Shown here: positions 1-64,000 of the stretch, piece by piece
How the letters are laid out: each line of letters opens with the position of its first letter
Numbering within the stretch: the stretch's first letter is position 1
Source of the DNA: Lachnospiraceae bacterium
GTDB taxonomy: Bacteria > Bacillota > Clostridia > Lachnospirales > Lachnospiraceae
Length of the DNA stretch: 64,000 bases
Assembly (NCBI GenBank): GCA_029008875.1
Contig: JAQXJP010000003.1
Span: 6,710-70,709, forward strand
Direction: 5' to 3'
Made by a program: the position numbers and the translations under genes
The notes under the pieces: model-generated
What the model was told of the DNA's origin: nothing
Seen by the model: the letters and a program-made list of their open reading frames with translations, nothing else
The model's database searches: none

Positions 1-23
1 AATAAAAATTTTTATTTTGGGGG

Positions 24-50
24 TTAAGTATCGGAAAACTCATCCGATAT
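24..50 (+). promoter_or_regulatory. Sigma28/SigD-type flagellar promoter of flagellin 1
   Basis: TAAG (25-28), 14-nt spacer, TCCGATAT (43-50); the same layout recurs before flagellin 2; matches the SigD consensus TAAA-N14-16-GCCGATAT. Confidence 0.8.
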
Positions 51-118
51 ATAAGTTACAAAGGGAAGATGCAACAGAGTGTACGGCTGGTGCTTCGGAT
101 CTTACAACAAGTTAATAT

Positions 119-134
119 GTAGCAAGGATGCTAC
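119..134 (+). promoter_or_regulatory. CsrA-type binding hairpin in the flagellin 1 leader
   Basis: GTAGCA-AGGA-TGCTAC: 6-bp stem with GGA in the loop; further GGA motifs lie up to the Shine-Dalgarno, as in CsrA-regulated B. subtilis hag. Confidence 0.6.
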
Positions 135-161
135 GGATTTTATTTCAAGGAGGAAAATATT

Positions 162-968
162 ATGGTAGTACAACACAACATGCAGGCTATGAATGCTAGC
201 CGAGTTCTCAACGTAACAGCTGGACAGCAGGCAAAGAGCACAGAGAAGTTATCTTCGGGATACAGAATCAACCGTGCAGCAGATGATGCAGCAGGTCTCT
301 CTATTTCTGAGAAGATGCGTAAGCAAATCAGAGGTCTTGACCGTGCTTCAACAAATGCACAGGATGGTGTATCTGCAGTACAGACAGCTGAAGGTGCTTT
401 GGCAGAAGTTCACTCAATGCTTCAGAGAATGAACGAATTGGCAGTTCAGGCAGCAAACGGAACAAACTCATCCAAGGATATCTCTGCAATCAGCAACGAA
501 GTTACTGCATTGAAAGCAGAGATGGATCGTATCGCTGATACAACCGACTTTAACGGAAAGAAGATGTTGGCTGGCTCAAGTGTAGCTATTTTTGTTGGTT
601 ACACAACAGCATCACAGAACACTATTACCATCAGCGGACAGGACTTGAAGTCGAAAGTTAGTAGCCTTGGACAGTTTTCAACAAGTTCTGCTGCTAAAAC
701 AATGCTTGGTAAGATTTCTACAGCAATTGAAGAGATTTCAACAATGAGATCTGATTTCGGTGCTGTTCAGAACAGACTTGAGCATACCATCGACAACTTG
801 GATAACGTTGTTGAGAACGTAACTGCATCTGAGTCACGTATCCGTGATACAGATATGGCTGACGAGATGGTTAAGTACTCTAAGAACAACATTCTTACAC
901 AGGCTGGCCAGTCAATGCTTGCACAGGCAAATCAGTCAACTCAGGGTGTATTGTCATTACTTCAGTAA
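162..968 (+). CDS. fliC: Flagellin (short, 268 aa)
   Basis: N-terminal EKLSSGYRINRAADDAAGLSISEKMR and C-terminal QNRLEHTIDNL...SRIRDTDMA...LAQANQ flagellin motifs; AGGAGG RBS. Confidence 0.98.
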   Translation: MVVQHNMQAMNASRVLNVTAGQQAKSTEKLSSGYRINRAADDAAGLSISEKMRKQIRGLDRASTNAQDGVSAVQTAEGALAEVHSMLQRMNELAVQAANGTNSSKDISAISNEVTALKAEMDRIADTTDFNGKKMLAGSSVAIFVGYTTASQNTITISGQDLKSKVSSLGQFSTSSAAKTMLGKISTAIEEISTMRSDFGAVQNRLEHTIDNLDNVVENVTASESRIRDTDMADEMVKYSKNNILTQAGQSMLAQANQSTQGVLSLLQ

Positions 969-1020
969 TTTAGGACAGTTACAACATCTGAGAAACAAAG
1001 TATTCGTACACAATACTAGG

Positions 1021-1050
1021 AAGGGAGCCATAGGATTCTATGGCTCCCTT
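1021..1050 (+). terminator. Intrinsic terminator-like hairpin after flagellin 1
   Basis: Perfect 13-bp stem AAGGGAGCCATAG / CTATGGCTCCCTT with a GATT loop. Confidence 0.75.
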
Positions 1051-1070
1051 TAACATATGAGGGTAAAATA

Positions 1071-1895
1071 ATGTCAGATAAACCAGGCGTAAGCATAATT
1101 ATTCCGACTTTTAACCGAGCAAATCTTCTTCCACGAGCAATTCGTTCTATACAACAACAAAGTTATGGAAACTGGGAACTTATTATTGTGGATGACGGTT
1201 CTACAGACGGGACGGAGCAGGAAATCAAGAAAATTCAAGATGAACGCATTCGATATATACGGAATGAAGAAAATATTGGGGCGGCGGAATCCAGAAATCG
1301 GGGAGTTTCATTGGCACAATATGATTTTATTGCATTTCAAGACAGTGATGATGTGTGGAGACCTGATAAATTAGAGAAGCAGATGAACTATCTGTGTAAA
1401 GGAAACGATTATGATATGGTATATTGTTCCTTTCTACACCATTATCTTGACGGAGGTGAGTTGGTCGTTCCGAATCAACAGCTGGGGGATCGAGAAGGGT
1501 GTATTTTCAATACTTTGTTGGTCAATAATGTAGTTGGTACCCCTACAATACTGATAAAGAAAGACAGATTTTTGGCTTGTGGTGGATTTGATATATCATT
1601 GAGAGCTTTGGAGGATTGGGATTTCGCATTACGGGTTTCCAAGGATAGTAGGATAGGATTTTTATCGGAAATACTAGTAGACGCATATCAGACTTCCGGA
1701 AGCATATCCTATGACGGAGCGGGATACTATGAAGCGAGATGTAAGATGATAGCATGTAACGTAGACTATTTACAGGAAATAGGATTGTTTGATCAACTTG
1801 TTATGGATATATTTCATGGGGCTGAACAGAGGGGCGTCCTAGATGCGGTGGAAAAAATATTTTTGATGTCGCTAAAAAAGTATTACAAAATATAA
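1071..1895 (+). CDS. GT2-family glycosyltransferase
   Basis: VSIIIPTFNR, IIVDDGSTD, IAFQDSDDVW and EDWDF GT-A motifs. Confidence 0.92.
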   Translation: MSDKPGVSIIIPTFNRANLLPRAIRSIQQQSYGNWELIIVDDGSTDGTEQEIKKIQDERIRYIRNEENIGAAESRNRGVSLAQYDFIAFQDSDDVWRPDKLEKQMNYLCKGNDYDMVYCSFLHHYLDGGELVVPNQQLGDREGCIFNTLLVNNVVGTPTILIKKDRFLACGGFDISLRALEDWDFALRVSKDSRIGFLSEILVDAYQTSGSISYDGAGYYEARCKMIACNVDYLQEIGLFDQLVMDIFHGAEQRGVLDAVEKIFLMSLKKYYKI

Positions 1896-1914
1896 AAAAA
1901 GTGAAAATAATAGG

Positions 1915-1941
1915 TTAAGAGAATAGAAATGTGTCCGATAT
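1915..1941 (+). promoter_or_regulatory. Sigma28/SigD-type promoter of flagellin 2
   Basis: TAAG (1916-1919), 14-nt spacer, TCCGATAT (1934-1941). Confidence 0.8.
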
Positions 1942-1951
1942 ATTGAGTGTA

Positions 1952-1968
1952 AAGCAAAGGATGTGCTT
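1952..1968 (+). promoter_or_regulatory. Candidate CsrA site in the flagellin 2 leader
   Basis: AAGCA-AAGGATG-TGCTT hairpin with GGA in the loop. Confidence 0.45.
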
Positions 1969-2062
1969 ACAGAGGGGCCGAAAGGAGACCGGTGCCTGGC
2001 CCTAAATAATTCAAAAATAACAAGAATAAGGATATGATTTTTTATTCAAGGAGGAAACCACT

Positions 2063-2869
2063 ATGGTAGTACAGCATAACATGCAGGCAGCAAATGCCAG
2101 CAGAGTATTAAACATCACAGCAGGGCAGCAGACAAAGAGTTCCGAGAAGTTATCTTCCGGATACAGAATCAACCGTGCGGCAGACGATGCGGCTGGGCTT
2201 TCTATTTCCGAGAAGATGCGTAAGCAGATTAGAGGTTTGGATCGTGCATCAACAAACGCACAGGATGGTGTGTCAGCGGTCCAAACAGCGGAAGGTGCAC
2301 TGAACGAAGTGCATTCTATGCTTCAGAGAATGAATGAGTTGGCAGTTCAAGCTGCAAATGGAACGAACTCTTCCAAAGATATTACAGCAATTAGCAATGA
2401 GGTTACTGCATTGAAGGCCGAGATGGACCGTATTGCAGATACCACAGATTTTAACGGTAAGAAAATGTTGGCAGGATCTGGAGTATCAATTTTTGTAGGA
2501 TATACAACTGCAAGCGCAAACTCCATTGAAATTACTGGACAGGATTTGAAAGGCGCGGTAAGTTCCATTGTTGCATTTACCACCAGTTCTGCGGCAAAGG
2601 CTATGCTTGGGACAATTTCTGCTGCGATTGAAGAAATTTCTACGATGAGATCTGATTTTGGTGCTGTTCAGAACAGACTTGAACATACTATTGACAACCT
2701 TGATAATATCGTTGAGAATGTAACGGCGTCTGAGTCACGTATCCGCGATACAGATATGGCTGATGAGATGGTTAGATACTCTAAGAATAACATTCTTACA
2801 CAGGCCGGCCAGTCAATGCTTGCTCAGGCAAATCAGTCAACACAGGGTGTTCTGTCATTACTTCAGTAA
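2063..2869 (+). CDS. fliC: Flagellin (short, 268 aa), close paralog of 162-968
   Basis: Same flagellin motifs and length; differences are concentrated in the central variable segment. Confidence 0.98.
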   Translation: MVVQHNMQAANASRVLNITAGQQTKSSEKLSSGYRINRAADDAAGLSISEKMRKQIRGLDRASTNAQDGVSAVQTAEGALNEVHSMLQRMNELAVQAANGTNSSKDITAISNEVTALKAEMDRIADTTDFNGKKMLAGSGVSIFVGYTTASANSIEITGQDLKGAVSSIVAFTTSSAAKAMLGTISAAIEEISTMRSDFGAVQNRLEHTIDNLDNIVENVTASESRIRDTDMADEMVRYSKNNILTQAGQSMLAQANQSTQGVLSLLQ

Positions 2870-2900
2870 TTGGCACAAACAGCTTATTAAGCAAAATCCA

Positions 2901-2931
2901 AAGGGGATCACGGCATGTGGTCCCCTTTTTT
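2901..2931 (+). terminator. Intrinsic terminator after flagellin 2
   Basis: AAGGGGATCAC / GTGGTCCCCTT stem followed by a T run. Confidence 0.75.
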
Positions 2932-2964
2932 AAGTAGTAAGAGACAAAAGACAGGGGAAGCAAT

Positions 2965-4143
2965 ATGAATAAACCAATCCTTTCTATCTCCATTTTAATC
3001 TCCAATCATTATGAAAATGTAAAGCGCTGTCTGGATTCCGTAAGACCGCTCATGGATGCTGTCTCATCGGAACTGATTCTCACCGATACCGGGGTGGATG
3101 AAAGGGTGCGGGGGCTTTTGGAACAATATACCGACCACATTATCGACTTTACCTGGTGCCAGGACTTTTCTGCGGCGCGGAACGTGGGCCTTAGGGAGGC
3201 AAAGGGACATTGGTTTCTCTATATTGACGATGATGAATGGTTTGAGGATACAAAGGGCATTTCCGATTTCTTAAATTCTGCGGAAGAGCGTTCCTATAAT
3301 GTGGCGTTTTATACCCAGAGAAACTATCTCGATTTTGGAGGGGAGCACTATATCGATCATAAGGTGGATCGGTTATTGCGGATAACTCCACAGCTCCATT
3401 TTGAGCACAGAGTTCATGAAGCCTATACCGGCATTACCATTGGGCAGAAGAAAGTTTTGGATTGCTTTGTTCATCATTACGGCTATATCTATGCGAATGA
3501 ACAGGAAATGTTGAAAAAGCATAACAGGAATCAACAATTGCTGGAATTGGAGTGCAAGGAACATCCCAACGATATGCGCATGCAGTATCAACTCATTATG
3601 AATCAGTATGAAACCCAGGATTGGGATAAAGCCATCACATATGCTCTGTCTGCCATTCGGCAGAAAAGTGACTCGGAATTTTGGGATGCCTGCCACACTT
3701 CCATTCTGTATTGCCTTGAAAAAAAGCAGGATTGGAGCAGTCTCATCCAATATGGAGAAGAATTTCTAAAAAAGAAAATCTATCCTTTTGATCGGTTTGG
3801 AATATTACAGTTTCTGATAACTGCATATTGGAATGTGGGTGACCGAAAGAAGGTATGCGATTTGGGATCGGACGCTTTAGATTTATATACGCAGTATAAG
3901 AAAGATTCTTCCTTCTTTAACAGAAACCAATTAATGAGAACGGAGTTTGTGGAAAAAGAAAACATGACGTATATGTTAATTTATATGATAACAGCAGGTT
4001 TATGTCTGAACTGCTCCGATTTCATCACAGAATTAAGTACGGGTGTGACCGCAGCGGATGTTGCGGAGATTTTGGCGCAGCCATCCATCGAAAACTGGAT
4101 TGCGAGTCAGGTAAATTCCTACCAAATTAATGGCGGAATTTGA
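2965..4143 (+). CDS. GT2 glycosyltransferase with helical (TPR-like) C-terminus; candidate flagellin O-glycosyltransferase
   Basis: DTG...WCQDFSAARN...WFLYIDDDE...RVHE...HYGY motifs typical of flagellin-linked GT2s; lies directly after flagellin. Confidence 0.85.
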   Translation: MNKPILSISILISNHYENVKRCLDSVRPLMDAVSSELILTDTGVDERVRGLLEQYTDHIIDFTWCQDFSAARNVGLREAKGHWFLYIDDDEWFEDTKGISDFLNSAEERSYNVAFYTQRNYLDFGGEHYIDHKVDRLLRITPQLHFEHRVHEAYTGITIGQKKVLDCFVHHYGYIYANEQEMLKKHNRNQQLLELECKEHPNDMRMQYQLIMNQYETQDWDKAITYALSAIRQKSDSEFWDACHTSILYCLEKKQDWSSLIQYGEEFLKKKIYPFDRFGILQFLITAYWNVGDRKKVCDLGSDALDLYTQYKKDSSFFNRNQLMRTEFVEKENMTYMLIYMITAGLCLNCSDFITELSTGVTAADVAEILAQPSIENWIASQVNSYQINGGI

Positions 4144-5333
4144 GAGACAGACGGAGGATAAGAGGAATGCGAATACTTCTGTACGACTGGAATGAAAACT
4201 CCACCTATATCAATCGATGGGATATTAAACAAACTTTTTGTTCCCTTCATATAGATTTTGATACATTTCTGTTCGACTTTGAGAAGCAGGAGCAGGAGGA
4301 ATTGGTTCGCCTATTTTCTTCTTTTCAGATATCAAAATATGATTTTTGTTTTTCCATCAATTACTTTCCCGGAGTTTCGGAAGCTTGCATGGAAAATAAT
4401 ATAAAATATATCTCTTGGGGATATGATTGCCCGTTCAATGTGAAGAACATCGAAAGGACGTTGGGAAATCCTTGCAATTATGTGTTCTGCTTTGATCGGG
4501 TACAGGCGGAAGGATACATCAGACAAGGGTTTGATACGGTGTTCTATATGCCACTGGGAGTGAATGTCGATAGATACGAGAAAATAATGATCAGTTCCGA
4601 GTATTTGGCAAAATATGGAGGGGACATAAGCTTTATCGGTAGCCTGTACGAAGGACAATACTCTGCAATCGCTGAGGTGTGTGATGATTATCACAGAGGA
4701 TATCTGGAGGCAATCATTAACTCTCAACAGCAATTATACGGGGGATATATTCTGAATGATGCAATTTCCCAAGGGCTGGTGGATGAAATAAACAGGCATT
4801 TTAAGGAAGTGGAGAAAGATACAAAATTTTCACTGACCAAAGAACAATTGGTGCATGTGCTGGATCAGGAGACAAGCCGAAGAGAGCGCCTCCTACTGCT
4901 GACGCTTTTGGCCAGACGATTTGATGTGCATCTGTACTCTTATCAGGCATATCAGGGGCTGACGGGGGTAAAACTGCACGATGCGGTGGATTATGTTACC
5001 GAGATGCCGTATGTATTTGCCTCATCAAAGATTAATCTGAATATCAGCGTAAAAGGAATACAGTCGGGAATGCCTCAACGAACTTTGGACATTATGGCTA
5101 GTGGGGGCTTTTTGCTGTCGAATTTTCAACCGGAACTGGTGGAGTATTTCTCGTGCGGAGAAGATATGGAAACCTATTCCAGCATGGAGGAAGCGGTTGT
5201 AAAGAGTCGATTTTATCTCGAAAATCCTGATATAAGAGAGAGAATTGCAAAAAAAGGTCGGGAAAGAGTGTATCGGGAACACAACCTGAAGGACAAAATC
5301 TGTCAAATGATTGAGTTTTGCAAGGAGAATTAG
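4140..5333 (+). CDS. CgeB/DUF3880-type glycosyltransferase (probable start ATG 4167)
   Basis: YISWGYD, DISFIGSLY, SKINLNIS...QRTLDIMASGGFLLSNFQPEL motifs. Confidence 0.82.
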   Translation: MRDRRRIRGMRILLYDWNENSTYINRWDIKQTFCSLHIDFDTFLFDFEKQEQEELVRLFSSFQISKYDFCFSINYFPGVSEACMENNIKYISWGYDCPFNVKNIERTLGNPCNYVFCFDRVQAEGYIRQGFDTVFYMPLGVNVDRYEKIMISSEYLAKYGGDISFIGSLYEGQYSAIAEVCDDYHRGYLEAIINSQQQLYGGYILNDAISQGLVDEINRHFKEVEKDTKFSLTKEQLVHVLDQETSRRERLLLLTLLARRFDVHLYSYQAYQGLTGVKLHDAVDYVTEMPYVFASSKINLNISVKGIQSGMPQRTLDIMASGGFLLSNFQPELVEYFSCGEDMETYSSMEEAVVKSRFYLENPDIRERIAKKGRERVYREHNLKDKICQMIEFCKEN

Positions 5334-6504
5334 GATGAAGATACTGTTTATCGAATGGAATAGTCTATGCATTGCAGACGTGAAATCAGCCTTCGCAAAT
5401 CTGGGATATACATGGGAAGGTGTTGCAGCACCAAAAAAAGACAGGTTTGAACGGAATGAGGAATTTGAAGATCGGGTTGAGAAAAAGATAGTAGCGTACA
5501 AACCGGACTTTGTGTTCAGTATGAATTTTTTCCCAAGCGTATCCATTGTATGCAACAAAACCAATACGAAATATCTGTCCTGGATCTATGATAACCCCCA
5601 GACTTCCGCTTATCATATCAGTGTGAAAAATGAATGTAATTATGTGTTTTCCTACGACTCCCATATGGTGGAACAATTAAGGGGCAGGGGAGTTCCACAT
5701 ATTTATTATGCACCGATGGCTGTAAATGCGAGAAGGCTGCAAACATTGACTCCGGATCAGATGGATGAGGTAAAATATTCCTGTGACGTAGCGTTTGTGG
5801 GATCTTTGTACAACGAAGGGACTGACTATTACAGCATTATGCTCGCTAAGGCCAATGATCCCTATTTCACCGGATTTCTGGAAGGATTACTAAATTCACA
5901 GAAACTGGTCTACGGGTATAATTTTATGGCAGAGGTGTTGACGGCACCCATTGTTGAGAAATTTCGGGATTGTGCCAAGGATTTACTGCCGGAGGATTCC
6001 CTGCTCACAGAGAGGGAAATATATGCGGATGTATTTTTATCTCAGAAATTAGCGACCATCAATCGGATGGAATTGCTGTATATGTTAGGAAACTATTTTG
6101 ATGTCCATTTCTATACATACAACGAAAGCATGCTAGAAAACGTGAAGCACAGAGGCACTGTGAATTATGAATCAGAAATGCCTAGGCTGTTTCAGGTTGC
6201 AAAAATTAATTTGAATGATACCCGCCGGAGCAATAAAAATGGAATTCCTCTCAGAGCAATGGATATTATGGGATGCGGAGGCTTCTTGTTATCAAATTAT
6301 CAGGAGGATTTTTTCCGACATTTTGAGCCGGGGGTTCACATGGATATGTATGGCAGCCTCGAAGAAGCTGTTGATAAATGCGATTTTTATCTCAAACATG
6401 AAATAGAAAGAGAGCAAATCAAACAGAAAGCCAGAGAAATAATGGCGGCGGAACACACTTATGAGATTCGACTTGGGGAGATGCTAAAAACAGCAAAAAT
6501 TTGA
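5311..6504 (+). CDS. CgeB/DUF3880-type glycosyltransferase (probable start ATG 5335)
   Basis: YLSWIYD, DVAFVGSLY, AKINLND...LRAMDIMGCGGFLLSNYQ; paralog of the upstream gene. Confidence 0.82.
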   Translation: MSFARRIRMKILFIEWNSLCIADVKSAFANLGYTWEGVAAPKKDRFERNEEFEDRVEKKIVAYKPDFVFSMNFFPSVSIVCNKTNTKYLSWIYDNPQTSAYHISVKNECNYVFSYDSHMVEQLRGRGVPHIYYAPMAVNARRLQTLTPDQMDEVKYSCDVAFVGSLYNEGTDYYSIMLAKANDPYFTGFLEGLLNSQKLVYGYNFMAEVLTAPIVEKFRDCAKDLLPEDSLLTEREIYADVFLSQKLATINRMELLYMLGNYFDVHFYTYNESMLENVKHRGTVNYESEMPRLFQVAKINLNDTRRSNKNGIPLRAMDIMGCGGFLLSNYQEDFFRHFEPGVHMDMYGSLEEAVDKCDFYLKHEIEREQIKQKAREIMAAEHTYEIRLGEMLKTAKI

Positions 6505-8345
6505 ATGAAACGGAGAAGATGATGTTAGAGTTTTCAAAAGAGTTTTTTGAACGCGAAGAAAGAGACGGATTTGTCATTGAACCTATGATGAAAAGTGCAT
6601 GGGCAGCAAATCTGGAAGTGTTACATATAGTTGACAGAATCTGTAAGGAGCATGATATTCGCTATTTTGCTGATTGGGGAACGCTTCTTGGGGCAGTGCG
6701 TCATCACGGGTACATACCATGGGATGATGATATTGATATCTGTATGCTCCGGAATGACTATAAGAATTTTTGTAAAGTTATTGAAGAATATAGGGATGAA
6801 GTCGCATTACTAAATATAAAGACGGTAGAGGATTGGGGAGAAAAGGTCGATAAGGTTATAAATATTTCTGCATTCACAACAAATCGTCAAGAGATTAAAG
6901 AATATCATGGATTTCCATTTACAGCAGGGATTGATATTTTTGTGGTTGATTATGTTCCTCGCAACAAAAGCGAAGAAAACGCATGGTTGACTATTATGCG
7001 GTACATTTCAGCGGTAGGACATATTCGGGAAGAGATGGCCGATTTAGTACCAGAAGGCGAAGACTACAAAAAACTAAAAAGAGATGAAAAGGAAATGGTG
7101 GCGTTAATCCAGGAAATGACAAACGTAAAATTTTCTCGGCCAAATCCTTCTACTCAAGAACTGTTGCTGTTAAAGAATAGAATATGTAGCTTATATAAGG
7201 ATGAGGATGCAGACTTTTTGACACAGGCAGACTGTCTTGGACAGGGACGTGATTATTATTTGCCGAGAGAAGTGTATGCTGATGTAATTTGGATGCCTTT
7301 TGAAAATACTATGGTACCGGTGCCGGCAGGATACGAATTTTTACTTCTAAAAAAGTACGGGGATGACTATATGATACCGAGAAACGTTGGAGCGGGGCAT
7401 GATTATCCATTTTATAATATAGCAATTCGAGAAGTAGCAACGGTAAGAGGAGTGGAAGAAGAAGAAATTCGTCAACTGGCAACAAAAATCGGACCACAAT
7501 ATTATTCTAAATTTATTCATAAAACAACCCAAACATCGGTTTCATTTCCGGCTCCTTTTTTTGAAGAAGAGGAAATTGATGGAGTTATAGTAGGAGAAGA
7601 GAGAAAGAGAATCTGGGCTGCACAACTCGAAGTATACCTTGAAGTAAAAAGGCTGTGTGATGAGAATAATCTTAAACTGTATGTTATTGGAGATACACTT
7701 CAAGGTGCGATAAAAAGGAATGGATATCTTCCACTTTCGGAAGACTTCCATTTGGCAATGATGCGGCAAGACTATATGAAATTACTTCCAATCCTTCAAG
7801 AGGAATTGGATCCATGGTTCGATTATCGAAATATATACTCGCATGATGGGCATGAGGATATGCGTTGCTATGTCATCACAGATAGTTATTTATGTGACGA
7901 GAACGAATACAAGAAGCGCTTTCATGGATGTCCACATATTGTGGGGGTGGATATTGCATCAATTGATGGGATATCCGAGGAGCCCGCGAAAGAAGAACTC
8001 CGAAAGAATTTGATTCAGAATCTGCTTAAGACTGCAAAGAGTATGCCGTTCAATCCGCCATATACTCAAGAGGTAATCAACATAATTAAAGAGTGGAAGG
8101 AATTAACAGCAATTGAGGTAGATGTCAATAATAATTTGAGACGGGAATTTGTGAAAGCAGCGGATGCTGTGGCAGGAGCATATCGAGGGGAATGCGAGAA
8201 TGTGCGTATTTCAGCCAATCTGCAGGAGGGAAAAGATACAGTTTATAAAAAGAAATGGTTTTATGATACAATGACAATAAAGTTTGAAGGCATCGAAATA
8301 CAGGTGCCGGTAGGGTACAGAGAGATTGGGGAGAACGAGTGTTAA
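6501..8345 (+). CDS. licD: LicD-family phosphotransferase with two LicD repeats, the second degenerate
   Basis: N-half has WGTLLGAVRHHGYIPWDDDIDI; C-half has GDTLQGAIKRNGYLPLSEDFHL. Confidence 0.85.
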   Translation: MNETEKMMLEFSKEFFEREERDGFVIEPMMKSAWAANLEVLHIVDRICKEHDIRYFADWGTLLGAVRHHGYIPWDDDIDICMLRNDYKNFCKVIEEYRDEVALLNIKTVEDWGEKVDKVINISAFTTNRQEIKEYHGFPFTAGIDIFVVDYVPRNKSEENAWLTIMRYISAVGHIREEMADLVPEGEDYKKLKRDEKEMVALIQEMTNVKFSRPNPSTQELLLLKNRICSLYKDEDADFLTQADCLGQGRDYYLPREVYADVIWMPFENTMVPVPAGYEFLLLKKYGDDYMIPRNVGAGHDYPFYNIAIREVATVRGVEEEEIRQLATKIGPQYYSKFIHKTTQTSVSFPAPFFEEEEIDGVIVGEERKRIWAAQLEVYLEVKRLCDENNLKLYVIGDTLQGAIKRNGYLPLSEDFHLAMMRQDYMKLLPILQEELDPWFDYRNIYSHDGHEDMRCYVITDSYLCDENEYKKRFHGCPHIVGVDIASIDGISEEPAKEELRKNLIQNLLKTAKSMPFNPPYTQEVINIIKEWKELTAIEVDVNNNLRREFVKAADAVAGAYRGECENVRISANLQEGKDTVYKKKWFYDTMTIKFEGIEIQVPVGYREIGENEC

Positions 8346-9316
8346 TTTTTGATGAAAGTTATTTTGCCGAAGAAGAACGAGATGGATTTGTTATCTCATC
8401 AATGATGAAGCGCGTGTGGGCGGCACAGATTTGCGTGCTTGAGGAGGTTCGTCGTGTGTGCGAGATGCTTCACATTCCATTCTTTGCAGATTGGGGAACC
8501 TTACTTGGAGCTGTGCGACATCATGGCTTTATCCCATGGGATGACGATATGGATATATGTATGTTGCGCAAGGATTATATGCGCTTTTTGGAGGCGGCAC
8601 CGGAAATTCTAAAGCCTCCTTTTGAAATAAAAAGCGTGTACAACGATCCCACCGATGATATAATAAAAGCAAGAATCATTAACGGGCGGCATATGAACTT
8701 TGAACAGGACTTTTTGGAGCAGTTTTATGGATGCCCATATGTGGTGGGAATTGACATCTTTCCGATTGATAACATTACCGAAGATCAAAAGCAATTAGAG
8801 GAACAGATACGGACGTTGCGCTTTGTCTTAAAGGCAGCAGCCAGTGTTCCGGAGGAACCGCCATATGAGGACGATGTACTTGAGCTTTTGCAGCAGATTG
8901 AGAATACCTTCGGATTTGCAATAGATTACAACAATCGTCCGGCACATGAGCTAAAGAAGCTCTATGATATTCTCTGCAGTTGGTATATGCATGAGGATAC
9001 TAAGGAAGTGACCTCGATGATTGATTTGGCCAATGGCTGGGATTATCATGCAAAGAGGGCATGGTTTTCTGAGATTATTGAGATGCCCTTTGAGAACACC
9101 ACAATACCAGTACCGGCGGGTTACGATGGTCTGCTTTGCATTAAGTATGGAAAAGATTATATGACACCGAGACAGGTCAGCTCACACGAGTATCCATTTT
9201 TCAAGGAACAGATGCTTGGCCTAAAGGAGGTTATGGAGGAAGAATTCCAGACACAGTTGTCCGAAGAACAAATGTATCAGCTGATTGAAATGAAAGCGTT
9301 GGGGACAGCTTTCTAA
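8339..9316 (+). CDS. licD: LicD-family phosphotransferase
   Basis: WGTLLGAVRHHGFIPWDDDMDI, GIDIFPID, FE...PVPAGYD motifs. Confidence 0.88.
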   Translation: MLIFDESYFAEEERDGFVISSMMKRVWAAQICVLEEVRRVCEMLHIPFFADWGTLLGAVRHHGFIPWDDDMDICMLRKDYMRFLEAAPEILKPPFEIKSVYNDPTDDIIKARIINGRHMNFEQDFLEQFYGCPYVVGIDIFPIDNITEDQKQLEEQIRTLRFVLKAAASVPEEPPYEDDVLELLQQIENTFGFAIDYNNRPAHELKKLYDILCSWYMHEDTKEVTSMIDLANGWDYHAKRAWFSEIIEMPFENTTIPVPAGYDGLLCIKYGKDYMTPRQVSSHEYPFFKEQMLGLKEVMEEEFQTQLSEEQMYQLIEMKALGTAF

Positions 9317-9330
9317 AACAGGAGGGACAA

Positions 9331-10680
9331 ATGAAAAAGGTCATTACCTATGGAACATATGATTTATTTCATGAAGGTCATTACAAACTGTTAGAGCGGG
9401 CAAAGGCATTAGGGGATTATCTGATTGTTGGGGTAACAACCGAGCATTTTGATGAAGCCAGAGGCAAGGTGAATGTGGTGGACTCCATTATGGAACGTAT
9501 TGAAAATGTTCGTAAAACCGGATTTGCCAATGAGATTATTGTGGAGGATCACGAGGGTCAGAAAATTGAGGATATTCAAAAATATGGGGTGGATATCTTT
9601 GTGCTCGGCTCTGATTGGAAAGGACATTTTGACTATCTAAAGCCATACTGCGACGTCGTATATCTGGAGAGAACGGCGAATGTCTCCTCTACTATGATTC
9701 GCAAGGAGAAATTTCCAATCGTAAGAGTGGGAATCGTTGGTACAGGGAGAATTGCACCGAGATTTGTTGCTGAGGCAAAGTATGTCAGTGGAGTACAGAT
9801 AGAGTGTGCATACAATCCCGAGAAGATTAGTGCATTGCGCTTTGGACAGCGGGAGGAAATCCCTGTATATAGTAATGACATGGAGGAATTCTGGCAACGC
9901 ACGGATGCCATCTATATCGGATCTCCGAATGAGACACATTATACGTATGCGAAAGAGGCTCTTCTTCATGGGAAACATGTATTAAGTGAGAAGCCACTGG
10001 CATTTACGCATAGTGAGACAATGGAATTGTATCAGATGGCAAAGGATAAAGGCCTTGTGCTGATGGAGGGAATAAAAACCGCATACTGTCCGGGATTTCA
10101 ACAGCTAATTAATGTGGCCAAGAGTGGAAAAATCGGGGAAATCCGAGATATCGAAGCCTGCTTTACAAGACTTGCGACAGATGGCTCCAGAGAGCGGTCG
10201 GACGCAAAATATGGCGGTTCCTTTTTAGAGTTTGCTCCTTATACGCTGCTCCCCATTTTTAAGCTATATGGAACTGAATATGAGGATGTTCAGATTGACA
10301 GTATTCTGGGGGAGGATGGCATTGACCTATATACAAAGATTCAACTCCGTTATGCGAATGGTATGGCGACAGCCAAGATGGGAGTCGGAGTAAAGTCAGA
10401 GGGGGAGCTTGTGATTGCAGGAACGGAAGGGTACATCCTTGCGCCGTCTCCGTGGTGGCTGACGCATAAGTTCGACGTGCGAAGAGAGGACCCGACGGAC
10501 ATTGAGCATTTTGAACCATCTTTTCAGGGAGATGGTCTGAGATATGAGATCAGCGAATTTGTCGGAAAAATAAATGGTGCCGGAAGAAAAGACTACAAGC
10601 TTACCGAGGAAGAATCAATTGCAATGTCAAGAATCGTGGAGTTGTTCATGAGTAAACGAAGCGGAGATAGGATGAAATGA
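9331..10680 (+). CDS. TagD-like cytidylyltransferase fused to a Gfo/Idh/MocA oxidoreductase
   Basis: N-terminal ITYGTYDLFHEGH (HxGH) and YLERTANVSST; then VGIVGTGRIA and HVLSEKP. Confidence 0.88.
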   Translation: MKKVITYGTYDLFHEGHYKLLERAKALGDYLIVGVTTEHFDEARGKVNVVDSIMERIENVRKTGFANEIIVEDHEGQKIEDIQKYGVDIFVLGSDWKGHFDYLKPYCDVVYLERTANVSSTMIRKEKFPIVRVGIVGTGRIAPRFVAEAKYVSGVQIECAYNPEKISALRFGQREEIPVYSNDMEEFWQRTDAIYIGSPNETHYTYAKEALLHGKHVLSEKPLAFTHSETMELYQMAKDKGLVLMEGIKTAYCPGFQQLINVAKSGKIGEIRDIEACFTRLATDGSRERSDAKYGGSFLEFAPYTLLPIFKLYGTEYEDVQIDSILGEDGIDLYTKIQLRYANGMATAKMGVGVKSEGELVIAGTEGYILAPSPWWLTHKFDVRREDPTDIEHFEPSFQGDGLRYEISEFVGKINGAGRKDYKLTEEESIAMSRIVELFMSKRSGDRMK

Positions 10681-12464
10681 TAAGATTCGGAATGATTGGT
10701 ACAGGTCGAATTGCACAACGATTTGCGAAGGACATTTTGATGACACAGGATGCAATGCTGACCTGCGTCTATAATCCCCATGAGAATAGCGCAGAAAAAT
10801 TTGTATCTGCATATTGCAAAGAATATAGTGTTGAAAAAATTCCAATTGCAACAATGGATTTGCAGGTATTATGGAATCAGTGTGATGCAGTATATATCGC
10901 TACCCCTCACGAGACACACTATGTGTATGCAAAGTCCGCTCTTGAAGCAGGAAAACATGTATTGTGCGAAAAACCGATGACCCTTGTACTAGATGAGGCA
11001 GAGGAATTGTTTGCTCTGGCAAAGAAGAATGGACTTGTCCTTCGAGAGGCAGTAAAGACTTCTTACTGTCCGGGATTTCTTAAGCTGTTGGAAGTAGCGC
11101 AAAGTGGTGTGATTGGGGAAATCTGCGATGTGGAGGCGGCGTTTACAAAGCTGGAGAGTACCTGCAATCGGGAATTCGTGGATATCAAAACCGGTGGAAG
11201 CGTAGCAGAACTGGGGGCATATTGTATGCTTCCGATTTTTAAATTAATGGGGTGCAATTATTCAGGAGTACAGGCACAATCTATTCATGCACCGAATGGT
11301 GTAGATAAATATACAAAGTTGATATTTACCTACGAAAATGGAATGGCAACTGCCAAGATGGGACTTGGTGTTAAGTCAGAAGGACAGTTGCTTATCTCAG
11401 GGACAAAAGGCTATATTTTGGCAGAGTCCCCATGGTGGCTGACGAAAAAATTTGAAGTGCGATATGAAAATCCGAATCAAAAAGAAAGGTATGAATTTGA
11501 CTATCTGGGTGCAGGCCTAATCTATGAAATCATAGGATTTATTCGAGACTGTGAAGGAGAACCAATTGGAGCCGGTGTTACAGAAGAAGAGACGCTAAGT
11601 GCAGTTTATGTAATTGAGCAGTTTCTTCAGGCGGATGTACCACTTAGAAAAGTTGCATCAGAGCAAGAGAAAGCGAGAGTGGGTATTTGGGCGCATCGTG
11701 GTATGTGTATGAAATACCCACAAAACACGCTGCTTGCTTTTGAAGAAGCAGCAAAGATTCCAGGAGTAAAGGGAATCGAACTGGATGTACAACTATCAAA
11801 AGATGGTCAGGTTGTGGTATTTCATGATGAGACATTAGGAAGAATTACGACCTGTGAAGGCAAACTAAAGGATTATACGCTTGAGGAACTGCGACAGATT
11901 CCAATGAGGGGTGTAAATGAAGAACTGTATCCGGATAAAAGCAGAGTTCGTATTCCAACGCTAGAAGAAGTTTTGGAATTGTTAAAGCCTTATTGCAAAA
12001 AAAATAATATAATGATTAATATCGAACTAAAGACTAGTGTCATTCATTATGAGGGAATCGAAGAAAAAACGCTGGAACTGGTTAAAAAGCATAACCTAGA
12101 AGCATATGTTATTTATTCTTCATTCTGGGCTGAGTCTGTAAAGAAAATGAAAGAACTGGATGCCTCTTGTAAGACCGGCATGCTTGCAACATACTTAAGC
12201 GATTGCATCAAATGGGGCGATTATGCAAACGCAGATGCGCTTCATCCAAGTATAGGCGGTTTGGATTGTGATGTGCCGGAGCGCTGGAGAGGCAAACCGA
12301 TTCGAGCATGGAATGGAATAGAGCCGTTTTTCCCAGAAGATAAGAAATCAGGGAATATGGATTTACTGGAATTCGCTTTGTGGGGTGTGACGGACGTGTT
12401 CACGAATGTGGCGGATACCTTGACAAAACCAGTAAAAAGTAGTAAAAGAAAAGTAAACCAGTAA
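10677..12464 (+). CDS. Gfo/Idh/MocA oxidoreductase fused to a glycerophosphodiester phosphodiesterase (GDPD) domain
   Basis: IGTGRIA and HVLCEKP; C-terminal WAHRG...PQNTL...IELDVQLSKDGQVVVFHD...INIELK. Confidence 0.88.
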   Translation: MIRFGMIGTGRIAQRFAKDILMTQDAMLTCVYNPHENSAEKFVSAYCKEYSVEKIPIATMDLQVLWNQCDAVYIATPHETHYVYAKSALEAGKHVLCEKPMTLVLDEAEELFALAKKNGLVLREAVKTSYCPGFLKLLEVAQSGVIGEICDVEAAFTKLESTCNREFVDIKTGGSVAELGAYCMLPIFKLMGCNYSGVQAQSIHAPNGVDKYTKLIFTYENGMATAKMGLGVKSEGQLLISGTKGYILAESPWWLTKKFEVRYENPNQKERYEFDYLGAGLIYEIIGFIRDCEGEPIGAGVTEEETLSAVYVIEQFLQADVPLRKVASEQEKARVGIWAHRGMCMKYPQNTLLAFEEAAKIPGVKGIELDVQLSKDGQVVVFHDETLGRITTCEGKLKDYTLEELRQIPMRGVNEELYPDKSRVRIPTLEEVLELLKPYCKKNNIMINIELKTSVIHYEGIEEKTLELVKKHNLEAYVIYSSFWAESVKKMKELDASCKTGMLATYLSDCIKWGDYANADALHPSIGGLDCDVPERWRGKPIRAWNGIEPFFPEDKKSGNMDLLEFALWGVTDVFTNVADTLTKPVKSSKRKVNQ

Positions 12465-12510
12465 AAAGTAGTAAAAGAACGAAAAACCAGTAAAGAGTAG
12501 TAGAACGAAC
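12426..12510 (+). repeat. Three tandem 29-bp direct repeats
   Basis: AAACCAGTAAAAAGTAGTAAAAGAA at 12426 and 12455 (25 nt identical) and a degenerate copy at 12484. Confidence 0.9.
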
Positions 12511-12520
12511 AGGGGCAGGT

Positions 12521-13558
12521 ATGAAAAATCCATATTCTATGGTATTTGGAAAAGAGCCGGAATTGCTTATTTCACGTGCAGCGCAATTTAATATGGTAGT
12601 GCGGGACTTCACTGAGGAAAATCCTCCGTATCAGACATATCTCATTACCGGGGTTCGAGGATCCGGCAAGACAGTTATGATGACAGATCTTGCAAATCAT
12701 TTCCGTAAGCTTGAAGATTGGGTTGTAGTAGAACTCAATCCGGATAGGGACCTCCTGAACAGTTTGGCGGCGAATTTGGCCAGTAACCAGAAATTTGCGC
12801 AGATTTTCCAAAATGCAAAATTGAATTTGTCATTTTGGGGGTTTGGATTAGAAATAAGTGGAGTAACGCCTATTACGGATATCGAGGTGGCATTGCGTCA
12901 GATGATTGCAAACCTGGGCAAGCACAATAAGAAGATCTTGATCACAATCGATGAGGTGACGAATAATTCAAACATTCGAGCCTTTGCCAGTGCTTTTCAG
13001 ATTATGGTGAGGCAGGAACTTCCGGTGTTCCTTTTAATGACGGGCTTGTACGAAAATATCAATGCCATACAGGATGAGAAAAATCTGACTTTTTTGTATC
13101 GCTCGCCGAAGTTGGAGATGAAATCATTAAATATTGGGATGATTGCGGAAAAGTATCAAATCACTCTTGAGGTGCCATATGAGGATGCACTTGAAATGGC
13201 CAAGTGCACCAAGGGATATCCCTTTGCTTTTCAGGTGCTAGGGTATCTGACATGGGAGAATCGGGGAAACTATAAGAAAGTATTGCCTGAGTATAGACAG
13301 TACTTGGAAGAGTATGTTTATGAGAAAATATGGTCTGAGTTATCGGTAAAGGATAGGCAGATAGCGTATGGGATTGCAAATTGTTCATCCGGTAAAATTA
13401 AAGAAATTCGAGCATGGTTGCAAATGGAAACAAACGCATTTAACCCATATAGGAAACGGATGATTAAGAAAGGGATCATTGATGGAAGTGCATATGGTGT
13501 TGTAAAATTTACGCTTCCTTTTTTTGAACGATTTGTACTTGAAAATTATGAAGAATAA
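12521..13558 (+). CDS. Stand-alone AAA/ATP-binding protein with probable C-terminal winged helix
   Basis: Walker A GVRGSGKT, Walker B ILITIDE, LLMTGL; C-terminal ...YRKRMIKKGII...FTLPFF. Confidence 0.8.
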   Translation: MKNPYSMVFGKEPELLISRAAQFNMVVRDFTEENPPYQTYLITGVRGSGKTVMMTDLANHFRKLEDWVVVELNPDRDLLNSLAANLASNQKFAQIFQNAKLNLSFWGFGLEISGVTPITDIEVALRQMIANLGKHNKKILITIDEVTNNSNIRAFASAFQIMVRQELPVFLLMTGLYENINAIQDEKNLTFLYRSPKLEMKSLNIGMIAEKYQITLEVPYEDALEMAKCTKGYPFAFQVLGYLTWENRGNYKKVLPEYRQYLEEYVYEKIWSELSVKDRQIAYGIANCSSGKIKEIRAWLQMETNAFNPYRKRMIKKGIIDGSAYGVVKFTLPFFERFVLENYEE

Positions 13559-14675
13559 TGGGTTATTTCAAATGGGAGAGAAAATGTTAGCAGGAGTACA
13601 GTATAATGCCCCATTAAGCTTGGAGGCAATTGCAGACGCAGGATTTTCCTATGCGGAAATTCCTTACGAGGTGATAGAAGGAGAGGGGCTTCCGACCTAT
13701 GAGAAGAAGGAGGGGGAGAACCGCCTGTTGCGCGTATCAGGCTTTTTGTATCCACTACAGAAGCTGACGCCGGAAAAGCTGTATGAGATACTTGAGGCAT
13801 GCAAAGCATACCAGGGAAACTATATTGTTCTTGAAACCATGAACTGTGAATCGGGAATCTTCGAGGAAGTGGTAGAAGAATGCTATGGTATGATAGAAGA
13901 TTTTGGAATACCGATTTTTCTGGAAAATGGATGCCAGGGAGACGATGCATCCGGGTATGTACATAATGAATATTCGGATGTAACAGGCTTGATTCGGAGT
14001 GCAAATTTCTGTAATCGCTTATGCGACCGACCTATGGTTGGGATTTGTTATAATATCGGATATGGCAACCTCCTTGCAAAGAATATACGAAGTCAACTCT
14101 ATCAGTGTCGCGAGTATCTGTGCATGGTTCATGCCAATGACAATGGCGGACGGTACAATGACAAGCAGATGCCATATACATTTACAAAGGGTAGGGGTGA
14201 TTTGGTAACCGACTGGTATCACATTGTGGGGGAACTTATCCGTATGGATTTTCAAGGGTGGATGATTTTTGACACCACAGGACTGTTTGCAAGATGTCCG
14301 AAGAAACTTCAGACATCGTTTATGCGTATCCAGAATGCACTTGTACGGGAGTGGGAAAGTCAGTATACATTTGCAGAGCGCGTGCTGGGCAAGCCTGATA
14401 AGAAGTTGATTCTATTTGGCGCGGGACAGATGCTTGTGGATTATATGCGGGAGTTTGGAGAAGAGTACCCCCCGTATTTTGCTGTAGATAACGTACAGTC
14501 GAGATGGAACACCGAATACATGGGAGTACCAATTAAAAGTCCAAACGAGATTTTGCAGGTCCCAGAGGAAGAACGAAATGTAGTCATCTGTTGTATGTAT
14601 TATGATGCGATTGGTGCACAGCTGCGAGAAATGGGCGTGGAATATGAAGAATTCCACGATCGATATTATGTATAG
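13524..14675 (+). CDS. Xylose-isomerase-like TIM barrel (sugar-phosphate isomerase/epimerase) with C-terminal Rossmann-like domain; true start probably 13548 or 13572
   Basis: IFLENG, GICYNIG, VHANDN, WMIFD; C-terminal KLILFGAG...FAVDN. Confidence 0.7.
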   Translation: MNDLYLKIMKNNGLFQMGEKMLAGVQYNAPLSLEAIADAGFSYAEIPYEVIEGEGLPTYEKKEGENRLLRVSGFLYPLQKLTPEKLYEILEACKAYQGNYIVLETMNCESGIFEEVVEECYGMIEDFGIPIFLENGCQGDDASGYVHNEYSDVTGLIRSANFCNRLCDRPMVGICYNIGYGNLLAKNIRSQLYQCREYLCMVHANDNGGRYNDKQMPYTFTKGRGDLVTDWYHIVGELIRMDFQGWMIFDTTGLFARCPKKLQTSFMRIQNALVREWESQYTFAERVLGKPDKKLILFGAGQMLVDYMREFGEEYPPYFAVDNVQSRWNTEYMGVPIKSPNEILQVPEEERNVVICCMYYDAIGAQLREMGVEYEEFHDRYYV

Positions 14676-14690
14676 GATAGGAAAACAAGT

Positions 14691-15611
14691 ATGATAGATG
14701 TAGGAGTACAGACAAAAGGCATATTGCCGGAGATGGGAATAGAGGAGGGTGTGGCATTCATTGCTGCTGCAGGGTTTGAGAGAGTAGATTTTAACCTGGA
14801 CGCTTTCCTAAAAAACTCGGATATCTATACCGGCAAGATCAATTCGTTCTTCGACGCTGATTTAGATGTAATGCTTGCCTATTTTGGTGAGTATAAAAGG
14901 ACATTTGAAGCCTATGGAATCAAACCATCGCAGATGCATGCACCTTATCCGATTTTTGTGCCGAATAGACCCGATGTGACCGATTACATGCAGAAGGTTG
15001 TAATTCCAAAGAGTATTGCAATTGCAGGACAGATGGAGATTCCGTGGGTAGTTATGCATCCATTTAAGCTACAATACAAGTTTGGAGTGGATGTGGAGCG
15101 TGCAATGAACCTGCAATATTTTCAATCGCTTATTCCGTTGCTTAAGGAGCATCATGTGGGTGTATGTGTAGAGAATCTGTATGAAAGTATAGGTGGAAGA
15201 ATTACAGAGGGCACATGCGCGGACCCAGAGGAAGCAATCTGGTATGTGGATACGCTGAATGCGCTTGCCGGAGAGGAACTGTTTGGAATATGTCTTGATA
15301 CGGGACATATGGAACTGGTTCGAAGAACGCCTTCCGAGTATATCCGTCAGGTGGGAAGTCGACTTAAGATTATGCACCTCCATGAAAACGATGGAGTTGG
15401 GGATTTGCACCAGATGCCGTATACCTTTGGAAGCAAGCCAGAGGATGGGGTGGACTGGAAGGAATTCAGAAAAGCATTAAGTGAAATAAGCTTTGATGGA
15501 ACACTAAGCTTCGAGACGTTTCCATGCATGAATAGCTTTCCGAGAGGTGCCAGGGAAGACGTGCTGAGGACGATAAAAGAGATAGGAACTTGTATTGGCG
15601 GATCAAACTAG
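14691..15611 (+). CDS. Sugar-phosphate isomerase/epimerase (AP_endonuc_2 TIM barrel)
   Basis: Metal-ligand motifs VCVENL, ICLDTGH, MHLHEND, LSFET. Confidence 0.85.
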   Translation: MIDVGVQTKGILPEMGIEEGVAFIAAAGFERVDFNLDAFLKNSDIYTGKINSFFDADLDVMLAYFGEYKRTFEAYGIKPSQMHAPYPIFVPNRPDVTDYMQKVVIPKSIAIAGQMEIPWVVMHPFKLQYKFGVDVERAMNLQYFQSLIPLLKEHHVGVCVENLYESIGGRITEGTCADPEEAIWYVDTLNALAGEELFGICLDTGHMELVRRTPSEYIRQVGSRLKIMHLHENDGVGDLHQMPYTFGSKPEDGVDWKEFRKALSEISFDGTLSFETFPCMNSFPRGAREDVLRTIKEIGTCIGGSN

Positions 15612-15616
15612 AGAAT

Positions 15617-15827
15617 ATGAGAAGTCATATTGATAATGCAACTGTGCTTGAAATTAATATATGGGATGTTAATTTAGCAAATAGAATACCTGATTAATAA
15701 AATGAATTATAGGCCAGAGTCTATTCCGGCAAATGGAGAATTATGGGAAGAAATCGACTTTGTAGATGACCATGAGAGGGTATATAGTCAAATTTCAGGG
15801 GAACTGGTAAGAATCGCAAGGCAGTAA
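15617..15827 (+). pseudogene. Remnant resembling the C-terminus of a LicC-like NTP-transferase
   Basis: Short frame 15702-15827 encodes ...GELWEEIDFVDDHERV..., matching the W-x-EID-x3-D tail of nucleotidyltransferases; the upstream part is broken by stops. Confidence 0.4.
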
Positions 15828-15842
15828 AGAGAGGAAATAGTA

Positions 15843-17114
15843 TTGTTAGAGCATACAGTGGCAATCAAATCTCAAGAAATCAAATACCTAAAGAAGAGAA
15901 AAAGAAAAGCTACAATAGAAAAGCTGTGCTTTTATGTTTGTAGAGTATTTCCCATAAAAAAGAACCTTATTAGTGTATGTACATTCGAGGGAAAAGGAGG
16001 ATTTGGTTGTAATGCTAAACCGTTAGTGAAAAAAATACATGAAACGAAACCGGAATGCGAGTTCGTATGGTTTGTCAATGATAGGAATAAAGAATTTCCT
16101 GATTATATAAGAAAAGTACCTAATTCCTTATGGAGTAGAGCATATTGGCTTTCTAGATCAAAGGTGTGGATTGATAATTATAGAAAACCATTGGGAACTT
16201 GTAAAAGAAAAGGACAATACTATTTGAATGTTAACCATTATACCATAGGCATAAAATGTACAGGTTTATTAAGAGGAGAAGGTTTTTCAGAAATGGCATA
16301 TTTAGTCAGTAAAAATGACTCGGATATGATTGATAATTTGGTTATAGATTCAAACTGGTGTGAACAGTGTTTTGATAAGGCATTAGTATATGAAGGAACA
16401 TTTTTAAAGACAGGAGCACCAAGATGTGATGTTTTATATGGTGAACGAACCAGAATGAAAGAGCAATTTCGCATAAAATATGGATTGCCAGATGATGCAA
16501 AAGTTGTAATGTTTGCACCGACATTTCGAGAAGATGCTAAAAATGGTGTTCGAAGTGTATATTCAGAGATTTGGACGATAGATTTTAAAAGACTTATTCA
16601 TAATTTAGAAAAAAAATTTGGCGGGCAATGGTATGTTTGTGTAAGGGTACATCCACAGCTGGCACCTACATTTAGTGAATATAAGAATTCTAAAATACAA
16701 GACAGACTAATAGATGAAAGTCAGGCTGATGATATGTATGAGATACTAGCAGCGATGGATGCATATATTACAGATTATTCTAGCGCATGTTTTGAAGCCG
16801 GATTTGCACATATTCCTGTATTTATCTATGCAGATGATATACAAAAATATGCAAAGGATAGAGGCGCACTAATGTGGAATATTTCATCCGATCCACGATA
16901 TGACGTGAGAAACAACAAAAAGTTTACGCCAATGTTGAATATTCAATTTCCATTTTCAATTGCAAGTAATAATGAACAGTTACAACAGAATATATTGGAA
17001 TTCAATCAGAATGAATACAATAAAAAATTAGATGTATTTTGTGGTAAGGTTGGACTGGTGTTTGATGGGAATGCAAGTGGGAAAATAGCTGATGTAATAG
17101 CCAAATATATTTGA
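15843..17114 (+). CDS. CDP-glycerol glycerophosphotransferase (TagB/TagF family)
   Basis: WIDNYR, KGQYYLN, TGAPRCD, MFAPTFR, YITDYSS motifs. Confidence 0.85.
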   Translation: MLEHTVAIKSQEIKYLKKRKRKATIEKLCFYVCRVFPIKKNLISVCTFEGKGGFGCNAKPLVKKIHETKPECEFVWFVNDRNKEFPDYIRKVPNSLWSRAYWLSRSKVWIDNYRKPLGTCKRKGQYYLNVNHYTIGIKCTGLLRGEGFSEMAYLVSKNDSDMIDNLVIDSNWCEQCFDKALVYEGTFLKTGAPRCDVLYGERTRMKEQFRIKYGLPDDAKVVMFAPTFREDAKNGVRSVYSEIWTIDFKRLIHNLEKKFGGQWYVCVRVHPQLAPTFSEYKNSKIQDRLIDESQADDMYEILAAMDAYITDYSSACFEAGFAHIPVFIYADDIQKYAKDRGALMWNISSDPRYDVRNNKKFTPMLNIQFPFSIASNNEQLQQNILEFNQNEYNKKLDVFCGKVGLVFDGNASGKIADVIAKYI

Positions 17115-17144
17115 TAAACATAGTGGTAAGAAATGGTATAAAAG

Positions 17145-18401
17145 ATGAAAAAAGTGTATTTATTTGGAGCAGGAACCGCTGCATATGGGGTTATTTCATA
17201 TGTTGGGAAAGAAAATATTATTGCTGTGATAGACAATAAAGAAAAACTACAAGGGGATAATATATTAGATGTTCCTATAATATCGTTTGAAAAGTTTTTG
17301 AATGAAAACGACGATGAGGAAATTGTTATTACGGCAGCAATATGTGAAAGTATAGTTGAGCAACTGAAAAAAAATAAGATAAATAATTATAGTTTGGCAC
17401 CATTAGTTACAATGGGGAATATTTTTAACCCAGAACAGATTCTAGAGAGATGCAGAAATAAGGAGGAAATATTTGTTCTAGGAGACGATATAGTTATGCG
17501 GAAATTTTGTGATTATATGGAAAGTAATCACAAGGAATGTATGGTAAACGTTCTTCCAAGAGAATTTGGACAGATGGAAGTGCCGGAAAATGCAGAATTG
17601 CTTATTTTTGGAGAATTATTGGATGAAGCAGAGAAAAAGATACTAGAAAAATATAGGAGTAAGAAATTTGTATATGACTTTAAAGATAATCATAGATATA
17701 ATAACCTTGAAAAATACAATAATCTGCACAAGGGGGAAAAATGTTTCATTGTTGGTAATGGCCCAAGTTTACGGATGAGTGATTTAGAAATAATACAAAA
17801 AAGTAATATTTGTAGTTTTGGATTTAACTTAATTTACAATATATATGAAGATACTAGTTGGAGAGCCTCGTACATAGTTATTGCAGACTATACCGTTTAC
17901 AGAGCTTATTATGATGACTTTGTAAGACAAGCTTCACCGAAAATGTTTATTAAGGATTTTTATTCAATTGAAGGGACCCCTCGAATTGACGGCGTAAATT
18001 ATTATCCCGCTAGTGCATATAGATTGTACAATGATAGGCAAAAGTTTTCTTCGGATATAACTCGAAATGTGAATGGAGCTTATACTGTAATGTACGATGC
18101 AATTCAAATTGCAATATATATGGGGTTTAAAGAGATATACTTAATAGGAGCAGATTTTAGTTATTCAAAGGATCCAGTGCAAGATGGTAATCACGTGTAT
18201 GATGGTAAGATAAAAGATAGAAGAAAAGCAGTAGGCGAGTATTATCTTGATGTGTCATTTAATGCATTTAAAAAAGCTCGGGAATATGCTGATGCACATG
18301 ATATAAAAATAATTAATACTACAAGAGGTGGTAATTTGGAAATTTTTGAAAGAAAAAATATAGATGAAGTATTTGAGGAGATTGAAAACAGTGATATGTA
18401 A
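17145..18401 (+). CDS. Maf/DUF115 (MAF_flag10-like) protein with N-terminal Rossmann-like domain
   Basis: HKGEKCFIVGNGPSL, IAIYMGFKEIYLIGADFSY, NTTRGGNLEIF. Confidence 0.82.
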   Translation: MKKVYLFGAGTAAYGVISYVGKENIIAVIDNKEKLQGDNILDVPIISFEKFLNENDDEEIVITAAICESIVEQLKKNKINNYSLAPLVTMGNIFNPEQILERCRNKEEIFVLGDDIVMRKFCDYMESNHKECMVNVLPREFGQMEVPENAELLIFGELLDEAEKKILEKYRSKKFVYDFKDNHRYNNLEKYNNLHKGEKCFIVGNGPSLRMSDLEIIQKSNICSFGFNLIYNIYEDTSWRASYIVIADYTVYRAYYDDFVRQASPKMFIKDFYSIEGTPRIDGVNYYPASAYRLYNDRQKFSSDITRNVNGAYTVMYDAIQIAIYMGFKEIYLIGADFSYSKDPVQDGNHVYDGKIKDRRKAVGEYYLDVSFNAFKKAREYADAHDIKIINTTRGGNLEIFERKNIDEVFEEIENSDM

Positions 18402-19275
18402 AATTTGCGGGGGAAAAGAAATATCAATAATATTTGATGGACAGATTCGTGACGGAGGATTAGATAATTACACAAAAGAAAATATTCAAATGTTTCAATG
18501 CAATTGTTGTAAAGTTATATGGCATGATTCAATGATGAATTTGAATCAGTATTATGAAAGTACAGAATATAGAGAATCATTGGAAGGAACAACTGATGAG
18601 GAAACATTTTACCGTTTGCATGATAAAGAAACCTTGAGCAAATTACAATATACTGGAACGGAAGTGTTTAGAAATAAGACTACGGCAGATATTGGGTGCG
18701 GATGTGGAGCGTTTCTAGATTATGTAAATGGAGTTGCATCAAAAGTGATTGCGATTGAACCATCGAAATATTATCGCAATATAATGGATAGAAAAGGGTT
18801 TTATACATATCCTTATGCGGAAAATGCAATCGAAGAATGGAGAGAGAAGGTAGATGTAATTACCTCGTTTGACGTGATCGAGCATGTTGAAAATCCACAG
18901 ACATTTTTATGTGAATGTAAGGAGTTGCTTAAGAGTGGAGGAACAGCAATCATAGGTACTCCGACGGATGCACCGATTATGAGAGAACTGCTAGGGCCGA
19001 TATATGAAAAAAAGCTACTATTTAGTACGCAACATTTGTGGATTTTTTCAGAGGACAGCCTCCAGAAGATGGCTAGATATGCTGGATTTTCTTCTGTTCA
19101 AGTAAAGTATTTCCAGCGATATGGAATAGGCAATTTGCTTGGGTGGATAAGAGAAAGAAGAGCGGGATCATCGATTGAGAGCTCATTTTTAACGGATACA
19201 ATGGATGCGGTATGGCGCAAGGAAAGTGAAGCGCAGGGTTTATCAGATTATATAGTCCTGTATGTTACAAAGTAG
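18364..19275 (+). CDS. Class I SAM-dependent methyltransferase with N-terminal Zn-ribbon (probable start GTG 18391)
   Basis: CKIC...CNCC, DIGCGCG, FDVIEHV, LKSGG. Confidence 0.88.
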   Translation: MKYLRRLKTVICKICGGKEISIIFDGQIRDGGLDNYTKENIQMFQCNCCKVIWHDSMMNLNQYYESTEYRESLEGTTDEETFYRLHDKETLSKLQYTGTEVFRNKTTADIGCGCGAFLDYVNGVASKVIAIEPSKYYRNIMDRKGFYTYPYAENAIEEWREKVDVITSFDVIEHVENPQTFLCECKELLKSGGTAIIGTPTDAPIMRELLGPIYEKKLLFSTQHLWIFSEDSLQKMARYAGFSSVQVKYFQRYGIGNLLGWIRERRAGSSIESSFLTDTMDAVWRKESEAQGLSDYIVLYVTK

Positions 19276-19293
19276 TTTAAAGGAGATAAAAAT

Positions 19294-19944
19294 ATGAAAG
19301 TTGTGTCTTTCATTCCAATTAAATTGAATAACCAAAGATTGCCAGGTAAAAATCTGAAGGAACTGAATGGTAGGCCATTATGTGACTACATTTTTGAGAC
19401 GGTCAAAGGAATTAGCCAGATAGATGAAAAGTATGTATATTGTAGCGATGAAAAAATTTGTGAATATATACCGGAAGGAATCAAATTTTTTAAGAGAAGT
19501 ACCGATTTAGATGGATTTCATGTTAAGGGATTAGACATAATAGCTAAATTTGTAGAGGACGTAGATGCAGACATTTATGTACTCACGCATGTTACGCAAC
19601 CATTTACTAAATCTGAATCATTAATAAAGGGCTTAGAAGCTGTTTTAAGTGGAGAATATGATTCTGCATTCAGTTGCATAAAAATACAGGATTATTGTTG
19701 GTATAAGGGGCTGCCTTTTAATTATGATATGAAAGATATTGTTACAACGCAGAATCTTGAACCAATTTATATGGAAACAGGGGCCTTCTATATTTTTACA
19801 AAAGATGTTTTTACAAGATTGCATCAGCGCATTGGGGAAAAACCTTACATGTGTGTTATTGATCAATTGGAGGCAGTAGATATTGACGAAGCGGAGGATT
19901 TCGAATTTGCAAAGGTAGTGGCTGAATATTTTGCGAGGGATTAG
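19294..19944 (+). CDS. Acylneuraminate/ulosonate cytidylyltransferase (NeuA/KdsB-like)
   Basis: IPIKLNNQRLPGKN, HVTQPF, YMETGAFY, VDIDEAEDF. Confidence 0.85.
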   Translation: MKVVSFIPIKLNNQRLPGKNLKELNGRPLCDYIFETVKGISQIDEKYVYCSDEKICEYIPEGIKFFKRSTDLDGFHVKGLDIIAKFVEDVDADIYVLTHVTQPFTKSESLIKGLEAVLSGEYDSAFSCIKIQDYCWYKGLPFNYDMKDIVTTQNLEPIYMETGAFYIFTKDVFTRLHQRIGEKPYMCVIDQLEAVDIDEAEDFEFAKVVAEYFARD

Positions 19945-21553
19945 TGCTATGAAAAAAATAAAGATCCTTGATTGTACGTTGCGTGATGGCGGTAGAATTG
20001 TAGATTGCAAGTTTCAAGATGAAGTGATTGTGGGAATTGGACGATTTTTGCGAAAAGCAAAAATTGACATTGTTGAATTGGGATTTTTAAGAGACCATAT
20101 TGAATTTGACGGAAACAGCACTTTTTTTGGAGAAGTAGAGCAAGCGGATAAATATATTGAACAGATAGGAGAAGAAAACCAGAGTTTTGTTTTATTTGTG
20201 GATTATGGTCTTTATAATATAAATAATCTTGCGATAAAAGGGAATAGTAAAGTATCGGGTATTCGATATGGATTTACTAGAAAAAATTATCTTGAGCATC
20301 GAGACGAAATTATAGCAGATATGAATATGATCCGGGAGAAAAATTATGACCTATATATCCAAACGGTTTTTACTAATGGATATGCAACAACGGAGCTGCT
20401 AGAATTGATATCTTTGGTAAATGAAATCTGCCCGGTTTCGTTTGGGATTGTAGATACATATGGCTCCATGTATTTAGATGATCTGGATTATATTTGGAAT
20501 ATTGTAAATCATAATCTCAAGAAAGAAATTGCAATAGACTTTCATTCTCACAATAATATGCAAATGTCTTTTGCAATGACTCAGCGTATCATCCAATTAT
20601 CAAATAATGAGCGAAGCCTTGTTATTGATTCAACAATGAATGGCATAGGAAAATGTGCAGGCAATCTTAATACAGAATTGATTGTGGATTATCTCGTTCG
20701 AAAAAAAAATTATGATTATAATACAGATGCAATTTTAGATGCAATTGATCGTTACATAGAACCTTTGAAAAAAAGTAATGAATGGGGATATACCGTTCCT
20801 GCATTTATGGCGGGGATATATAAGGCCCACCCCAACAATGTGATTTTTCTTACTTCAAAGTATCGTCTAAATAATTGTGATGTAAAATATATTCTTTCGC
20901 GTATAGATGAGGAAAAGCGCCAAAGATATGATTATGACTTAATACAAAAGCTATATCTGGAATATTCCTCAACCAAAGTTGACGACACACAAATTTTAGA
21001 GCAGCTTTCGGATGTGCTAAAGGGGAAAAAGGTATTGGTATTGGCGTCTGGAACAACTATTGAAACATACAAAGACAATATTATTGAGTATATAGAAGAA
21101 AATAATCCGGTTGTGGTTAGTGTCAATTTTAAGCCATGTGATATCAAGGTAGACTATGTTTTTTTTACGAATGTGATTCGGTGGGAGGAGTTTACCAATA
21201 AAACGAATCAGGAAAAATTCATATTGTCAAGTAATATCCATACCGATAATGAAAATGTAAAGATTGTTAATTATTCAAGTTTGATTGAAGAATGTAGTGT
21301 AATGCCAGATAATAGTACAATAATGCTATTGAATTTGTTGGATCATATTGGTGCAACAGAAATAGGGATAGCAGGATTTGATGGGTTTAATGAACAGAAT
21401 CGCAATTATATTGATGGCACCGAACCAACAAGACAGATTAATATGACTTTTGAGCAAATAAATGGAGAAGTACGAAAGCTGTTTAAAGCCTATAGAGAAC
21501 GAGTAATGGGAAAAATAAAGGTGTATACCATAACACCAAGTAAGTATTGTTAG
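19931..21553 (+). CDS. DRE-TIM (HMGL-like) aldolase-domain protein with C-terminal extension (probable start ATG 19949)
   Basis: ILDCTLRDGG, IVDTYG, FHSHNN, GIGKCAGN; C-terminal VLVLASG...IAGFDG domain. Confidence 0.8.
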   Translation: MRGISAMKKIKILDCTLRDGGRIVDCKFQDEVIVGIGRFLRKAKIDIVELGFLRDHIEFDGNSTFFGEVEQADKYIEQIGEENQSFVLFVDYGLYNINNLAIKGNSKVSGIRYGFTRKNYLEHRDEIIADMNMIREKNYDLYIQTVFTNGYATTELLELISLVNEICPVSFGIVDTYGSMYLDDLDYIWNIVNHNLKKEIAIDFHSHNNMQMSFAMTQRIIQLSNNERSLVIDSTMNGIGKCAGNLNTELIVDYLVRKKNYDYNTDAILDAIDRYIEPLKKSNEWGYTVPAFMAGIYKAHPNNVIFLTSKYRLNNCDVKYILSRIDEEKRQRYDYDLIQKLYLEYSSTKVDDTQILEQLSDVLKGKKVLVLASGTTIETYKDNIIEYIEENNPVVVSVNFKPCDIKVDYVFFTNVIRWEEFTNKTNQEKFILSSNIHTDNENVKIVNYSSLIEECSVMPDNSTIMLLNLLDHIGATEIGIAGFDGFNEQNRNYIDGTEPTRQINMTFEQINGEVRKLFKAYRERVMGKIKVYTITPSKYC

Positions 21554-21568
21554 AGGGAGGGATGCTTA

Positions 21569-22397
21569 GTGGAGAAAGCTATATGTTTTGGAGCCGCAGA
21601 CGGTGGAAAGAGACTTTTTAATGAAGTATCAGCGAAGTATGAGATAATATCGTTTACTGATAACGATAAGGGTAAAGTAGGGGGGTATAAACGAAGTACA
21701 GATTTGAAGTTTAGAAGACTGTTTGAAAATGGAATGGGATGTAATAGTAATAACTTCGGCTCCAGGATTGGAAAATATTAAGAATCAGCTTATCGAAATG
21801 GGAATTGATAGAAGAAAAATTGATACTTCTTTTGTGGAAATGCCATTGCTGAGTAGAATTACTTTCTTGCAAAGAATGTCAGAAATACAAAGAACAGAAG
21901 ATGCAGCAGTTGCAGAAGTCGGAGTATTTGAAGGGGATTTTGCAAAATGGATTAATCGATTTTATTGTAATCAGATGTTGCATCTTTTTGATACATTTGA
22001 AGGGTTTGATAAGCGAGATATAGAAAAGGATAATCTATATTCGAATGCCAACGTCGGGGACTATGCAAATACAAGTGTCGAAATGGTAATGAAAAAAATG
22101 CCTTTTCCAGAAAAAGTTGTGATACATAAAGGTTATTTTCCAGATACTACACAAGGGATAAATGAACTATTTGCTTTTGTAAATTTAGACGTGGATTTAT
22201 ATGAACCAACATACAAGGGATTAATGTATTTTAAGGAACGAATGATCTCTGGTGGAATCATTTTAGTACATGACTATTTTGCAACTAATTTTCAAGGGCC
22301 AAGGAACGCTGTTGACCGTTTTATCGAAGAGATGAATGATATGTATAGAAAATATCCGATAGGTGATGGTATTAGTATTATGATAACAGGCTTTTAA
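21569..22397 (+). pseudogene. TylF/MycF-family O-methyltransferase, split into two frames near 21680-21725
   Basis: ORF 21569-21781 holds a Rossmann-like start (ICFGAA...TDND); ORF 21723-22397 continues it and has VAEVGVFEG, LFDTFEGF, KGYFPDT, LDVDLYEPT, VHDY. Confidence 0.65.
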
Positions 22398-22407
22398 AGG
22401 TGATTAT

Positions 22408-22887
22408 ATGGTTATAAGAATTTTAGTTATGGACGTAGATGGGACAATGACTGATGGAAAAATATATATTGGCCCGATGGGAGAAATGGTAAAATGTTTT
22501 GATGTGAAGGATGGTTATGGCATACATAATCTGCTTCCACAAAAAAATATTATTCCTGTTGTTTTAACGGGCAGAGAATCAGATATTGTAACGAAACGAT
22601 GCCAAGAATTGGAGATTCCTTACGTGATTCAGGGAAGTAAAGATAAAGTGCATGATTTAGGACAGTTACTAGAAGATTTATCACTTAAATGGGAAAATGT
22701 AGCTTATATCGGAGATGATCTTAATGATTTAGAGATAATGCGTAAAGTGGCATGGGCAGCATGCCCATGCGACGCGGTTGAAGAAGTTAAGAAAATATGT
22801 CACTTTATTGCATCGAAGGAAGGAGGAAAAGGAGCAATCAGAGAAACGATTGAGTTTTTGATAGCTCGCTTAAATATTATTGACTAA
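22408..22887 (+). CDS. kdsC: KdsC-like HAD phosphatase
   Basis: MDVDGTMTDG, FDVKDGYG, YIGDDLND, GGKGAIRE. Confidence 0.85.
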   Translation: MVIRILVMDVDGTMTDGKIYIGPMGEMVKCFDVKDGYGIHNLLPQKNIIPVVLTGRESDIVTKRCQELEIPYVIQGSKDKVHDLGQLLEDLSLKWENVAYIGDDLNDLEIMRKVAWAACPCDAVEEVKKICHFIASKEGGKGAIRETIEFLIARLNIID

Positions 22888-24097
22888 TACGCTTGTACAA
22901 ATTTCTATTATTACTGCAATCTATAATAAGTCACAGTACTTGGACGATTATGTGGAAAGTATAAAAAGCCAAAGCTTTAAAAATTTTGAAGTTATATGTG
23001 TAGAGGATTGTTCGACAGATGATTCTATGGAGCATTTGCAAGAGTTGGTTTTAGACGATTCTAGATTTGTAATTGTTCAAAATGAGGTAAATAGTGGTTT
23101 ATCTGTGAGTAGAAATAAAGCCATTAAAATGAGTAAAGGAAAATATATCTGTTTTCTTGATGCCGATGATTGTTTTAGACCGAATGCACTCGAGATATTG
23201 TGGAAAAGTGCAGAAAAATTCAAACTAGAAGGGATTTTCTTTGGAGCATCTGAATATTCAGAAGATTTGAAGAGAGAATTAAGAACTATTCAATATAAGA
23301 AACAGTATCCTGTGTGCGACGGAAAGTCATTAATGGCATTGTTACATGAGAGGAATGAGTATCAAAGTGCTTGTGGATTTCAGTTATGGAATAAGGAATT
23401 TATTCGTCAAATGGAAGTGGATTTTTTCCCAGGGATTGTTTATGAGGATACCCTATTTACGCTCCAGACATTATTAAGGGCAAAACGTGTTATGGTAATA
23501 TCTGATGTTTTATATATCTATAGAAAATGCAATAATTCTATTTCACATAGTCTAGGAATAGAACAGTTATATTCGTGTGTAGTCATTTATGATGAATTGT
23601 CAAAAATCGCAAATGAGTATTTGGATGATTATCAAGCTTATCCCGAAATTTTAGATAGAATTCAACTATTTAGTAGGAGAATAGAACATATAGTATGTAC
23701 GGTTCAAGAGGATAGTTTACCTAAATTTTATAATTCAAGATATAACATGATTTTACAAACTTTCTTAAAGGATTACAAATATCCATATTTAAGAACACTT
23801 TCAATTGATGAAATAAATAAATTAAAGAGATCGAAACAAGTGTTTATTTTCGGAGACGGAGTAATTGCTGAAGAAACATTAGTATTTTTGAAAAGACAAG
23901 ATGTAAAGATAAAGGGGATAATAGTTTCTTATCTTGAACAGCAAAAAAGATGGCATGACTATAGAATGATAGCAGTCGATGACTTTTATGAAGATGGAAT
24001 AGTTGTAATATCTGTAACGGAAAAGTGGCGAGATGCTATTGAGAGTATTTTACATATGAGGGGGAATGAAACAATATATATTACACAAAATGGTTAG
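22880..24097 (+). CDS. GT2 glycosyltransferase with C-terminal Rossmann-like domain
   Basis: ISIITAIYN, EDCSTD, FLDADD, YEDTLF; C-terminal VFIFGDG. Confidence 0.88.
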   Translation: MTNTLVQISIITAIYNKSQYLDDYVESIKSQSFKNFEVICVEDCSTDDSMEHLQELVLDDSRFVIVQNEVNSGLSVSRNKAIKMSKGKYICFLDADDCFRPNALEILWKSAEKFKLEGIFFGASEYSEDLKRELRTIQYKKQYPVCDGKSLMALLHERNEYQSACGFQLWNKEFIRQMEVDFFPGIVYEDTLFTLQTLLRAKRVMVISDVLYIYRKCNNSISHSLGIEQLYSCVVIYDELSKIANEYLDDYQAYPEILDRIQLFSRRIEHIVCTVQEDSLPKFYNSRYNMILQTFLKDYKYPYLRTLSIDEINKLKRSKQVFIFGDGVIAEETLVFLKRQDVKIKGIIVSYLEQQKRWHDYRMIAVDDFYEDGIVVISVTEKWRDAIESILHMRGNETIYITQNG

Positions 24098-24397
24098 GCA
24101 ACAAAATGACCATCTTTTCTTTTTTCTCAAATGGAACGGTATCATCGTCGGAGGAGTTAGATTAGCATAGGTTGTCAGGAGGATTTATAAACAGGTTCTT
24201 TGCTTTATGGCTTTCTGCCGAAAACTCCAAAAGCCTTAAGGTTCATCATATTTAGATCAAAAAATCATGAATCTTAGGTTGCTTTGCACCATAAGTGTTT
24301 TAGCAATAACCTATGTGTCGACCTTATTGACTAGACAACCATAATCACCTCATTGAGCGTGTACTACAAATAATAAAGATGCAAATTTGGAGAAAAT

Positions 24398-25555
24398 ATG
24401 CTAAAAAAAGACTACATGATAAGTATAATAGTGCCAATCTATAATATTGGAGAATATCTGGTAGAGTGCATTGAAAGCTTGATAAAGCAGACACATAGAA
24501 ATATTCAAATTATTTTAGTAGATGATGGGTCAACTGATAATTCTGGATTAATATGTGATCAATATGCTGAATGTGATGATAGGATAGAGGTTATTCATCA
24601 AAAGAATAAAGGGTTAGTAGAAGCAAGAAAAGCAGGATTACGTATTGCAAAAGGAACTTTTGTTGGATTTGTTGATGGAGATGATTATGTCGAATCAACA
24701 ATGTATGAGATATTATTATCAAATATGCTAGAAGAGAATGTTGATGTAGTGCATTCGGGTTACATTGTCAATAAGTGGGGAAGAGAGAGAAAAGTAGTTC
24801 AATATGATAGAAAAGTAGTAGACAAGAGTACGGATTTGCTGAGTGATATTCTATTATCCAAAAGCCGAATATCTCCAAGTATATGGTCGAAGCTATTTAG
24901 GAAAGAAATAATACAAGAATGTTATGATGAAGTTAATGATTGTGCATCATATGGTGAAGATTTGATTTGTTTGGTTTCAATTGCAGTACGATCATATAGA
25001 GTTTTTCTTATAGATGACGCTTTTTATCATTATAGGGAAAGAGAGGAATCCATTTCACATATCAGAAAGTCAGGAGCATATTTAAAAGAAATTCTTTTAT
25101 GTGAAAATGTAAAAGATGTGCTACTTAAGCATGATCTTTTCCAAAATCATTTTTCAGAATATAGTGCTTTTACAAGAGAACATTTACTTGTAGCACTTCA
25201 GAAGGATAGTGATAACACTTTTGCAATTCAAAAATATGTATTTCCAAATCCAGAACTATTACAACATAAGAAGATAGTAATTCTAGGAGCAGGAAAAGTT
25301 GGCAGAGATTTTTATTCACAGATTTGTAGATATACAAATTGCCAAGTGGTAGCTTGGATTGATAACTATCCAGAAAAATACCACTATGAATTTATTGATG
25401 TTGAGTCACCAGAAATAATCTGTAATATCGTATTTGATATTATCGTTATAGCAGCATTAGAAAAGAAAACTTATGAAGAAATGAGAGACAGTCTAAGTTG
25501 TTATAACATACCCAATGATAAAATGATTTGGATAAAACCCAATAGAGATATATAG
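24398..25555 (+). CDS. GT2 glycosyltransferase with C-terminal Rossmann-like domain
   Basis: ISIIVPIYN, VDDGSTD, FVDGDD, GEDL; C-terminal IVILGAG...WIDN. Confidence 0.9.
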   Translation: MLKKDYMISIIVPIYNIGEYLVECIESLIKQTHRNIQIILVDDGSTDNSGLICDQYAECDDRIEVIHQKNKGLVEARKAGLRIAKGTFVGFVDGDDYVESTMYEILLSNMLEENVDVVHSGYIVNKWGRERKVVQYDRKVVDKSTDLLSDILLSKSRISPSIWSKLFRKEIIQECYDEVNDCASYGEDLICLVSIAVRSYRVFLIDDAFYHYREREESISHIRKSGAYLKEILLCENVKDVLLKHDLFQNHFSEYSAFTREHLLVALQKDSDNTFAIQKYVFPNPELLQHKKIVILGAGKVGRDFYSQICRYTNCQVVAWIDNYPEKYHYEFIDVESPEIICNIVFDIIVIAALEKKTYEEMRDSLSCYNIPNDKMIWIKPNRDI

Positions 25556-25581
25556 CACTTATTATATCTGGAGAATAGGAT

Positions 25582-27372
25582 ATGCTGTATTCATTTGACA
25601 TATTTGATACATTAGTAACAAGAATTACATATTATCCCATAGGGCTTCATGATGTAGTGCAGGAATTTATACGCAATGATAGTGAGATACCTAGGTACGT
25701 AAGGAATAATTATGCAGGCATTCGATCAGAAGCAGAAAAAAAAGCAAGAGATTATTCCGAATTTGTCGGGGATGAAGAAATATCCTTGCATAAGATTCAT
25801 CATATCATTTCAGAGTATTCAAATTATTCCGATAATAATATTAGTAGTTTGGAAAAAATAGAAATCGATACTGAAATTAAATGTGTTTTGCCAATTACAA
25901 GCATGATTGATTGGGTAAAAGAATTAGTTAATTTAGGTAAACATGTGATTCTTATTTCGGATATGTATTTGAGTAAGCAGACGATAAGGGAGATGTTGGT
26001 TAGTTTGGATTCGGTATTCAAAGATATACCGATATTTGTTTCTTGTGATTATAACAGGACAAAGGCTATTGGGAGTATTTATGCTTACATACATGAAACT
26101 CTTGGAATAGAATACAAAGACTGGCATCATACAGGGGACAATAGACATTCTGATTTTCTTGTTCCTCAGACGTTAGGAATTACATGTGAATTACTTGAGG
26201 GCTGGAAAGAATCTTCTTGGATAAAGGAGTTACGAGACACATGTGATATCAATATGGTAGATGCGCAAGTTGTGTTTGGAGTAGTTAAATATATAAGTTG
26301 TGGAATTGATTCAGATTTGACAAAACTTGGGAAATCATTTGCAGGAATTATCGTTGAGGAATACGCAGAGTGGATAATACGTAGAGCATTACAGGATAAC
26401 ATAGAAGAACTATATTTCATTGCAAGAGATGGTTATGTCATAAAGAAGGTTGTAGATTTCATAATAGAAAAGAACGGAATAAATATATCAACGAAATATA
26501 TATATGGCTCTCGGAAGGCATGGCGTGTGGAGGATGCATTGGCAAGAGAGAATATCATACAGTATTTTAGAGAAAATGTTAATTTTAATAAGAGAATAGC
26601 ATTCGTCGATGCAAATGGTACAGGTGTCTCTATTTCGTTAGTTGCAGACCTTCTAGGTGAAATGTGGAATCATGAAATTCCAATTTATTATTTTAGCTTT
26701 CATAGGCAAGTCGAGAAGTCAAAATGTTGTTTTTTCAATTATTGTTACAATGCTTCGGATATCATCGAATTGTTATGTAGTGCAACACACGGAACGACCG
26801 TTGGATATCAGTTGCAAGAAGGAAAAATGAAGCCGGTTCTTGCAGAAGGTACGGTAGGAGAAAATCTGGACGAATATGTGAAAGGAATATTGGCCTATAC
26901 CGATATGTTGCTTAATGTAAAACATAAGCTTGGTATAGAAATAAACGCTAGAAGAATAGTAAAATGTCTTGTTTCAACGAAGAGGTATTCTTCAGGTATG
27001 ACACTACAAGATTTCTGGACTGCGCTCAATACACAAACGGAGTCTACTATTGATGTACCGGAGATTGACTATACGATTGATACATTAAAAAGCCCAGAGG
27101 CGCAAAGAGTGATTATTTACGGGGCTGGCATAGTTGGGAAAAGAATGTTTTGTGAATTGAACAAGAGTCAGGAGACATTGATATCTGCATGGACAGATAT
27201 CAACTATATAGAATGCATGAAGAAAGGATTACCTGTTATTTCCGTTAATGAGGCTGTTAAGAGAGAATATGATTATATACTAATTGCGATTAAAAATCGT
27301 GCGGCAGTTAAATCGGCGAAATGCATATTGACGCAATTAGGGGTGGATGAATCGGCGATAAGATATATATAA
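25582..27372 (+). CDS. HAD-superfamily hydrolase with C-terminal Rossmann-like domain
   Basis: YSFDIFDTL, ILISDMY, HTGDNRHSD, YFIARDG; C-terminal IIYGAG. Confidence 0.8.
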   Translation: MLYSFDIFDTLVTRITYYPIGLHDVVQEFIRNDSEIPRYVRNNYAGIRSEAEKKARDYSEFVGDEEISLHKIHHIISEYSNYSDNNISSLEKIEIDTEIKCVLPITSMIDWVKELVNLGKHVILISDMYLSKQTIREMLVSLDSVFKDIPIFVSCDYNRTKAIGSIYAYIHETLGIEYKDWHHTGDNRHSDFLVPQTLGITCELLEGWKESSWIKELRDTCDINMVDAQVVFGVVKYISCGIDSDLTKLGKSFAGIIVEEYAEWIIRRALQDNIEELYFIARDGYVIKKVVDFIIEKNGINISTKYIYGSRKAWRVEDALARENIIQYFRENVNFNKRIAFVDANGTGVSISLVADLLGEMWNHEIPIYYFSFHRQVEKSKCCFFNYCYNASDIIELLCSATHGTTVGYQLQEGKMKPVLAEGTVGENLDEYVKGILAYTDMLLNVKHKLGIEINARRIVKCLVSTKRYSSGMTLQDFWTALNTQTESTIDVPEIDYTIDTLKSPEAQRVIIYGAGIVGKRMFCELNKSQETLISAWTDINYIECMKKGLPVISVNEAVKREYDYILIAIKNRAAVKSAKCILTQLGVDESAIRYI

Positions 27373-27404
27373 ATATAAGAGTATTTGATTCAAGAGGTAA
27401 ACGG

Positions 27405-28808
27405 GTGGAATTAAAAAATATAGTATTATGGGGAACTGGTATAATTGGGAAAAAATATTATAGTATGCTACAAAAATTGGGGAAAAAGCCAGTTATGTTT
27501 GTAGACAATAATATTGAAAAGCAAGGAAAATTCATGGATGATATTCCGATATACCCACCGGATATTCTGAAAAATGCTAATGACTATACAGTTTTGATAG
27601 CTTGTAAAGCAAATGATGATATATATAAGCAGGCACTAGAGTTGGGAATTAGTGAGAATAAGATTTTTTCAGTTTATGATACTAGTTATATTCTTATGTC
27701 ATATTTGATTGACTGCGATGCGTGGAATATCGGAGAAATAAGAAACAAAGAACGGAAAGAAAACTCTATTGCTATTGATTTGCAGAATGGAGCCGCTCTT
27801 GGTGGAGTGGAGACATGGGCCTTGGAGCAAGGAGAGAAACTGAGAACAGCTGGAAAAAAGGTAACATTTATGCTTGGAAATCCAGAGAATAATCAACTGG
27901 TTATTCCAGCGTATTTTGAATCAGTTAATATAAGTATTGAAAAAGACCTGGAACAACAGGTTATGGAAAATGTAACATTTCTTATTTCACGACAGTGTGA
28001 TGTTGTTATAAGCAATTTTGTGGGCAACATTTTTATTGCGTATTGTTACTATAAGAGATTGCATGAAAAGGTCAAACACATTATGGTTATACATAATGAT
28101 GAACTTCCTTATTTCAAAGCGGCAATCGCAATGCAAGAATATATTGACTTTTGTATCGTAATAAGCACACGGATAAAAGAAAAGTTATTATCATGTGGTT
28201 TTCCTGAAAAAAAGATTGTAGTTCTGAACTGGAATATATCGGTGTCTGACGATTATAGACTTGTTACAAAAAATGAGAAACTTAGAATCGGTTATGCCGG
28301 AAGAGTTACAAAGAAACAGAAAAGATTAGACTTTCTTCCAAAGATTATTGATAAGTTAAATCAGGAAAAAATTGTTTATATATTTGAGCTTGCAGGCGTA
28401 GGGGATTACTATGATGAATTAGAGGAATATATTTGCAGTAATGACTTGAAAGATCGGGTTGTTTTATTAGGCATGCTTGAAAAGAGCAAAATGAGAGACT
28501 TTTGGCGTGGGCAGGATATTTATTTAAGCTGTTCGGATTGGGAAGGACACAGTATATCGCAATGTGAAGGAATAGCATCGGGAGCAGTACCTGTCGTTAC
28601 GGATGTATCGGGAGCAGGCGATGATATAGAGGATGGCGTTACAGGGTACATTGTTTCGGTTGGCGATTGGGAAGCACTTGCTGATAGGATAGTTTATCTT
28701 GACCAACATAGAGATATTTTAAAAAGAATGTCCGATGCAGGAATGGACAAGATGCGCGAACGAAATAGATTGTTTAGGGATAATGTTTTGGAGGAATTAT
28801 GCCGTTAG
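27405..28808 (+). CDS. GT4-family glycosyltransferase with N-terminal Rossmann-like domain
   Basis: GYAGRV...QKR, SDWEGHSISQCEG (E-x7-E); N-terminal IVLWGTG...FVDNN. Confidence 0.88.
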   Translation: MELKNIVLWGTGIIGKKYYSMLQKLGKKPVMFVDNNIEKQGKFMDDIPIYPPDILKNANDYTVLIACKANDDIYKQALELGISENKIFSVYDTSYILMSYLIDCDAWNIGEIRNKERKENSIAIDLQNGAALGGVETWALEQGEKLRTAGKKVTFMLGNPENNQLVIPAYFESVNISIEKDLEQQVMENVTFLISRQCDVVISNFVGNIFIAYCYYKRLHEKVKHIMVIHNDELPYFKAAIAMQEYIDFCIVISTRIKEKLLSCGFPEKKIVVLNWNISVSDDYRLVTKNEKLRIGYAGRVTKKQKRLDFLPKIIDKLNQEKIVYIFELAGVGDYYDELEEYICSNDLKDRVVLLGMLEKSKMRDFWRGQDIYLSCSDWEGHSISQCEGIASGAVPVVTDVSGAGDDIEDGVTGYIVSVGDWEALADRIVYLDQHRDILKRMSDAGMDKMRERNRLFRDNVLEELCR

Positions 28809-30121
28809 TTTCAATTATTATGCCCTCGCTGAATGTAGCGGGATATATAGACGAGTGCTTAAAAAGTGCAACGAATCAAACCCTGCGAGATATTGAGATT
28901 ATATGCATAGATGCGGGATCAACAGATGGAACAAGAGAAATAATTGAGAAGTATGTAACAATAGATAGCAGAATTAAACTCATAGATAGTACTGTTAAAA
29001 GCTATGGATTTCAGGTAAACCTTGGAATACAAGAGGCAAAAGGCGAGTATATTGCCATTCTTGAGACGGATGATTATGTAGACCAGGAAATGTATGAGAG
29101 GCTATATTCTTGCGCATGTGAGTGCAATGCAGAATATGTAAGAGCAGATTATGATGAAATATGCGAAGTAAACAATTACATGATATGCAACACACAGCAT
29201 ATTTTTAATAATAGTTTGTATTATGATAAACTCTTTGATAATCGGTATTTCAAAGAGTTGTTCTCTAAAGATCAAAATATTTGGAGCGGAATATACAAAA
29301 AGTCCTTTCTTGAAAAATATCATATAAGATTAAATGAAACCCCTGGAGCTGCATTTCAGGATATCGGATTTAAATTATTGACTCTTATTTATGCAGAGCG
29401 AATTATGTATATAAATTATAGCGGCTATAGATATAGACTTGATAGAGACGGCTGTTCTAGCTGTAATAATAATGTGCTGAAATTTGCATGGCAGGAATTT
29501 GCAAGACTTTTGAATCAAATGGATCTGTCTATGTCAGACCGATTTAAGTATGTGATATTGCGAATGATAGATGTTTTTATATGCGAGCATAATAAACTGG
29601 TAACAAAAAATTCTGCTGGGGACCAGGAGAAGTTCTACGAAACATATATTAAGCCGTACTATTTTGAGTTTAAGAAAAGCATAAATGGTTTTTTGTTAGA
29701 TGGGGTTGTATCAAAAGAAGATATGAGCGAGCTTCAGTTTATGACACTCATGTCGTTACTTCACAATGAAGAAGATTATAATAATACAATAATTCAAGAC
29801 AAGGAAAAGAAAGAAAATTCTTGGAATGAATTGGCTGATAAATTGAAAGATTCGCAGATTGTTATTGTCAGTTATGGGGTAAGAGGAAAAGATGCATTAA
29901 AACAATTGATTATTCGAAACATGAATGTTGTTGCAATCTGTGATAATAGTAGTGAGGTAAGAGCGCAAAAAATAGGAGTTCCTATATTCTCGGTTGAAGT
30001 GGCCACTGGACTATACAAGAATGCAGCATATGTTATTTCAAATAAAAAATACTCTGATGAGCTGAAGAACCAGTTGATTTCATACGGAGTATCAAAAGCG
30101 AATATTATTCAGATGCCATAA
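28799..30121 (+). CDS. GT2 glycosyltransferase with C-terminal Rossmann-like domain
   Basis: VSIIMPSLN, IDAGSTDG, ILETDD, AFQD; C-terminal SYGVRG...ICDN. Confidence 0.88.
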   Translation: MPLVSIIMPSLNVAGYIDECLKSATNQTLRDIEIICIDAGSTDGTREIIEKYVTIDSRIKLIDSTVKSYGFQVNLGIQEAKGEYIAILETDDYVDQEMYERLYSCACECNAEYVRADYDEICEVNNYMICNTQHIFNNSLYYDKLFDNRYFKELFSKDQNIWSGIYKKSFLEKYHIRLNETPGAAFQDIGFKLLTLIYAERIMYINYSGYRYRLDRDGCSSCNNNVLKFAWQEFARLLNQMDLSMSDRFKYVILRMIDVFICEHNKLVTKNSAGDQEKFYETYIKPYYFEFKKSINGFLLDGVVSKEDMSELQFMTLMSLLHNEEDYNNTIIQDKEKKENSWNELADKLKDSQIVIVSYGVRGKDALKQLIIRNMNVVAICDNSSEVRAQKIGVPIFSVEVATGLYKNAAYVISNKKYSDELKNQLISYGVSKANIIQMP

Positions 30122-30157
30122 TACTGAAAATGGGTTTGACAAGTTAGGGAGAATATA

Positions 30158-32509
30158 ATGCCAGATAATAGACTACAAGAATTAGAATCGATAAAGAGTA
30201 ATTTTCCCTTAGGTGTATTTGCCTGGTATGATTTCAAGCCGGATAGCAATTTATTGTACTTATTTTCTAGACAGTCAGATGATACAGCGTGTGAATTCCT
30301 TAGAAGTAAGGCGATTGTAGAGGTATGTAGTATAGAAGAACTGAAGGATAAGCAAGCGGCTCTTGCTTTTTATGACTACATAGTCGGAATCGATATTATA
30401 GAAGAAAGTAAATCCCCTGTGGAACTGTTAAATTCATGTCGTGCGCTTTTAAATGAAAACGGACGGCTTCTTTTAGGTACAGAGAATCGCTATGCGATAA
30501 AGTATATTTGTGGAGACAGAGATCCATATACGAATCATAGCTTTGACGGAATCGAGAACTATAGAAGATTGTCAGATGTAGATAGGGATATAATAGCGGG
30601 TAGATGTTATTCTATGGCAGAACTTCGGGCTATGCTTGCAGATGCAGGATTTGTAAAGAATAAGTTTTATTCAGCTATGCCGTCCTTACAGGAAACACAG
30701 CTTGTGTATGCGGAAGAATATGAGCCTGTGGAAGAATTAGCAATTCGCTATTTCCCGTTATACCATTATCCGGATAGTGTTTTTCTTGAGGAACAGTTCT
30801 TATACACAGATTTGATTAAGAACGGAATGTTTCACAAGATGGCAAATGCCTATATCATTGAGTGCAGCATGGACGGAAGCTTCGATAATACGCTTCATGC
30901 AACCATATCGCTTGATCGGGGACGCGAAAATGCACTTGTGACAAGCATTTGTGAACACGATGGAATAAAAAAGGTATTCAAAAAGGCAATCTATGAAGAA
31001 GGTACAAAAAAGCTTATTGAGATGCAGAATAACCTGCAGGATTTAAGAGATAGAGGTATTCGTGTAGTAGATTCACAGATCGATGGTAATAGTTTTATCA
31101 TGCCATTTGTTGATTCGCCTATTGCAATCAAGCAATTAAAGGCAATTGCAAAGAAAGACAGAACAGAATTCTTTAAGGCTCTGGATAGTATGTATGAACT
31201 GATTCTACAATCTTCAGAGCACACAGATATCATATCAGAGAAGGATAGAAATAGTGCAAACGGAAGAGATTTAGGGCCAATTCTTGAAAAAGGTTACATA
31301 GATATGGTTCCATTAAACTGTTTTTATGATGCCTCTATTTCGGATGGGAATAGTAGGTTTATATATTATGACCAGGAATTTTACATAGAGAATTGTCCTG
31401 CGAAGGCCATCATGCATCGTTCGGTATCAATTATTTATGATGGATCCGATAAAGAATTTGAGCGAATGGTTCCTAGAAAAGAAACGATGGATCGCTATGG
31501 ATTATCTGAGTGTGAAGATATCTGGATGCGTATGTCATCTAGATTTACGGAGACTTTAAGAAATCAGAAAGAACTCAGATCATACTATGAGAGTAAGAGA
31601 ATTGATGGTCGTATTCTTTATACAAATCGAGAAAAAATCAACTATAGTGCGAAGGAATATCAGAGAATATTTGTTGATATCTTTGATGGATTTGATGGAA
31701 CAGCAAATGGAAAGGAAAAGAAATTGATTCTTTTTGGGTCAGGAAGATTTACAGAGAGATTCCTTTTCCAGTTTGCAAATGATTATGAGATTTATTCAAT
31801 TATTGATAATAACAGTGCAAAGTGGGGAACCACGATGGAGGGAATTCCAATTAATTCCCCGGATGTCTTAATGGATATTCCTGCGGCTGAACGGCACATC
31901 ATTATTTGCATCAAGGGATATAATGGTGTTGTTAACCAGTTAAAGAATATGGGAATAACGGATTATCATATTTATGATCCGGGGAATGATTATCCAAATA
32001 AGAGACGGGCGCGAGTGGCAGAGCGGCTTGGGGCAAAACAAGAGTTGCAAGACACAGACGTATGGGAATCAGAAATCGAAAAGCCATATAACGTCGGTTA
32101 TATCGCAGGAGTGTTTGATTTATTTCATATTGGACATCTCAACATGTTTAAAAGAGCAAAGGAACAGTGTCGGTATCTTATTGTTGGAGTGGTATCTGAT
32201 GAAGGAGTCCGGCTGAATAAGCAGGCAGAACCTTTTGTACCATTTGAGGAACGTATAGAGATGGTTCGTTCTTGCAAATATGTAGATGAAGCAGTAAAGC
32301 TGCCACTTGATTTTTGTGGAACTAGAGATATGTTCAAAATATATCATTTTGATGTGCAGTTTTCCGGAAGCGATTATGAACACGATCCGGCGTGGCTTGC
32401 AGAGAAGCAATTCCTGGAAAAGAATGGTGCTACGATGGTGTTTTTCCCTTATACACAGAGTACAAGCTCTACGAAGTTGAAAATGGCTATAAATACAAAG
32501 AGATTATAG
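30158..32509 (+). CDS. Multidomain protein: methyltransferase-like, kinase-like, Rossmann-like and TagD-type cytidylyltransferase domains
   Basis: LNENGRLLLGTENRY (MTase-like); KKAIY...YIDMVPLN...YYDQEF (PKL-like); ILFGSG...IDNN; YIAGVFDLFHIGH and PYTQSTSST. Confidence 0.7.
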   Translation: MPDNRLQELESIKSNFPLGVFAWYDFKPDSNLLYLFSRQSDDTACEFLRSKAIVEVCSIEELKDKQAALAFYDYIVGIDIIEESKSPVELLNSCRALLNENGRLLLGTENRYAIKYICGDRDPYTNHSFDGIENYRRLSDVDRDIIAGRCYSMAELRAMLADAGFVKNKFYSAMPSLQETQLVYAEEYEPVEELAIRYFPLYHYPDSVFLEEQFLYTDLIKNGMFHKMANAYIIECSMDGSFDNTLHATISLDRGRENALVTSICEHDGIKKVFKKAIYEEGTKKLIEMQNNLQDLRDRGIRVVDSQIDGNSFIMPFVDSPIAIKQLKAIAKKDRTEFFKALDSMYELILQSSEHTDIISEKDRNSANGRDLGPILEKGYIDMVPLNCFYDASISDGNSRFIYYDQEFYIENCPAKAIMHRSVSIIYDGSDKEFERMVPRKETMDRYGLSECEDIWMRMSSRFTETLRNQKELRSYYESKRIDGRILYTNREKINYSAKEYQRIFVDIFDGFDGTANGKEKKLILFGSGRFTERFLFQFANDYEIYSIIDNNSAKWGTTMEGIPINSPDVLMDIPAAERHIIICIKGYNGVVNQLKNMGITDYHIYDPGNDYPNKRRARVAERLGAKQELQDTDVWESEIEKPYNVGYIAGVFDLFHIGHLNMFKRAKEQCRYLIVGVVSDEGVRLNKQAEPFVPFEERIEMVRSCKYVDEAVKLPLDFCGTRDMFKIYHFDVQFSGSDYEHDPAWLAEKQFLEKNGATMVFFPYTQSTSSTKLKMAINTKRL

Positions 32510-32605
32510 AAAAGGATCCGCCGAGTTGGACGTCAAGAGGTAAACTAGCTATGTTACGAGTTGAAGTACAAACGAAAAATGTAATTGATTACGCAAATCC
32601 TGTTT

Positions 32606-33270
32606 TTACTGCAACAAATTCATGATATAGTCCTTGTCGTGCATTGCCTGGCCAAGCATAGATTGTCCTGCCTGTGCAAGTATATTCTGGACAGACAATT
32701 GCATCATTTCCTCGGGCATATCGGTATCGCGGATTCGCGACTCTGATGCCTGTACGTTTTCTGCGGTGTTGGTATCGTTATTGTGTGTGTGCTCCAGTCG
32801 ATTCTGGTAAGCACCAAAGGTTGATCTCTGTTCCGAAATCATATCGAGGGCTCGGGATACTTTTCCAAGCCCATCTTTTGCACTGGCTTCTGTAAGCGTG
32901 TCCAACGTGTTTAAGCCAAGAGTTGCAATGGACAGACTCCTATATACGATTTCTACTTCATCTCCGGCAACGTCTCCTGTTTGAATCGTCATGCCCAGCA
33001 TACTCTCATATTTCGGAATTTGCTTGCCATTTCCATAGGAAGGCATGGAAGAAGAAAGCGACATATTTATAGTGCCTGGCGTGAGAGTGGAACCGGTGCT
33101 AAGTGAGTTCCGAAACCGGTCCGCGATGGTGTCGGTGTTATCCCCTGCACGATACGTAGTGGACATATGAAAATTTCCAATGGAGTTATTATTCATGTCA
33201 TACAGAGTGAATCCCAACGTGATTGTTCCGCTGGATACGCCTGCAGGTTGCAACTCGCGAGGGAGATTAG
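32606..33270 (-). pseudogene. 5'-truncated flagellin (variable region plus C-terminal D1/D0 only)
   Basis: Encodes TIQTG...RSTFGAYQNRLEHT...ESRIRDTDM...NILAQAGQSML; no N-terminal flagellin domain upstream; the left breakpoint is approximate. Confidence 0.8.
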
Positions 33271-33273
33271 TAA

Positions 33274-33324
33274 TTGACAGCATCCTCCTGTAGGAGTACA
33301 ATATACTCCTACAGGAGGATGTTG
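33274..33324 (+). promoter_or_regulatory. SigA promoter embedded in a 47-bp inverted repeat (probable operator)
   Basis: TTGACA 33274-79, N17, TACAAT 33297-302; arms CAGCATCCTCCTGTAGGAGTA (33278-98) and TACTCCTACAGGAGGATGTTG (33304-24), 20/21 complementary; the right arm holds the AGGAGG RBS. Confidence 0.8.
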
Positions 33325-33325
33325 T

Positions 33326-33997
33326 GTGAAGATATATCACGGTTCGAAATCGGTCATTGAAAAACCAGTATTTGGTGGAGGAAAGCCGAACAATGATTAT
33401 GGAATAGGTTTTTACTGCACGGAGAATCCAATCCTTGCAAATGAATGGGCGGTGGATTTGAATAGGGATGGATATACCAATTGCTATGAACTTCGGGAGG
33501 AGGAACTTCGAATTCTCAATTTGAATGGGCCGGGATATTGTATTCTGGAGTGGCTGGCGGTTCTTTTGCAGCACCGAGAGGTGGAGTTGTACTATCCTTT
33601 GCAAAGAGAGGCCAAAAGATATATTCTTGAGAATTTTTTTGTAGATGTCAACGCGTATGATGTGATAAGGGGTTATCGGGCGGATAACAGCTATTTTACT
33701 TTTGCTCGTGATTTTTTGAACGGTACAATTTCATACCGTCAGTTGGCGGATGCGATGCGCTTGGGAGATCTGGGGGAGCAAATTGTGCTCAAGAGCCAAA
33801 GTGCATTTGATGCGATAGAGTTTTTGGGATATTCCACGATTTCTGCGAGAGAATGGTACATGAGAAAACAACAGAGGGACTTTTCGGCGAGAAGAGCCTA
33901 TGCCAATATGAATACGCTGGAATATATGCGTAATGATTTGTATATTGTTCAGATTATTAATGAGGAGATGAGGAGAGATGACACGCGCTTACAATGA
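33326..33997 (+). CDS. DUF3990-family protein (ADP-ribosyltransferase-like fold suspected)
   Basis: MKIYHGS...NDYGIGFYCT...ANEWA...YDVIRGYRAD...LGEQIVLKS pattern. Confidence 0.75.
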   Translation: MKIYHGSKSVIEKPVFGGGKPNNDYGIGFYCTENPILANEWAVDLNRDGYTNCYELREEELRILNLNGPGYCILEWLAVLLQHREVELYYPLQREAKRYILENFFVDVNAYDVIRGYRADNSYFTFARDFLNGTISYRQLADAMRLGDLGEQIVLKSQSAFDAIEFLGYSTISAREWYMRKQQRDFSARRAYANMNTLEYMRNDLYIVQIINEEMRRDDTRLQ

Positions 33998-34616
33998 ATT
34001 GTATGTGGAAGACGCACAGCGATCGTTGGCTGCAATGTTGGATTATGCGGTGAATTGTCTGAAGTATGAATTGCGTTTTTTCTATGATATGTTTTTGCAA
34101 TCCACATATTGTGAACGGTTCGAGGACGGAGATGCCGCGGTGCTTTCAGGTATGTCGGGGGTGGAGCTGGCCAGAAAAGTGGTGGAGGAGCATACCCACA
34201 AGCCTTGCAGGGTGGAAGCGCAGTATGACATGGAGAGATCCCCTGCATATTGGACAGGATGGGTGTTGGCTTATTATCAGTGGTATCGCAGTATTGATTT
34301 CAAGACAATGAATCGCGAGGCCCCGATTCAGGATATTTACGCACTTTATAGTCCATATCATGAGATGGATATTTTGCAGTTTGTAGATAAAGTGGATGAA
34401 TGGAGAATGCACAGGAGATGCATGACCTATCTGAAACTTTTGCGTCAGGAGGCAGGATTGAGCCAAAGGGAACTTTCGGAGTTGACGGACATACCCATTA
34501 AGACGATTCAACAATATGAGCAGAGACAGAAGAATATTAACAAAGCGCAAGTTGAATATGTAATTCGGTTGAGTAACGCTTTAAATTGTAGACCCCAGGA
34601 TTTGTTGGAACAATAG
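33978..34616 (+). CDS. XRE-family HTH protein with a novel N-terminal domain
   Basis: C-terminal LKLLRQEAGLSQRELSELTDIPIKTIQQYEQ...LSNALNC; overlaps the upstream gene. Confidence 0.85.
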   Translation: MTRAYNELYVEDAQRSLAAMLDYAVNCLKYELRFFYDMFLQSTYCERFEDGDAAVLSGMSGVELARKVVEEHTHKPCRVEAQYDMERSPAYWTGWVLAYYQWYRSIDFKTMNREAPIQDIYALYSPYHEMDILQFVDKVDEWRMHRRCMTYLKLLRQEAGLSQRELSELTDIPIKTIQQYEQRQKNINKAQVEYVIRLSNALNCRPQDLLEQ

Positions 34617-34638
34617 CACAAATCTACACACGGATTAT

Positions 34639-34706
34639 GTATATTCCCTCATTTTTTACACATCCTAACCCCAGAGTGGTTTTTATGAAAAAGGTTAGGA
34701 GTGTGT
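34639..34706 (+). promoter_or_regulatory. SigG/SigF-like forespore promoter with a -10/RBS inverted repeat
   Basis: GTATA 34639-43, N17, CATCCTA 34661-67; ACACATCCTAACC (34658-70) pairs with GGTTAGGAGTGTGT (34693-706). Confidence 0.5.
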
Positions 34707-35157
34707 GAGAATGAGAGAACAGACATTGAGTGGCGATACCGTTGATTTGCTCAAGGATTGTGACAGCGGATGCAGGATGGCCACCGAGAGCATGGAGCAG
34801 TTGCTCCAGTATGTGACAAATCCGGATTTGAATCATATCATTATGAAATACAATGAAGATCATATTCAGATTGGAGATGAAATTCACCGTTATTTGAATT
34901 CTGGTGGGGAGAAGTCTGAAGAACCGGGAGTGATGGCCCTTGCCTTTGCCAAGGTCCAGTCAGGGATGAAGATGACGTTCAACGGGGACAGCCATCAGGC
35001 GGCTGCAATCTTGACCGATGGCTGCAACATGGGGATTAAGAGCTTGAATGAGTCCAAGAATAAGTACGGGGCAGCGGATGAGAAGAGCGTGGGAATGTGC
35101 GACAAATTGATTCGTTTGGAAAAGAATATGTGCAATGATTTGCAGGCATTTTTATAG
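34705..35157 (+). CDS. Conserved clostridial hypothetical protein, ferritin-like helical bundle, probably sporulation-associated
   Basis: Helical ORF with DCDSGCRMA...DGCNMGIKSL pattern, RBS, and forespore-type promoter. Confidence 0.6.
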   Translation: MRMREQTLSGDTVDLLKDCDSGCRMATESMEQLLQYVTNPDLNHIIMKYNEDHIQIGDEIHRYLNSGGEKSEEPGVMALAFAKVQSGMKMTFNGDSHQAAAILTDGCNMGIKSLNESKNKYGAADEKSVGMCDKLIRLEKNMCNDLQAFL

Positions 35158-35171
35158 TTGATGGGACAAAC

Positions 35172-35222
35172 AAAAACAGGATGAGCCGAATCCCTTGATG
35201 GGGTATGACTAATCCTGTTTTT
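35172..35222. terminator. Bidirectional terminator-like inverted repeat between convergent genes
   Basis: AAAAACAGGAT ... ATCCTGTTTTT. Confidence 0.55.
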
Positions 35223-36528
35223 ATATGTAGCTGTCCAGCATCATGCCGGAGTAGATGGAACTGATGTAGGGGGCACTGAAGTTTTTGCCCGGATTTTTGT
35301 ATTCCACAACAACCTTGTTGACGTAGCGCATGGGGTCGATGGCGGCGCTTGACGCCTTTGCACCCACGGCATCTTTGAACTCAGCCAGGCGGCGGAAAGT
35401 ATCCTCGGCCCGCTCATCGGTGACGGCATCCGCCAGAATCTCCTTGTCAATGGAGAGACTTCCGTCCTCTGCCACCATCAAGCCGATTTCCTCCAGAGAC
35501 GTCTTGCGACTCAATGACACGGAACTCATGTCACCGGCAAGCCGCCGTCCCTGGGCACCGGATTCGCTGTCGTCGGAGTATTGCCCGGCGATTTCAAGAA
35601 TTCCATTATATGCGTCCACCAAAGTCTGGATGTTGTCCGCAATCGCGTCTGTGTTGGCCTTGAAACTGATGGTGGTGGGCTGTGATTCCGGTGTCGTCTG
35701 CTTCAAAGTAAGCTCGAATGCATTGTTGATAGTAAACGTGTTGGACAGAGACTGCTGTGGGGTTCCGTTCAAGTAAAACTCGGAATTGGAAGAGGCCTCT
35801 GCAACATTGTTGATACCCAACAAATTCATGGCATTCATGGATCCCGGATCCGCCCCCGGGGAGATGGAGAACAAAAATGTCTCATCCTCCGCCAATCCGG
35901 TCTGGCGAGAAGTCAGCGATAGTGCGCTGGAGCCTGCCCCGTCTCCGATAAGCTGGGAGGAGATTCCCAAATTGGACCCGTTGATGAGGTTGGACAATTT
36001 GGTCATCACATCGTGGTTGGTTTCCCCGGCATTGACGCTGAACTGGAACTCGTATGCCAGCGAGTTGGTGGTCAGGTCGAAGGAATATGTTCCGGGGACA
36101 AAGGATAGCGCATTGTCCTTGAGGTAATTTCCCGTGTTGACCTGTGGAGTGGCAAGCTTCGTAACTTCAATCTCGAAGGAACTTGTTGTGTTGTTCTCCG
36201 TGCCGTCGCCAACGTAGGATACGGACACCGTATCTTCGTCGGAAGAAACCGCTACTTTTTTCTGGAAAGAGTCTCCGAATTCCCCGTAATTGTCGGACAG
36301 CGATGCCACAACATTCTGGATGGCCCTGGCATTTTCCTTGATATCGATTGCCATGCGCTTGGCTTCTGCCATGTCGGAAATCTTGTACAGGGGAGAATCT
36401 TTATTTGTTTTTACTATGGAGTTATAGATCTTGCGCAAATCACTCTTCTTATGAGAGTCGTAGCGCGAAGTGAGTTGCTCGCCGTAGACTGACAAATAGT
36501 AGTCATAGGCACTGTCAATTTTGGCCAT
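35221..36528 (-). CDS. fliD: FliD-like flagellar cap protein
   Basis: EIEVTKLATPQVN, LTSRQTG, NSEFYLNG...SNTFTI, IQTLVDAYN, IGLMVAEDGSLSID; typical of the FliD C-terminal domain; atypical N-terminus. Confidence 0.65.
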   Translation of the reverse strand: MAKIDSAYDYYLSVYGEQLTSRYDSHKKSDLRKIYNSIVKTNKDSPLYKISDMAEAKRMAIDIKENARAIQNVVASLSDNYGEFGDSFQKKVAVSSDEDTVSVSYVGDGTENNTTSSFEIEVTKLATPQVNTGNYLKDNALSFVPGTYSFDLTTNSLAYEFQFSVNAGETNHDVMTKLSNLINGSNLGISSQLIGDGAGSSALSLTSRQTGLAEDETFLFSISPGADPGSMNAMNLLGINNVAEASSNSEFYLNGTPQQSLSNTFTINNAFELTLKQTTPESQPTTISFKANTDAIADNIQTLVDAYNGILEIAGQYSDDSESGAQGRRLAGDMSSVSLSRKTSLEEIGLMVAEDGSLSIDKEILADAVTDERAEDTFRRLAEFKDAVGAKASSAAIDPMRYVNKVVVEYKNPGKNFSAPYISSIYSGMMLDSYI

Positions 36529-36774
36529 AATCAGATCCCCTCCTTTCTTCCGTGAAATAATGCAGATTGCATCGGGGAAGTCGTAAGTTCTACCTTTATA
36601 TAGGAAGCTTCCTTGCTACCCGAAGGTATAGTACGACCCAGTAAGTCCATTTATACACATTTATTATATTCCGGATTTGTCAATTCCGCAACAACTAAAT
36701 AATAAGTAGGAAACGCTTGCAAACTACCATATTTTGTGGTAAATTCTGTGCAGAGAACTATTTTGGAAAAAGAG

Positions 36775-36803
36775 TTGACGCTTGACAATGATTGTGATAT
36801 AGT
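36775..36803 (+). promoter_or_regulatory. SigA promoter of the rpmG-secE-nusG operon
   Basis: TTGACG, N17, TATAGT with an extended TG. Confidence 0.65.
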
Positions 36804-36885
36804 GTTTAGGCTTGGAAATAGGTCTTTTTTTTATGCCTTTTTTTAAGGCGAGGCAACATTAAGAATTTAAACGGAGGTGGAAGTT

Positions 36886-37035
36886 GTGCGTACAAGAATT
36901 ACTTTAGCTTGCACAGAGTGCCAGCGTCGTAATTACAACATGACAAAGGACAAGAAAACTCATCCGGACAGAATGGAAACCAAGAAGTACTGTAGATTCT
37001 GCAAGGCTCATACAGTACACAAGGAAACCAAATAG
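36886..37035 (+). CDS. rpmG: 50S ribosomal protein L33 (Zn-binding form; missing from the ORF track)
   Basis: GTG start after GGAGG; [17 protein letters not shown]...[17 protein letters not shown], 49 aa. Confidence 0.96.
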
Positions 37036-37062
37036 TCCAAAGTCGAGTGAAGGAGTGAAGAG

Positions 37063-37278
37063 ATGGGACAAACCGAAAACACAGAAAAGGCTCGCAAGAC
37101 GAGTTGGTTTACCGGTCTGAAGGCAGAGTTCAATAAGATTATCTGGCCTGATCAGAAATCACTTGTAAGACAGACTGTTGCGGTAGTTGCTGTTTCAGTG
37201 GTTACCGGATTGATTATCGCACTGCTGGATTGGCTGATTCAGCATGGCGTGAATTTCCTAGTTGGATTGAGTTTTTAA
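37063..37278 (+). CDS. secE: Preprotein translocase subunit SecE
   Basis: LKAEFNKIIWP motif, one TM helix, conserved gene context. Confidence 0.93.
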   Translation: MGQTENTEKARKTSWFTGLKAEFNKIIWPDQKSLVRQTVAVVAVSVVTGLIIALLDWLIQHGVNFLVGLSF

Positions 37279-37293
37279 TGGAGGCATGTGATT

Positions 37294-37812
37294 ATGGCAG
37301 AGGCTAACTGGTATGTTGCTCATACCTATTCGGGATATGAGAACAAGGTCAAGGCAAACATTGATAAGACAATTGAGAACAGACATCTTGAAGATCAGAT
37401 TTTGGAAGTCCGTGTACCGATGGAGGAAGTTATCGAGGTCAAGAACGGAGTGAAGAAACAGGTTTCCAAGAAGATGTTTCCGGGCTATGTACTGATTCAT
37501 ATGATTATGAATGATGATACATGGTACGTTGTTAGAAATACCAGAGGCGTCACCGGATTCGTTGGTCCGGGAAGCAAGCCCGTACCCCTGACAGATGCCG
37601 AGATGAGATCTTTGGGTATCAAGTCCGAAAATGTTGTAGTTGATTTCGAGGAGGGCGACATGATTGTTGTTCTCGGTGGTGTATGGAAGGATACCACAGG
37701 AGTGATCACTTCAATGAATCATCACAAACAGACAGTTACTATCAATGTAGAACTGTTCGGTCGCGAAACACCGGTAGAAGTAAGTTTCGCAGATGTTAAG
37801 AAAACAAATTAA
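37294..37812 (+). CDS. nusG: Transcription termination/antitermination factor NusG
   Basis: WYVAHTYSGYENKV, FPGYV, VRNTRGVTGFVG, VELFGRETPVE. Confidence 0.97.
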   Translation: MAEANWYVAHTYSGYENKVKANIDKTIENRHLEDQILEVRVPMEEVIEVKNGVKKQVSKKMFPGYVLIHMIMNDDTWYVVRNTRGVTGFVGPGSKPVPLTDAEMRSLGIKSENVVVDFEEGDMIVVLGGVWKDTTGVITSMNHHKQTVTINVELFGRETPVEVSFADVKKTN

Positions 37813-37827
37813 GGAGGCAAATTCCAA

Positions 37828-38253
37828 ATGGCAAAAAAAGTAGAAGGATACATTAAACTGCAGATTCCTGCCGGAAAGGCAACCCCTGCTCCTCCAGTTG
37901 GACCGGCTCTTGGTCAGCACGGTGTCAACATCGTGGAGTTCACAAAGCAGTTTAATGCAAAGACAGCCGATCAGGGCGACTTAATTATCCCTGTAGTAAT
38001 TACCGTATATGCAGACAGAAGTTTTAGCTTTGTAACCAAGACCCCGCCTGCTCCGGTATTGATTAAGAAAGCATGTGGCATCAAGTCCGGTTCCGGAGCT
38101 CCGAACAAGACCAAGGTTGCCAAGATTACCAAAGCACAGGTTCAGGAAATTGCAGAGCTTAAGATGCCTGACTTGAACGCAGCTTCCCTTGAGGCAGCTA
38201 TGAGCATGATCGCAGGTACTGCAAGATCTATGGGTGTTGAAGTGGTTGATTAA
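37828..38253 (+). CDS. rplK: 50S ribosomal protein L11
   Basis: [24 protein letters not shown]. Confidence 0.99.
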
Positions 38254-38284
38254 TCGCTTCGCAATTTGAACTTATGTCAACAAA

Positions 38285-38313
38285 GTGGGAGGGTCCTCTC
38301 CCGATATTACCAC
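38285..38313 (+). promoter_or_regulatory. L1 autoregulatory binding site preceding rplA
   Basis: GTGGGAG...ACCAC stem with an internal hairpin just before the rplA RBS, the usual Firmicute location. Confidence 0.65.
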
Positions 38314-38330
38314 CAGGAGGTTATTATTTC

Positions 38331-39026
38331 ATGAAAAGAGGAAAGAAGTATCAAGACGCTGTTAAGGCATTTGACAAGACCGCTCAGTACGATGTGGCAG
38401 AGGCTATCGAGCTTGTTAAGAAGAATGCGACAGCAAAATTTGATGAGACAATCGAGCTTCATATCAGAACCGGTTGTGATGGACGTCATGCAGAGCAGCA
38501 GATCCGTGGCGCAGTTGTATTGCCGCACGGAACTGGTAAGACAGTTAGAGTATTGGTTTTCGCAAAGGGCGCGAAGTTGGATGAGGCACAGGCAGCAGGC
38601 GCTGACTATGTTGGCGGCGAGGAGTTGATCCCGAAGATTCAGAACGAGGGATGGTTGGACTTCGATGTTGTTGTAGCTACACCTGACATGATGGGCGTTG
38701 TTGGTCGCTTGGGACGTGTACTCGGACCTAAGGGCTTAATGCCGAACCCGAAAGCAGGAACTGTTACTATGGACGTTGCAAAGGCAGTTGCAGACATCAA
38801 AGCTGGTAAGATTGAGTACAGATTGGACAAAACAAATATTATCCATGTGCCAGTTGGAAAAGCATCCTTTACTGTTGAGCAGTTAACAGACAACTTCCAG
38901 TCTCTTATGGGTGCAATTAATAAAGCAAAACCTGCTAGCTTGAAGGGTCAGTACATTAAGAGTGCTACATTAACCTCTACAATGGGACCTGGCGTGAAGT
39001 TGAACGTCATCAAGATTACTCAGTAA
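38331..39026 (+). CDS. rplA: 50S ribosomal protein L1
   Basis: [37 protein letters not shown]; ATG 38331 follows AGGAGG. Confidence 0.99.
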
Positions 39027-39041
39027 TCGGATAGCAGATTG

Positions 39042-39075
39042 GCAGTATCGTCTCAATTACTTGAGACGGTGCTGT
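39042..39075 (+). terminator. Terminator after rplA
   Basis: GCAGTATCGTCTCAA / TTGAGACGGTGCTGT hairpin. Confidence 0.65.
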
Positions 39076-39141
39076 TTACCAAATAAAGAGAATTATTTAC
39101 CTAGACCTATCAAACGCCAAGCAAGTTTTGCGGAAAAGTAA

Positions 39142-39170
39142 TTGACATCCGTAATTCAGTTTGATATAAT
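39142..39170 (+). promoter_or_regulatory. SigA promoter of rplJL
   Basis: TTGACA, N17, TGaTATAAT. Confidence 0.85.
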
Positions 39171-39183
39171 TGCAAAGCATATT

Positions 39184-39304
39184 GCCGAAGACAGTAGGTG
39201 CCGCAAGGCGTAACTATGATACCTACCGAGGGATTTTTTATAGGTGGACAATCACCTTGAGAATGACTAATACCCCTCTGTCGTTTGGCAGAGGGGTTTC
39301 TTTG
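39184..39304 (+). ncRNA. L10 leader (ribosomal protein attenuator)
   Basis: GAAGAC..GTAGG...CCTACCGAGG core followed by the ACCCCTCTG / CAGAGGGGT + T-run terminator upstream of rplJ. Confidence 0.82.
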
Positions 39305-39362
39305 ATCATACAGATCAGACCTCATGTCTTTTATGCGAAAATAAAATAAGGAGGTACGAATC

Positions 39363-39992
39363 GTGGCAAAAATCGAATTAAAACAGCCAATCATCCAGGA
39401 AATCTCTGATACTATCAAAGATGCCCAGTCAGTAGTAGTTGTTGACTACCGTGGACTTACCGTTGCTGAAGATACTCAGTTGCGTAAGCAGTTAAGAGAA
39501 GCTGGTGTTTCTTACAAGGTATACAAGAATACTTATGTAAGCCGCGCAGTGGAAGGAACTGACTTTGAGAGTTTGAGAGAAGTTCTTGAAGGACCGAGCG
39601 CTTTTGCTGTTTCTGCTGAGGATGCTACCGCACCGGCTCGTGTTCTTTCCGAGTTTGCGAAGAAAGCACCGAAGTTAGAGATTAAGGCAGGCGTTGTGGA
39701 AGGAACATTCTACGATGCAGAAGGAATGAAGGCAATCGCTGAAATCCCGAGCAGAGATGTTCTTGTATCCAGATTGCTTGGAAGCTTGCAGAGTCCTATC
39801 ACAAATCTTGCTCGCGTTCTCAATCAGATCGCAGAGAATGGCGGCGCAGCCGATACAGCAGTAGAGGCAGCTCCGGCAGAAGAGGCTCCGGCTGAAGCCG
39901 CAGCTGAAGAGGCACCGGCAGCAGAAGCTCCTGCAGAGGAAGCAGCAGAAGAAGCTCCGGCAGCTGAGGAAGCTCCTGCAACTGAGGAGTAA
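39363..39992 (+). CDS. rplJ: 50S ribosomal protein L10 with a long Ala/Glu/Pro C-terminal tail
   Basis: [37 protein letters not shown]. Confidence 0.98.
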
Positions 39993-40060
39993 TCCGCAGT
40001 TTTTATGAAATCGGGCATAGCCCATCATCAAACAAATCTATTAAATGGAGGAAAATAATA

Positions 40061-40432
40061 ATGGCAAAGTTAACAACAGCTGAGTTTATCGAAGCTATCA
40101 AAGAGTTAAGCGTTTTAGAGTTGAATGACCTTGTAAAGGCATGTGAAGAAGAGTTTGGCGTTTCTGCAGCAGCAGGTGTTGTAGTTGCAGCAGCAGGTCC
40201 TGCAGCTGGAGCAGCAGCAGAAGAGAAGACTGAGTTCGACGTTGAGTTGACAGCTGGTGCTGGTGTACCGGTTATCAAGGCTGTTCGTGAGATCACCGGT
40301 CTTGGACTTAAGGAAGCTAAGGATCTTGTTACCGCAGCTCCTAAGGTTGTTAAGGAAGGCGTTTCCAAGGAAGAAGCTGAGTCTATCAAGAAGCAGCTTG
40401 AGGAAGCAGGCGCAACTGTTACTATTAAGTAA
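40061..40432 (+). CDS. rplL: 50S ribosomal protein L7/L12
   Basis: [30 protein letters not shown]. Confidence 0.99.
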
Positions 40433-40469
40433 TCTGTGCGTAAGCAACGAGAAGCATAATGAAAGTAAG

Positions 40470-40511
40470 AAGAACCCGTGGCCGAATTTATTCGAGCTGC
40501 GGGTTCTTTTT
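40470..40511 (+). terminator. Terminator after rplL
   Basis: AAGAACCCGTGGC / GCTGCGGGTTCTT plus T run. Confidence 0.7.
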
Positions 40512-40608
40512 GCTTTCATGGATGCGGCGACTGCCGCATCAGCCCGCAAGATATTGCGGGCCTGCTTCGAGAATGTGTCGCAAAAAGTTTAAACACGTTA
40601 AAAAGTAC

Positions 40609-40637
40609 TTGCATTCTCGACCGGCTTGTTGTATAGT
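40609..40637 (+). promoter_or_regulatory. SigA promoter of rpoBC
   Basis: TTGCAT, N17, TATAGT. Confidence 0.6.
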
Positions 40638-40820
40638 ATAGGTTGCATTATTGTGGTGCAATAGGCCATACCACGCTCTTTTTTAGGTCAAAAGCCTTGA
40701 AATAAGCGGATTTAGGCATGGTCGTGCATGACGAGAAAGCATGGTTGAGAGAATCCACAAGATGTAGATTTTGTGATAATTTTTTCAACATTATCTAGAA
40801 AAACGAGAGGTGAAACGTCG

Positions 40821-43800
40821 ATGGAGAAAAACAGAATACGTCCAGTCAAGGCTGGAAAAGGCATGCGTATGAGTTATTCGAGACAAAAAGAGGTTTTGGA
40901 AATGCCAAACCTGATCGAGGTTCAGAAGGATTCCTATAGGTGGTTTCTGGAAGAAGGCTTGAAGGAAGCATTTGCAGATATCTCTCCGATCGCTGATTAC
41001 AGTGGTCATTTGAGCTTGGAATTTGTTGATTTTACATTGTGCGAAGACGATGTAAAATACACAATTCCGGAGTGCAAAGAGCGCGATGCAACATATGCAG
41101 CTCCTTTGAAGGTCAAGGTTAGACTTCACAACAAAGAGACAGATGAGATCAACGAGCATGAGATTTTCATGGGTGATCTTCCTCTGATGACAGAGACCGG
41201 TACATTCGTAATTAACGGTGCGGAGCGAGTAATCGTTAGCCAGTTAGTTCGTTCTCCGGGCATCTATTATGGCATTGCTCACGATAAGGTTGGTAAGACC
41301 CTGTATTCTTGTACCGTAATTCCGAACCGTGGTGCATGGTTAGAGTATGAGACAGATTCCAACGATGTTTTCAGCGTTCGAGTAGATAGAACACGTAAGG
41401 TGCCGATTACGGTATTGTTACGTGCGCTTGGTGTGGGAACAAACCAGGAGATTTTGGATATGTTCGGTGAGGAACCGAAGATTCTCGCATCTTTTGCAAA
41501 GGACCCGGCAATTACAGAGAAGGAGCCTCAGGGAAGCTTTGAGGCAGGTCTTCTTGAGTTATACAAGAAAATCCGTCCGGGCGAGCCGCTTTCTGTTGAG
41601 AGTGCGGAGAGCCTTATCACAGCAATGTTTTTCGACCCGAGAAGATACGATTTGGCGAAGGTTGGACGTTATAAGTTCAACAAGAAGCTGGCGCTCAAAA
41701 ATCGTATCAACGGACATGTTCTCGCAGAGGATGTGGTTGACCCTACAACGGGTGAGGTGATTGCAGAGAAGGGAACAACTGTTTCCAGAGATCTGGCAGA
41801 GACCATTCAGAATGCTGCCGTTCCTGCAGTTTGGATTCAGACAGAGACACGCAACGTGAAGGTTCTTTCTTCCATGATGGTAGACATCAAGACCTGGATT
41901 CCGGAGATTGAGGATCCGCGTGAGTTGGGCGTTACAGAGCTTGTTTATTATCCGGTTCTCGCTCAGATTATGGAAGAGTACGATTCTCTGGAGGATCGCA
42001 AGGAGGCAATCAAGCACGAGATCGCTGATTTGATTCCGAAACACATTACAAAAGAGGATATCTTCGCATCCATCAACTATAATATGCACCTTGAGTGGGG
42101 TATCGGACATGATGACGATATCGACCACTTGGGCAACAGACGTATTCGTGCGGTCGGTGAGTTGTTACAGAACCAGTACCGTATTGGACTTTCCCGTCTT
42201 GAGAGAGTTGTTCGCGAGAGAATGACCACTCAGGATCTGGAGGGAATTTCACCTCAGAGCTTAATAAATATCAAACCTGTAACTGCAGCGGTTAAGGAGT
42301 TCTTCGGATCTTCCCAGCTGTCACAGTTCATGGATCAGAACAACCCACTTGGTGAGTTGACTCATAAGAGACGTTTATCAGCACTTGGTCCCGGCGGTCT
42401 TTCCAGAGATCGTGCAGGATTCGAGGTTCGAGATGTACATTATAGCCACTATGGACGTATGTGCCCGATTGAGACCCCGGAAGGTCCTAACATCGGTTTG
42501 ATCAACTCCCTTGCATGCTACGCAAGAATCAATGAGTACGGATTCGTTGAGGCTCCGTACCGCAAGATTGACCACAGCGATCCAAAGAATCCGGTGGTTA
42601 CCGACGAAGTTGTGTACATGACCGCCGATGAAGAGGATAATTACCATGTAGCACAGGCGAATGAGAAACTGGATGCCGAGGGACACTTTGTCCGTACTTC
42701 CGTATCCGGTCGTTACCGTGAGGAGACCCAGGAGTACGACAGAACTGCATTCGATTACATGGATGTATCTCCGAAGATGGTGTTCTCAGTGGCTACCGCA
42801 TTGATTCCATTCCTGCAGAACGACGATGCGAACCGTGCCCTCATGGGATCCAACATGCAGCGTCAGGCAGTTCCGCTTCTTACAACCGAGGCTCCTGTTG
42901 TGGGAACCGGTATGGAGACAAAGGCAGCGGTCGACTCCGGTGTATGTGTGGTGGCAAAGGCAGCAGGTACCGTGTTGAGTTCTGAATCAAACCGTATCGT
43001 CATCAAGGAAGAGGACGGAACAAAGCGCGAGTATATTTTGACAAAATTTGCACGTTCCAACCAGTCCAACTGCTACAATCAGAGACCGATTGTGTTCAAA
43101 GGACAGAAGGTTGAGGCTGGCGAGGTTATCGCAGATGGTCCTTCCACCTCACAGGGAGAATTGGCTCTTGGTAAGAACCCGTTGATTGGTTTCATGACCT
43201 GGGAAGGCTACAACTACGAGGACGCAGTTCTTCTTAGCGAGAGATTGGTGGAGTATGATGTATACACCTCCATCCATATCGAGGAGTACGAGGTAGAGTC
43301 CCGGGATACCAAGCTTGGACCGGAGGAGATTACCCGCGATGTTCCGGGCGTCGGCGATGATGCACTGAAGGATCTGGACGAGAGAGGTATCATCCGTGTC
43401 GGAGCGGAGGTTCGCGCCGGAGATATTTTGGTTGGTAAGGTTACTCCGAAGGGCGAGACAGAGCTCACCGCAGAAGAGAGATTGCTCCGCGCAATTTTCG
43501 GTGAAAAAGCGAGAGAAGTGCGTGATACTTCCCTTAAGGTGCCTCATGGAGCATACGGTATCGTTGTGGATGCCAAGGTATTCACACGCGAGAACGGAGA
43601 TGAGTTGAACCCCGGTGTCAATCAGGCTGTTCGCATCTACATCGCACAGAAGAGAAAGATCTCTGTGGGTGATAAGATGGCTGGTCGTCACGGTAACAAG
43701 GGTGTCGTTTCCCGCGTGCTTCCGGTGGAGGATATGCCATTCCTTCCAAACGGTCGCCCGCTGGACATCGTTTTGAATCCGTTGGGTGTGCCTTCCCGTA

Positions 43801-44741
43801 TGAATATCGGTCAGGTTTTGGAAATTCACTTGAGTCTTGCTGCAAAGGCTCTTGGATTCAATATCGAGACTCCGGTATTTGACGGCGCAAAGGAAATTGA
43901 TATCCAGGATACCCTGGAACTTGCAAACGATTATGTAAATATGCCGTTTGATGCAGAAGAAGCAGCAGATGGAGAAGAGAATTTCTACGATAAGTACAAG
44001 GACACTCTGAATGCGGATGTGATGAGCTATCTGTCAGAGAATAGAGAGCACAGAGCATTGTGGAAGGGAGTTCCCCTTTCCCGCGATGGTAAAGTTCAGT
44101 TGCGTGACGGTAGAACCGGTGAGTATTTTGACGGACGCGTTACCATTGGACACATGCATTACCTGAAACTGCATCACTTGGTTGACGATAAGATTCACGC
44201 TCGTTCAACCGGTCCTTACTCATTAGTAACGCAGCAGCCACTTGGTGGTAAAGCACAGTTCGGTGGTCAGCGTTTCGGTGAGATGGAAGTTTGGGCGCTG
44301 GAAGCATACGGCGCAGCATACACCTTGCAGGAGATCTTGACTGTGAAGTCCGACGATGTGGTTGGGCGTGTTAAGACCTACGAGGCAATCATTAAGGGCG
44401 ATAACATTCCTGAACCGGGTATTCCGGAGTCATTCAAGGTACTCTTGAAGGAGCTTCAGTCACTTGGTTTGGATGTGAAGGTTCTTGATGAGGACCGCAA
44501 CGAGGTCGAACTTATCGAGACGAGCGAATATGGTAATACCGATCTCAATGCGATTCTTGGCAATGACAAGAACTTTGCATTTGAGGACAGTGAGTCATTT
44601 GAGCAGCACGGCTTTACCAGACAGGAGTTTGACGAAGAGAGCGAAGAACTCGTGGACAGTGAAGTAGAGACTGACGAGGACGATGATTTTTACGATGACG
44701 CGGAGGCGTTTGACGAGGATGATTCGTTCGATGAAGAATAA
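40821..44741 (+). CDS. rpoB: RNA polymerase beta subunit
   Basis: [34 protein letters not shown]; ATG 40821 follows GAGGTG. Confidence 0.99.
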
Positions 44742-44761
44742 TTAGAAAGGGAGTGCCATAA

Positions 44762-47700
44762 ATGCCAGAAAATAATAATGTTGAGACAAACCAGGCAATG
44801 CAGTTTGATGCAATCCAAATTGGACTTGCATCACCTGAGAAGATCCGCGAGTGGTCTCACGGCGAGGTAAAAAAGCCGGAGACAATCAACTACAGAACTT
44901 TGAAGCCTGAAAAGGATGGTCTGTTCTGTGAGAAGATTTTCGGACCTACCAAGGACTGGGAATGTCATTGTGGTAAATACAAGAAAATCCGCTATAAGGG
45001 CGTTGTCTGCGATCGCTGTGGAGTTGAGATCACAAAGTCAAGCGTTCGTAGAGAGCGTATGGGACACATCGAGCTGGCAGCTCCTGTTTCTCATATTTGG
45101 TATTTCAAGGGTATCCCGTCACGTATGGGACTTCTCCTTGACTTATCTCCCCGCGTACTTGAGAGAGTGCTTTACTTTGCAGCATATATCGTATTGGACG
45201 CAGGGGATACTTCGCTTGGTTACAAGCAGGTTCTCTCTGAGAATGAGTATCAGGATGCAAGAGAGCAGTATGGTAATGCATTCCGCGTAGGAATGGGTGC
45301 GGAAGCTATCCGCGAGCTGCTCCAGGCAATCGATCTCGAGAAGGATTCGGAAGATCTCAAGGCGGAACTTGAGACTGCAACCGGCCAGAAGAGAGCTCGT
45401 ATTATCAAGAGACTTGAGGTGGTGGAAGCATTCCGCGAGTCAGGAAACAAGCCGGAGTGGATGGTAATGACCGTTATCCCGGTTATTCCGCCGGATCTTC
45501 GCCCTATGGTTCAGTTGGATGGTGGACGTTTTGCTACCTCCGATTTGAACGATCTGTACAGAAGAATTATCAACCGTAACAACCGTTTGAGAAAACTCCT
45601 TGACCTGGGAGCGCCGGACATCATTGTTCGCAATGAAAAGCGTATGCTTCAGGAAGCGGTTGACGCATTGATCGATAACGGTCGTCGTGGCCGTCCGGTT
45701 ACCGGACCCGGAAACAGAGCGCTGAAATCTCTGTCCGATATGCTGAAAGGTAAGGGGGGACGTTTCCGTCAGAACTTGCTTGGTAAGCGTGTTGACTACT
45801 CCGGACGTTCCGTTATCTGTGTAGAGCCAAAGCTGAAAATTTATCAGTGCGGTCTGCCGAAGGAGATGGCAATCGAATTGTTCAAGCCTTTCGTTATGAA
45901 GGAGCTTGCCGCTAACGGAACCGCACACAATATTAAGAGTGCCAAGAAGATGGTTGAGAGACTTCAGCCGGAGGTATGGGACGTTCTTGAGGACGTCATC
46001 AAAGAGCATCCGGTTATGTTGAACCGTGCTCCAACACTTCACCGTTTGGGAATCCAGGCATTCGAGCCAATCCTTGTAGAAGGAAAGGCAATCAAGCTTC
46101 ATCCGTTGGTATGTACGGCATTCAACGCCGACTTCGACGGAGACCAGATGGCAGTACATCTTCCGCTGTCTGTGGAAGCTCAGGCAGAGTGCCGCTTCAT
46201 GCTGCTGTCACCGAACAACCTGCTGAAGCCCTCCGATGGAGGTCTTGTGGCTGTTCCTTCACAGGATATGATTCTGGGTGTTTACTATCTGACCATGAGA
46301 AAACTGGCGGATTACCAGAATGATCCGAAGATGGTGGCAAAGGCATCTTCCGACACTGTTTACAACGATGTGGAAGAGCTCAAGAAGCTGACCACTCCGG
46401 ACGCAAAAACCGGAAAAGCGAAGGTTGGAATGTATGATCTGATCTGGTTTGAGGATGTGGACGACAATAACCGCCGCATTCTCTGCAAGCCGATGGATTT
46501 GTTCGGATATCGTTTCGGCAGTGAGAATCTTGCTCTTCTCGCATACGAGAATAAAGAGATCACATTGCATCAGACAATCTATGTACACCGCACGGTTACC
46601 CTTGAGGATGGTACCGAGGTTTCCGGATTTGTTCCGACTACCGTGGGCTTGATTATCTTCAATGAGAACATTCCGCAGGATTTGGGATTTGTAGATCGCT
46701 CCACTCCGGAAAACGCATTGAGATATGAAGTGGACTTCCATGTGGGCAAGAAGCAGATTAAGCAGATCCTTGAAAAAGTAATCAATACACACGGAGCAAC
46801 AAGAACCGCTGAAGTGTTGGATAACGTCAAGGCCATGGGCTACAAGTATTCTACCCAGGCGGCTATGACCGTATCAATCTCCGATATGACCGTGCCGCCC
46901 CAGAAACCTCAGATGATCGAGGATGCACAGAATACGGTTGACCGTATTACCAAGCAGTATAAGCGTGGTTTGATCACAGATGAAGAGCGCTATAAGGAGG
47001 TTGTAGAGACCTGGAAGGAGACGGACGATGAGCTGACACATGCGCTTCTCTCCGGACTTGACAAGTACAACAACATCTTTATGATGGCTGATTCCGGAGC
47101 CCGTGGTTCCGATAAGCAGATTAAGCAGCTTGCAGGTATGCGTGGTTTGATGGCTGATACAACCGGTAGAACCATCGAGTTGCCGATTAAGTCAAACTTC
47201 CGTGAAGGTCTTGATGTATTGGAGTACTTCATGTCCGCACACGGTGCTCGTAAGGGACTTTCCGATACGGCACTCCGTACGGCTGACTCCGGATATTTGA
47301 CCAGACGTCTGGTTGACGTATCACAGCATATTATCGTTCGTGAGTCCGATTGCTGTGCGGGAACAAGCCGTGAGATTCCGGGAATGGTAGTTAAGGCATT
47401 CATGGAGGGTCGCGAGGAGATCGAGAGCCTTCAGGAGAGAATCACCGGACGTTTCTCATGTGAGACCATTTGCGACAAGGATGGCAACGTCATTGTCAAG
47501 GCAAATCATATGATTACACCGAAGCGTGCAGCCAACATTGTGAACAAGGGCGTGGATAAGGATGGAAATCCGATTCAGTCTGTCAAGATTCGTACCGTAT
47601 TGACCTGCCGCTCTCACATGGGCGTATGTGCAAAGTGTTACGGTGCAAACATGGCTACCGGCCAGGCAGTTCAGGTTGGTGAAGCGGTAGGTATCATCGC

Positions 47701-48592
47701 AGCACAGTCCATCGGTGAGCCTGGTACACAGCTTACCATGAGAACCTTCCATACCGGTGGTGTTGCCGGTAACGATATCACACAGGGTCTTCCCCGTGTC
47801 GAGGAAATTTTCGAGGCGCGTAAGCCGAAGGGACTTGCAATTATCACCGAGTTCGGTGGCGTTGCGACCATCAAGGATACCAAGAAAAAGCGTGAGATTG
47901 TTGTCACCAACAACGAGACAGGCGAGAGCAAGGCGTACCTGATTCCTTACGGATCCAGAATCAAGGTGATGGACGGTGCGGTGCTTGAGGCCGGTGACGA
48001 GCTGACCGAAGGTTCTGTAAACCCGCATGATATCCTCAAGATTAAGGGCGTTCGTGCCGTTCAGGATTACATGCTCCGCGAAGTGCAGCGTGTATACCGT
48101 CTGCAGGGTGTAGAAATCAATGATAAGCATATCGAAGTTATCGTTCGTCAGTGTCTCCAGAAGATTCGTGTCGAGGAGAACGGAGATTCCGGACTTCTTC
48201 CGGGAAGCATGGTCGATGCGCTTGACTTTATGGAATTGAATGAGCAGTTAGAGGCAGAGGGCAAGGAACTTGCAGTGGGAACCCAGGTTCTCTTGGGTAT
48301 CACAAAGGCATCACTTGCCACCAACTCCTTCCTTTCAGCTGCATCCTTCCAGGAGACCACCAAGGTTCTTACCGAGGCGGCTATCAAGGGCAAGGTTGAC
48401 CCGCTCATCGGTATGAAGGAAAACGTAATTATCGGTAAGTTGATTCCTGCCGGAACCGGTATGAAGAGATACCGTGATATCAAGCTTGACAGCGACGTGA
48501 ATGCAGAAGATGAGATTTCATTCGATGATTTCGATGACTTCGCAGAAACCGACCTAGTAGATGTTGTGGAGGAAGGCTCCGACGAGGAGTGA
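44762..48592 (+). CDS. rpoC: RNA polymerase beta' subunit
   Basis: [20 protein letters not shown], Zn-finger CHCGK. Confidence 0.99.
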
Positions 48593-48634
48593 TTTTCGAG
48601 AGAGCAGGGATGCTCTTAACGAATAGTAGTAAAC

Positions 48635-48674
48635 AAAAAGAGAAACCATGGATGCACTGTGGTTTCTCTTTTTT
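48635..48674 (+). terminator. Terminator after rpoC
   Basis: AAAAAGAGAAACCA / TGGTTTCTCTTTTT. Confidence 0.75.
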
Positions 48675-48697
48675 ACGATGTAGACTTGGAGAAAAAA

Positions 48698-49912
48698 ATG
48701 AAATTATTAGCAAAAAATACTTCGCGGCGCATTTTATTGGCTATGATTTTTATAGTAATGAATATTGTCGGTTGCGGTGCCGCCGAGGAGAAGAGCGTGT
48801 TTGGCGAAAGCACACAGGCACAGTCGGAAACATCGCAGGTGAAGGCTGCATCGGATGAGACAAAGGATGTGACGCCTCCGGTTCTCACTGGGGTGCAGGA
48901 CTACAATATTATACAGGGGGAGGAAATTGCATTCCTGGAGAATGTGTCTGCCACCGATGAGACAGACGGACAAGTGCAGGTGAGTATTGACCTTGGAGAA
49001 TATAACCCCGAATGTGCAGGAACGTACATTGTGACGTTTCGCGCAAAGGACGTGGCAGGAAATGAGACATCGGAGGACAGCCGGGTAGTGGTGGAGCCAA
49101 AGCTGATTGTAGTCAGTGCCGGAAAACAGATTCTCGGAACAGAAAGTTTTGAAATGTATGTGGGGGAGGCGTTTGATCCCATGGCAGGAATTGCACTTTC
49201 CGATGCTTTTTCAAGCGATGCTCAGGTGGAAGTGGACACTTCCAGGTTGGACACTTCGAAGGAGGGAGTGTATTCTGTGGTTTATCGCGCCGAAAATTTA
49301 CGCGGGCAAACGGTGCAGGTGAACCGACAGGTTGTGGTGAAGCATGTGCCGGTTATGTATACGCTGCAGGGCGGAACAGCCAGTTGGGATGTGGCCGGAA
49401 TTGAAGGACAACCATACCTGGTGTGTGTGAATCGTCTGATGAACACGGTCACTGTATATGGAAAGGATGAGAACGGAAATTACACGGTACCGGTAACGGC
49501 AATGGTATGCAGTGTGGGGCGCGAAGGAGAGGAGACTCCCACAGGTACCTATGTGACATCAAATCGTTACGACTGGAGATTGCTTGTGGACGGAACCTGG
49601 GGAAGATATGCCATCCGCGTACACGGAAGCATTTTGTTCCATTCGGTTCCATACTTTACACCGAATGCCGGAGATATTGAGTATGAGGAATTCAACAAGC
49701 TCGGCAGCCCGGCCAGTCTTGGGTGCATCCGCCTGCAGGACAAGGATATTTACTGGCTCTATGCCAATTGCCCCACAGGCTTTGTGACGGTTATCTATGA
49801 CGATGCAGCAATCGCAGGCCCCCTGGGTAAACCGACTGCTCCGATTATTGACGTGAGCAATGAAGAATTGCGCGGATGGGATCCCACGGACCCGGGAAGG
49901 CCCCAACAGTGA
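48698..49912 (+). CDS. L,D-transpeptidase lipoprotein with two Ig-like (DUF5011-type) domains
   Basis: Lipobox IVGC; PPVLTG...ATDETDG...DVAGN Ig repeats; YkuD motif FHS...SLGCIRL. Confidence 0.85.
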   Translation: MKLLAKNTSRRILLAMIFIVMNIVGCGAAEEKSVFGESTQAQSETSQVKAASDETKDVTPPVLTGVQDYNIIQGEEIAFLENVSATDETDGQVQVSIDLGEYNPECAGTYIVTFRAKDVAGNETSEDSRVVVEPKLIVVSAGKQILGTESFEMYVGEAFDPMAGIALSDAFSSDAQVEVDTSRLDTSKEGVYSVVYRAENLRGQTVQVNRQVVVKHVPVMYTLQGGTASWDVAGIEGQPYLVCVNRLMNTVTVYGKDENGNYTVPVTAMVCSVGREGEETPTGTYVTSNRYDWRLLVDGTWGRYAIRVHGSILFHSVPYFTPNAGDIEYEEFNKLGSPASLGCIRLQDKDIYWLYANCPTGFVTVIYDDAAIAGPLGKPTAPIIDVSNEELRGWDPTDPGRPQQ

Positions 49913-49953
49913 TTTTTTCAAGGATGCTTGTCCAAACACTTTAAAACAAATGC

Positions 49954-49982
49954 TTGACAAAAAGTCAGAAAATTTATATAAT
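49954..49982 (+). promoter_or_regulatory. SigA promoter of the str operon
   Basis: Consensus TTGACA, N17, TATAAT. Confidence 0.9.
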
Positions 49983-50034
49983 GCTTTAGCGTGCATTAAA
50001 GCGCGCAAAAATAAATCTACAGGAGGTGAAAATA

Positions 50035-50454
50035 ATGCCAACATTCAACCAGTTAGTAAGAAAGGGACGTCAGACTGCAGTTAAGAAGTCTACCGCACCA
50101 GCTCTTCAGAGAAGCTACAACTCTCTTCAGAAGAAGCCGATCAACGCATCTTCTCCACAGAAGCGTGGTGTTTGTACCGCTGTTAAGACAGCTACCCCTA
50201 AAAAGCCTAACTCAGCTCTTAGAAAGATCGCCAGAGTACGTCTTTCCAACGGAATCGAAGTAACATCTTACATTCCGGGAGAAGGTCACAACCTTCAGGA
50301 GCATAGCGTTGTTCTGATCCGTGGTGGCCGTGTAAAGGATTTACCAGGTACACGTTACCACATCATCCGTGGTACCTTGGATACCGCTGGTGTTGCTAAC
50401 AGAAAGCAGGCTCGTTCTAAGTACGGCGCTAAGAGACCTAAGGCTGCTAAATAA
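50035..50454 (+). CDS. rpsL: 30S ribosomal protein S12
   Basis: [29 protein letters not shown]. Confidence 0.99.
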
Positions 50455-50540
50455 TTTATTTAGCGAACAATAGTATCACAAACAGAGCTATTGTAGAGTG
50501 TTGGGATTATTTTTCAGATACACCAGCACGAACACATTAG

Positions 50541-51068
<528 letters not shown>

Positions 51069-51151
51069 TAAGAAAACATTTTGGCGAATGTGTTGCGCGT
51101 AAGCGTGCAATACTTGTGTATATGACCGAACAAATATAGGAGGAAAAAACC

Positions 51152-53269
51152 TTGGCTGGAAGAGAATATCCACTTGAGAGAACCAGAAATATCGGAATTA
51201 TGGCTCATATCGATGCCGGTAAGACCACATTGACCGAGCGTATTCTGTATTACACTGGTGTAAATTATAAAATCGGTGATACTCATGAAGGTACTGCAAC
51301 CATGGACTGGATGGAGCAGGAACAGGAAAGAGGTATTACCATTACTTCAGCCGCTACAACCTGTCATTGGACTCTTGAAAAAGAGACAAAGCCGATGCCG
51401 GGAGCACTTGAGCATCGTATCAATATTATCGATACTCCTGGACACGTAGACTTTACGGTTGAGGTTGAGCGTTCCCTTCGTGTATTGGACGGCGCCGTTG
51501 GTGTCTTCTGTGCAAAGGGTGGTGTTGAGCCTCAGTCAGAGAACGTATGGCGTCAGGCTGACACTTATAATGTACCTCGTATGGCATTCATCAATAAGAT
51601 GGATATCTTAGGTGCAAACTTCTACGGAGCTGTTGAGCAGATTCGTACCAGATTAGGAAAAAATGCAATCGTTCTTCAGTTGCCAATCGGTAAGGAAGAC
51701 GATTTCAAGGGAATCATCGACTTGTTCGAGATGAAGGCATATATCTACAATGATGATAAGGGTGATGACATCACCGTTACTGATGATCTTGGAGATATGG
51801 CTGATCAGGCAGCAGAGTATCGCAACGAGCTGATTGAGAAAATCTGCGAGTTGGATGATGACCTGATGATGATGTACCTTGAAGGAGAAGAGCCCACCGT
51901 TGACCAGATGAAGGCAGTTCTTCGTAAGGCAACTTGCGAATGTACCGCAGTTCCTGTATGTTGCGGTTCCGCATATCGTAACAAGGGTGTTCAGAAGCTT
52001 CTGGATGCAATCCTTGAGTATATGCCGGCTCCTACAGACATCCCTGCTATCAAGGGTGTTGACCTTGAAGGAAACGAAGTTGAGAAGCACTCATCCGATG
52101 ATGAGCCATTCGCAGCTTTGGCATTCAAGATTATGACAGATCCATTTGTAGGTAAGCTTGCTTACTTCCGTGTATATTCAGGTACATGTAAGTCTGGATC
52201 ATATGTATTAAACGCAACAAAGGATAAGAAGGAGCGTGTTGGACGTATCCTTCAGATGCATGCAAACAAGAGAGCGGAGTTAGACATTGTTTACTCCGGA
52301 GATATCGCGGCAGCAGTTGGATTTAAGTTCACTACTACCGGTGATACCATCTGTGATGATCAGCATCCGGTTATCCTTGAGTCCATGGAATTCCCGGAGC
52401 CGGTTATCGAGCTTGCAATTGAGCCGAAGACAAAAGCCGGTCAGGGTAAGATGGGTGAGGCTCTTGCCAAGTTGGCAGAAGAGGATCCTACATTCCGTGC
52501 TCACACTGACCAGGAAACAGGTCAGACAATTATCGCAGGTATGGGTGAGCTTCACTTGGAGATTATCGTAGACCGTCTTCTCCGTGAGTTCAAGGTAGAG
52601 GCAAACGTTGGTGCTCCTCAGGTAGCATACAAAGAGACCTTTACAAAGCCTGTTGATCAGGAATACAAATATGCAAAGCAGTCCGGTGGACGTGGACAGT
52701 ACGGACACTGTAAAGTACGTTTCGAGCCGATGGATGCCAACGGTGACGAACTCTTCAAGTTCGACAGCGAGGTTGTCGGTGGTGCAATTCCGAAGGAATA
52801 CATCCCGGCAGTTGGCGAGGGTATCGAGGAAGCTACTAAGGCCGGATCCCTTGGCGGATTCCCTGTAGTAGGCGTGCATGCGACTGTATACGATGGATCA
52901 TACCATGAGGTAGACTCTTCTGAAATGGCATTCCACATTGCAGGATCTATGTGTTTCAAAGAGGCTATGCAGAAGGCTGCTCCGGTATTGCTTGAGCCGA
53001 TTATGAAGGTTGAGGTTACCATGCCGGAAGAATACATGGGTGATGTTATCGGTGATATCAACTCACGTCGTGGACGTATCGAGGGTATGGATGACCTCGG
53101 CGGCGGCAAGATCGTTCGTGGATATGTTCCGCTTGCAGAGATGTTTGGATACTCTACAGACCTTCGTTCCAAGACTCAGGGTCGTGGTAACTACTCAATG
53201 TTCTTCGAGAAGTATGAGCCGGTTCCAAAGAACGTACAGGAGAAGGTTCTTTCTTCAAGAGAGAAATAA
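51152..53269 (+). CDS. fusA: Elongation factor G
   Basis: [26 protein letters not shown]. Confidence 0.99.
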
Positions 53270-53289
53270 TTTAAGAACTCAAATATAAC

Positions 53290-53318
53290 TTGAAACTGCG
53301 GCGGTTATTTTGTATAAT
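53290..53318 (+). promoter_or_regulatory. Internal SigA promoter of tuf
   Basis: TTGAAA, N17, TATAAT. Confidence 0.7.
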
Positions 53319-53393
53319 CAAAGCAGTGTCGGGTTATTAAAACCAAAACAAATCAAGCCCAAAGGGCAAAAAATTTAAGGAGGACGTTTCAAA

Positions 53394-54581
53394 ATGGCAA
53401 AGGCTAAATTTGAAAGAACAAAAGCACATTGTAATATTGGTACCATCGGTCACGTAGATCATGGTAAAACTACTCTTACAGCTGCAATCACAAAGGTATT
53501 GGCTGAGAGAGTTGCTGGTAACGAGAAGGTAGACTTCGAGAACATCGATAAGGCTCCGGAAGAGAGAGAGCGTGGTATTACCATTTCTACCGCTCACGTT
53601 GAGTACCAGACAGAGAAGAGACATTACGCACACGTTGACTGCCCGGGACATGCTGACTACGTTAAGAACATGATCACCGGTGCTGCTCAGATGGATGGTG
53701 CTATCCTCGTAGTAGCTGCTACTGACGGTGTTATGGCTCAGACAAAGGAGCACATCCTTCTGTCTCGTCAGGTAGGTGTACCTTACATCGTTGTATTCAT
53801 GAACAAGTGTGATATGGTTGATGATCCGGAACTTCTTGAGTTAGTAGAGATGGAAATCACCGAGCAGTTGGAAGAGTACGATTTCACCGGATGCCCGATC
53901 ATCCAGGGTTCTGCTCTTAAGGCTCTTGAGGATCCGATGGGACCTTGGGGAGACAAGATCATGGAGCTTATGGATACCGTTGATTCTTATATCCCGGATC
54001 CTCAGCGTGATACAGATAAGCCTTTCCTTATGCCTGTAGAGGACGTATTCACTATTACCGGACGTGGTACTGTAGCAACCGGTAGAGTAGAGCGTGGTAC
54101 CCTTCACTTGAATGAGGAACTTGAGATCGTTGGTATCAAGGAAGAGACTCAGAAGACCGTTGTAACCGGTATCGAGATGTTCCGTAAGATGCTTGACGAG
54201 GCTCAGGCTGGTGATAACATCGGAGCACTTCTTCGTGGTATCAACCGTGACCAGATCGTTCGTGGACAGATCCTTGCTAAGCCGGGAACAGTTACCTGCC
54301 ACACCAAGTTTACTGCTCAGGTTTACGTATTGACCAAGGACGAAGGTGGACGTCATACTCCATTCTTCAACAACTATCGTCCTCAGTTCTACTTCAGAAC
54401 AACAGACGTTACCGGTGTATGTAACTTACCGGCTGGTACTGAGATGTGCATGCCTGGCGATAACATCGAGATGACCATCGAGCTCATCCATCCGATCGCT
54501 ATGGAGCAGGGTCTTACATTCGCTATCCGTGAGGGTGGACGTACTGTAGGTTCAGGCCGTGTAGCTCAGATCATCGAGTAA
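53394..54581 (+). CDS. tuf: Elongation factor Tu
   Basis: [31 protein letters not shown]. Confidence 0.99.
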
Positions 54582-54582
54582 T
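54528..54582 (+). repeat. Left attachment-site copy (tuf 3' end)
   Basis: CGTGAGGGTGGACGTACTGTAGGTTCAGGCCGTGTAGCTCAGATCATCGAGTAAT. Confidence 0.9.
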
Positions 54583-54615
54583 TTCAATTGATAGTGTCAC
54601 AAAGCTAGTAAAATC

Positions 54616-54652
54616 AAGGCTTTCCGTGTTTTAACACGGGGAGCCTTTTTTT
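54616..54652 (+). terminator. Terminator after tuf (element-supplied)
   Basis: AAGGCTTTCCGTGTT / AACACGGGGAGCCTT plus T run. Confidence 0.8.
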
Positions 54653-54679
54653 CGTTTGTACGTAAAAAATTTTGATTAG

Positions 54680-54698
54680 TGGCTCCAAAATGGCTCCA
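54680..54698 (+). repeat. Subterminal arm-type repeat, left
   Basis: TGGCTCCAAAATGGCTCCA (TGGCTCCA twice, 11-bp period); identical copy at 59824. Confidence 0.8.
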
Positions 54699-54872
54699 TG
54701 ATACGTGGTGATACTCGTGTTCGTCAATCTTGAATAGGTCGAACAATTAGCAATACTTAAATTTTATTGACAGAATGATGGATCAAGGGGACCTCGTTGA
54801 GTGGTTCCTTTTTTCGTCATACAGTACTATAATAGATTTGTTTAGAAAATAGGAATATTATGAATAGTTGAA

Positions 54873-54921
54873 AGGGACTGTTGCAAAAGTAGCTAATTGC
54901 GCTGCTTATACAACAGTCCCT
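54873..54921. repeat. 11-bp perfect inverted repeat
   Basis: AGGGACTGTTG ... CAACAGTCCCT. Confidence 0.7.
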
Positions 54922-55250
54922 CTTAATATTAGTATAGACCATTATATTTTGGAAGTGGATATTTTTTCATACTCTTTACACCGTGCAAGAAAAGCTTTGG
55001 CAGATGAGGTTAAGTGCAGGCGTGACGACAGGTATGCGTAATTTGCATATAACCGGGCTGCAGTATCGAAAATGGAAGCGCTTAAGTACTTGCTGAGTAT
55101 GAGTTTCACGAAGATTAATAAAGAACTAAATTTATGAAAAATAATATTGTTGAAACTTTTTATCCTAATACTTCATCAAACAATATGAGGATAGAAATTG
55201 TATGCGATTTTGTTTGGATAAAATAGAACCTATGACATAGGGTATCACAT

Positions 55251-55973
55251 ATGAAAGGAGAAAGCACGGAGTACATGAGTAAGAATATTGCAGTATTTAA
55301 TAATACCACAGGCGTAGCAGAAAGTATGAAATCTTTGTTTGCGGGAGAGGGATTGAGTATGATAAAGGCTGCCTCGCTGAATGAACTATTATTGCTGATA
55401 AAACACGACAATATCCACTTGATTCTTATGGATTTGGAATTAGAAGGAGGTGGCTTGGGGTATGGTATAGAAATAATTCAACTTATTAGGAGGTGTACTG
55501 TTATTCCCGTAATAGTGATATCAGCACAGACTGCAGAAACTGCTAAAATTATGTCATTGAATGTAGGGGCAGATGATTATGTAACAGCTTATGACAGTCC
55601 ATTGGTTTTATTGGCAAGAGTAAAAGCGCAGTTGCGTAGATATATAGAATTAAATACTCTTTTTGAAAGTTTTGGGAATATATATAGAATAGGTGATTTA
55701 GTATTAGATGATAATATCCATGCTGTAATGGTTGGGGGCAAAAATGTTAAAATGACACCTATAGAATATAAAATACTACGTCTGCTGATACAGGAGCAAG
55801 GAAAAGTTTTGACCATTAATGAGATATATGAAAGGATTTGGCAAATGCAAGCACTTGATGCTAAGAATATTATTGCGGTACATATTCGTCATGTTCGTGA
55901 AAAGATAGAAAAAAATCCCAAGGAACCTAAATATATAACTGTAGTTCGTGGCTTAGGATATAAAGTTGGATAA
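55251..55973 (+). CDS. OmpR-family response regulator, orphan and atypical
   Basis: LILMDL, GADDYV, winged helix MTPIEYKILRLL...IAVHIRHVREKIE...VRGLGYK; no kinase nearby. Confidence 0.88.
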   Translation: MKGESTEYMSKNIAVFNNTTGVAESMKSLFAGEGLSMIKAASLNELLLLIKHDNIHLILMDLELEGGGLGYGIEIIQLIRRCTVIPVIVISAQTAETAKIMSLNVGADDYVTAYDSPLVLLARVKAQLRRYIELNTLFESFGNIYRIGDLVLDDNIHAVMVGGKNVKMTPIEYKILRLLIQEQGKVLTINEIYERIWQMQALDAKNIIAVHIRHVREKIEKNPKEPKYITVVRGLGYKVG

Positions 55974-56079
55974 TGAAGGAGAGAGATGCTGTCAGAATGT
56001 GAAAGGAAATGCTGGTGACATTGTTGCCATGATGCTTTTATGATATGATAGAAAAAAGGACAAATGACGGGGTGATGAC

Positions 56080-56583
56080 GTGCAGGTTTTAGGATTTATG
56101 AAGAAAAAGAGTAATGAAGAAATCGTGGAGGAAGTAATATTGGAACAATATAAGCAGTATTATCGATTGGCATATAGCTATGTTCATAATGACGCTGATG
56201 CTGAAGATATTGTGCAAAACGGTGCATATAAAGCCTTGCGTAGTAGCAATACATTACGAAATCCTGAATATGCAAAGAATTGGGTATATCGTATTATGTT
56301 AAATGAGATATTTAACTTTTTACGACAGCCCAAAGCGGTGTCATACGAATATATGCAGGAAGAAATGGGGATGGAGGCAGAACATGTTGAAGACACATAC
56401 ACAGATATTGATTTGCAGACAGCTTTGGATTCTCTTCCGGAACAGGACAAGGCAATTATAGTGATGAAATTTTTGGAGGACAAAAAACTGGAAGAGATAG
56501 CGGATATCCTCAATGAAAATATAAATACGATAAAAAGCCGTTTATATCGCAGTATGAAAAAGCTTCGTATCAGATTAGAATAG
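56080..56583 (+). CDS. ECF RNA polymerase sigma factor (SigV-like)
   Basis: YRLAYSYV...DAEDIVQ, WVYRIMLNE, EIADIL...TIKSRLYR. Confidence 0.9.
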   Translation: MQVLGFMKKKSNEEIVEEVILEQYKQYYRLAYSYVHNDADAEDIVQNGAYKALRSSNTLRNPEYAKNWVYRIMLNEIFNFLRQPKAVSYEYMQEEMGMEAEHVEDTYTDIDLQTALDSLPEQDKAIIVMKFLEDKKLEEIADILNENINTIKSRLYRSMKKLRIRLE

Positions 56584-56602
56584 GCGAAATGGAGAAAAAA
56601 TT

Positions 56603-57535
56603 ATGAAAGATAACATTATTAATTTTGAACAGCAATGTGAACAGTCGAAGAAGGGCTTACACTCCTTGCAGAAAGAATATATGCAACCAACGATGTCTGA
56701 AGAACAGCTAAGCAGGCTGAAAATGAAAATGGAAGAGGCAAAATGCGAAAATCGTAAAGAAAGAAGAAATGCACGTATTACAAGAATTGCTGCAACAGCG
56801 GCAGCATTGGTAATTGCATTTATAACTTTGCCAAATCTGTCCCCTACCATTGCATATGCTATGGAACAGATGCCGATTCTTGGCCGTTTTGTAAAGGTTG
56901 TAACCTTCCGTAATTATGAGTATGAGGATGAACAGCATAAGGCAGAGTTGGATATTCCTGAAATTGTGATAGATGATCAGCTTCAGGATGAACGGATCCG
57001 AAGTGTATTGGAGGATACAACGAATGAAATGAATTCTGAAATTCAGAAGCTTTCCAATGAATTATTGGATGAATTTGTAAGTTATATGCAGGATGAGTTG
57101 GGATATAAGGAGCTTATTGTTAAGAGTGAAGTTGTGACAACTACGCAGGAGTATTTTACCTTAAAACTGTCTTGTTACCAAAGTGAGGCAAGCGGATATG
57201 AATGGGCTTATTTTTATACCATTGATTTGACTTCCGGTAAGCGATTACAGTTAAAAGATATATTTGCGGAAGGTGTGGATTACATTACTCCCATCAGTGA
57301 AAATATTAAAGAACAGATGCGGAGTCAGATGGAAAAAGATGAAAACATTTTATATTGGTTAGATGATGAAATGGAGGAAATGAATTTTCAGGCTATTACG
57401 GAAGAAACGGATTTTTATATTAACCAAAATAATGATGTGGTAATCTGTTTTAATGAAGGGGACGTGGCTCCTATGTATATGGGAATGATTGAATTTGAAA
57501 TTCCGGCAGAAGTTTTAAAGGAGATCAGAAAATAA
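56603..57535 (+). CDS. RsiV-like anti-sigma factor (DUF4163/DUF3298 type)
   Basis: One TM helix then PNLSPTIAYAMEQMPILG (signal-peptidase-type AxA site), YTIDLTSGKRLQLKDIF, FNEGDVAPMYMG. Confidence 0.82.
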   Translation: MKDNIINFEQQCEQSKKGLHSLQKEYMQPTMSEEQLSRLKMKMEEAKCENRKERRNARITRIAATAAALVIAFITLPNLSPTIAYAMEQMPILGRFVKVVTFRNYEYEDEQHKAELDIPEIVIDDQLQDERIRSVLEDTTNEMNSEIQKLSNELLDEFVSYMQDELGYKELIVKSEVVTTTQEYFTLKLSCYQSEASGYEWAYFYTIDLTSGKRLQLKDIFAEGVDYITPISENIKEQMRSQMEKDENILYWLDDEMEEMNFQAITEETDFYINQNNDVVICFNEGDVAPMYMGMIEFEIPAEVLKEIRK

Positions 57536-57636
57536 TTTGGGGATGAAACGAAAGGCTTTCCGGCGATGGAGAGCTTTTTTGTTTTTAAATATTTTGGTGT
57601 TGAAGTTACATAGAGTAGATAAATATAGTATTTACT

Positions 57637-57665
57637 TGAAACAATTTTATGAGTTGGTACGTCTA
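57637..57665 (+). promoter_or_regulatory. ECF-sigma-type promoter of the lipoprotein gene
   Basis: TGAAAC (57637-42), N17, CGTC (57660-63); matches the SigV/SigW/SigM-type consensus. Confidence 0.6.
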
Positions 57666-57712
57666 AAGGATATAAGAAAATAGGGAAAGCAGTTCCCGGA
57701 AAGAGGTAAGGA

Positions 57713-58105
57713 ATGAGTAAAAAAATATTAATGATGTTAGCTGTTTTAACTGTATGTGCAGGTGTTATGGTTGGATGTTCGAAAGGAAACGGAAAAGAGG
57801 ATGCCAAAACTCCTGTGAGCATAATGCAGAGTGAAGTTATGGAGGAGGAACCGATGCCGCCAGAGAGTGATAAGAATAGTGTAGATGAAGATGTGTCGGA
57901 AGTAATAGGAAAAGTAGACGAAATAAAAGACTTTATGTTTATCATAACGGATGATGATAAGGTTAGTTATGCATTTACTTTTGAAGAGAAGCCGGAAGGT
58001 CTGGATAAGATTGCTGTAGGAGATACAGTACTTGTAACTTATACAGGTACGATATCAGAGGTTGATCCTTTTATGGGGAAGATTCTGTCGGTTGAGAAAA
58101 AGTAA
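57713..58105 (+). CDS. Small lipoprotein, OB-fold-like
   Basis: Signal peptide with lipobox VMVGC; beta-rich C-terminus IAVGDTVLVTYTG. Confidence 0.75.
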   Translation: MSKKILMMLAVLTVCAGVMVGCSKGNGKEDAKTPVSIMQSEVMEEEPMPPESDKNSVDEDVSEVIGKVDEIKDFMFIITDDDKVSYAFTFEEKPEGLDKIAVGDTVLVTYTGTISEVDPFMGKILSVEKK

Positions 58106-58131
58106 GGAAGTTTTAAAAGCGGATAAGATAC

Positions 58132-58233
58132 TTCTTCAGCCTTGTTACAATCGATTCTGAGAAGGTATCCGTTATAATGGTAGATAGCAATGCTGTTGGT
58201 TTGAGGATTGTATTCTGCGTGTACGATTTTCAT
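58132..58233 (-). pseudogene. 3'-truncated DUF6061-like gene fragment
   Basis: MKIVHAEYNPQTNSIAI...GYLLRIDCNKAEE after a GAAAGGA RBS; resembles small genes of Lachnospiraceae mobile elements; the frame then runs antisense into the lipoprotein gene. Confidence 0.5.
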
Positions 58234-58458
58234 GATTGTTATCCTTTCGTTTTTGTTTTAGAGGTAAAAGTCCATGGGCTCATTTTGGACTTGATAATTT
58301 TTTGAAATAAATGTAATAGTCACAAAATGTGATAGTTTTTGCAATGAAAAGCAATATAAAATATTTAAAATAACACAGTTTGTGATATGTTTGGTTGTGT
58401 TGCTACTATCATTGAATAATCCCGTAAATTCAGGCTTTTTAAGCATTTGAATGAGGAT

Positions 58459-58521
58459 TTTGCAACAAAATTGCAAGGCATAATGCTGAATAATGCATGA
58501 TAATGCAAGTTTCAGTAATGC
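58459..58521 (+). repeat. Short phased direct repeats
   Basis: TTGCAA twice at an 11-bp period, then TAATGC at 58481, 58491, 58501 and 58516. Confidence 0.65.
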
Positions 58522-58599
58522 AGCGAATCCAATTTAATAAGATTTTGCATCTAAGGACATTATCCAAGTGAAAACAAGGAAAGTGTCCTTTTTTGTGTT

Positions 58600-58851
58600 G
58601 TGGTCAAAAATTACAGGAAGAATACGATTGCAGAGCTGAAGAATACGATTATCGATCTGAAAGGAAAGTTGGCTGCGGTCACACAGGAACTGGCAGGATA
58701 TAAGTCTGTTCGAAATCAGCTTTATGTATCAGAATTGGAGCAGGAGAATGACTATCTGAGAGGGAAACTTGAGAAGTACAATGCCGTGATTGAGAAGAAT
58801 GATTTGAGGAGATATTTCCGGAAGCCGGCGGAACGAGATAGAGGCAGATAA
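58600..58851 (+). pseudogene. C-terminal coiled-coil fragment resembling MobV/Pre relaxase tails
   Basis: YKSVRNQL...LEQENDYLRGKLEKY..VIEKNDL..YF; no relaxase catalytic domain upstream. Confidence 0.45.
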
Positions 58852-58988
58852 TTATGCTATAAGTGGTAGGGTTCATTAAGATGTAGAGGACGTCACAACC
58901 TATATTAGTGTCGTCCTCCTTATTAATTTCCATTTTTATGGTAATATATATCTGTTAGCTAAATTGAATTTGACGAGGAGGAACAGCA

Positions 58989-59729
58989 TTGATGAATAAT
59001 ATATTAAAAATCGAAACAACATCGTTTTCCTTGCATATCATGGCTATGATATTTATGTTGTGCGACCATTTGTGGGGTACAATTATCAATGGAAATGACT
59101 GGTTGACTTGTATCGGCAGATTAACTTTCCCAATCTATGCATTTATGATTGTTGAAGGGTATTTTCATACAAAAGACTTCAAAAAATATGTGAAACGATT
59201 ATTGCTGTTTGCTGTTGTTTCTGAGATTCCTTTTAACATTGCAATGGGAAGCAGTGTATTTTATCCCATCCATTAGAACGTTCTATGGACATTTCTAATT
59301 GCACTTGGCTTGATTCATTGGAATGAAAAAGTAAAAGAAAACAAACTTTGGAAGCGAATTATAATTGGTATCACAACACTTGCTGTTGCTTATATTGGTG
59401 GAATCATTACCTTTGTAGATTATTATAACGCTGGTATTCTTATGGTACTCACATTCTATTTTTTTAGAGGAAAAATGTGGTGGCATTATCTTGGGCAGTT
59501 GTTGTGTATGTGGTATATCAATATTGAATTGCTTGGTGGGTTTGGTTATGAGGTAGACCTATTCGGCACAACACAATTCATCACAAGGCAAGGATTTGCC
59601 CTGCTAGCATTGATACCGATATGGTTGTATAGAGGGAAGCAAGGATATCATAATAAGATACTGCAATATGGTTACTATGTGTTTTATCCGTTGCATTTGC
59701 TGATATTAGGTGTTCTTAAGTTTCTGTAA
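58989..59729 (+). pseudogene. traX: TraX-family membrane acyltransferase interrupted by one in-frame TAG
   Basis: MLCDH...IGRLTFPI...VEGYFHT...SEIPFN...H*NVLWTF...YNG-like tail FYPLHL; both ORF pieces are in the same frame; TAG at 59274-76. Confidence 0.8.
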
Positions 59730-59823
59730 ATTCCAATATGTCGAACAGATGATACTTTCAGTTTCATAAGAATTGTTATGACAAAAAGATGGACAAATAA
59801 CGATTGATGTGTTAGAGTCTAGA

Positions 59824-59842
59824 TGGCTCCAAAATGGCTCCA
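59824..59842 (+). repeat. Subterminal arm-type repeat, right
   Basis: TGGCTCCAAAATGGCTCCA, identical to 54680-54698. Confidence 0.8.
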
Positions 59843-59945
59843 ATAATTTTGGGAAATAAAAATACATAATGTATATAGTGCCTAAAAACAGCATAAAATC
59901 AATAAAAAACATGGTAGAAGATAGCGACAAAGCCAAAACCGGGAG

Positions 59946-60000
59946 CGTGAAGGTGGACGTACTGTAGGTTCAGGCCGTGTAGCTCAGATCATCGAGTAAT
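59946..60000 (+). repeat. Right attachment-site copy (displaced tuf 3' end)
   Basis: 54/55 identical to 54528-54582; the only difference is synonymous (GAA vs GAG, Glu). Confidence 0.9.
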
Positions 60001-60021
60001 CAAACATTATTCAGTAAATTT

Positions 60022-60054
60022 AAGGCTCCCAAGGTTTTCCTTGGGAGCCTTTTT
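60022..60054 (+). terminator. Terminator after the displaced tuf end (probably the native tuf terminator)
   Basis: Perfect 13-bp stem AAGGCTCCCAAGG / CCTTGGGAGCCTT plus T run. Confidence 0.85.
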
Positions 60055-60095
60055 ACGTGCAGGAATACATCTGCCATTTGATTCCCAATTTGTCA

Positions 60096-60115
60096 CAAAC
60101 GCACGCGTGCGTTTG
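60096..60115. repeat. 20-bp perfect palindrome upstream of a SigA-like promoter
   Basis: CAAACGCACGCGTGCGTTTG; TTGCAA-N17-TATGAT follows at 60121-60149. Confidence 0.8.
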
Positions 60116-60166
60116 AATTATTGCAAAAACACACGAAAAGCGATATGATATTTAGCATTTACAAAG

Positions 60167-60636
60167 ATGATTTCAAATGAAGAAAATCGATTGGGAAGAT
60201 CATTACCTATCAATTCGTTATTAGTTCTATCAGCACTGCAAAACCAGCGTAGATTGACGATTGCAGAAATTGCAGAAGTAACGAATATTGGAGAAATTCG
60301 CGCTAAAGCAGTAGTTGAAAAAATGGTTGAAACCGGTTTAGTGGATGCAAGCGGTAATAATAGGTCACGGTTTTATATACTTAGTTCCAAGGTATATAAG
60401 GAGCAGGATAACATCCTAGGATATGTTCGTCAGACGGGAATTGATGCAGTGAAATATGAAGCTTGGATTATGGAGTTGCTGCAAAAGCAAGGCGGAAAAG
60501 TGACAAGAGACAATGTTGTGGAATTATTAAATGTTACCCCACCACAAGCTTATCGTCTGTTGAAAAAATGTCTGATAAGGGCCGGATTAAGCTTGTTGGA
60601 AATGGACGAGCGGCACATTATGAATTGAATAAATAA
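60167..60636 (+). pseudogene. 5'-truncated, frameshifted C-terminal wHTH part of an ATP-binding transcription-regulator-like gene
   Basis: Two wHTH-like repeats (LTIAEIAEV...KMVETGLV..SG; VTRDNVVELL...AYRLLKK); adding one A to the A6 at 60563-68 gives the natural ending MSDKGRIKLVGNGRAAHYELNK*. Confidence 0.6.
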
Positions 60637-60639
60637 ACG

Positions 60640-60669
60640 CACGATAAACGCACGCGTGCGTTTATCGTG
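60640..60669. repeat. 30-bp perfect palindrome
   Basis: CACGATAAACGCACGCGTGCGTTTATCGTG; shares an 18-bp core with 60096-60115. Confidence 0.85.
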
Positions 60670-60779
60670 TTTGTTATCGTTGAATTGCCAATGGCTGATG
60701 GGCCCCGGCGGACTGCCAACGGCAGCGGCAATGGGAAAATTTGCGGCATGGAGAATTATGAGGAGGAGTAAAGCCTAAA

Positions 60780-61208
60780 ATGACGGAAGTGAAATTCTAT
60801 GACAAGGCAGAGGATGAACTGCTAAAATTTGCTGTGATCATATCGAAAACCCGGAATAAATATGTTTTTTGCAAGCATAAGGACAGGGATACCTGGGAAG
60901 TTCCGGGAGGGCATAGAGAAGAAGGGGAAAATATCGTCGATACGGCTAAGCGAGAACTGTATGAGGAAACGGGAGCTGTGGAATTTGCGATTGAGCCCAT
61001 ATGTGTATATTCTGTCACAGCGCCCGATAATTTCGATGGCAGGGAAACCTTCGGAATGTTATTCTTCGCTGACATAAAACGGTTTGAGGCGGAGTTACAT
61101 AGTGAAATTGAAAAAATCACCATAATGGATGAATTGCCAAAGCGGTGGACATATCCCGACATCCAGCCGGAATTGATGAAGGAAGCCAAGAGACGGGGCT
61201 TCCTATAA
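60780..61208 (+). CDS. NUDIX hydrolase
   Basis: Nudix box GGHREEGENIVDTAKRELYEETGA. Confidence 0.93.
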   Translation: MTEVKFYDKAEDELLKFAVIISKTRNKYVFCKHKDRDTWEVPGGHREEGENIVDTAKRELYEETGAVEFAIEPICVYSVTAPDNFDGRETFGMLFFADIKRFEAELHSEIEKITIMDELPKRWTYPDIQPELMKEAKRRGFL

Positions 61209-61234
61209 GGAGATGAAAAAGAAAGGGAGGAACA

Positions 61235-61555
61235 TTATTTCCCCTTCGCCAGAAGGCCATAATGTTCCTCCATGTTTCCGCTCAAGGTGATGTTCGTGTA
61301 ACCCATTTTTTTCAATGCCTTTTTCGCTTTCTGGATTCTGCAGCTGTATGAGCCGATGAGAAAAAGATGGGATGATTTATCCTTGATGCGGTGCTCGATT
61401 AAGTCCAGCCGGTCTATGGGGATGTTGATGGCACCCTTCACATGGCCTGCCTGGAAAAATTCTTTGGATCTGATATCAATGAGGTAGGCGTTTGGTTCGG
61501 TTCTCGACTGATTGATTCCCTCGTTCACGGTAAGTACTTTTTCAAAAAGTCCCAT
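61235..61555 (-). CDS. Rhodanese-like domain protein
   Basis: LIDIRS..FFQAGHVKGAINIP, LKKMGYTNI; start ATG 61555 after GGAGG. Confidence 0.8.
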   Translation of the reverse strand: MGLFEKVLTVNEGINQSRTEPNAYLIDIRSKEFFQAGHVKGAINIPIDRLDLIEHRIKDKSSHLFLIGSYSCRIQKAKKALKKMGYTNITLSGNMEEHYGLLAKGK

Positions 61556-61647
61556 CACGGTATTCCTCCGATTGCTCCTGTGCCTGACAGCACATTTATA
61601 TTCATGATACAAGTGTACTATCAATGGCACCGGAATGCAAACAGATA

Positions 61648-62277
61648 CTACAAATTCATTCGGGATACGATATCATTCCACGCTTCCTCGTCGATTTCCT
61701 CGTCGCGGAACAGTTTCTTCCGATCGGCGTCGGTAATTTTTCGGATGACCTTGCATGGATTGCCCGCTGCGATGCACCAGTCCGGGATATCCCTGGTGAC
61801 TACGCTGCCCGCACCGATGACCACATTGCTTCCAATGTGGACCCCAGGGCAAACCACGGTATTTCCGCCAATCCATACGTTGTCGCCGATGGTCACTTCC
61901 TTCCCATATTCGTAGGTGGAATTTCGACTGGCCGGATGGATGGGGTGGCCTGCGGTATAGATTGCCACATTGGGCGCCAGCAGGCAGTTATCTCCAATCT
62001 TGATTTTGGCAACATCCAAGAAGGTGCAGTTGTAATTGGCAAAAAAGTTTTTTCCGACTTCGATATGGGTTCCGTAATCACAGTAGAAGGGCGGATTGAT
62101 GAATGCACCCTCCGATTTTCCCAAAAGCTCTGCCACAATTTTATTGATTTCTTCGAAATCAGAACGGTCCGCAAAATTCAATCGCTGCAAAAGCTTTCTG
62201 CATACCCGCTGTTCTTCGAAAATGCTCTCATCAGATATGTACGCAAGCCCCGCATCTCTGCGCTCTATGTTTGTCAT
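61648..62277 (-). CDS. maa: Maltose/galactoside O-acetyltransferase
   Basis: PPFYCDYGTHI, HPIHPASR, IGDNVWIGG, AAGNPCKVIR hexapeptide motifs. Confidence 0.92.
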   Translation of the reverse strand: MTNIERRDAGLAYISDESIFEEQRVCRKLLQRLNFADRSDFEEINKIVAELLGKSEGAFINPPFYCDYGTHIEVGKNFFANYNCTFLDVAKIKIGDNCLLAPNVAIYTAGHPIHPASRNSTYEYGKEVTIGDNVWIGGNTVVCPGVHIGSNVVIGAGSVVTRDIPDWCIAAGNPCKVIRKITDADRKKLFRDEEIDEEAWNDIVSRMNL

Positions 62278-62298
62278 TGTCTTATCCTCCCCCGTTTC

Positions 62299-63981
62299 CT
62301 ACATGTGATCGGCACATTCCAGGACAATCACTTCGCAACTCTTCAGGTTCAGAAGCTGTGCCGGGATTTCTGTCGTGTTTTGGTTTGACAGAAGGATTCG
62401 CTTAACCGGATGGTCCAATTTGAGTGTCACGGTCTCTTCCCCGAAATTGGCAGCCACCAATACCTGTTTCTGCTCATCTTCACGGTAATATGCCATGACG
62501 GTTTCCGTATCCGTATACGAAGGGACAAATTTGCCGTAGGTAAATACCTCTTTATACTCCGCAGATTTGCGTGTCGCCACCAGCCTGCGGTAGTAATTCA
62601 GCACGGAATCCGGGTCCTGCTCCTGGCTTTCCGCGTTGATGGCCGTGTAGTTGGGATTGACTTTGAGCCAGGGGGTACCTGTGGTGAAGCCCGCGTTTGC
62701 CTGCCCATTCCATTGAACCGGAGTTCTGGCATTATCGCGGCTCATTCTTCCGCAGACCGTGAGCGCCTCGGCATCCGTAAGCCCGGCTTCCCTTGCAACG
62801 TGGTACTGGTCCTTGGTGCTGATGTCATCGTATTCCTCAATACTGTTCCACACGGAGTTTTGCATACCGATTTCCTGGCCCTGGTAGATAAACGGAATTC
62901 CTCGAAGCAAAAGGCTTACGGTTCCCAGCATTTTGGTTCCGGCAGCAGTTCTGGCATATTCCGGCAGGAAGCGGGATACACCGCGGGGTTCATCGTGATT
63001 TTCAATAATATTTGCCTCGAACCCACATTCCTGTACCTCCAACTGGGAGTCCATGATAGCTTTTCTCCACGCCTTGAAATCGATGGGCGGAGCATCGTAC
63101 CAGCCGTGCGCTCCGTCGCTGAGACAATGGGCACTGAAATCGAAGATGGTGGAGAAATGTCCGTCCTCACCAATGAAGGCGGGGAGTTCTCCCTCCTTCA
63201 TATTGAATACCTCCGCAACCGTAAAGGCATCGTGTTTTTGGAAGGTATTTCTCTTTAGATCCTGCAAAAATTCTCCGACTCCATCCACGCTTTCCACCAT
63301 TTTCCAACAGCCTGCCAATCCGTCCGGACCATCCGGCTCAAAATCAGGGAAATCCAGATTCTTTTTGATATTGATGATGGCATCAATGCGGAAGCCTGCC
63401 AGACCTTTTTCCAGCCACCAGTTCACCATGTTGTAAAGCTCCTGCCGCAGCCTAGGATTTTCCCAGTTTAAATCAGGCTGCTCCTTGGCAAACATGTGGA
63501 AGTAGTAGAGGTCCGTTCCGGGCACCGGCTCCCAACAGTTGCCGCCGAAATAGGAACGGTAATTGCTTGGGGGATTCCCGTCCTTTCCTTTTCGGAAATA
63601 GAAGTAATCGCCGTATTCTCCCTCCGGATTCGCCAATGCTTTTTGAAACCATTCATGTTGGTCGGAGCAGTGGTTAATCACCAGATCCATGATAATGTAC
63701 ATGTCGCGCTTCTTGGCTTCCGCCAGCAGCTCATCAAATTCTTCCATGGTTCCGAATTCCTCCGCAATGGCGTAGTAATCGGAAATGTCGTAGCCCTGGT
63801 CCACAAAGGGGGACTTGTAGATGGGGGAGAGCCAGATAATATCCACGCCCAACGCTTTCAGATAGTCCAACTTCGAGATAATCCCCCGCAAGTCACCGAT
63901 TCCATCCCCGTTGCTGTCCAGAAAACTTTTGGGATAAATTTGATATGCAACCTTGTCATGCCACCATTTTTGATTCATCAT
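62299..63981 (-). CDS. GH13 oligo-1,6-glucosidase / alpha-glucosidase
   Basis: YQIYPKSF.DSNGDGIGDL, DLVINH, GFRIDAI, VAE, IENHD, SRDNARTP. Confidence 0.95.
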   Translation of the reverse strand: MMNQKWWHDKVAYQIYPKSFLDSNGDGIGDLRGIISKLDYLKALGVDIIWLSPIYKSPFVDQGYDISDYYAIAEEFGTMEEFDELLAEAKKRDMYIIMDLVINHCSDQHEWFQKALANPEGEYGDYFYFRKGKDGNPPSNYRSYFGGNCWEPVPGTDLYYFHMFAKEQPDLNWENPRLRQELYNMVNWWLEKGLAGFRIDAIINIKKNLDFPDFEPDGPDGLAGCWKMVESVDGVGEFLQDLKRNTFQKHDAFTVAEVFNMKEGELPAFIGEDGHFSTIFDFSAHCLSDGAHGWYDAPPIDFKAWRKAIMDSQLEVQECGFEANIIENHDEPRGVSRFLPEYARTAAGTKMLGTVSLLLRGIPFIYQGQEIGMQNSVWNSIEEYDDISTKDQYHVAREAGLTDAEALTVCGRMSRDNARTPVQWNGQANAGFTTGTPWLKVNPNYTAINAESQEQDPDSVLNYYRRLVATRKSAEYKEVFTYGKFVPSYTDTETVMAYYREDEQKQVLVAANFGEETVTLKLDHPVKRILLSNQNTTEIPAQLLNLKSCEVIVLECADHM

Positions 63982-64000
63982 TCTGCCTCCCTTTCCTTAC

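Follow-up and report, generated by a model that had tools for sequence, protein, structure and literature searches.

In mammals, glycerol phosphate is added as a cap to a protein O-glycan by a LicD-family transferase working with a cytidylyltransferase of the PF01467 type (PMC8587909), O-glycans of P. gingivalis contain HexNAc-P-glycerol (PMC8729774), and the flagellin of C. difficile bears a phospho head group that depends on CDP (10.64898/2026.02.12.704994). Here, we analyzed a 64,000-nucleotide stretch of DNA from a gut Lachnospiraceae bacterium (the window), in whose flagellin glycosylation island a block of genes combines LicD transferases with a TagD-type cytidylyltransferase (CT) domain fused to a Gfo/Idh/MocA oxidoreductase (GFO) domain. 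The C. difficile type A (FgtA, FtaABCD) and P. aeruginosa b-type systems resemble the pathway that we propose for this block, in that a phospho head group made via CDP is attached to a flagellin-bound sugar in the cytoplasm, and their genes likewise lie beside fliC (10.64898/2026.02.12.704994; PMC10714395). However, they employ an NTP_transferase-fold cytidylyltransferase, a TagF-like transferase, and an N-methylthreonine head group, whereas the block has the CT::GFO fusion, LicD transferases, and no HAD phosphotransferase or methyltransferase steps. Fukutin/FKRP together with PCYT2 or ISPD, which place glycerol or ribitol phosphate on the O-glycan of α-dystroglycan, also pair the LicD family with the PF01467 type (PMC8587909), but they are eukaryotic, belong to the secretory pathway, and are without GFO, glycerophosphodiester phosphodiesterase (GDPD), or TIM-barrel partners.

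Bcs1, TarI/TarJ, and C. jejuni HS5.18/HS5.17, the latter for CDP-6-D-glucitol, likewise couple or fuse a cytidylyltransferase with an NAD(P)H oxidoreductase to make a CDP-alditol (PMC10918830). These join IspD-family enzymes to SDR/MDR reductases, whereas the block joins a TagD-family enzyme to Gfo/Idh/MocA, which would represent a third, independent recruitment of the cytidylyltransferase-oxidoreductase design. The pneumococcal CDP-2-glycerol pathway (Gtp1 reductase, Gtp3 phosphotransferase, Gtp2 cytidylyltransferase, and WchX transferase; gene order in PMC5581491) is similar in logic, in that a non-standard glycerol-phosphate donor arises from the combined action of reductase, phospho-handling enzyme, and cytidylyltransferase (PMC1391919).

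Gene content and setting of the block

The LicD genes, CT::GFO, GFO::GDPD, and two TIM barrels listed in the initial annotation were all recovered on the + strand at the same coordinates, from open reading frames, Pfam, and NCBIfam (Table 1). The count of two licD genes also stood, but the first encodes a tandem double LicD rather than a single one, which brings the block to three LicD domains. The N-terminal domain of LicD_long (~6642-7361) has a WDDDID motif and LicD_short an intact WDDDMD (both read from the translations). The C-terminal domain of LicD_long (~7656-8327) has a degenerate SEDFH without the DxD motif, where the other two LicD domains have DDDxD; scored alone, this half still gave 64 bits for LicD. 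The two halves of LicD_long are 25% identical, and LicD_short is 38% identical to the N-terminal and 32% to the C-terminal half.

Table 1. Features of the block and its surroundings in the window
Feature	Length (aa)	Position	Strand	Evidence
Flagellin genes		162-968, 2063-2869	+	Pfam
GT2 genes		1071-1895, 2965-4143	+	Pfam
Two DUF3880/CgeB-like glycosyltransferases		4140-5333, 5311-6504	+	Pfam
Block genes		6501-15611	+	
LicD_long, tandem double-LicD phosphotransferase	614	6501..8345	+	Pfam LicD 182.5 bits, two stretches
LicD_short, single-domain LicD phosphotransferase	325	8339..9316	+	Pfam LicD 119.2 bits
CT::GFO	449	9331..10680	+	Pfam CTP_transf_like 65.5 bits, GFO_IDH_MocA 85.9 bits, GFO C-terminal domain
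GFO::GDPD	595	10677..12464	+	Pfam GDPD 112.9 bits, GFO_IDH_MocA 102.3 bits
AAA/P-loop ATPase	345	12521..13558	+	Pfam AAA_14 29.7 bits; ATPase_2 and AAA_16 under cut-off
TIM1, xylose-isomerase-like TIM barrel	363	13584..14675	+	AlphaFold2, Foldseek, hhalign
TIM2, AP_endonuc_2 TIM barrel	306	14691..15611	+	Pfam 69.2 bits
TagF-type CDP-alcohol phosphotransferase		15843..17114	+	Pfam Glyphos_transf 173 bits
Multidomain protein, C-terminal second TagD-type cytidylyltransferase domain	783	30158..32509	+	Pfam CTP_transf_like 66 bits

The block is compositionally uniform, as had been claimed, with a GC content of 0.39-0.43 across 6-16 kb that drops at 16 kb to 0.32-0.35 across 16-30 kb. The description of a tightly overlapping run held in part. 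Neighboring genes overlap start to stop by 4-7 nt at 6501, at 8339 (7 nt, at the start of LicD_short), and at 10677 (ATGA, at the start of GFO::GDPD), and CT::GFO is preceded by an AGGAGG ribosome-binding site. However, an ATPase gene that had been omitted breaks the run between the GFO::GDPD and TIM genes, following a 56-nt gap with tandem repeats. Beside the cassette, ATPase genes or fragments are found in four loci (L013, L089, L090, L092), and the gene is missing from five (L001, L005, L087, L091, L093); it is probably an inserted passenger rather than a pathway enzyme. An operon is suggested by gene spacing only; promoter and terminator scans gave signal no better than shuffled sequence.

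Flagellin genes lie on both sides of the island, and the acceptor glycan is probably laid down by the GT2 and DUF3880/CgeB-like genes at 162..6504. Downstream, after a 231-nt gap behind TIM2, the second, lower-GC module of the island begins with the TagF-type gene, whose product probably uses a donor other than that of the block.

Recurrence of the cassette in other genomes

The initial annotation had named a lack of co-occurrence in other genomes as evidence that would count against it. We found instead that LicD, CT::GFO, GFO::GDPD, TIM1, and TIM2 recur beside flagellin genes in many gut Clostridia; in L001, L005, L089, L091, and L093, the cassette lies directly 3' of fliC, FliD, and FliS. 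The CT::GFO family is very widespread, and our literature search found no paper characterizing it. Among 80 species-level genomes, a LicD or TagF gene lay within 6 kb of CT::GFO in 53, and a GDPD or metallophosphoesterase within the same distance in 22. CT::GFO, GFO::GDPD, TIM1, and TIM2 stay together down to 38% identity, with variation in order and content: the TIM pair precedes GFO::GDPD in L093, GDPD is lost and the second GFO retained in L005, and minimal cassettes have no TIM pair. The parts are also fused in other arrangements elsewhere (CT::GFO::GDPD, Metallophos::CT::GFO(::GDPD), LicD::GFO::GDPD, GFO::GDPD::LicD, and GFO::Metallophos). Judged from these genomes, the block is not a chance neighborhood, and the fusions indicate that its parts are functionally tied together.

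Strong family scores, wide co-occurrence, and fusions thus bear out the proposal of a module for CDP-alcohol synthesis and LicD transfer in a flagellin glycosylation island; there is good support for a CDP-alcohol pathway that supplies LicD with its donor for modifying the flagellin glycan. The gene set is conserved and most likely activates a small, glycerol-type phosphate head group through CDP for attachment to the sugars on flagellin, a type of surface decoration that is already known.

Identity of the activated alcohol

CT::GFO consists of a TagD-like cytidylyltransferase (aa 1-128; 9331-9714) followed by a Gfo/Idh/MocA oxidoreductase (aa 131-449) with GxGxxA, EKP, and E-x3-Y all intact. 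Over its full length, the CT domain shares 48% identity with B. subtilis TagD (1coz) and 45% with S. aureus TarD (2b7l); it has the HxGH and RTxxxSST motifs and is much nearer to these than to other classes (E=6e-15 and 7e-7 for ethanolamine- and choline-phosphate cytidylyltransferases, respectively). Because of this identity, an ordinary or lightly modified glycerol phosphate appears the more likely head group, over the rare polyol or cyclitol that had been suggested. As in teichoic acid synthesis by TagD/TarD, the product would feed CDP-alcohol phosphotransferases; unlike there, the CT domain is fused to an oxidoreductase, and LicD rather than TagF would carry out the transfer, with a protein glycan as predicted acceptor. 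The domain also scored 107.6 bits against the TagD equivalog TIGR01518 (NCBIfam), under the 165.4-bit cut-off, and it falls outside the TagD/TarD pair, whose members share ~70% identity; its substrate may therefore be another small phospho-alcohol.

A TagD-like domain could simply make ordinary CDP-glycerol, with the fusion serving as the TagD of this lineage and flagellin receiving plain glycerol phosphate; the GFOs would then be scaffold or regulatory domains, GDPD a UgpQ-like salvage enzyme feeding glycerol-3-phosphate, and the TIM pair and ATPase passengers. Besides the 48% identity to TagD, this reading draws on the 43-52% identity of ordinary Bacilli TagDs to the CT domain, the lack of a stand-alone TagD in the host genome, the degenerate or lost GFO motifs of distant family members, the dispensability of GDPD in L005, and the TagF-type partners of the fusion in Actinomycetota loci, which recall glycerol teichoic acid synthesis. 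We nevertheless consider it unlikely. The two GFO domains, 49% identical to one another, keep GxGxxA, EKP, and E-x3-Y throughout this clade, the second GFO outlasts GDPD in L005, and the four-gene set is conserved to 38% identity. Furthermore, the host genome encodes GpsA, so plain glycerol-3-phosphate requires neither GFO nor GDPD, and their retention would be unexplained if the product were ordinary CDP-glycerol. A stand-alone second TagD-like gene beside CT::GFO in 8 of the 80 loci likewise hints at a product other than CDP-glycerol.

The same 8 loci, the intact GFO domains, and the sub-threshold TagD score could also be accommodated by a GFO that first reduces a C4-C6 keto- or aldo-sugar phosphate (candidates are erythrose-4-P, ribulose-5-P, and xylulose-5-P), after which CT activates the polyol phosphate, and the group moved by LicD is a tetritol-, pentitol-, or hexitol-phosphate. 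This reading, the polyol half of the original proposal, is modeled on the bifunctional CDP-ribitol synthase Bcs1 or TarI/TarJ, whose fused cytidylyltransferase and reductase share the design, as does the comparable CDP-6-glucitol pair (PMC10918830); moreover, the terminal CHOH-CH2-O-P of a D-sugar phosphate resembles glycerol-3-phosphate. However, characterized CDP-alditol cytidylyltransferases are all IspD-type (PF01128) and none TagD-type. In related islands, this cassette adjoins modules of IspD+ADH+Rpe or IspD+epimerase that each bring their own TagF, and a second pentitol or hexitol donor would be redundant there. Across the family, the CT domain is near-invariant even in members with decayed GFO motifs, which points to a common, available substrate and is hard to square with an obligatory reductase step. 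We therefore regard reduction ahead of activation as doubtful.

On balance, we lean toward a post-glycosylation flagellin module with a glycerol-derived C3 phospho head group, perhaps tailored by GFO, and with phosphodiesterases for supply or trimming. In the order that we infer, glycosyltransferases encoded upstream would attach an O-glycan to flagellin in the cytoplasm. The TagD-like domain would join CTP and a small primary-alcohol phosphate, for which sn-glycerol-3-phosphate or a C3 relative is the best candidate, into a CDP-alcohol, from which the two motif-intact LicD domains would move the phospho head group onto sugar hydroxyls of the flagellin glycan with release of CMP. The two paralogous, motif-intact GFO domains probably pair as a heteromer for NAD(P)-dependent tailoring of the C3 head group, which might be oxidized at C2 and then re-reduced or converted further. 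The GDPD domain of GFO::GDPD (aa ~335-590, after GFO at aa 1-325) has the catalytic motifs HRG, ELD, and HD and aligned with PDB GDPDs over residues 335-584 (2pz0, E=2.6e-33; also 5t91). The product released by GDPD enzymes, GlpQ among them, is sn-glycerol-3-phosphate (PMC7086022), and this putatively cytoplasmic phosphodiesterase may supply it from glycerophosphodiesters or may remove and recycle misplaced head groups. Editing or recycling, as first envisaged, is plausible.

The TIM-barrel pair

The initial annotation assigned the TIM barrels to an oxidation-epimerization-reduction sequence, which the metal ligands do not favor. TIM2 has all nine endonuclease IV-type ligand motifs (H83, H123, E161, D203, H206, H229/H231, D238, H240, and E275), unchanged in orthologues as distant as 40% identity. 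The pattern HAPY, HP, E, DxxH, H, DxH, E is shared with endonuclease IV, CbiR (PMC7733943), and MJ1311 (PDB 3wqo), a protein of unknown function. Five motifs aligned with the host genome's own Nfo by hhalign; in the D-tagatose 3-epimerase match, the motifs failed to align. The top NCBIfam match was the CbiR phosphodiesterase (36.8 against a 105-bit cut-off; Nfo, 20.2 against 333). Given the complete ligand set, TIM2 appears closer to a phosphodiesterase of the CbiR type than to an epimerase of sugars. It differs from endonuclease IV and CbiR in lying far under the family cut-offs, in a glycan-decoration context rather than among DNA repair or cobamide genes, and in being paired with a degenerate paralogue. 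The closest folds to its AlphaFold2 model (pLDDT 82.9) were ketose 3-epimerases (Foldseek); endonuclease IV was not among the 50 Foldseek matches listed, nor was it recovered by PDB profile search.

TIM1 most likely starts at 13584, giving 363 aa as in its homologues, rather than at a TTG at 13524. By alignment it is a degenerate paralogue of TIM2 (hhalign, 99.9% probability), with most metal ligands substituted. Its AP_endonuc_2 score of 29.4 bits lies under the 31.1-bit Pfam cut-off, but the protein is still a TIM barrel by that alignment and by its AlphaFold2 model (pLDDT 94.4), which matched ketose 3-epimerases, YcjR, and UlaE in Foldseek.

These fold matches of TIM1 and TIM2 to YcjR and ketose epimerases are what a cyclitol route would draw on, in which GDPD frees inositol or its phosphate, GFO and TIM enzymes oxidize, epimerize, and reduce it as IolG/IolI or YcjS/YcjR do, and LicD transfers from a CDP-cyclitol. 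Epimerization of inositols and keto-sugars typically uses pairs of GFO and AP_endonuc_2 enzymes, and weak NCBIfam matches to IolG, IolE, and IolO point the same way. Yet TagD-family substrates are small primary-alcohol phosphates, and the ligand evidence above, with the degeneracy of TIM1, argues against an epimerase. CDP-inositol synthases known so far have a different nucleotidyltransferase fold (PMC12275187). The TIM pair is also missing from minimal cassettes, and in L095 it directly follows a different cytidylyltransferase fusion with no GFO domain, a 45%-identical orthologue (BLASTP) of the 783-aa protein of this island. We find the cyclitol route very improbable. In the favored glycerol-derived pathway, TIM2 with its degenerate partner would instead act as a metal phosphodiesterase akin to endonuclease IV and CbiR, trimming or editing a phosphodiester. 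At its C-terminus, TIM1 also carries a small Rossmann-like domain of ~90 aa, and its homologues carry PF01261 and PF22674.

Gene content of the flagellin glycosylation island

The first 33 kb of the window is a flagellin glycosylation island with genes that run on the plus strand. Between the flagellin genes we found GT2, GT4 and DUF3880/CgeB-type glycosyltransferases, a Maf-like gene, methyltransferases and sugar-activation genes. Two ORFs of 1322 and 1276 aa, from about 40.8 kb, were read by size and position as candidate rpoB/rpoC. The block under study (6501–15611) contains two LicD proteins, a tandem double-domain form (LicD_long) and a single-domain form (LicD_short); a TagD-like cytidylyltransferase domain (CT) fused to a Gfo/Idh/MocA oxidoreductase domain (GFO); a second GFO fused to a glycerophosphodiester phosphodiesterase (GDPD); an ATPase; and two TIM barrels (TIM1 and TIM2). 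The initial annotation had described these genes as a uniform run with tight overlaps, and we found them present in order, GC-uniform and in several cases overlapping, together with the ATPase gene that it had omitted. GC is 0.39–0.43 over the block and falls to 0.32–0.35 from 16 kb, where a TagF-type transferase opens a compositionally distinct second module. Overlaps of 4–7 nt occur between several block genes. Promoter and terminator scans over 1–19000 returned sites no more numerous than in shuffled sequence, so gene spacing is the sole evidence for an operon.

Coordinates of the flagellin genes and of the genes of the block in the window
Feature	Position	Strand	Domain or assignment
Intact flagellin genes	162–968 and 2063–2869		
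LicD_long	6501–8345	+	PF04991
LicD_short	8339–9316	+	PF04991
CT::GFO	9331–10680	+	TagD-like cytidylyltransferase + Gfo/Idh/MocA
GFO::GDPD	10677–12464	+	second Gfo/Idh/MocA + GDPD phosphodiesterase
AAA/P-loop ATPase	12521–13558	+	
TIM1	13584–14675	+	xylose-isomerase-like barrel
TIM2	14691–15611	+	xylose-isomerase-like barrel
Truncated third flagellin gene	32606–33604	minus	

The ATPase gene interrupts an otherwise conserved junction between GFO::GDPD and TIM1 (window 12464–13584), and the AGTAAAA-rich tandem repeats upstream of it also encode the final residues of the GDPD fusion. In other genomes, ATPase genes or pieces of them (AAA_14 with DUF4143, or AAA-ATPase_like) are found just after TIM2 at three loci (L089, L090 and L092) and upstream of LicD at a fourth (L013); the ATPase has the look of a passenger that recurs at the edges of the cassette.

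Against the PF04991 cut-off of 22.6 bits, LicD_long scored 182.5 bits and LicD_short 119.2 bits, and the third LicD domain, at the C terminus of LicD_long, scored 64.2 bits by itself. The acidic WDDDxD metal-binding motif is kept in the N-terminal domain of LicD_long and in LicD_short, whereas in the C-terminal domain of LicD_long (window 7491–8345) SEDFH replaces DDDxD, suggesting that two LicD domains are presumably active and that one is probably non-catalytic. The SEDFH domain may serve a non-catalytic role in acceptor binding or scaffolding. From adjacency and fusion to a cytidylyltransferase module, we infer that LicD uses a CDP-alcohol donor and releases CMP.

Recurrence of the cassette in other genomes

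Database relatives of CT::GFO comprise more than 8000 clusters at E ≤ 1e-10, and a scan of one genome per species found relatives encoded at at least 594 places. The best 80 of these at least 594 loci come from Lachnospiraceae, Oscillospiraceae, Selenomonadaceae, Paenibacillus, Bacteroidales, Akkermansia, Actinomycetota, Fibrobacter and Methanobrevibacter, placing the fusion in Bacillota, Bacteroidota, Actinomycetota, Verrucomicrobiota and Methanobrevibacter. We counted neighbors around these best 80 loci with single-sequence searches. A LicD or TagF gene was present no more than 6 kb from CT::GFO in 53 of the 80, and a GDPD or metallophosphoesterase in 22, but only 5 had a second GFO, 4–5 had the TIM pair, and 7 had a flagellin gene within 10 kb. 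In general, therefore, members of the family pair CT::GFO with a CDP-alcohol phosphotransferase; the flagellin-linked form, which adds a second GFO, GDPD and the TIM pair, is an elaboration of the Clostridia.

Within that elaboration, gene content varied from locus to locus. The minimal Lachnospira cassette (L001–L003) consists of two fliC genes, GT2, LicD, CT::GFO and GFO::GDPD, and another locus (L005), with a CT::GFO 81% identical to ours, has fliC, LicD_long, LicD_short, CT::GFO, a stand-alone GFO, LicD and an aminotransferase. CT::GFO, GFO::GDPD, TIM1 and TIM2 occurred together at eight loci (L087–L094), with TIM1 identity down to 38%; at two of them (L093 and L094) the TIM pair precedes GFO::GDPD. 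A LicD gene precedes CT::GFO in L089–L094, directly after fliC or at the contig start (cut contigs L090 and L094), and neither a LicD nor a flagellin gene was seen within the stretch retrieved for L087 and L088. The same domains were also found joined in larger proteins elsewhere: CT::GFO::GDPD, Metallophos::CT::GFO with or without GDPD, CT::CT::GFO, GFO::Metallophos, LicD::GFO::GDPD and GFO::GDPD::LicD, the Metallophos domain fused to CT::GFO giving marginal matches only (best PDB match 2nxf, E = 0.0094). These recurrences show the block to be a real unit; a lack of co-occurrence in other genomes, which would have refuted the initial annotation, is not what we found. Its distribution in Lachnospiraceae is patchy: with one genome per genus, this GFO type was found in 14 of 201 genomes, and GFO::GDPD in two or three. 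A sample of 401 Bacilli genomes yielded ordinary stand-alone TagDs (43–52% identical to the CT domain), four complete fusions and no close GFO relative in unfused form.

The cassette is thus real, conserved and uncharacterized. Relatives are named in databases only as "Gfo/Idh/MocA family oxidoreductase" or "glycerol-3-phosphate cytidylyltransferase". Because CT::GFO is very common and our literature search found no paper characterizing the fusion, a single biochemical study would annotate thousands of genes. In the human gut, the flagellins of Lachnospiraceae are major antigens and ligands of innate immunity, yet to our knowledge their glycans have hardly been studied. Flagellin charge, antigenicity, and phage or antibody recognition would all change with an anionic phospho head group.

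In related flagellin islands, separate modules adjoin the cassette (L087:11149–14235, L089:12784–16462 and L091:14017–16989), made up of IspD, ADH, ribulose-phosphate epimerase and TagF (CDP-ribitol type) or of IspD, an SDR epimerase and TagF (CDP-hexitol type), and Stealth-family genes are present as well. Several phosphodiester decorations per flagellin glycan seem to be common in these bacteria.

The two oxidoreductase fusions and the head group

The CT domain aligned end to end (residues 1–126) with B. subtilis TagD (1coz) at 48% identity and with S. aureus TarD at 45%; ethanolamine- and choline-phosphate cytidylyltransferases were far poorer matches. It carries HEGH at residues 14–17 and RTANVSST at 114–121, corresponding to the family motifs HxGH and RTxGISTT. 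Its score of 107.6 bits is below the TIGR01518 (TagD) equivalog cut-off of 165.4 bits, and the domain falls outside the TagD/TarD pair, themselves about 70% identical. The GFO domains of the two fusions are paralogues (49% identical; Pfam scores of 85.9 and 102.3 bits), both with the Rossmann GxGxxA (GTGRIA), EKP and E-x3-Y motifs. The GDPD domain scored 112.9 bits against a PF03009 cut-off of 23.6 bits, has the catalytic motifs AHRG, IELDV and FHDE in translation, and matched PDB 2pz0 at E = 2.6e-33; it did not reach the UgpQ or GlpQ equivalog cut-offs.

We favor a glycerol-derived three-carbon unit, possibly redox-tailored, as the head group. CT residues hardly vary within the family, while its most distant members show decay of the cofactor and catalytic motifs of GFO, which argues that CT acts on a small phospho-alcohol in common supply. 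The release of sn-glycerol-3-phosphate by GDPD enzymes (PMC7086022) would fit a glycerol-type head group. Ordinary glycerol phosphate, donated by plain CDP-glycerol, is a plausible alternative to a tailored unit. However, the genome has GpsA, so a special supply would be unneeded, 8 of the best 80 loci have a separate TagD-like gene, and throughout this clade neither GFO paralogue has lost its motifs. The presence of GpsA also led us to reject the idea that GFO supplies glycerol-3-phosphate for want of that enzyme.

A larger polyol is a weaker option. Every characterized CDP-alditol pathway uses an IspD-type cytidylyltransferase (PMC10918830), and IspD modules, each with its own TagF, are already beside the cassette in related islands. 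IspD-type CDP-alditol synthases (TarI/TarJ, Bcs1 and HS5.18/17) combine PF01128 with an SDR or MDR reductase, whereas Pfam found no PF01128, SDR or MDR domain in the block. A cyclitol is unlikely because the fold of the CDP-inositol synthases known to date is another one (PMC12275187). The initial annotation was therefore right in outline, in that it proposed a CDP-alcohol donor, transfer by LicD and possible editing; its polyol or cyclitol head group is probably wrong, since CT is TagD-like and the known alditol and inositol routes use other cytidylyltransferases. For the favored three-carbon unit, CT::GFO and its paralogous GFO partner may provide a self-contained route to a CDP-C3 head group that central metabolism does not supply. 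Candidate donors are CDP-dihydroxyacetone, the enantiomeric CDP-sn-1-glycerol (by C2 oxidation and re-reduction) and CDP-glycerate.

[quoted passage not shown] Further parallels are the mammalian system in which a LicD-family enzyme caps a protein O-glycan with glycerol phosphate (PMC8587909), and the P. gingivalis O-glycans that carry HexNAc-P-glycerol (PMC8729774). Unlike each of these systems, it has a TagD-type cytidylyltransferase, neither NTP_transferase nor IspD-type, and LicD instead of TagF, and it adds two GFO domains, a GDPD and a pair of barrels resembling endonuclease IV. At the level of pathway logic, pneumococcal CDP-2-glycerol synthesis offers an analogue.

Orthologues from Bacteroidota and Akkermansia (L058–L086) have E[T/I]P in place of the GFO EKP motif, with loss of the lysine, and retain both E-x3-Y and the Rossmann motif; the family's most distant members have lost EKP and the Rossmann motif alike, with the cytidylyltransferase domain still invariant. 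A database protein of 1316 aa (P0210) is built from four Gfo/Idh/MocA units in tandem, which are related to the GFO domains of the block.

The paired TIM barrels

Against the AP_endonuc_2 (PF01261) cut-off of 31.1 bits, TIM2 scored above (69.2 bits) and TIM1 below (29.4 bits); despite that score, AlphaFold2, Foldseek and hhalign confirmed TIM1 as a barrel. AlphaFold2 predicted xylose-isomerase-like barrels for both, with pLDDT of 94 (TIM1) and 83 (TIM2), and the two are distant paralogues (hhalign probability 99.9%). The initial annotation had assigned the barrels to oxidation-epimerization-reduction chemistry. In agreement with this assignment, Foldseek ranked ketose 3-epimerases, UlaE and YcjR at the top (TM about 0.65–0.71, 14–18% identity), and the Glu-Asp-His-Glu single-metal ligands of ketose 3-epimerases are present in TIM2. 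However, TIM2 has all nine ligands of a trinuclear site (H83, H123, E161, D203, H206, H229/231, D238, H240 and E275), within motifs (MHAPY, HPF, VEN, LDTGH, HxHEND, DLHQ and FET) that are invariant in orthologues to 40% identity. These match the motifs AHAPY, FHPG, LET, FDTCH, HFND, DRHQ and LET of endonuclease IV (Nfo) from the same genome, the first five paired by hhalign and the other two by eye, and the set also occurs in MJ1311 (PDB 3wqo). The D-tagatose 3-epimerase match begins at profile position 140, past the two N-terminal His motifs of TIM2. We therefore down-weighted the sugar-epimerase reading, drawn from the Foldseek ranking alone, and the earlier assignment is probably wrong.

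The best curated family match of TIM2 is CbiR, a phosphodiesterase of the AP endonuclease 2 superfamily (PMC7733943), with scores below the curated cut-offs for both CbiR (36.8 vs 105 bits) and Nfo (20.2 vs 333 bits); a profile search of the PDB with TIM2 did not recover endonuclease IV. Most endonuclease IV-type ligands are replaced in TIM1.

The TIM pair is missing from the minimal cassettes, and it follows TagD-type cytidylyltransferase fusions of two unrelated architectures. At one locus (L095, 5726–11622), it comes directly after a 756-aa orthologue, 45% identical, of the window's 783-aa cytidylyltransferase fusion (30158–32509), and no GFO, GDPD, LicD or TagF gene was found there within about 8 kb either side. 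A DUF3990 two-gene module comes after the pair at this locus, and the same module follows the 783-aa gene region within positions 30158–34616 of the window. The pair thus appears to move between two different cytidylyltransferase modules. Taking together the TIM2 motifs, the CbiR match, the loss of ligands from TIM1 and the L095 context, we infer that TIM2 may be a metal phosphodiesterase tied to TagD-type CDP-alcohol modules generally, with TIM1 as its putative non-catalytic partner.

TIM1/TIM2 may represent a new enzyme class that acts on glycan phosphodiesters or CDP-alcohols, as an editing phosphodiesterase or even a transferase. That two undescribed items hold jointly, a route through CT::GFO and its GFO partner to a new CDP-C3 donor and a new enzyme class in TIM1/TIM2, we judge rather unlikely. 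A biochemical study could bring glycobiology either an additional CDP-activated donor or a hitherto undescribed role for endonuclease IV-like barrels.

The last 90 aa or so of TIM1 form a Rossmann-like domain, which in TIM1 homologues is scored as PF22674; a Pfam search with the C-terminal 103 residues of TIM1 from the window gave no PF22674 match. Over 120 residues, this C-terminal domain (window 14364–14675) shares ~30% identity with an internal stretch of the 756-aa L095 protein, consistent with a small Rossmann-like module that would be common to many enzymes of the island.

Follow-up and report, generated by a model that had tools for sequence, protein, structure and literature searches.

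Can a 3-deoxy-2-ulosonic (Kdo- or sialic-acid-like) sugar be made and attached to flagellin without a PEP-dependent synthase? No route to Kdo, Kdn, sialic, pseudaminic or legionaminic acids is known to us that does not start at a PEP-dependent NeuB- or KdsA-type synthase. The question is raised by a cassette at 17145-22887 of the window, the whole 64,000-nucleotide stretch of DNA analysed from a gut Lachnospiraceae bacterium. A Maf protein, two methyltransferases, a cytidylyltransferase, an aldolase and a KdsC phosphatase are encoded, all on the + strand and tightly packed; this gene content is shown. The reading preferred here, by a modest margin, is that the cassette is self-contained for PEP-independent synthesis of a CMP-activated sugar of this kind and for its transfer onto flagellin, with a DRE-TIM class II pyruvate aldolase in place of NeuB/KdsA and with probable O-methylation. 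The identity of the sugar is unresolved; activity and acceptor are inferred. The relevant features are:

162..968, + strand: flagellin, 268 aa, presumed acceptor (Flagellin_N 149 bits, Flagellin_C 103 bits)
2063..2869, + strand: second flagellin, 268 aa, presumed acceptor (Pfam; 91% identity to the first by self-BLAST)
17145..18401, + strand: Maf/DUF115 (MptE-like) transferase, 418 aa (PF01973, 56.3 bits, cut-off 34.6)
18364..19275, + strand: class I SAM methyltransferase, Methyltransf_23, with an N-terminal Cys4 ribbon (profile match)
19294..19944, + strand: CMP-ulosonate-type cytidylyltransferase (CTP_transf_3), 216 aa (PF02348, 52.7 bits, cut-off 22.6)
19949..20965, + strand: aldolase, N-terminal part, DRE-TIM barrel and DmpG-like helical domain (PF00682, NF006049, fold)
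20966..21553, + strand: aldolase, C-terminal MptE-like domain, ~195 aa (hhalign, AF2/Foldseek)
21569..21722, + strand: out-of-frame remnant, N-terminal small Rossmann domain of the TylF-like methyltransferase (three-frame translation)
21723..22397, + strand: TylF-type O-methyltransferase, catalytic domain (PF05711, 42 bits)
22408..22887, + strand: KdsC/YrbI-family (HAD-IIIA, C0) sugar-acid phosphate phosphatase, 159 aa (TIGR01670)
32606-33604: flagellin remnant, in the island
35221-36528: fliD, in the island

All cassette proteins score above their Pfam/NCBIfam family cut-offs. An earlier note had claimed a cluster of Maf/DUF115, NeuA/KdsB-like, HMGL-like and KdsC-like genes, and no NeuB/KdsA-type synthase in the window. 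Both claims held; the four genes lie on the + strand as listed, and the absence extends to the whole genome. The surroundings are a low-GC flagellin glycosylation island with flagellin genes on both sides. The cassette sits among flagellins, a flagellin remnant and fliD, and the island assignment is thereby met. The flagellins are encoded ~15-17 kb upstream, and the ~15 kb flagellin-to-cassette spacing recurs in two other Lachnospiraceae. Directly upstream of the cassette is a TagF-like glycerophosphotransferase; LicD and several GT2/GT4 genes are found around it.

The cytidylyltransferase meets CTP_transf_3 membership by a Pfam score above cut-off and by the N-terminal nucleotide-binding motif FIPIKLNNQRLPGKN. 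The N-terminal motif RLPGKN is KdsB-like. Among solved structures, a NeuA and KdsB come closest; the best NCBIfam match is PseF (65 bits, below cut-off), and the KdsB equivalog cut-off is likewise not reached. The phosphatase meets KdsC/YrbI membership (TIGR01670, 157.2 bits, subfamily cut-off 106.95), retains its catalytic motifs MDVDGT and GDDLND (DxDxT, GDxxxD) intact and matches the Aquifex AQ2171 and E. coli KdsC structures at E 5e-32 to 2e-31. Its substrate is undetermined, since it falls below the equivalog cut-offs for both Kdo-8-P (NF007019, 152 vs 208 bits) and Kdn-9-P (NF058599, 136 vs 180 bits). Neither enzyme reaches any NCBIfam equivalog cut-off.

A genome-wide search for neuB and kdsA, suggested earlier, found neither. 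NeuB (PF03102) has no match in the window or in the whole genome, which is 93% complete, so a missing NeuB is not strictly excluded. KdsA was not found genome-wide; the one protein that matches PF00793 is an AroFGH DAHP synthase beside aroD. KdsD/KpsF and PEP mutase are not present in the genome. Within this scope, absence of NeuB, KdsA and KdsD is shown. No dedicated aldose-phosphate precursor gene is present, and the sugar substrate of the aldolase is therefore a guess. Three cytidylyltransferase-aldolase pairs occur in the genome, falling into three distinct clades. In one paralogous cassette KdsC is fused to DUF386/YhcH, a family that also has a member in the sialic-acid (nan) operon of E. 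coli.

What fills the synthase slot is an HMGL-like (DRE-TIM) aldolase of 534 aa (ORF 19931-21553; PF00682, 61.2 bits, cut-off 29); the true start is likely the ATG at 19949. DRE-TIM/PF00682 membership is met by a TIM barrel above the gathering score, and the metal ligands Asp and His-x-His with the LRDG Arg are present; LRDGG and HSHNN show little or no variation across 40-81 homologues. The N-terminal part matches 3dxi and 1nvm in sequence and the DmpG subfamily NF006049 with 69 bits over 6-317. Its AF2 model (pLDDT 91) is aligned by Foldseek to 3dxi, DmpG, HsaF and AmnG at TM 0.77-0.85, and superposes on the DmpG, IPMS and HCS barrels. The fold assignments are shown. PDB 3dxi (Bacteroides vulgatus BVU_2661, 'putative aldolase', structural genomics) belongs to the same family and is the top match in both sequence (E 2e-15) and fold (TM 0.85, target-normalised); it differs in that only the barrel (N-terminal domain) was crystallised. 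No function assigned to it and no paper discussing it were found in the literature searched.

Apart from this uncharacterised entry, the nearest neighbours in sequence and fold are the DRE-TIM class II pyruvate aldolases DmpG, BphI, HsaF and AmnG, with which barrel plus helical domain, Asp/His/His metal site and LRDG Arg are shared. The aldolase is thus placed closest to DmpG/BphI-type enzymes; pyruvate aldolase activity is inferred, without biochemical evidence. The 4-hydroxy-2-oxo acids formed by such enzymes have the same skeleton as the products of NeuB and KdsA. Unlike these relatives, the aldolase carries an extra C-terminal domain, scores only 60-69 bits against an equivalog cut-off of 286 (TIGR03217, 60.3 bits, not met) and lacks an acylating dehydrogenase partner. 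No DmpF-like acylating acetaldehyde dehydrogenase lies next to it; the neighbours are the cytidylyltransferase, phosphatase, methyltransferases and glycosyltransferases. The context is aromatic catabolism in the relatives and biosynthetic glycan synthesis in the cassette. The catalytic His after LRDG, His21 of DmpG and His20 of BphI, is not conserved, being Arg in the present clade and Tyr in most others. The chemistry may for that reason differ from that of DmpG.

The C-terminal domain has no Pfam match, was previously unannotated and was missed in the earlier note. Its motifs are APGxS, VNF, SNxxRY, (S/T)SN, DNS, AGFDG and NY. It matches a Maf profile by hhalign (probability 74%, E 3e-5), is modelled by AF2 at pLDDT 92 and has M. 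jannaschii HPPK/MptE 8sd5 (E 3e-5) and SteA as top Foldseek matches.

A CMP-activated acid could be made without the aldolase being the backbone synthase, the enzyme instead catalysing a Claisen-type condensation (acetyl-CoA with a 2-oxo acid, as in IPMS and citramalate synthase) or making a small non-carbohydrate hydroxy-oxo acid substituent. In favour are weak matches to DRE-TIM Claisen condensases (IPMS 49 bits, CimA 41 bits), the loss of the DmpG catalytic His, and the existence of an HpcH_HpaI::aldolase fusion, a hint that the 2-oxo-acid chemistry of some members may be more complex. Against it, the full barrel and helical domain are best matched by DmpG-type aldolases in sequence and fold; NeuA/KdsB-type enzymes need a cyclic 2-ulosonic hemiketal, which short hydroxy-oxo acids cannot form; the substrates of KdsC-family phosphatases are Kdo-8-P, Kdn-9-P or Neu5Ac-9-P; and the genome has no other ulosonic-acid source for the cytidylyltransferase, KdsC and Maf. 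This alternative is unlikely.

Pyruvate aldolase as backbone synthase remains the preferred reading, and conservation of the cassette bears on it. Of 81 loci outside this genome, 72 have the cytidylyltransferase directly upstream of the aldolase; directly downstream is KdsC (36/81) or HAD_2 (17/81), 53/81 together. This synteny spans Bacillota, Bacteroidota, Spirochaetota, Fusobacteriota, Synergistota, Campylobacterota and Melainabacteria. Natural fusions are aldolase::CTP_transf_3 (5 of 10 long representatives), aldolase::KdsC-like and aldolase::HAD_2. Conserved order and domain fusions are shown, and on these grounds the genes are not together by chance; clustering of cytidylyltransferase, aldolase and phosphatase exceeds what chance would give. 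The co-occurrence analysis of this trio, proposed in advance, thus found it both co-occurring and fused across phyla. At least 578 loci were confirmed in GTDB species genomes, and in a sample of 201 Lachnospiraceae genomes with one from each genus, 42 are positive. The family is not tied to CMP-sugars only, since a monophyletic sub-clade lacks the cytidylyltransferase and has the order aldolase, TPP enzyme, HAD_2, SDR.

The ulosonic acid could also come from a NeuB/KdsA encoded in the unassembled 7% or be scavenged from host or diet, the aldolase being a lyase or accessory enzyme. The incomplete genome allows this, and 24 of 36 aldolase-positive Lachnospiraceae genomes encode a strong NeuB somewhere. 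Scavenging of sialic acid is known among gut bacteria. Against it, the other 12 carriers have no convincing NeuB. Where present, NeuB belongs to a distinct module that brings a cytidylyltransferase and a Maf of its own: relative L002 has the cassette, equipped with Maf and cytidylyltransferase, alongside a full pseudaminic-acid module, PseB/C/F/H/I(NeuB), that includes a second Maf, and the cassette therefore does not borrow NeuB. Fusions of the aldolase to cytidylyltransferase and phosphatases argue for consecutive biosynthetic steps, and the present genome holds three independent cassettes. Either source is considered very unlikely.

The remaining genes concern transfer and modification. The Maf protein meets Maf/DUF115 membership by an MptE-like domain above cut-off (PF01973). 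It has a small Rossmann domain, PglD_N/NeuD-N-like, at residues 1-100 and the DUF115 core at 178-342; motifs are GNGPSL and IGADF, with weak matches to NeuD, WaaZ (Kdo transferase) and PglD_N. Transferases travelling with the cytidylyltransferase-aldolase pair are Maf/DUF115 and polysialyltransferase-like proteins, and, as far as is known, characterised members of both use CMP-ulosonic donors. The two flanking methyltransferases, to which possible O-methylation had been ascribed earlier, are present. Orthologues of the Methyltransf_23 protein (338-433 bits) occur in L002, L006-L011 and L024, and it is kept within the flagellar version of the cassette. The TylF-like enzyme has orthologues in L006, L008, L009, L011 and L014; its N-terminus is likely frameshifted in the present genome, as inferred from sequence alone. 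Three-frame translation against the orthologues in L006, L008, L009 and L011 places the apparent frameshift at ~21686-21709, and in the upstream remnant a GTG at 21569 comes with a strong RBS.

DUF115 proteins also accompany the pair in C. leptum and Lactimicrobium, where the flagellin search gave no match; a Maf-like protein alone does not, therefore, imply flagellin. The CMP-ulosonic acid might accordingly be transferred to a glycan chain or wall polymer and not directly to flagellin Ser/Thr. This is supported by those two genomes and by polysaccharide loci of the present genome on C35, where DUF115 proteins likewise accompany the pair, by the TagF-like, LicD and GT2/GT4 genes around the cassette, and by the weak WaaZ match. 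It is opposed by the bracketing of the island by flagellin genes and fliD, by the repeated flagellin-cassette arrangement in two other Lachnospiraceae, and by characterised Maf proteins, which glycosylate flagellin directly (bioRxiv 10.1101/2023.12.03.569772; PMC4065374). It is held to be improbable, and flagellin remains the preferred acceptor.

In the proposed pathway the aldolase would bind pyruvate on a divalent metal via Asp19, His205 and His207, with Arg18, and the pyruvate enolate would attack the aldehyde group of some common aldose phosphate, giving a 3-deoxy-2-ulosonate omega-phosphate. The MptE-like domain may supply the phosphate as a kinase or sense a nucleotide product. The KdsC-type phosphatase would strip the phosphate, pulling the reversible aldol reaction forward; the NeuA/KdsB-family enzyme would form the CMP-sugar with CTP; one or both methyltransferases may O-methylate the sugar; and the Maf/DUF115 transferase would place it on Ser/Thr of the two upstream flagellins. 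Enzymatic activities, sugar identity and chain length, and acceptor are inferred, without biochemical or glycan-structure evidence. It counts against the pathway that aldol addition of pyruvate can run backwards and is favoured less than condensation with PEP. The earlier inference of an alternative 3-deoxy-2-ulosonic route is supported by every in-silico check proposed with it; biochemical proof is lacking.

Like the CMP-Kdo pathway (KdsD, KdsA, KdsC, KdsB; KpsF/KpsU in capsule), this route would join a sugar phosphate and a C3 unit into an ulosonate phosphate, dephosphorylate it by KdsC and activate it with CMP by KdsB/NeuA; a true YrbI-family phosphatase and the KdsB-like RLPGK motif are shared. 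It departs from that pathway in that the genome lacks both KdsA (PEP-dependent DAHP_synth_1 fold) and KdsD, and in that the synthase slot is taken by an unrelated metal aldolase of the DRE-TIM type with a fused MptE-like domain; the C3 donor is presumably pyruvate and not PEP, the host is Gram-positive, and flagellin is the proposed destination of the product. As in Pse/Leg flagellin glycosylation, a CMP-ulosonic acid would be handed to a Maf/DUF115 transferase within a flagellin glycosylation island. A HAD phosphatase would act on a phosphorylated intermediate, a step shared with the routes to sialic acid and Kdn of animals and Bacteroides (NeuB/NANS, NANP or BT1713-type Kdn-9-P phosphatase, NeuA/CMAS). 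Unlike all of these, the cassette has no NeuB-family synthase and no aminotransferase, dehydratase or acetyltransferase genes for Pse/Leg precursors. No paper describing an aldolase-based route was found in the literature searched.

A bolder reading, which we lean against as a joint claim, is that the aldolase::MptE-like protein is both aldose kinase and pyruvate aldolase, founding a PEP-independent ulosonate-synthase family in several hundred species, and that the three diverged copies here would yield three ulosonic acids without NeuB/KdsA, one of them O-methylated on flagellin.

Given the setting among flagellin genes, mass spectrometry on a cultured carrier, of which Lachnospira rogosae CLA-AA-H255 is one, could test the idea directly. 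If true, chemo-enzymatic synthesis would gain a new aldolase family for making ulosonic acids from pyruvate. Genome surveys for ulosonic sugars look for NeuB/KdsA-type genes, and would overlook a large set of producers. Counts of acidic keto-sugars on the flagella and capsules of gut commensals that are abundant would likewise come out too low. Flagellins of Lachnospiraceae are reported to be prominent targets of the immune system.

The cassette at 17145-22887 (plus strand) is interpreted as an ulosonic-acid biosynthesis module with a non-homologous, pyruvate-dependent synthase. This reading is inferred, is favoured only by a modest margin and is without biochemical support. The genome is of the Lachnospiraceae type, 2.63 Mb in size, in 43 contigs, with a completeness of 93%. 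The cassette is located within a flagellin glycosylation island with the following features.

162-968 and 2063-2869: two flagellin genes, 91% identical to each other
17145-18401, plus strand: Maf/MptE-like protein (PF01973, 56 bits)
18364-19275, plus strand: Methyltransf_23 methyltransferase (Pfam)
19294-19944, plus strand: CTP_transf_3 cytidylyltransferase with a KdsB-like RLPGKN motif; its closest relatives of solved structure are a NeuA and KdsB
19949-21553, plus strand: HMGL-like aldolase (PF00682, 61 bits)
21723-22397, plus strand: TylF-like methyltransferase (PF05711, 42 bits)
22408-22887, plus strand: KdsC/YrbI phosphatase (TIGR01670, 157 bits against a cut-off of 107), DxDxT and GDxxxD intact
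32606-33604, minus strand: C-terminal flagellin remnant
35221-36528: fliD

A continuous same-strand run of glycosyltransferase, LicD, CDP-polyol-type and TagF-like genes extends from the flagellin genes to the remnant and fliD. Cassette genes overlap or are separated by 4-20 nt, with the sole exception of the gap 5' of the TylF-like gene. The phosphatase matches E. coli KdsC (E about 1e-31). Phosphatase and cytidylyltransferase are below every NCBIfam equivalog cut-off; the chain length of the proposed ulosonic acid is not readable from sequence. No significant match to the Maf protein was found among PDB sequences. Its residues 1-100 (17145-17450) are an appended small Rossmann domain resembling PglD_N/NeuD-N; the same domain is N-terminal on the TylF-like methyltransferase of relatives (L014:2561-3412, a related locus). 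The G + C content is 32-35% at 16-32 kb, compared with 41-43% in the island's left part and 45-50% around rpoB/rpoC. Separate, horizontal acquisition of the 16000-32000 block, the cassette-bearing half of the island, is therefore suggested. A plasmid search gave a single distant, partial match only.

The window's TylF-like gene appears to be disrupted at 21569-21730: its N-terminal small Rossmann (PglD_N-like) domain is out of frame with the catalytic domain. A frame opened by a GTG at 21569 with a strong ribosome-binding site matches orthologues for about 45 codons and is then lost. The apparent frameshift is between about 21686 and 21709, and the catalytic domain resumes in a different frame from 21723/21730. 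A genuine lesion and an assembly error are both possible.

The first approximately 340 residues of the aldolase are nearest, by sequence and fold and with the helical domain included, to the class II pyruvate aldolases DmpG, BphI, HsaF and AmnG. The sequence match is to the DmpG subfamily (NF006049) over residues 6-317 and to PDB 1nvm, 4lrs and 8ih7; the AF2 model of this part has a mean pLDDT of 91 and target-normalised Foldseek TM scores of 0.77-0.85. An uncharacterised Bacteroides vulgatus protein of the same family (3dxi) is a closer match than the DmpG-type aldolases. Neither the metal ligands nor the LRDG arginine varies. In place of DmpG His21, the clade of the window's aldolase has Arg and most other members have Tyr.

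Residues ~345-534, searched alone, have no Pfam match; only hhalign and AF2/Foldseek gave this domain an identity. It is highly conserved, with the motifs APGxS, VNF, SNxxRY, (S/T)SN, DNS, AGFDG and NY. By hhalign it matches the profile of the cassette Maf proteins (probability 74%, E 3e-5); modelled alone (pLDDT 92), its best Foldseek neighbours are M. jannaschii HPPK/MptE (8sd5) and SteA. From these matches the protein is inferred, by profile comparison and model prediction, to be a fusion of a DRE-TIM aldolase with a nucleotide-binding domain of the MptE-like type. MptE itself is a pyrophosphokinase, with a primary alcohol as its substrate. Three roles of the fused domain are possible, all untested: kinase is ranked first, product-sensing regulatory domain second and transferase last.

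The aldolase family comprises 569 clusters at 50% identity (E <= 1e-30). At least 578 loci were confirmed in GTDB species genomes. Within Lachnospiraceae, sampled as one genome per genus, 42 of 201 genomes are positive. Cytidylyltransferase, aldolase and phosphatase had been noticed as clustered in the earlier note, and their association held across seven phyla: a cytidylyltransferase is directly upstream of the aldolase in 72 of 81 non-redundant loci, and KdsC (36/81) or a HAD_2 phosphatase (17/81) is directly downstream. A DUF115 protein is nearby in 37 of the 81. Ten unusually long representatives include fusions of the aldolase to CTP_transf_3 (n = 5), to a KdsC-like phosphatase (n = 1) and to HAD_2 (n = 1). 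A further one of the ten (P0234, a metagenomic representative of 772 aa) carries an HpcH/HpaI class II aldolase domain N-terminal to the aldolase::MptE-like protein. A Claisen-type or non-sugar product of the aldolase is an unlikely alternative, by which the fusions with cytidylyltransferase and phosphatases are explained less well than by ulosonate synthesis.

Two other arrangements were observed. A monophyletic aldolase sub-clade (100% support; L055, L057, L064, L070, L072, L073, L078) is without the cytidylyltransferase. There the genes after the aldolase encode a TPP-dependent enzyme, a HAD_2 phosphatase and an SDR, and in many cases an IspD-like cytidylyltransferase is present as well; decarboxylation and reduction of a like 2-oxo-acid phosphate may lead to a CDP-activated deoxy-alditol, which is inferred and only possible. 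In capsule-like loci (L036, L037, L043, L048, L049, L058, L063, L067, L069, L071, L075, L080) the cytidylyltransferase-aldolase pair occurs with a 688-aa protein without Pfam match and a second protein, of ~540 aa, whose match to alpha-2,8-polysialyltransferase is borderline. These two proteins are possible candidates for polymerases of a poly-ulosonic-acid capsule.

The earlier note had claimed that no NeuB/KdsA-type synthase occurs in the window. The claim held and extends genome-wide, at 93% completeness. A NeuB (PF03102) profile search of the genome gave no match, with 9 of 14 control genomes positive. The PF00793 search for KdsA gave one match only, an AroFGH-type DAHP synthase adjoining aroD. 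Neither KdsD/KpsF nor PEP mutase was detected in the genome. The canonical Kdo route was rejected there for lack of KdsA and KdsD/KpsF. Phosphonate chemistry, with an FrbC-like DRE-TIM enzyme, cytidylyltransferase and TPP decarboxylase, was rejected for this genome because PEP mutase is absent. Among 36 aldolase-positive Lachnospiraceae genomes, NeuB matches are strong in 24, weak only (30-46 bits) in eight and absent in four.

Although NeuB, KdsA and KdsD/KpsF are absent, three cytidylyltransferase-aldolase pairs are present in the genome. The second and third are on another contig (C35).

C35:250501-254427 (extracted locus L086:6499-10386), minus strand: cytidylyltransferase, aldolase, HAD_2 phosphatase, KdsC::DUF386 (YhcH/YjgK/YiaL) fusion, SDR epimerase/dehydratase
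C35:282492-285726 (extracted locus L087:10490-13724), minus strand: 279-aa DUF115 protein, canonical CTP_transf_3 (178 bits), very divergent aldolase on a long branch

The second cassette is part of a polysaccharide locus that also encodes GtrII, GT8 and GT2 proteins, an ABC exporter and a short MptE-like protein; around the third are GT4/GT2 genes and one for a membrane protein with DUF6077. The three aldolases belong to three separate, well-supported clades of the aldolase tree and are therefore not recent duplicates. A fourth, short DRE-TIM homologue (contig C16) was set aside for lack of glycan context. Supply of the ulosonic acid from a hidden or scavenged source is very unlikely; it accounts less well than synthesis through the aldolase for a genome that has three cassettes and neither NeuB nor KdsA.

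In the aldolase tree, nine Lachnospiraceae cassettes, that of the window among them, form a clade with 100% support; in eight of the nine the Methyltransf_23 methyltransferase adjoins the aldolase. A conserved ORF of 52-53 aa is present between methyltransferase and cytidylyltransferase in L002 (7125-7286), L003, L004 and L005, and is absent from the window. No flagellin turned up in 84 related loci searched to 10 kb from the aldolase, their flanks being too short to reach it. By whole-genome flagellin search, two members of the nine-cassette clade, L006 and L009 (cultured Lachnospira rogosae CLA-AA-H255), have same-strand flagellins located ~14-15 kb upstream, an arrangement also seen in the window. 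After Maf, Methyltransf_23 methyltransferase, cytidylyltransferase, aldolase and KdsC, in this order, locus L002 has another Maf and a complete set for pseudaminic acid (PseC-like, CTP_transf_3, PseB-like, NeuB, acetyltransferase). Two insulated modules are therefore side by side. An acceptor other than flagellin is unlikely, and this tandem arrangement is explained less well by it than by flagellin modification. The same holds for each of the three rivals with respect to the fusions, the three cassettes and the tandem arrangement alike.

In the preferred pathway, inferred at every step, a metal-bound pyruvate enolate would condense with an aldose phosphate to form a 3-deoxy-2-ulosonate phosphate. 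KdsC or a HAD phosphatase would render the sequence irreversible. A CMP-sugar would be made by the NeuA/KdsB-type enzyme, modified by the methyltransferases and moved onto flagellin by Maf. Near the core, related loci share no gene for precursor formation, a pointer to a probable central-metabolism sugar phosphate as the acceptor. The chemistry would match that of the routes to Kdo and Kdn and of sialic-acid synthesis in animals, except that the synthase would use pyruvate and have an unrelated fold. In the full-text literature searched, no account was found of an HMGL/DRE-TIM aldolase taking part in the synthesis of ulosonic acids or flagellin glycans. The window contributes a flagellar, Maf-linked, methyltransferase-bearing version of the cassette and a genome with three cassettes and no canonical genes. 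Its analysis contributes the fusion evidence, the KdsC::DUF386 fusion and the division of the aldolase family into clades.

Follow-up and report, generated by a model that had tools for sequence, protein, structure and literature searches.

Attachment sites of the lambda/Tn916 type consist of a core plus arm-type sites that are bound by the N-terminal domain of the integrase (Int). The tyrosine integrases of streptococcal integrative mobilizable elements (IMEs) and ICEs target the 3′ ends of housekeeping genes, namely rpsI, rplL, rpmG, fda, guaA and tRNA genes (PMC5357655; PMC4701971); tuf has no occurrence in the text of these target lists, and we found no description of tuf as an att site in the literature searched. 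Cis-mobilizable elements (CIMEs) have been defined (PMC6323972; PMC5704250), and Streptococcus thermophilus harbours CIMEs derived from ICESt1 and ICESt3 at the 3′ end of fda (Pavlovic, 2004; Bellanger, 2011; as summarized in PMC5704250).

Here we analysed a 64,000-nt stretch of a Lachnospiraceae genome (hereafter the window; other loci are denoted by L numbers) that carries a 5.4-kb insert at the 3′ end of tuf. We consider it probable that this insert derives, as a non-autonomous element of CIME type, from an IME family whose tyrosine integrase uses the tuf 3′ end as attB. On this reading, the element is of a known kind and its target is one that we did not find described.

The insert at tuf and its occupancy in close relatives

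The initial annotation had proposed an integrated element bounded by two copies of the tuf 3′ end, each with its own terminator, and this architecture was borne out (Table 1). The final 54 nt of tuf plus one T recur 5,418 nt downstream in a copy that is identical at 54 of 55 positions, the sole mismatch being position 6, where GAG and GAA both encode Glu. Between the copies lie 5,363 bp with a GC content of ∼35%, vs 45–50% in the flanks. Folding predicts a strong terminator (hairpin plus U run) 3′ of each copy, the first hairpin at −22 to −24 kcal/mol (z −4.3) and the second at −30.3 kcal/mol (z −7.9). The left boundary of attL, CGTGA, was constant in all att copies examined from other genomes. 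The 55-mer and insert constitute a single locus in the 2.63-Mb genome, with no second occurrence; a family-wide scan with an exact 48-mer (≤ 3 mismatches), which was too strict a pattern, matched only the window's own genome.

Table 1. Features of the tuf locus and its insert (window coordinates).
Feature	Position	Strand	Basis
tuf (EF-Tu, 395 aa), target gene	53394..54581	+	ORF and translation; stop TAA
attL core, 55-nt tuf 3′ end including stop codon and T	54528..54582	+	Direct repeat
P′ arm, homologous to left end of IME_A; contains element-borne tuf terminator 54616-54647	54583..54731	+	BLASTN
Predicted arm-type site pair TGGCTCCA-AAA-TGGCTCCA in P′ arm, +98 from core	54680..54698	+	Conservation
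OmpR-type response regulator	55251..55973	+	Pfam Response_reg and Trans_reg_C
ECF-type sigma-70 factor	56080..56583	+	Pfam Sigma70_r2 and r4_2
Putative anti-sigma factor, 310 aa	56603..57535	+	Pfam DUF4179 and DUF3298
130-aa protein, no Pfam family	57713..58105	+	ORF, Pfam scan
83-aa protein, function unassigned	58600..58851	+	Only Pfam matches below family cut-offs
TraX-family membrane protein	58989..59729	+	Pfam TraX in both halves
P arm, homologous to right end of IME_A	59750..59945	+	Sequence match to L034
Predicted arm-type site pair TGGCTCCA-AAA-TGGCTCCA in P arm, starting 122 nt before core	59824..59842	+	Conservation
attR core, partial tuf copy, 55 nt	59946..60000	+	Direct repeat
B′ side: resident tuf terminator (hairpin ∼60022-60054) and leader	60001..60149	+	L005 empty-site match, fold

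The interior of the insert is made up solely of a cargo module with regulatory and envelope functions (regulator/ECF sigma/anti-sigma/TraX). The anti-sigma protein has 2,722 relatives, many of them inside the same gene module, and the module also rides another IME (L069); the 130-aa protein is kept beside it in L065, L067 and L069. Gene calls for the ECF sigma factor in L022, L025 and L027 give 161 aa, equivalent to starting at window position 56098. In this genome a single nonsense change, from CAG to TAG at base 59274, breaks the TraX gene; it is the only difference from L024, L025 and L027, in which the gene is intact and encodes 245 aa. Judged by composition, the 83-aa protein is possibly a coiled-coil. 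By eye, the receiver of the OmpR-type regulator is atypical, and the N-terminus of the 130-aa protein resembles a lipoprotein signal (...VMVGCSKG...).

It is exceedingly improbable that the structure is an assembly or duplication artefact, or that the insert is an autonomous element with a recombinase unrecognized among its small proteins (130 and 83 aa). Four independent assemblies of other samples (L025 from pig gut, L027, L024 and L022) contain the same structure at 99.5–100% identity, which excludes the assembly artefact. Although the two small ORFs lack a Pfam family, the ends of the insert share homology with the ends of an element that uses a canonical tyrosine integrase, and the small ORFs belong to the cargo module, which is found elsewhere without tuf cores. 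L022, a 5,423-nt Logan contig, was also considered as an excised circle; this was rejected, as it is a unitig with the repeats at its bounds.

An empty-site allele, as envisaged at the outset, was found in L005, where tuf is joined straight to the terminator at 60001+; L005 4742–4945 and window 59946–60149 are 97% identical over 204 nt. L006 carries a different insert of 3.9 kb between the same repeats. Both are metagenome contigs and encode an EF-Tu protein identical to that of the window, there downstream of rpsL-rpsG-fusA. The duplication is consequently not fixed: close relatives have an empty core (L005), the same insert (L025, L027) or another one (L006), and the right half of the window insert is visible in L024. 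The L006 cassette (SNaCT7/Abi_2) comes from the same species and is likewise integrase-less, but is unrelated to the window cassette; it has preserved both arms, with a motif that differs from the window's. In all occurrences found, the window cassette is confined to one species and one position, and independent movement of this 5.4-kb cassette is therefore not demonstrated by its distribution. JGI metagenomes contained no match to the species' core or to an IME_A attP junction pattern, viral contigs none to the core or the attR junction, and a plasmid database none to the window element or IME_A. Scanned for the arm motif, viral contigs yielded two unrelated sequences; in one of them, from a high-GC phage, motif and integrase gene are 165 nt apart, which is a weak lead only.

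IMEs at tuf and their attachment arms

Larger tuf-integrated relatives that carry an integrase do exist and are abundant across Lachnospiraceae. In each of the 16 loci with enough upstream DNA to be testable, which come from different genera, a homologous tyrosine integrase is encoded 1–2 kb downstream of tuf, and L019, L020, L021 and L057–L064 are further integrase-bearing tuf loci. These tuf-linked integrases form one clade with an arm-binding domain (Pfam Arm-DNA-bind_4). Members of the family encode a repressor, Xis, Int, Rep, a MobV relaxase and cargo that comprises defence systems or aminoglycoside-resistance genes; full IMEs are present in L019, L020, L021 and L034. In the type referred to as IME_A, the order is XRE repressor, 62-aa Xis-like protein, 355-aa Int (with the arm-binding domain), AAA_25 Rep, Mob_Pre relaxase and cargo; in L034 the Int gene occupies 5763–6827. 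The IMEs at tuf are often stacked as tandem arrays, and by our own count from the tabulated matches, tuf cores are multiple in ∼47 of the 292 sampled genera that matched the core pattern. When hosts of one IME type are compared across genera, tuf is 79–93% identical over the 300 nt before the repeat and the repeat itself is 100% identical; therefore the element supplies the core and rebuilds tuf.

Both ends of the window element match IME_A, over 149 bp on the left and 196 bp on the right. Window 54400–54731 aligns by BLASTN to L034 4525–4856 and L048 3767–4097 at 84–87% identity including tuf, with the first 100 nt of the P′ arm 91% identical to L034, and window 59750–60000 is 91% identical to L034 15644–15895. 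The attR junction (...CCGGGAG/CGTGAAGG) is the same in the window and in the IME_A copies of L034, L057 and L061. Approximately 100 nt inside each end lies the perfect 19-nt direct repeat TGGCTCCAAAATGGCTCCA. All IME_A loci that carry an integrase (L034, L048, L057–L064) have the P′ motif at this same offset, and the P motif is also found in the IME_A attR arms of L034, L057, L058 and L061. Each integrase subclade has its own version of these tandem 7–8-mers, spaced 11 bp apart, in both arms: seven different tandem motifs were distinguished, distinct between integrase identity groups, with TGATAACA occurring in P′ (L020, L021) and in P (L019, L056) and TGGCTCCA in both IME_A arms. This conservation and the co-variation with integrase subclade, as in a tyrosine-recombinase att site, suggest that the tandem motifs are integrase arm-type sites.

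With its 7+4+7 layout, a 7–8-bp direct repeat of 11-bp period, the 19-nt sequence also resembles a Pho box, and an OmpR-family regulator is encoded within the element. That the repeats are operator boxes of this regulator rather than arm sites is nevertheless very improbable, given that IME_A copies without such a regulator have the identical motif at matching offsets, that the analogous motifs of other tuf IMEs vary with integrase subclade, and that the L006 cassette has a motif but no regulator.

Mobility functions and proposed history of the element

Pfam searches with its seven main ORFs, together with tblastn, revealed no integrase, Xis, Rep or relaxase in the window element, and tblastn with IME proteins at E ≤ 10 gave no relics of Int, XRE, Rep or Mob. 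No integrase was found on the window's contig and no cognate integrase in the genome, the best homologue being only 40–45% identical to the tuf-linked integrases. The original proposal of an integrated element at tuf with its attL and attR stands, supported by the empty site, the other cassette and the IME relatives, with the qualification that the element has no recombinase of its own and is not a self-sufficient ICE or IME.

The insert agrees with a CIME in that it is bounded by attL and attR from site-specific recombination (55-nt cores and the exact empty-site allele of L005), lacks genes for integration/excision and transfer, and has att sites akin to those of an autonomous element (arms ∼91% identical to IME_A, identical site pairs). 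As an IME it falls short: it has no integrase, and neither Mob_Pre nor any other relaxase was found; an oriT, which sequence cannot exclude, was presumably lost together with the relaxase region. An integron gene cassette was rejected, the window's contig having no IntI and the boundaries consisting of tuf cores flanked by lambda-like arms instead of attC sites.

We propose that an IME_A-like ancestor integrated by Int-mediated recombination between attP and attB. Comparison of attL and attR in the window, L057 and L061 would confine strand exchange to the segment from core position 6 to core position 12, with a presumed overlap region at positions 7–11. The element would accordingly provide the last 13 codons of tuf, its stop and its terminator, and the displaced native tuf end would persist as the attR stub. 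Later, the backbone would have been lost and a 400-bp equivalent of attP retained, made up of window 59750–60000 followed by 54583–54731. Because the integrase is lost, the cassette could move only with outside help: excision and re-integration would now depend on an incoming IME_A that supplies an Int of the TGGCTCCA type plus Xis, and transfer between cells would be possible only within a tandem composite with an IME_A-type helper.

Unlikely, yet to be taken seriously, is the alternative that a single IME integration decayed in place and is now a dead relic, spread vertically or by homologous recombination of the tuf–NUDIX flanks; its att sites would then seem intact through short elapsed time or the coding location of the core. 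The restriction to one species and position agrees with this, as does the absence of the helper integrase from this genome. Moreover, the window core is only 78% identical to the canonical IME_A core and matches its own host's tuf instead; together with the ∼9% divergence of the arms from the currently epidemic IME_A, this fits long residence. Clearly decayed relatives are also known, such as the one-armed L053, which has lost the P′ motif. However, the non-coding arms of the window element are full-length, with perfect, identical 19-nt site pairs that the cassette content would not keep under selection, and the unrelated integrase-less cassette of L006 is equally two-armed. The helper (IME_A) integrase, in turn, is found as an exact protein sequence in 5,498 blocks of a public assembly index and in several different hosts.

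These results identify tuf as the attachment site of an abundant mobilizable-element family in a dominant gut family, and on the preferred reading the window element is a clean natural case of a two-armed, integrase-less derivative. Annotators should expect element-borne C-terminal codons and an element-borne terminator of tuf in these genomes, and contig breaks at tuf are likewise to be expected. As a tentative extension that we hold with less than even confidence, the 3′ end of tuf may serve gut Lachnospiraceae as a platform for cassette exchange, operated by a large IME family that we did not find described. Integrase subclades with swapped arm specificities might share one core, stack in tandem and spawn two-armed miniatures (the window element, L006), which would be actively mobilized in trans, parasitizing IMEs that are in turn parasites of conjugative elements. 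The elements would at the same time repeatedly rewrite the last 13 codons of the essential tuf gene.

Comparison with described systems

Like the attP of lambda and Tn916, the sites at tuf have a core with arms of ∼150–200 bp, repeated motifs on both sides and integrases with an Arm-DNA-bind_4 domain; unlike in those systems, the arm sites are here deduced from conservation and co-variation with the integrase subclade. The parent family resembles the streptococcal IMEs and ICEs in its order of repressor, Xis, Int (arm-binding domain), Rep, relaxase and cargo, and in integrating into the 3′ end of a gene and restoring that end, but differs from them in its target, tuf, and in its hosts, gut Lachnospiraceae. 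Closest to the window element are the CIMEs of ICESt1 and ICESt3. In both cases, a conserved gene carries attL and attR of a tyrosine-integrase element at its 3′ end, and related autonomous elements stack in tandem at the same site. In contrast to those CIMEs, the window element has tuf as its target and a regulator/ECF-sigma module as its cargo. Its parent, moreover, is an IME with a MobV-type relaxase and no conjugation pore rather than an ICE, and a helper chain of two elements would therefore be needed.

Duplicated tuf end and its alleles

A 55-nt stretch made up of the final 54 nt of tuf and one further T (54528-54582, the attL core) recurs at 59946-60000 (the attR core) with a sole, synonymous mismatch at repeat position 6, and folding placed a hairpin with a U run after each copy (54616-54647 and ~60022-60054; z = -4.3 and -7.9, respectively, versus shuffled sequence). 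The 5,363-bp insert between the repeats has ~35% GC, compared with 45-50% in the flanks, and neither the repeat nor the insert has another copy in the 2.63-Mb genome. The initial annotation, which had claimed a duplicated tuf end with its own terminators and accessory DNA in between, was thus borne out. An inner perfect direct repeat, TGGCTCCAAAATGGCTCCA, lies ~100 nt inside both element ends.

Alleles of the same species were sought in public assemblies (loci and contigs are L-numbered) by look-up of the exact EF-Tu sequence and of the NUDIX protein encoded downstream. An empty site, which the initial annotation had proposed to look for, was found in L005, where tuf runs straight into the sequence that follows the window's second repeat (97% over 204 nt). 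In L006 the same tuf cores enclose a different 3.9-kb cassette (75-aa ORF, SNaCT7, Abi_2), likewise without an integrase; both of its arms bear a tandem motif of its own, AAGTTCT-AAAA-AAGTTCT, at equivalent offsets. L025 (pig gut) and L027 have the window's cassette itself, 99.5-100% identical, in the tuf-NUDIX interval; L024 extends over the right half of the cassette and the same junction, and the unitig L022 consists of nothing but the cassette. The duplication is therefore not fixed, and its recurrence in other assemblies rules out an assembly artefact.

The region between tuf and the NUDIX gene is a hot spot for defence genes in this species (L005 4966-12795; L028; L006 5023-8413), one allele holding a Wadjet-like set (DUF2397, DUF2398, SbcC-like, DUF3323/DUF2399) and another the SNaCT7 and Abi_2 cassette. 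A perfect 18-nt palindrome, AAACGCACGCGTGCGTTT, occurs twice in the window (60097-60114 and 60646-60663), flanking a 153-aa C-terminal fragment (60167-60628) of an SLFN_AlbA_2/HATPase_c_4/wHTH gene that is intact (550 aa) in L005. Exactly the segment between the two copies is missing from L024, L025 and L027, so the palindrome marks either an insertion/deletion breakpoint or an operator.

tuf-linked integrases and arm-type motifs

No tyrosine recombinase is encoded on the contig containing the window, and the nearest integrase homologue in this genome, on another contig, is only 40-45% identical to those described here. In a core-pattern survey, 292 genomes had any match, and about 47 of these (counted from the table) had multiple tuf cores; a control with the reversed pattern gave zero hits. 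A scan of one genome per species with a degenerate core pattern located an attR-type core in Candidatus Anaerostipes excrementavium (L015). The DNA before this core is not tuf, its left boundary is again CGTGA, and the 13 kb upstream hold a complete integrative mobilizable element (IME): XRE repressor, small Xis-like HTH protein, tyrosine integrase (Arm-DNA-bind_4, SAM_3 and catalytic domains), AAA_25 Rep, Mob_Pre relaxase, methylases and a SIR2 protein. Integrases closely homologous to the one in this IME are encoded immediately after rpsL-rpsG-fusA-tuf in L020 and in the complete Faecalicatena sp. Marseille-Q4148 genome (L021). Among 400 genera of the family, each represented by one genome, ~30 integrase matches were at least 49% identical, and 20 of these were fetched; tuf lay 1-2 kb upstream on the same strand in all 16 loci with enough upstream DNA. 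Integrase-bearing relatives at tuf, also sought on the suggestion of the initial annotation, thus exist, and four of the loci are tandem arrays (L034, L041, L045, L049).

In the sister species (G357), contig L071 (G357:C32, 1-167) starts inside an attR P arm (ACGGTGCC..., CGGTGCC arm type) and continues into a 55-nt tuf core; the tuf gene was not found in the G357 assembly, which fits a contig break at the repeat.

The P′ arm, which follows the attL core, contains a tandem 7-8-mer (11-bp period) that differs from one integrase subclade to the next (TGATAACA, TGGTTCT, ATGCTTC, TGATACT, TGACAAC, CGGTGCC or TGGCTCC), and the motif is repeated in the P arm, which precedes the attR core, wherever attR was available. 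Thus, TGATAACA is present in attR of L019 and L056 and in attL of L020 and L021, and TGGCTCCA in both arms of L034, L057, L058 and L061. The parent-type element, IME_A, is of the TGGCTCC type and shares this motif with the window at the same offset (+98). Homology between the window's element and the IME_A copies of L034 and L048 is confined to the two ends, where the arms (54583-54731 and 59750-59945) are ~91% identical. The backbone proteins of IME_A are XRE, Xis-like, Int (355 aa), AAA_25 and Mob_Pre; its cargo includes a streptomycin-adenylyltransferase-family gene or, in other copies, an Aminoglyc_resit gene. Its integrase is 100% identical across two genera, and the exact protein occurs in 5,498 blocks of the public assembly collection, in several different hosts' contigs and frequently with other elements arrayed in tandem beside it.

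Cargo genes of the tuf-specific IME_A (L034 4708-15840; L057-L064), which measures 8-12 kb, include members of the aminoglycoside nucleotidyltransferase family, a radical-SAM gene and one for an RlmA-like methyltransferase. In a high-GC IMG/VR phage contig (L007 9190-9419), TGGCTCCAAAATGGCTCCA and a third TGGCTCCA lie no more than 165 nt from where a 398-aa integrase gene ends; the match may be chance, or the arm motif may serve an unrelated system there.

Restoration of tuf and proposed strand exchange

For the same IME type in hosts of different genera, identity is 79-93% over the 300 nt of tuf before the core versus 100% inside it, so the tuf end at attL comes from the element, in line with the restoration originally proposed. 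Comparison of attL and attR in arrays showed that core position 6 is linked to the P arm (all IME_A attR copies have A; attL of the window and of L061 has G) and that positions 12 onward go with the P′ arm (L057, L061). From this we infer strand exchange within core positions 7-11 (GGTGG), a placement that draws on a small number of informative junctions and presupposes that gene conversion did not follow. The final 13 codons of tuf, its stop codon and a terminator would then come from the element.

Cargo module and classification

Genes within the window's insert
Feature	Position	Remark
OmpR-type response regulator	55251-55973	
ECF sigma factor	56080-56583	
Putative anti-sigma factor, DUF4179/DUF3298	56603-57535	
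130-aa protein, lipoprotein-like N-terminus	57713-58105	N-terminus judged by eye
83-aa protein of unknown function	58600-58851	
TraX-family protein	58989-59729	Broken by one nonsense change at 59274

The insert encodes no integrase, excisionase, replication protein or relaxase, and tblastn with the backbone proteins of related elements (E ≤ 10) detected no relics of them. The regulator, sigma, anti-sigma, TraX and lipoprotein-like genes have numerous relatives (69-95% protein identity), one aboard an Int/Rep/NikA IME without tuf cores (L069 2107-12690) and another downstream of rpsI, beside a Y1 transposase gene and with MBOAT, GDSL and solute-binding-protein genes (L067 5434-15066). Given these IME-borne and rpsI-downstream copies, the set is, as judged from gene context, a travelling accessory module that shuttles between locations, and its relatives suggest an ECF-controlled envelope-modification function. 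A conjugation-system relic was considered for TraX and rejected, because the occurrence and company of the module elsewhere identify TraX as cargo.

The single CAG-to-TAG change that splits TraX is also present in L022 (100% identical); L024, L025 and L027 encode the unbroken 245-aa protein. By eye, the receiver of the response regulator has NN in place of the usual acidic DD pair and lacks the conserved Lys, and the protein may be phosphorylation-independent.

The window's cassette was observed in one species and one position only, its core is the host's own sequence, and an attP junction pattern had no match in JGI metagenomes. That both arms are retained, as they also are in L006, hints at continued use without being decisive; present trans-mobilisation is putative. 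Further islands between two tuf cores with no integrase seen occur in other genera (L053, L054, L055). They comprise 8 kb with two MutH-family genes, GmrSD and a Dam-type methylase gene, the tandem motif being lost on the P′ side (L053); 11 kb with no integrase among the three ORFs scanned (L054); and 2.9 kb with an AlbA_2 and a methyltransferase gene (L055).

In the literature searched, tuf was not found described as an integration target. The sequence organization of the window's element fits the published definition of a cis-mobilizable element (CIME; PMC6323972, PMC5704250), and its parent family fits the same pattern as the IMEs known from streptococci.

Follow-up and report, generated by a model that had tools for sequence, protein, structure and literature searches.

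We analysed a 64,000-nt stretch of DNA from a Lachnospiraceae bacterium (hereafter the window), in which the 3' end of tuf is followed by an insert (54583-59945) that lies between two copies of a direct repeat and bears the same 19-nt sequence inside both of its ends. The features of this locus, all on the plus strand, are as follows.

53394..54581, +: tuf (EF-Tu, 395 aa), with Pfam GTP_EFTU, D2 and D3 domains
54528..54582, +: left copy of the direct repeat (repeat family D1), attL core region
54616..54654, +: element-borne intrinsic terminator, now serving tuf, with a 14-pair stem followed by a T run
54680..54698, +: predicted left (P') arm site, with TGGCTCCA half-sites at 54680-87 and 54691-98
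54719..54731, +: deletion junction with 13-nt microhomology GTTCGTCAATCTT (BLAST against G062 contig 26)
55251..55973, +: OmpR-type response regulator (cargo), Pfam Response_reg and Trans_reg_C
56080..56583, +: ECF-type sigma factor (cargo), Pfam Sigma70_r2 and r4_2
56603..57535, +: anti-sigma-like membrane protein (cargo), DUF4179 and DUF3298
57713..58105, +: small lipoprotein-like ORF (cargo) without a family match
58989..59729, +: traX pseudogene, Pfam TraX matching two fragments
59824..59842, +: predicted right (P) arm site, 103 nt ahead of the core, with TGGCTCCA half-sites at 59824-31 and 59835-42
59894..59902, +: TAAAATCAA of the right arm, conserved there both in the window's family and in that of G075
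59946..60000, +: right copy of the direct repeat, attR core together with the displaced native tuf 3' end
60022..60054, +: native tuf terminator, parted from tuf by the insert, with hairpin AAGGCTCCCAAGG/CCTTGGGAGCCTT and a T run

The outer direct repeat is 55 nt long, with 54 of the 55 positions identical, and corresponds to the terminal 54 nt of tuf and one further base. Comparing attL across hosts and relatives, we found that the final ~43 nt of tuf and the terminator come from the inserted element, and that the switch from host- to element-specific sequence occurs at GGTGG in Anaerostipes faecalis, G063 and other relatives. The crossover probably took place within CGTGAGGGTGG (54528-54538), and we infer its exact point to be at or beside GGTGG in CGTGARGGTGG. 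Members of the family would enter the terminal ~45 nt of tuf through site-specific recombination, with the element's own copies replacing the displaced tuf end and terminator. The element-borne terminator was kept in all left ends compared, and in G032, G003 and G069, whose sites are empty, the native terminator comes directly after tuf. The flanks of the insert, once joined, run contiguous in congeners, in which empty attB sites are present.

The 19-mer, TGGCTCCAAAATGGCTCCA, is located at 54680-54698 and 59824-59842, on the plus strand in both cases, and no other exact copy exists in the window or anywhere else in the genome. By chance 0.02 copies would be expected in the window, and none of 100 shuffled sequences reached two; no further copies were seen upon searching the window to three mismatches or the remainder of the 2.63-Mb genome to two. 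Each copy consists of two TGGCTCCA in direct orientation with starts 11 nt apart, and since the flanks of the two copies are unlike each other, the repeat is exactly 19 nt long. The initial annotation had described such an identical, same-strand pair with a doubled 8-mer, set 97 and 103 nt inside the outer repeats, and we recovered both the pair with its 11-nt phase and the insets exactly, with gaps spanning 54583-54679 on the left and 59843-59945 on the right. The symmetry of the arms is true only as counted from the repeat edges; measured from the probable GGTGG crossover, the left arm is at +141 nt and the right arm at -114 nt. The left site lies 98 nt past the tuf stop, likewise in A. faecalis, R. 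porci, G062 and G063. Neither the window nor the relatives gave an extra TGGCTCCA close to the ends, with up to one mismatch allowed.

A second sequence said to recur near both ends, TAAAATCAA, does occur at both (54609-17 and 59894-902), but without enrichment (3 copies in the window versus 2.15 expected), and the left copy sits within the terminator leader of tuf, which resembles native terminators too, and where most relatives read TAATTATAA. Its candidacy as a second paired arm site is accordingly unsupported, as is a role for it on the left arm. The right copy, being the only conserved one of the two, may be a site for an accessory factor such as Xis or a bending protein.

Analysing ORFs and Pfam matches within the insert, we found no int, xis, rep or mob, and tblastn with family relaxases gave no relaxase; an 83-aa ORF at 58600-58851, considered as a relaxase relic, had no convincing match to the family relaxases. 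The traX pseudogene has a TAG at 59275-59277 where L040 has CAG (as compared with L040, L025, L009 and L011). From position 54732, the window resumes at sequence located 16,384 bp further on in G062, to which window 54719-58929 is 99.6% identical, and the absent 16,384 bp hold in G062 the genes for the repressor, xis, int, the replication ATPase (rep) and the relaxase (mob, Mob_Pre). A deletion between imperfect 13-nt repeats, starting 21 nt beyond the left arm site, removed the repressor-to-relaxase genes and left both att ends together with the sigma/anti-sigma/response-regulator cargo. The genome of the window, found to be 93% complete, gave no cognate integrase, which could thus lie on the missing DNA; its best integrase is 41% identical, is encoded outside the insert and has TTGATAACA arms.

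The window copy thus retains attL and attR, with core and arm regions matching those of int-bearing relatives, and has lost the genes for integration and transfer through decay at the microhomology junction; it carries neither an integrase of its own nor a relaxase, and presumably no oriT, whereas an IME would have its own integrase and a relaxase and/or oriT. Because int, xis, rep and mob are absent from the copy and a cognate integrase from the genome, the insert is, by analogy with described elements, a stranded IME remnant of the CIME class that is immobile at present, and mobilization in cis could be envisaged by the same analogy. The proposal that both ends are intact agreed, at the level of sequence, with the match to relatives retaining int, and the ends would presumably still be competent for recombination. 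Excision or carriage in cis would need the arrival of a TGGCTCCA-type element, and a search of metagenome contigs for an attP-specific pattern, diagnostic of the excised circle, gave 0 matches.

Scanning 185,579 species genomes for the 19-mer, we found it in 54 stretches, as compared with about 4 by chance (a rough estimate only). Twenty-five of the 54 adjoin a tuf 3' end, comprising 14 left and 11 right arms with the same layout and register as in the window, and these led straight to cognate integrases, so that the motif served as the fingerprint it had been suggested to be when sought at tuf 3' ends. The arrangement TGGCTCCA-N3-TGGCTCCA was also seen in att-like settings beside secA in uncultured Bacilli, and beside tRNA fragments and integrases in Acidobacteriota.

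Among the relatives, A. faecalis (L071) carries an intact element of ~11 kb with the 19-mer pair in both arms, in the order tuf, arm, HTH repressor, Xis, Int, AAA_25, Mob_Pre, cargo, arm and tuf remnant. Its Xis is ICEBs1-like (NF047858, E 5.5e-12) and its Int of 355 aa contains PF14657, PF14659 and PF00589. The elements of R. porci and Faecalimonas resemble it, and the intact relatives encode a repressor, an ICEBs1-like Xis, a PF14657 tyrosine integrase, a replication ATPase and a MobV relaxase. PF14657, the N-terminal arm-binding domain, was found in the integrases of L042, L026, L071 and L094, hence in relatives only, with the window having no integrase. The two arms of the R. porci element do not match, the left one having TGGCTCCA and the right one GGTGCCA, so that either matched arms are not universal or the R. 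porci copy is a hybrid remnant. Tandem elements at tuf were found in A. faecalis L007, L054 and G075, and some tuf-targeting elements bear resistance-like cargo. Near-identical family integrases occur in different genera, this being the only sign that any member of the family may be active.

When families whose Int proteins are only 72% identical (41% across the first 66 aa in the case of L048) are aligned, no invariant block of attL or attR is longer than the 19-mer, the flanks of which have diverged, and no other repeat conserved in both arms was found in the window and the relatives compared. The 19-mer goes with the att core and integrase family rather than with the cargo. These Lachnospiraceae have a single tuf attB, at which at least five arm words occur, namely TGGCTCCA and, in sister integrase families sharing the same tuf core, the 8-mers TGGCTCTA, GGTGCCA, TGATACY and TGATAACA, likewise doubled in an 11-nt phase. 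A right arm was mapped for four of these arm-word families, TGATAACA being the exception, and in all four its pair stands 102-104 nt from the core. The N-terminal strands of Int vary by arm word at this constant core and so does the putative recognition helix of Xis, which reads HAYK or HAYQ in each of the four TGGCTCYA elements and, in TGATA elements, K/T/Y-AY. As Int and Xis are inherited together and each varies along with the arm word, this covariation cannot separate Int from Xis.

The view of the initial annotation that the repeats are arm-type sites was upheld by the occurrence of the pair in both arms of intact int-encoding elements, by its being the longest invariant block and by the doubled 8-mers that the sister families have of their own. 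Judging from sequence comparisons, it is very probable that the integrase of small mobile elements inserting at tuf docks on the 19-nt repeats as its arm sites, and to the explanation as a whole, that of a stranded tuf-IME remnant with the 19-mers as arm-type sites of the family's tyrosine integrase, we assign a probability of roughly 0.78. This integrase would be heterobivalent and of the Tn916/ICEBs1 kind, with PF14657 as its N-terminal arm-binding domain. Each arm would offer two direct 8-bp half-sites one helical turn apart, giving four in all, as many as the recombination complex has protomers; in this complex the N-terminal domains of Int would be held on the arms and the C-terminal domains would reach the tuf core sites over bent DNA, with the ICEBs1-like Xis setting direction. 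Searching the literature on binding or recombination in the tuf-targeting element family, we found nothing.

The doubled 8-mers could instead be sites of the excisionase, i.e. the ICEBs1-like Xis, or of another accessory protein. Xis is encoded just upstream of int in every family member, its putative recognition helix varies with the arm word as described above, and the Xis of Tn916 has been reported to bind in both arms. However, recombination directionality factors are normally asymmetric and confined to one arm, whereas here an identical pair is present in both, the four sites fit an Int tetramer, and the dedicated arm-binding domain of the integrases needs sites, for which no other repeat conserved in both arms is available. 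We thus regard binding by Xis or another accessory protein as unlikely, and infer that the N-terminal domain of Int, rather than Xis, would bind the repeats. It is scarcely credible that the 19-mer is an OmpR/PhoB-type response-regulator box for the regulator of the cargo, acting in transcription and not in recombination. An OmpR-family regulator is encoded in the element and OmpR-type regulators recognize direct repeats in tandem with a spacing of about one helical turn (~11 bp), but the same 19-mer at the same distances is present in the regulator-less elements of A. faecalis, R. porci and Faecalimonas, and because the motif does not co-occur with the regulator this reading was rejected. A repressor-operator reading was also rejected, because the HTH-xis intergenic region bears its own GTACGAAA repeats, which give the repressor distinct operators.

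With regard to the status of the insert, the integrase-less cassette might be a non-autonomous element that is still moving, served in trans by TGGCTCCA-type integrases. In favor of such movement, both att ends are complete and the cargo is 97-99.6% identical among genomes despite their tuf genes being 9-13% different (L009/G062, L011, L025 and L040). Each host, however, has a different deletion derivative, with 16.4 kb lost in the window, residue 61 of Int fused to the regulator gene in L025 and the regulator absent in L011, which places the deletions after the transfer of fuller elements. Moreover, the deletion junction of the window had 0 matches in metagenome contigs, the relaxase is gone and presumably the oriT as well, and the genome is without a helper integrase. 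Ongoing movement in trans is therefore improbable, and the stranded remnant is the reading that we retain.

These results define by sequence the core, crossover region, arms and spacing of the att sites used by tuf-targeting mobilizable elements of gut and rumen Lachnospiraceae, a guild that appears to be undescribed, and the arm word gives a practical search key for elements, remnants and integrases. The doubled 8-mer might, rather tentatively, be a modular 'address' preventing interference among elements at one landing site; if so, stacked elements or remnants would be excisable only by an integrase of the matching word. The TGGCTCCA word beside secA and tRNA fragments hints at a recurrent, perhaps predictable, recognition code of the arm-binding domain, and the sister families, with their unlike arm words at one core, are a natural experiment on how such domains read DNA. 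For the genome of the window the consequences are modest, with the island being a fixed remnant and its sigma/anti-sigma/regulator cargo now ordinary chromosomal DNA.

Comparable arm-type sites of heterobivalent tyrosine integrases are the P/P' sites of lambda, the subterminal repeats of Tn916 and those of the phage mv4 attP (bioRxiv 10.1101/2023.11.06.565760). These arms share with the family of the window short non-core repeats 100-150 bp out in both arms, and their integrases likewise have a separate N-terminal arm-binding domain and an Xis partner. In contrast, the tuf family has a very simple layout with a single identical direct-repeat pair per arm, the sites being predicted, and its right-arm distance keeps strictly to 102-104 nt in those four arm-word families for which the right arm was mapped. 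The intact relatives are akin to IMESag-rpsI and other Firmicutes IMEs that combine a tyrosine integrase with a MobV relaxase and target the 3' ends of housekeeping genes (PMC5704250). Like these, the intact tuf relatives, of ~11 kb, combine int, xis, a replication ATPase, Mob_Pre and variable cargo, and restore the 3' end of an essential gene; unlike these, they have another target gene and Lachnospiraceae hosts, and the window copy is without integrase or relaxase. Our literature search gave no description of the tuf 3' end as an IME target. The CIME class was, according to the same review (PMC5704250), defined for ICESt1/ICESt3-type elements and streptococcal IMEs. The window copy differs from these in its target at the tuf 3' end, and its cis-mobilization would follow by analogy, but like the CIMEs described there it derives by deletion from a fuller element and belongs to a site at which further elements stack in tandem.

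The initial annotation had described identical repeats placed symmetrically inside both ends of the insert at the tuf 3' end, and had read them as arm-type sites of a tyrosine integrase. By sequence search, the 19-mer TGGCTCCAAAATGGCTCCA was indeed found inside both ends, 97 nt and 103 nt from the copies of a direct repeat that comprises the tuf end plus one base, with each 19-mer consisting of TGGCTCCA occurring twice at 11 nt start to start, and with different sequence surrounding the left and right copies. The features, in window positions, were as follows.

53394-54581: tuf
54528-54582 and 59946-60000: direct repeat, 55 nt, 54/55 identical
54616-54647: strong terminator supplied by the insert, just 3' of the tuf stop
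54680-54698 and 59824-59842, forward strand: 19-mer TGGCTCCAAAATGGCTCCA
58989-59729: traX (right end of the element), interrupted by a stop codon

No third copy of TGGCTCCAAAATGGCTCCA with up to three mismatches was found in the window (0.02 expected), nor any copy outside it in the 2.63-Mb genome (93% complete). The motif TAAAATCAA, also noted near both ends, is present there (54609-54617 and 59894-59902) but is not enriched in the window, with 3 occurrences vs 2.15 expected. An inverted, imperfect copy (14/17) of the arm word with its flank, CATGGGCTCATTTTGGA, lies within the element at 58273-58289, and may be due to chance or be the relic of an older end.

Besides the broken traX, the 5.36-kb insert between the tuf repeats has genes for a response regulator of OmpR type, an ECF sigma factor and an anti-sigma-like protein with DUF4179/DUF3298, and a small lipoprotein-like ORF. 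None of its genes encodes an integrase, an excisionase, a replication protein or a relaxase. The native tuf terminator is now located after the right repeat, and the two flanks are contiguous, as an empty site, in several genomes of the same genus (G032, G003, G069 and G007). An exact 18-nt palindrome, AAACGCACGCGTGCGTTT, at 60097-60114 and 60646-60663 brackets a winged-helix (TrmB/MarR-like) regulator gene (60167-60628), the two copies probably being operator sites.

The genome search by motif that had been proposed was carried out with the exact 19-mer over 185,579 species, using one genome each (596 Gb, both strands). This gave matches in 54 stretches, with about 4 expected by chance according to our own arithmetic, and 25 of the 54 adjoin a tuf 3' end. 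These comprise 14 left and 11 right arms, keep the register seen in the window, and belong to Anaerostipes, Roseburia, Pseudobutyrivibrio, Agathobacter, Faecalimonas, Eubacterium and other Lachnospiraceae. The same 19-mer was also seen in a conserved intergenic block about 85 nt after the secA stop, or after a short SEC-C-coding 3' remnant, in uncultured Bacilli, 'Tenericutes' and 'Nanosyncoccus' bins (loci L005, L008, L012, L015, L018, L034, L035, L036, L038 and L049). No integrase was seen near these within 8-kb tiles, and they may represent a further element family that shares the arm word and has a different target. Furthermore, tRNA-like fragments lie about 85-110 nt from the 19-mer in Acidobacteriota (L004, L014, L019, L021, L037, L041, L055, L003 and L043) and Marinimicrobia (L028/L006). 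At L043 the motif occurs as two pairs, spaced by 196 nt, on either side of a tRNA 5' half, and an integrase gene with PF00589 alone begins 42 nt further on. The sharing of the 19-mer with tRNA-linked loci may be convergent, or the arm word may be deeply conserved.

An intact element of about 11 kb was found in Anaerostipes faecalis AGMB03513 (L071, contig 9, 70.7-81.8 kb), with arm sites 10.9 kb apart. Between these, successive genes encode an HTH repressor (opposite strand), an ICEBs1-like excisionase (62 aa), a tyrosine integrase (355 aa; domains Arm-DNA-bind_4, SAM_3 and a catalytic one), an AAA_25 ATPase and a Mob_Pre relaxase, followed by cargo. The cargo includes a member of the streptomycin-adenylyltransferase family (PF04439, E 3e-112) as well as genes for a radical SAM enzyme and an RlmA-like rRNA methyltransferase. 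Another element, whose arms are TGATAACA, follows in tandem. Elements in R. porci and Faecalimonas share this recombination module but differ in relaxase and cargo.

Faecalimonas-type integrases are 72% identical to the Roseburia/Anaerostipes type, with a third type (L048) at 41% over the first 66 residues. When left and right ends were aligned across integrase types, the longest invariant block in both arms was the 19-mer with 2-3 adjacent bases, its immediate flanks being unrelated. Sister integrase families at the same tuf core use different 8-mers, likewise doubled at an 11-nt phase, and the following arm words were found.

TGGCTCTA: an element in the related genome G075 (both arms; Int 59-62% identical)
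GGTGCCA: a second G075 element, which lacks an integrase (both arms), and the R. porci element (right arm)
TGATACY: a decayed element in G078 (both arms)
TGATAACA: adjoining a 58%-identical Int in A. faecalis
TTGATAACA: adjoining a 41%-identical Int elsewhere in the window's own genome

In the four arm-word families for which a right arm was mapped (that of TGATAACA being unmapped), the distance of the right-arm pair from the core CGTGARGG is 102-104 nt, and the left-arm pair varies in position, 83-195 nt past the stop of tuf. Integrase N-terminal strands vary by arm word, reading W-x-(A/V)-Q-(W/C)-Y with TGGCTCYA and W-Y-V-(S/M)-(F/V)-R-Y with TGATAACA. Together, the invariant 19-mer in both arms, the doubled 8-mers of sister families and the N-terminal strands tracking the arm word support the initial reading, and the 19-mers fit as putative arm-type sites of a heterobivalent integrase, as such sites are described in general (bioRxiv 10.1101/2023.11.06.565760). 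The repressor has evident operators of its own, separate from the 19-mer. Since the excisionase is co-inherited with Int and its helix likewise varies by arm word, assignment of the sites to Int rather than Xis rests on two points, namely that they are four in number and identical in both arms, and that the integrase has a dedicated arm-binding domain.

The att copies at the two element ends are identical only over CGTGAAGGTGG in the related genome G063 and only over CGTGAAGGTGGACGTACTGTAGG in A. faecalis. To the right of these stretches, attR has host-specific tuf sequence and the tuf end in attL is the same in six different genera, and thus element-borne. The single mismatch of the window repeat (GAG left, GAA right) also places the exchange to its right. 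From these comparisons, the predicted crossover is at or just after GGTGG, and the element would provide about 43 nt of tuf coding sequence together with the stop codon and terminator. Element-borne and displaced tuf ends differ at 7-9 positions in other hosts, but are identical in the window (54539-54582 vs 59957-60000) and in G062 (Lachnospiraceae bacterium HCP1S3_C2), which accounts for the 55-nt repeat length. This identity was likely caused by gene conversion between the tuf-end copies, which would restore the host's own EF-Tu C-terminus. The symmetry of 97 and 103 nt thus holds relative to the repeat edges, but only to those.

Window positions 54719-58929 are 99.6% identical to G062 contig 26, although identity between their tuf genes is only 87%. 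The left end and this block are 16,384 bp apart in G062; the segment between them, with repressor, xis, int, AAA_25 and Mob_Pre, is missing from the window, the break lying between the imperfect 13-nt repeats GTTCGTCAATCTT and GTTCGACAAACTT. In G062 (contig 26; L081, 6520-8343), and likewise at L044, the int gene is in turn interrupted near codon 302 by a nested element, with genes for a large serine recombinase, a RhuM-family protein, a MobA/MobL relaxase and an ABC-F ATPase. Copies in other hosts are independent decay products of the same element, with Int residue 61 fused to the 3' portion of the gene for the regulator in L025, and with the regulator absent in L011. Among five near-identical copies (window, L040, L025, L009 and L011), traX is intact only in L040, with distinct nonsense codons in the window vs L025 and distinct deletions in L009 vs L011; its inactivation was recurrent and independent. 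In the window's genome the closest integrase is 41% identical, and no evidence was found for spread of the integrase-less form.

Extra copies of the 55-nt tuf end were found in at least 14 of 61 congeneric genomes (G075, G078, G085 and others, L094-L096), some as tandem arrays. Among them are elements of 8.4 kb and 3.6 kb arranged in tandem in G075, and a mini-insert of about 1.9 kb in G085. The genus has an integration hot spot at the tuf 3' end. Our literature search found no papers on tuf-targeting elements of such kind. The initial observation was real and its interpretation is supported. Among solved structures, the integrase matched 3nkh ('Integrase') best, followed by the Tn1549 integrase. 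The intact relatives belong to the integrative mobilizable elements usual in Firmicutes, and the finding is one of a well-known kind, with no new mechanism.
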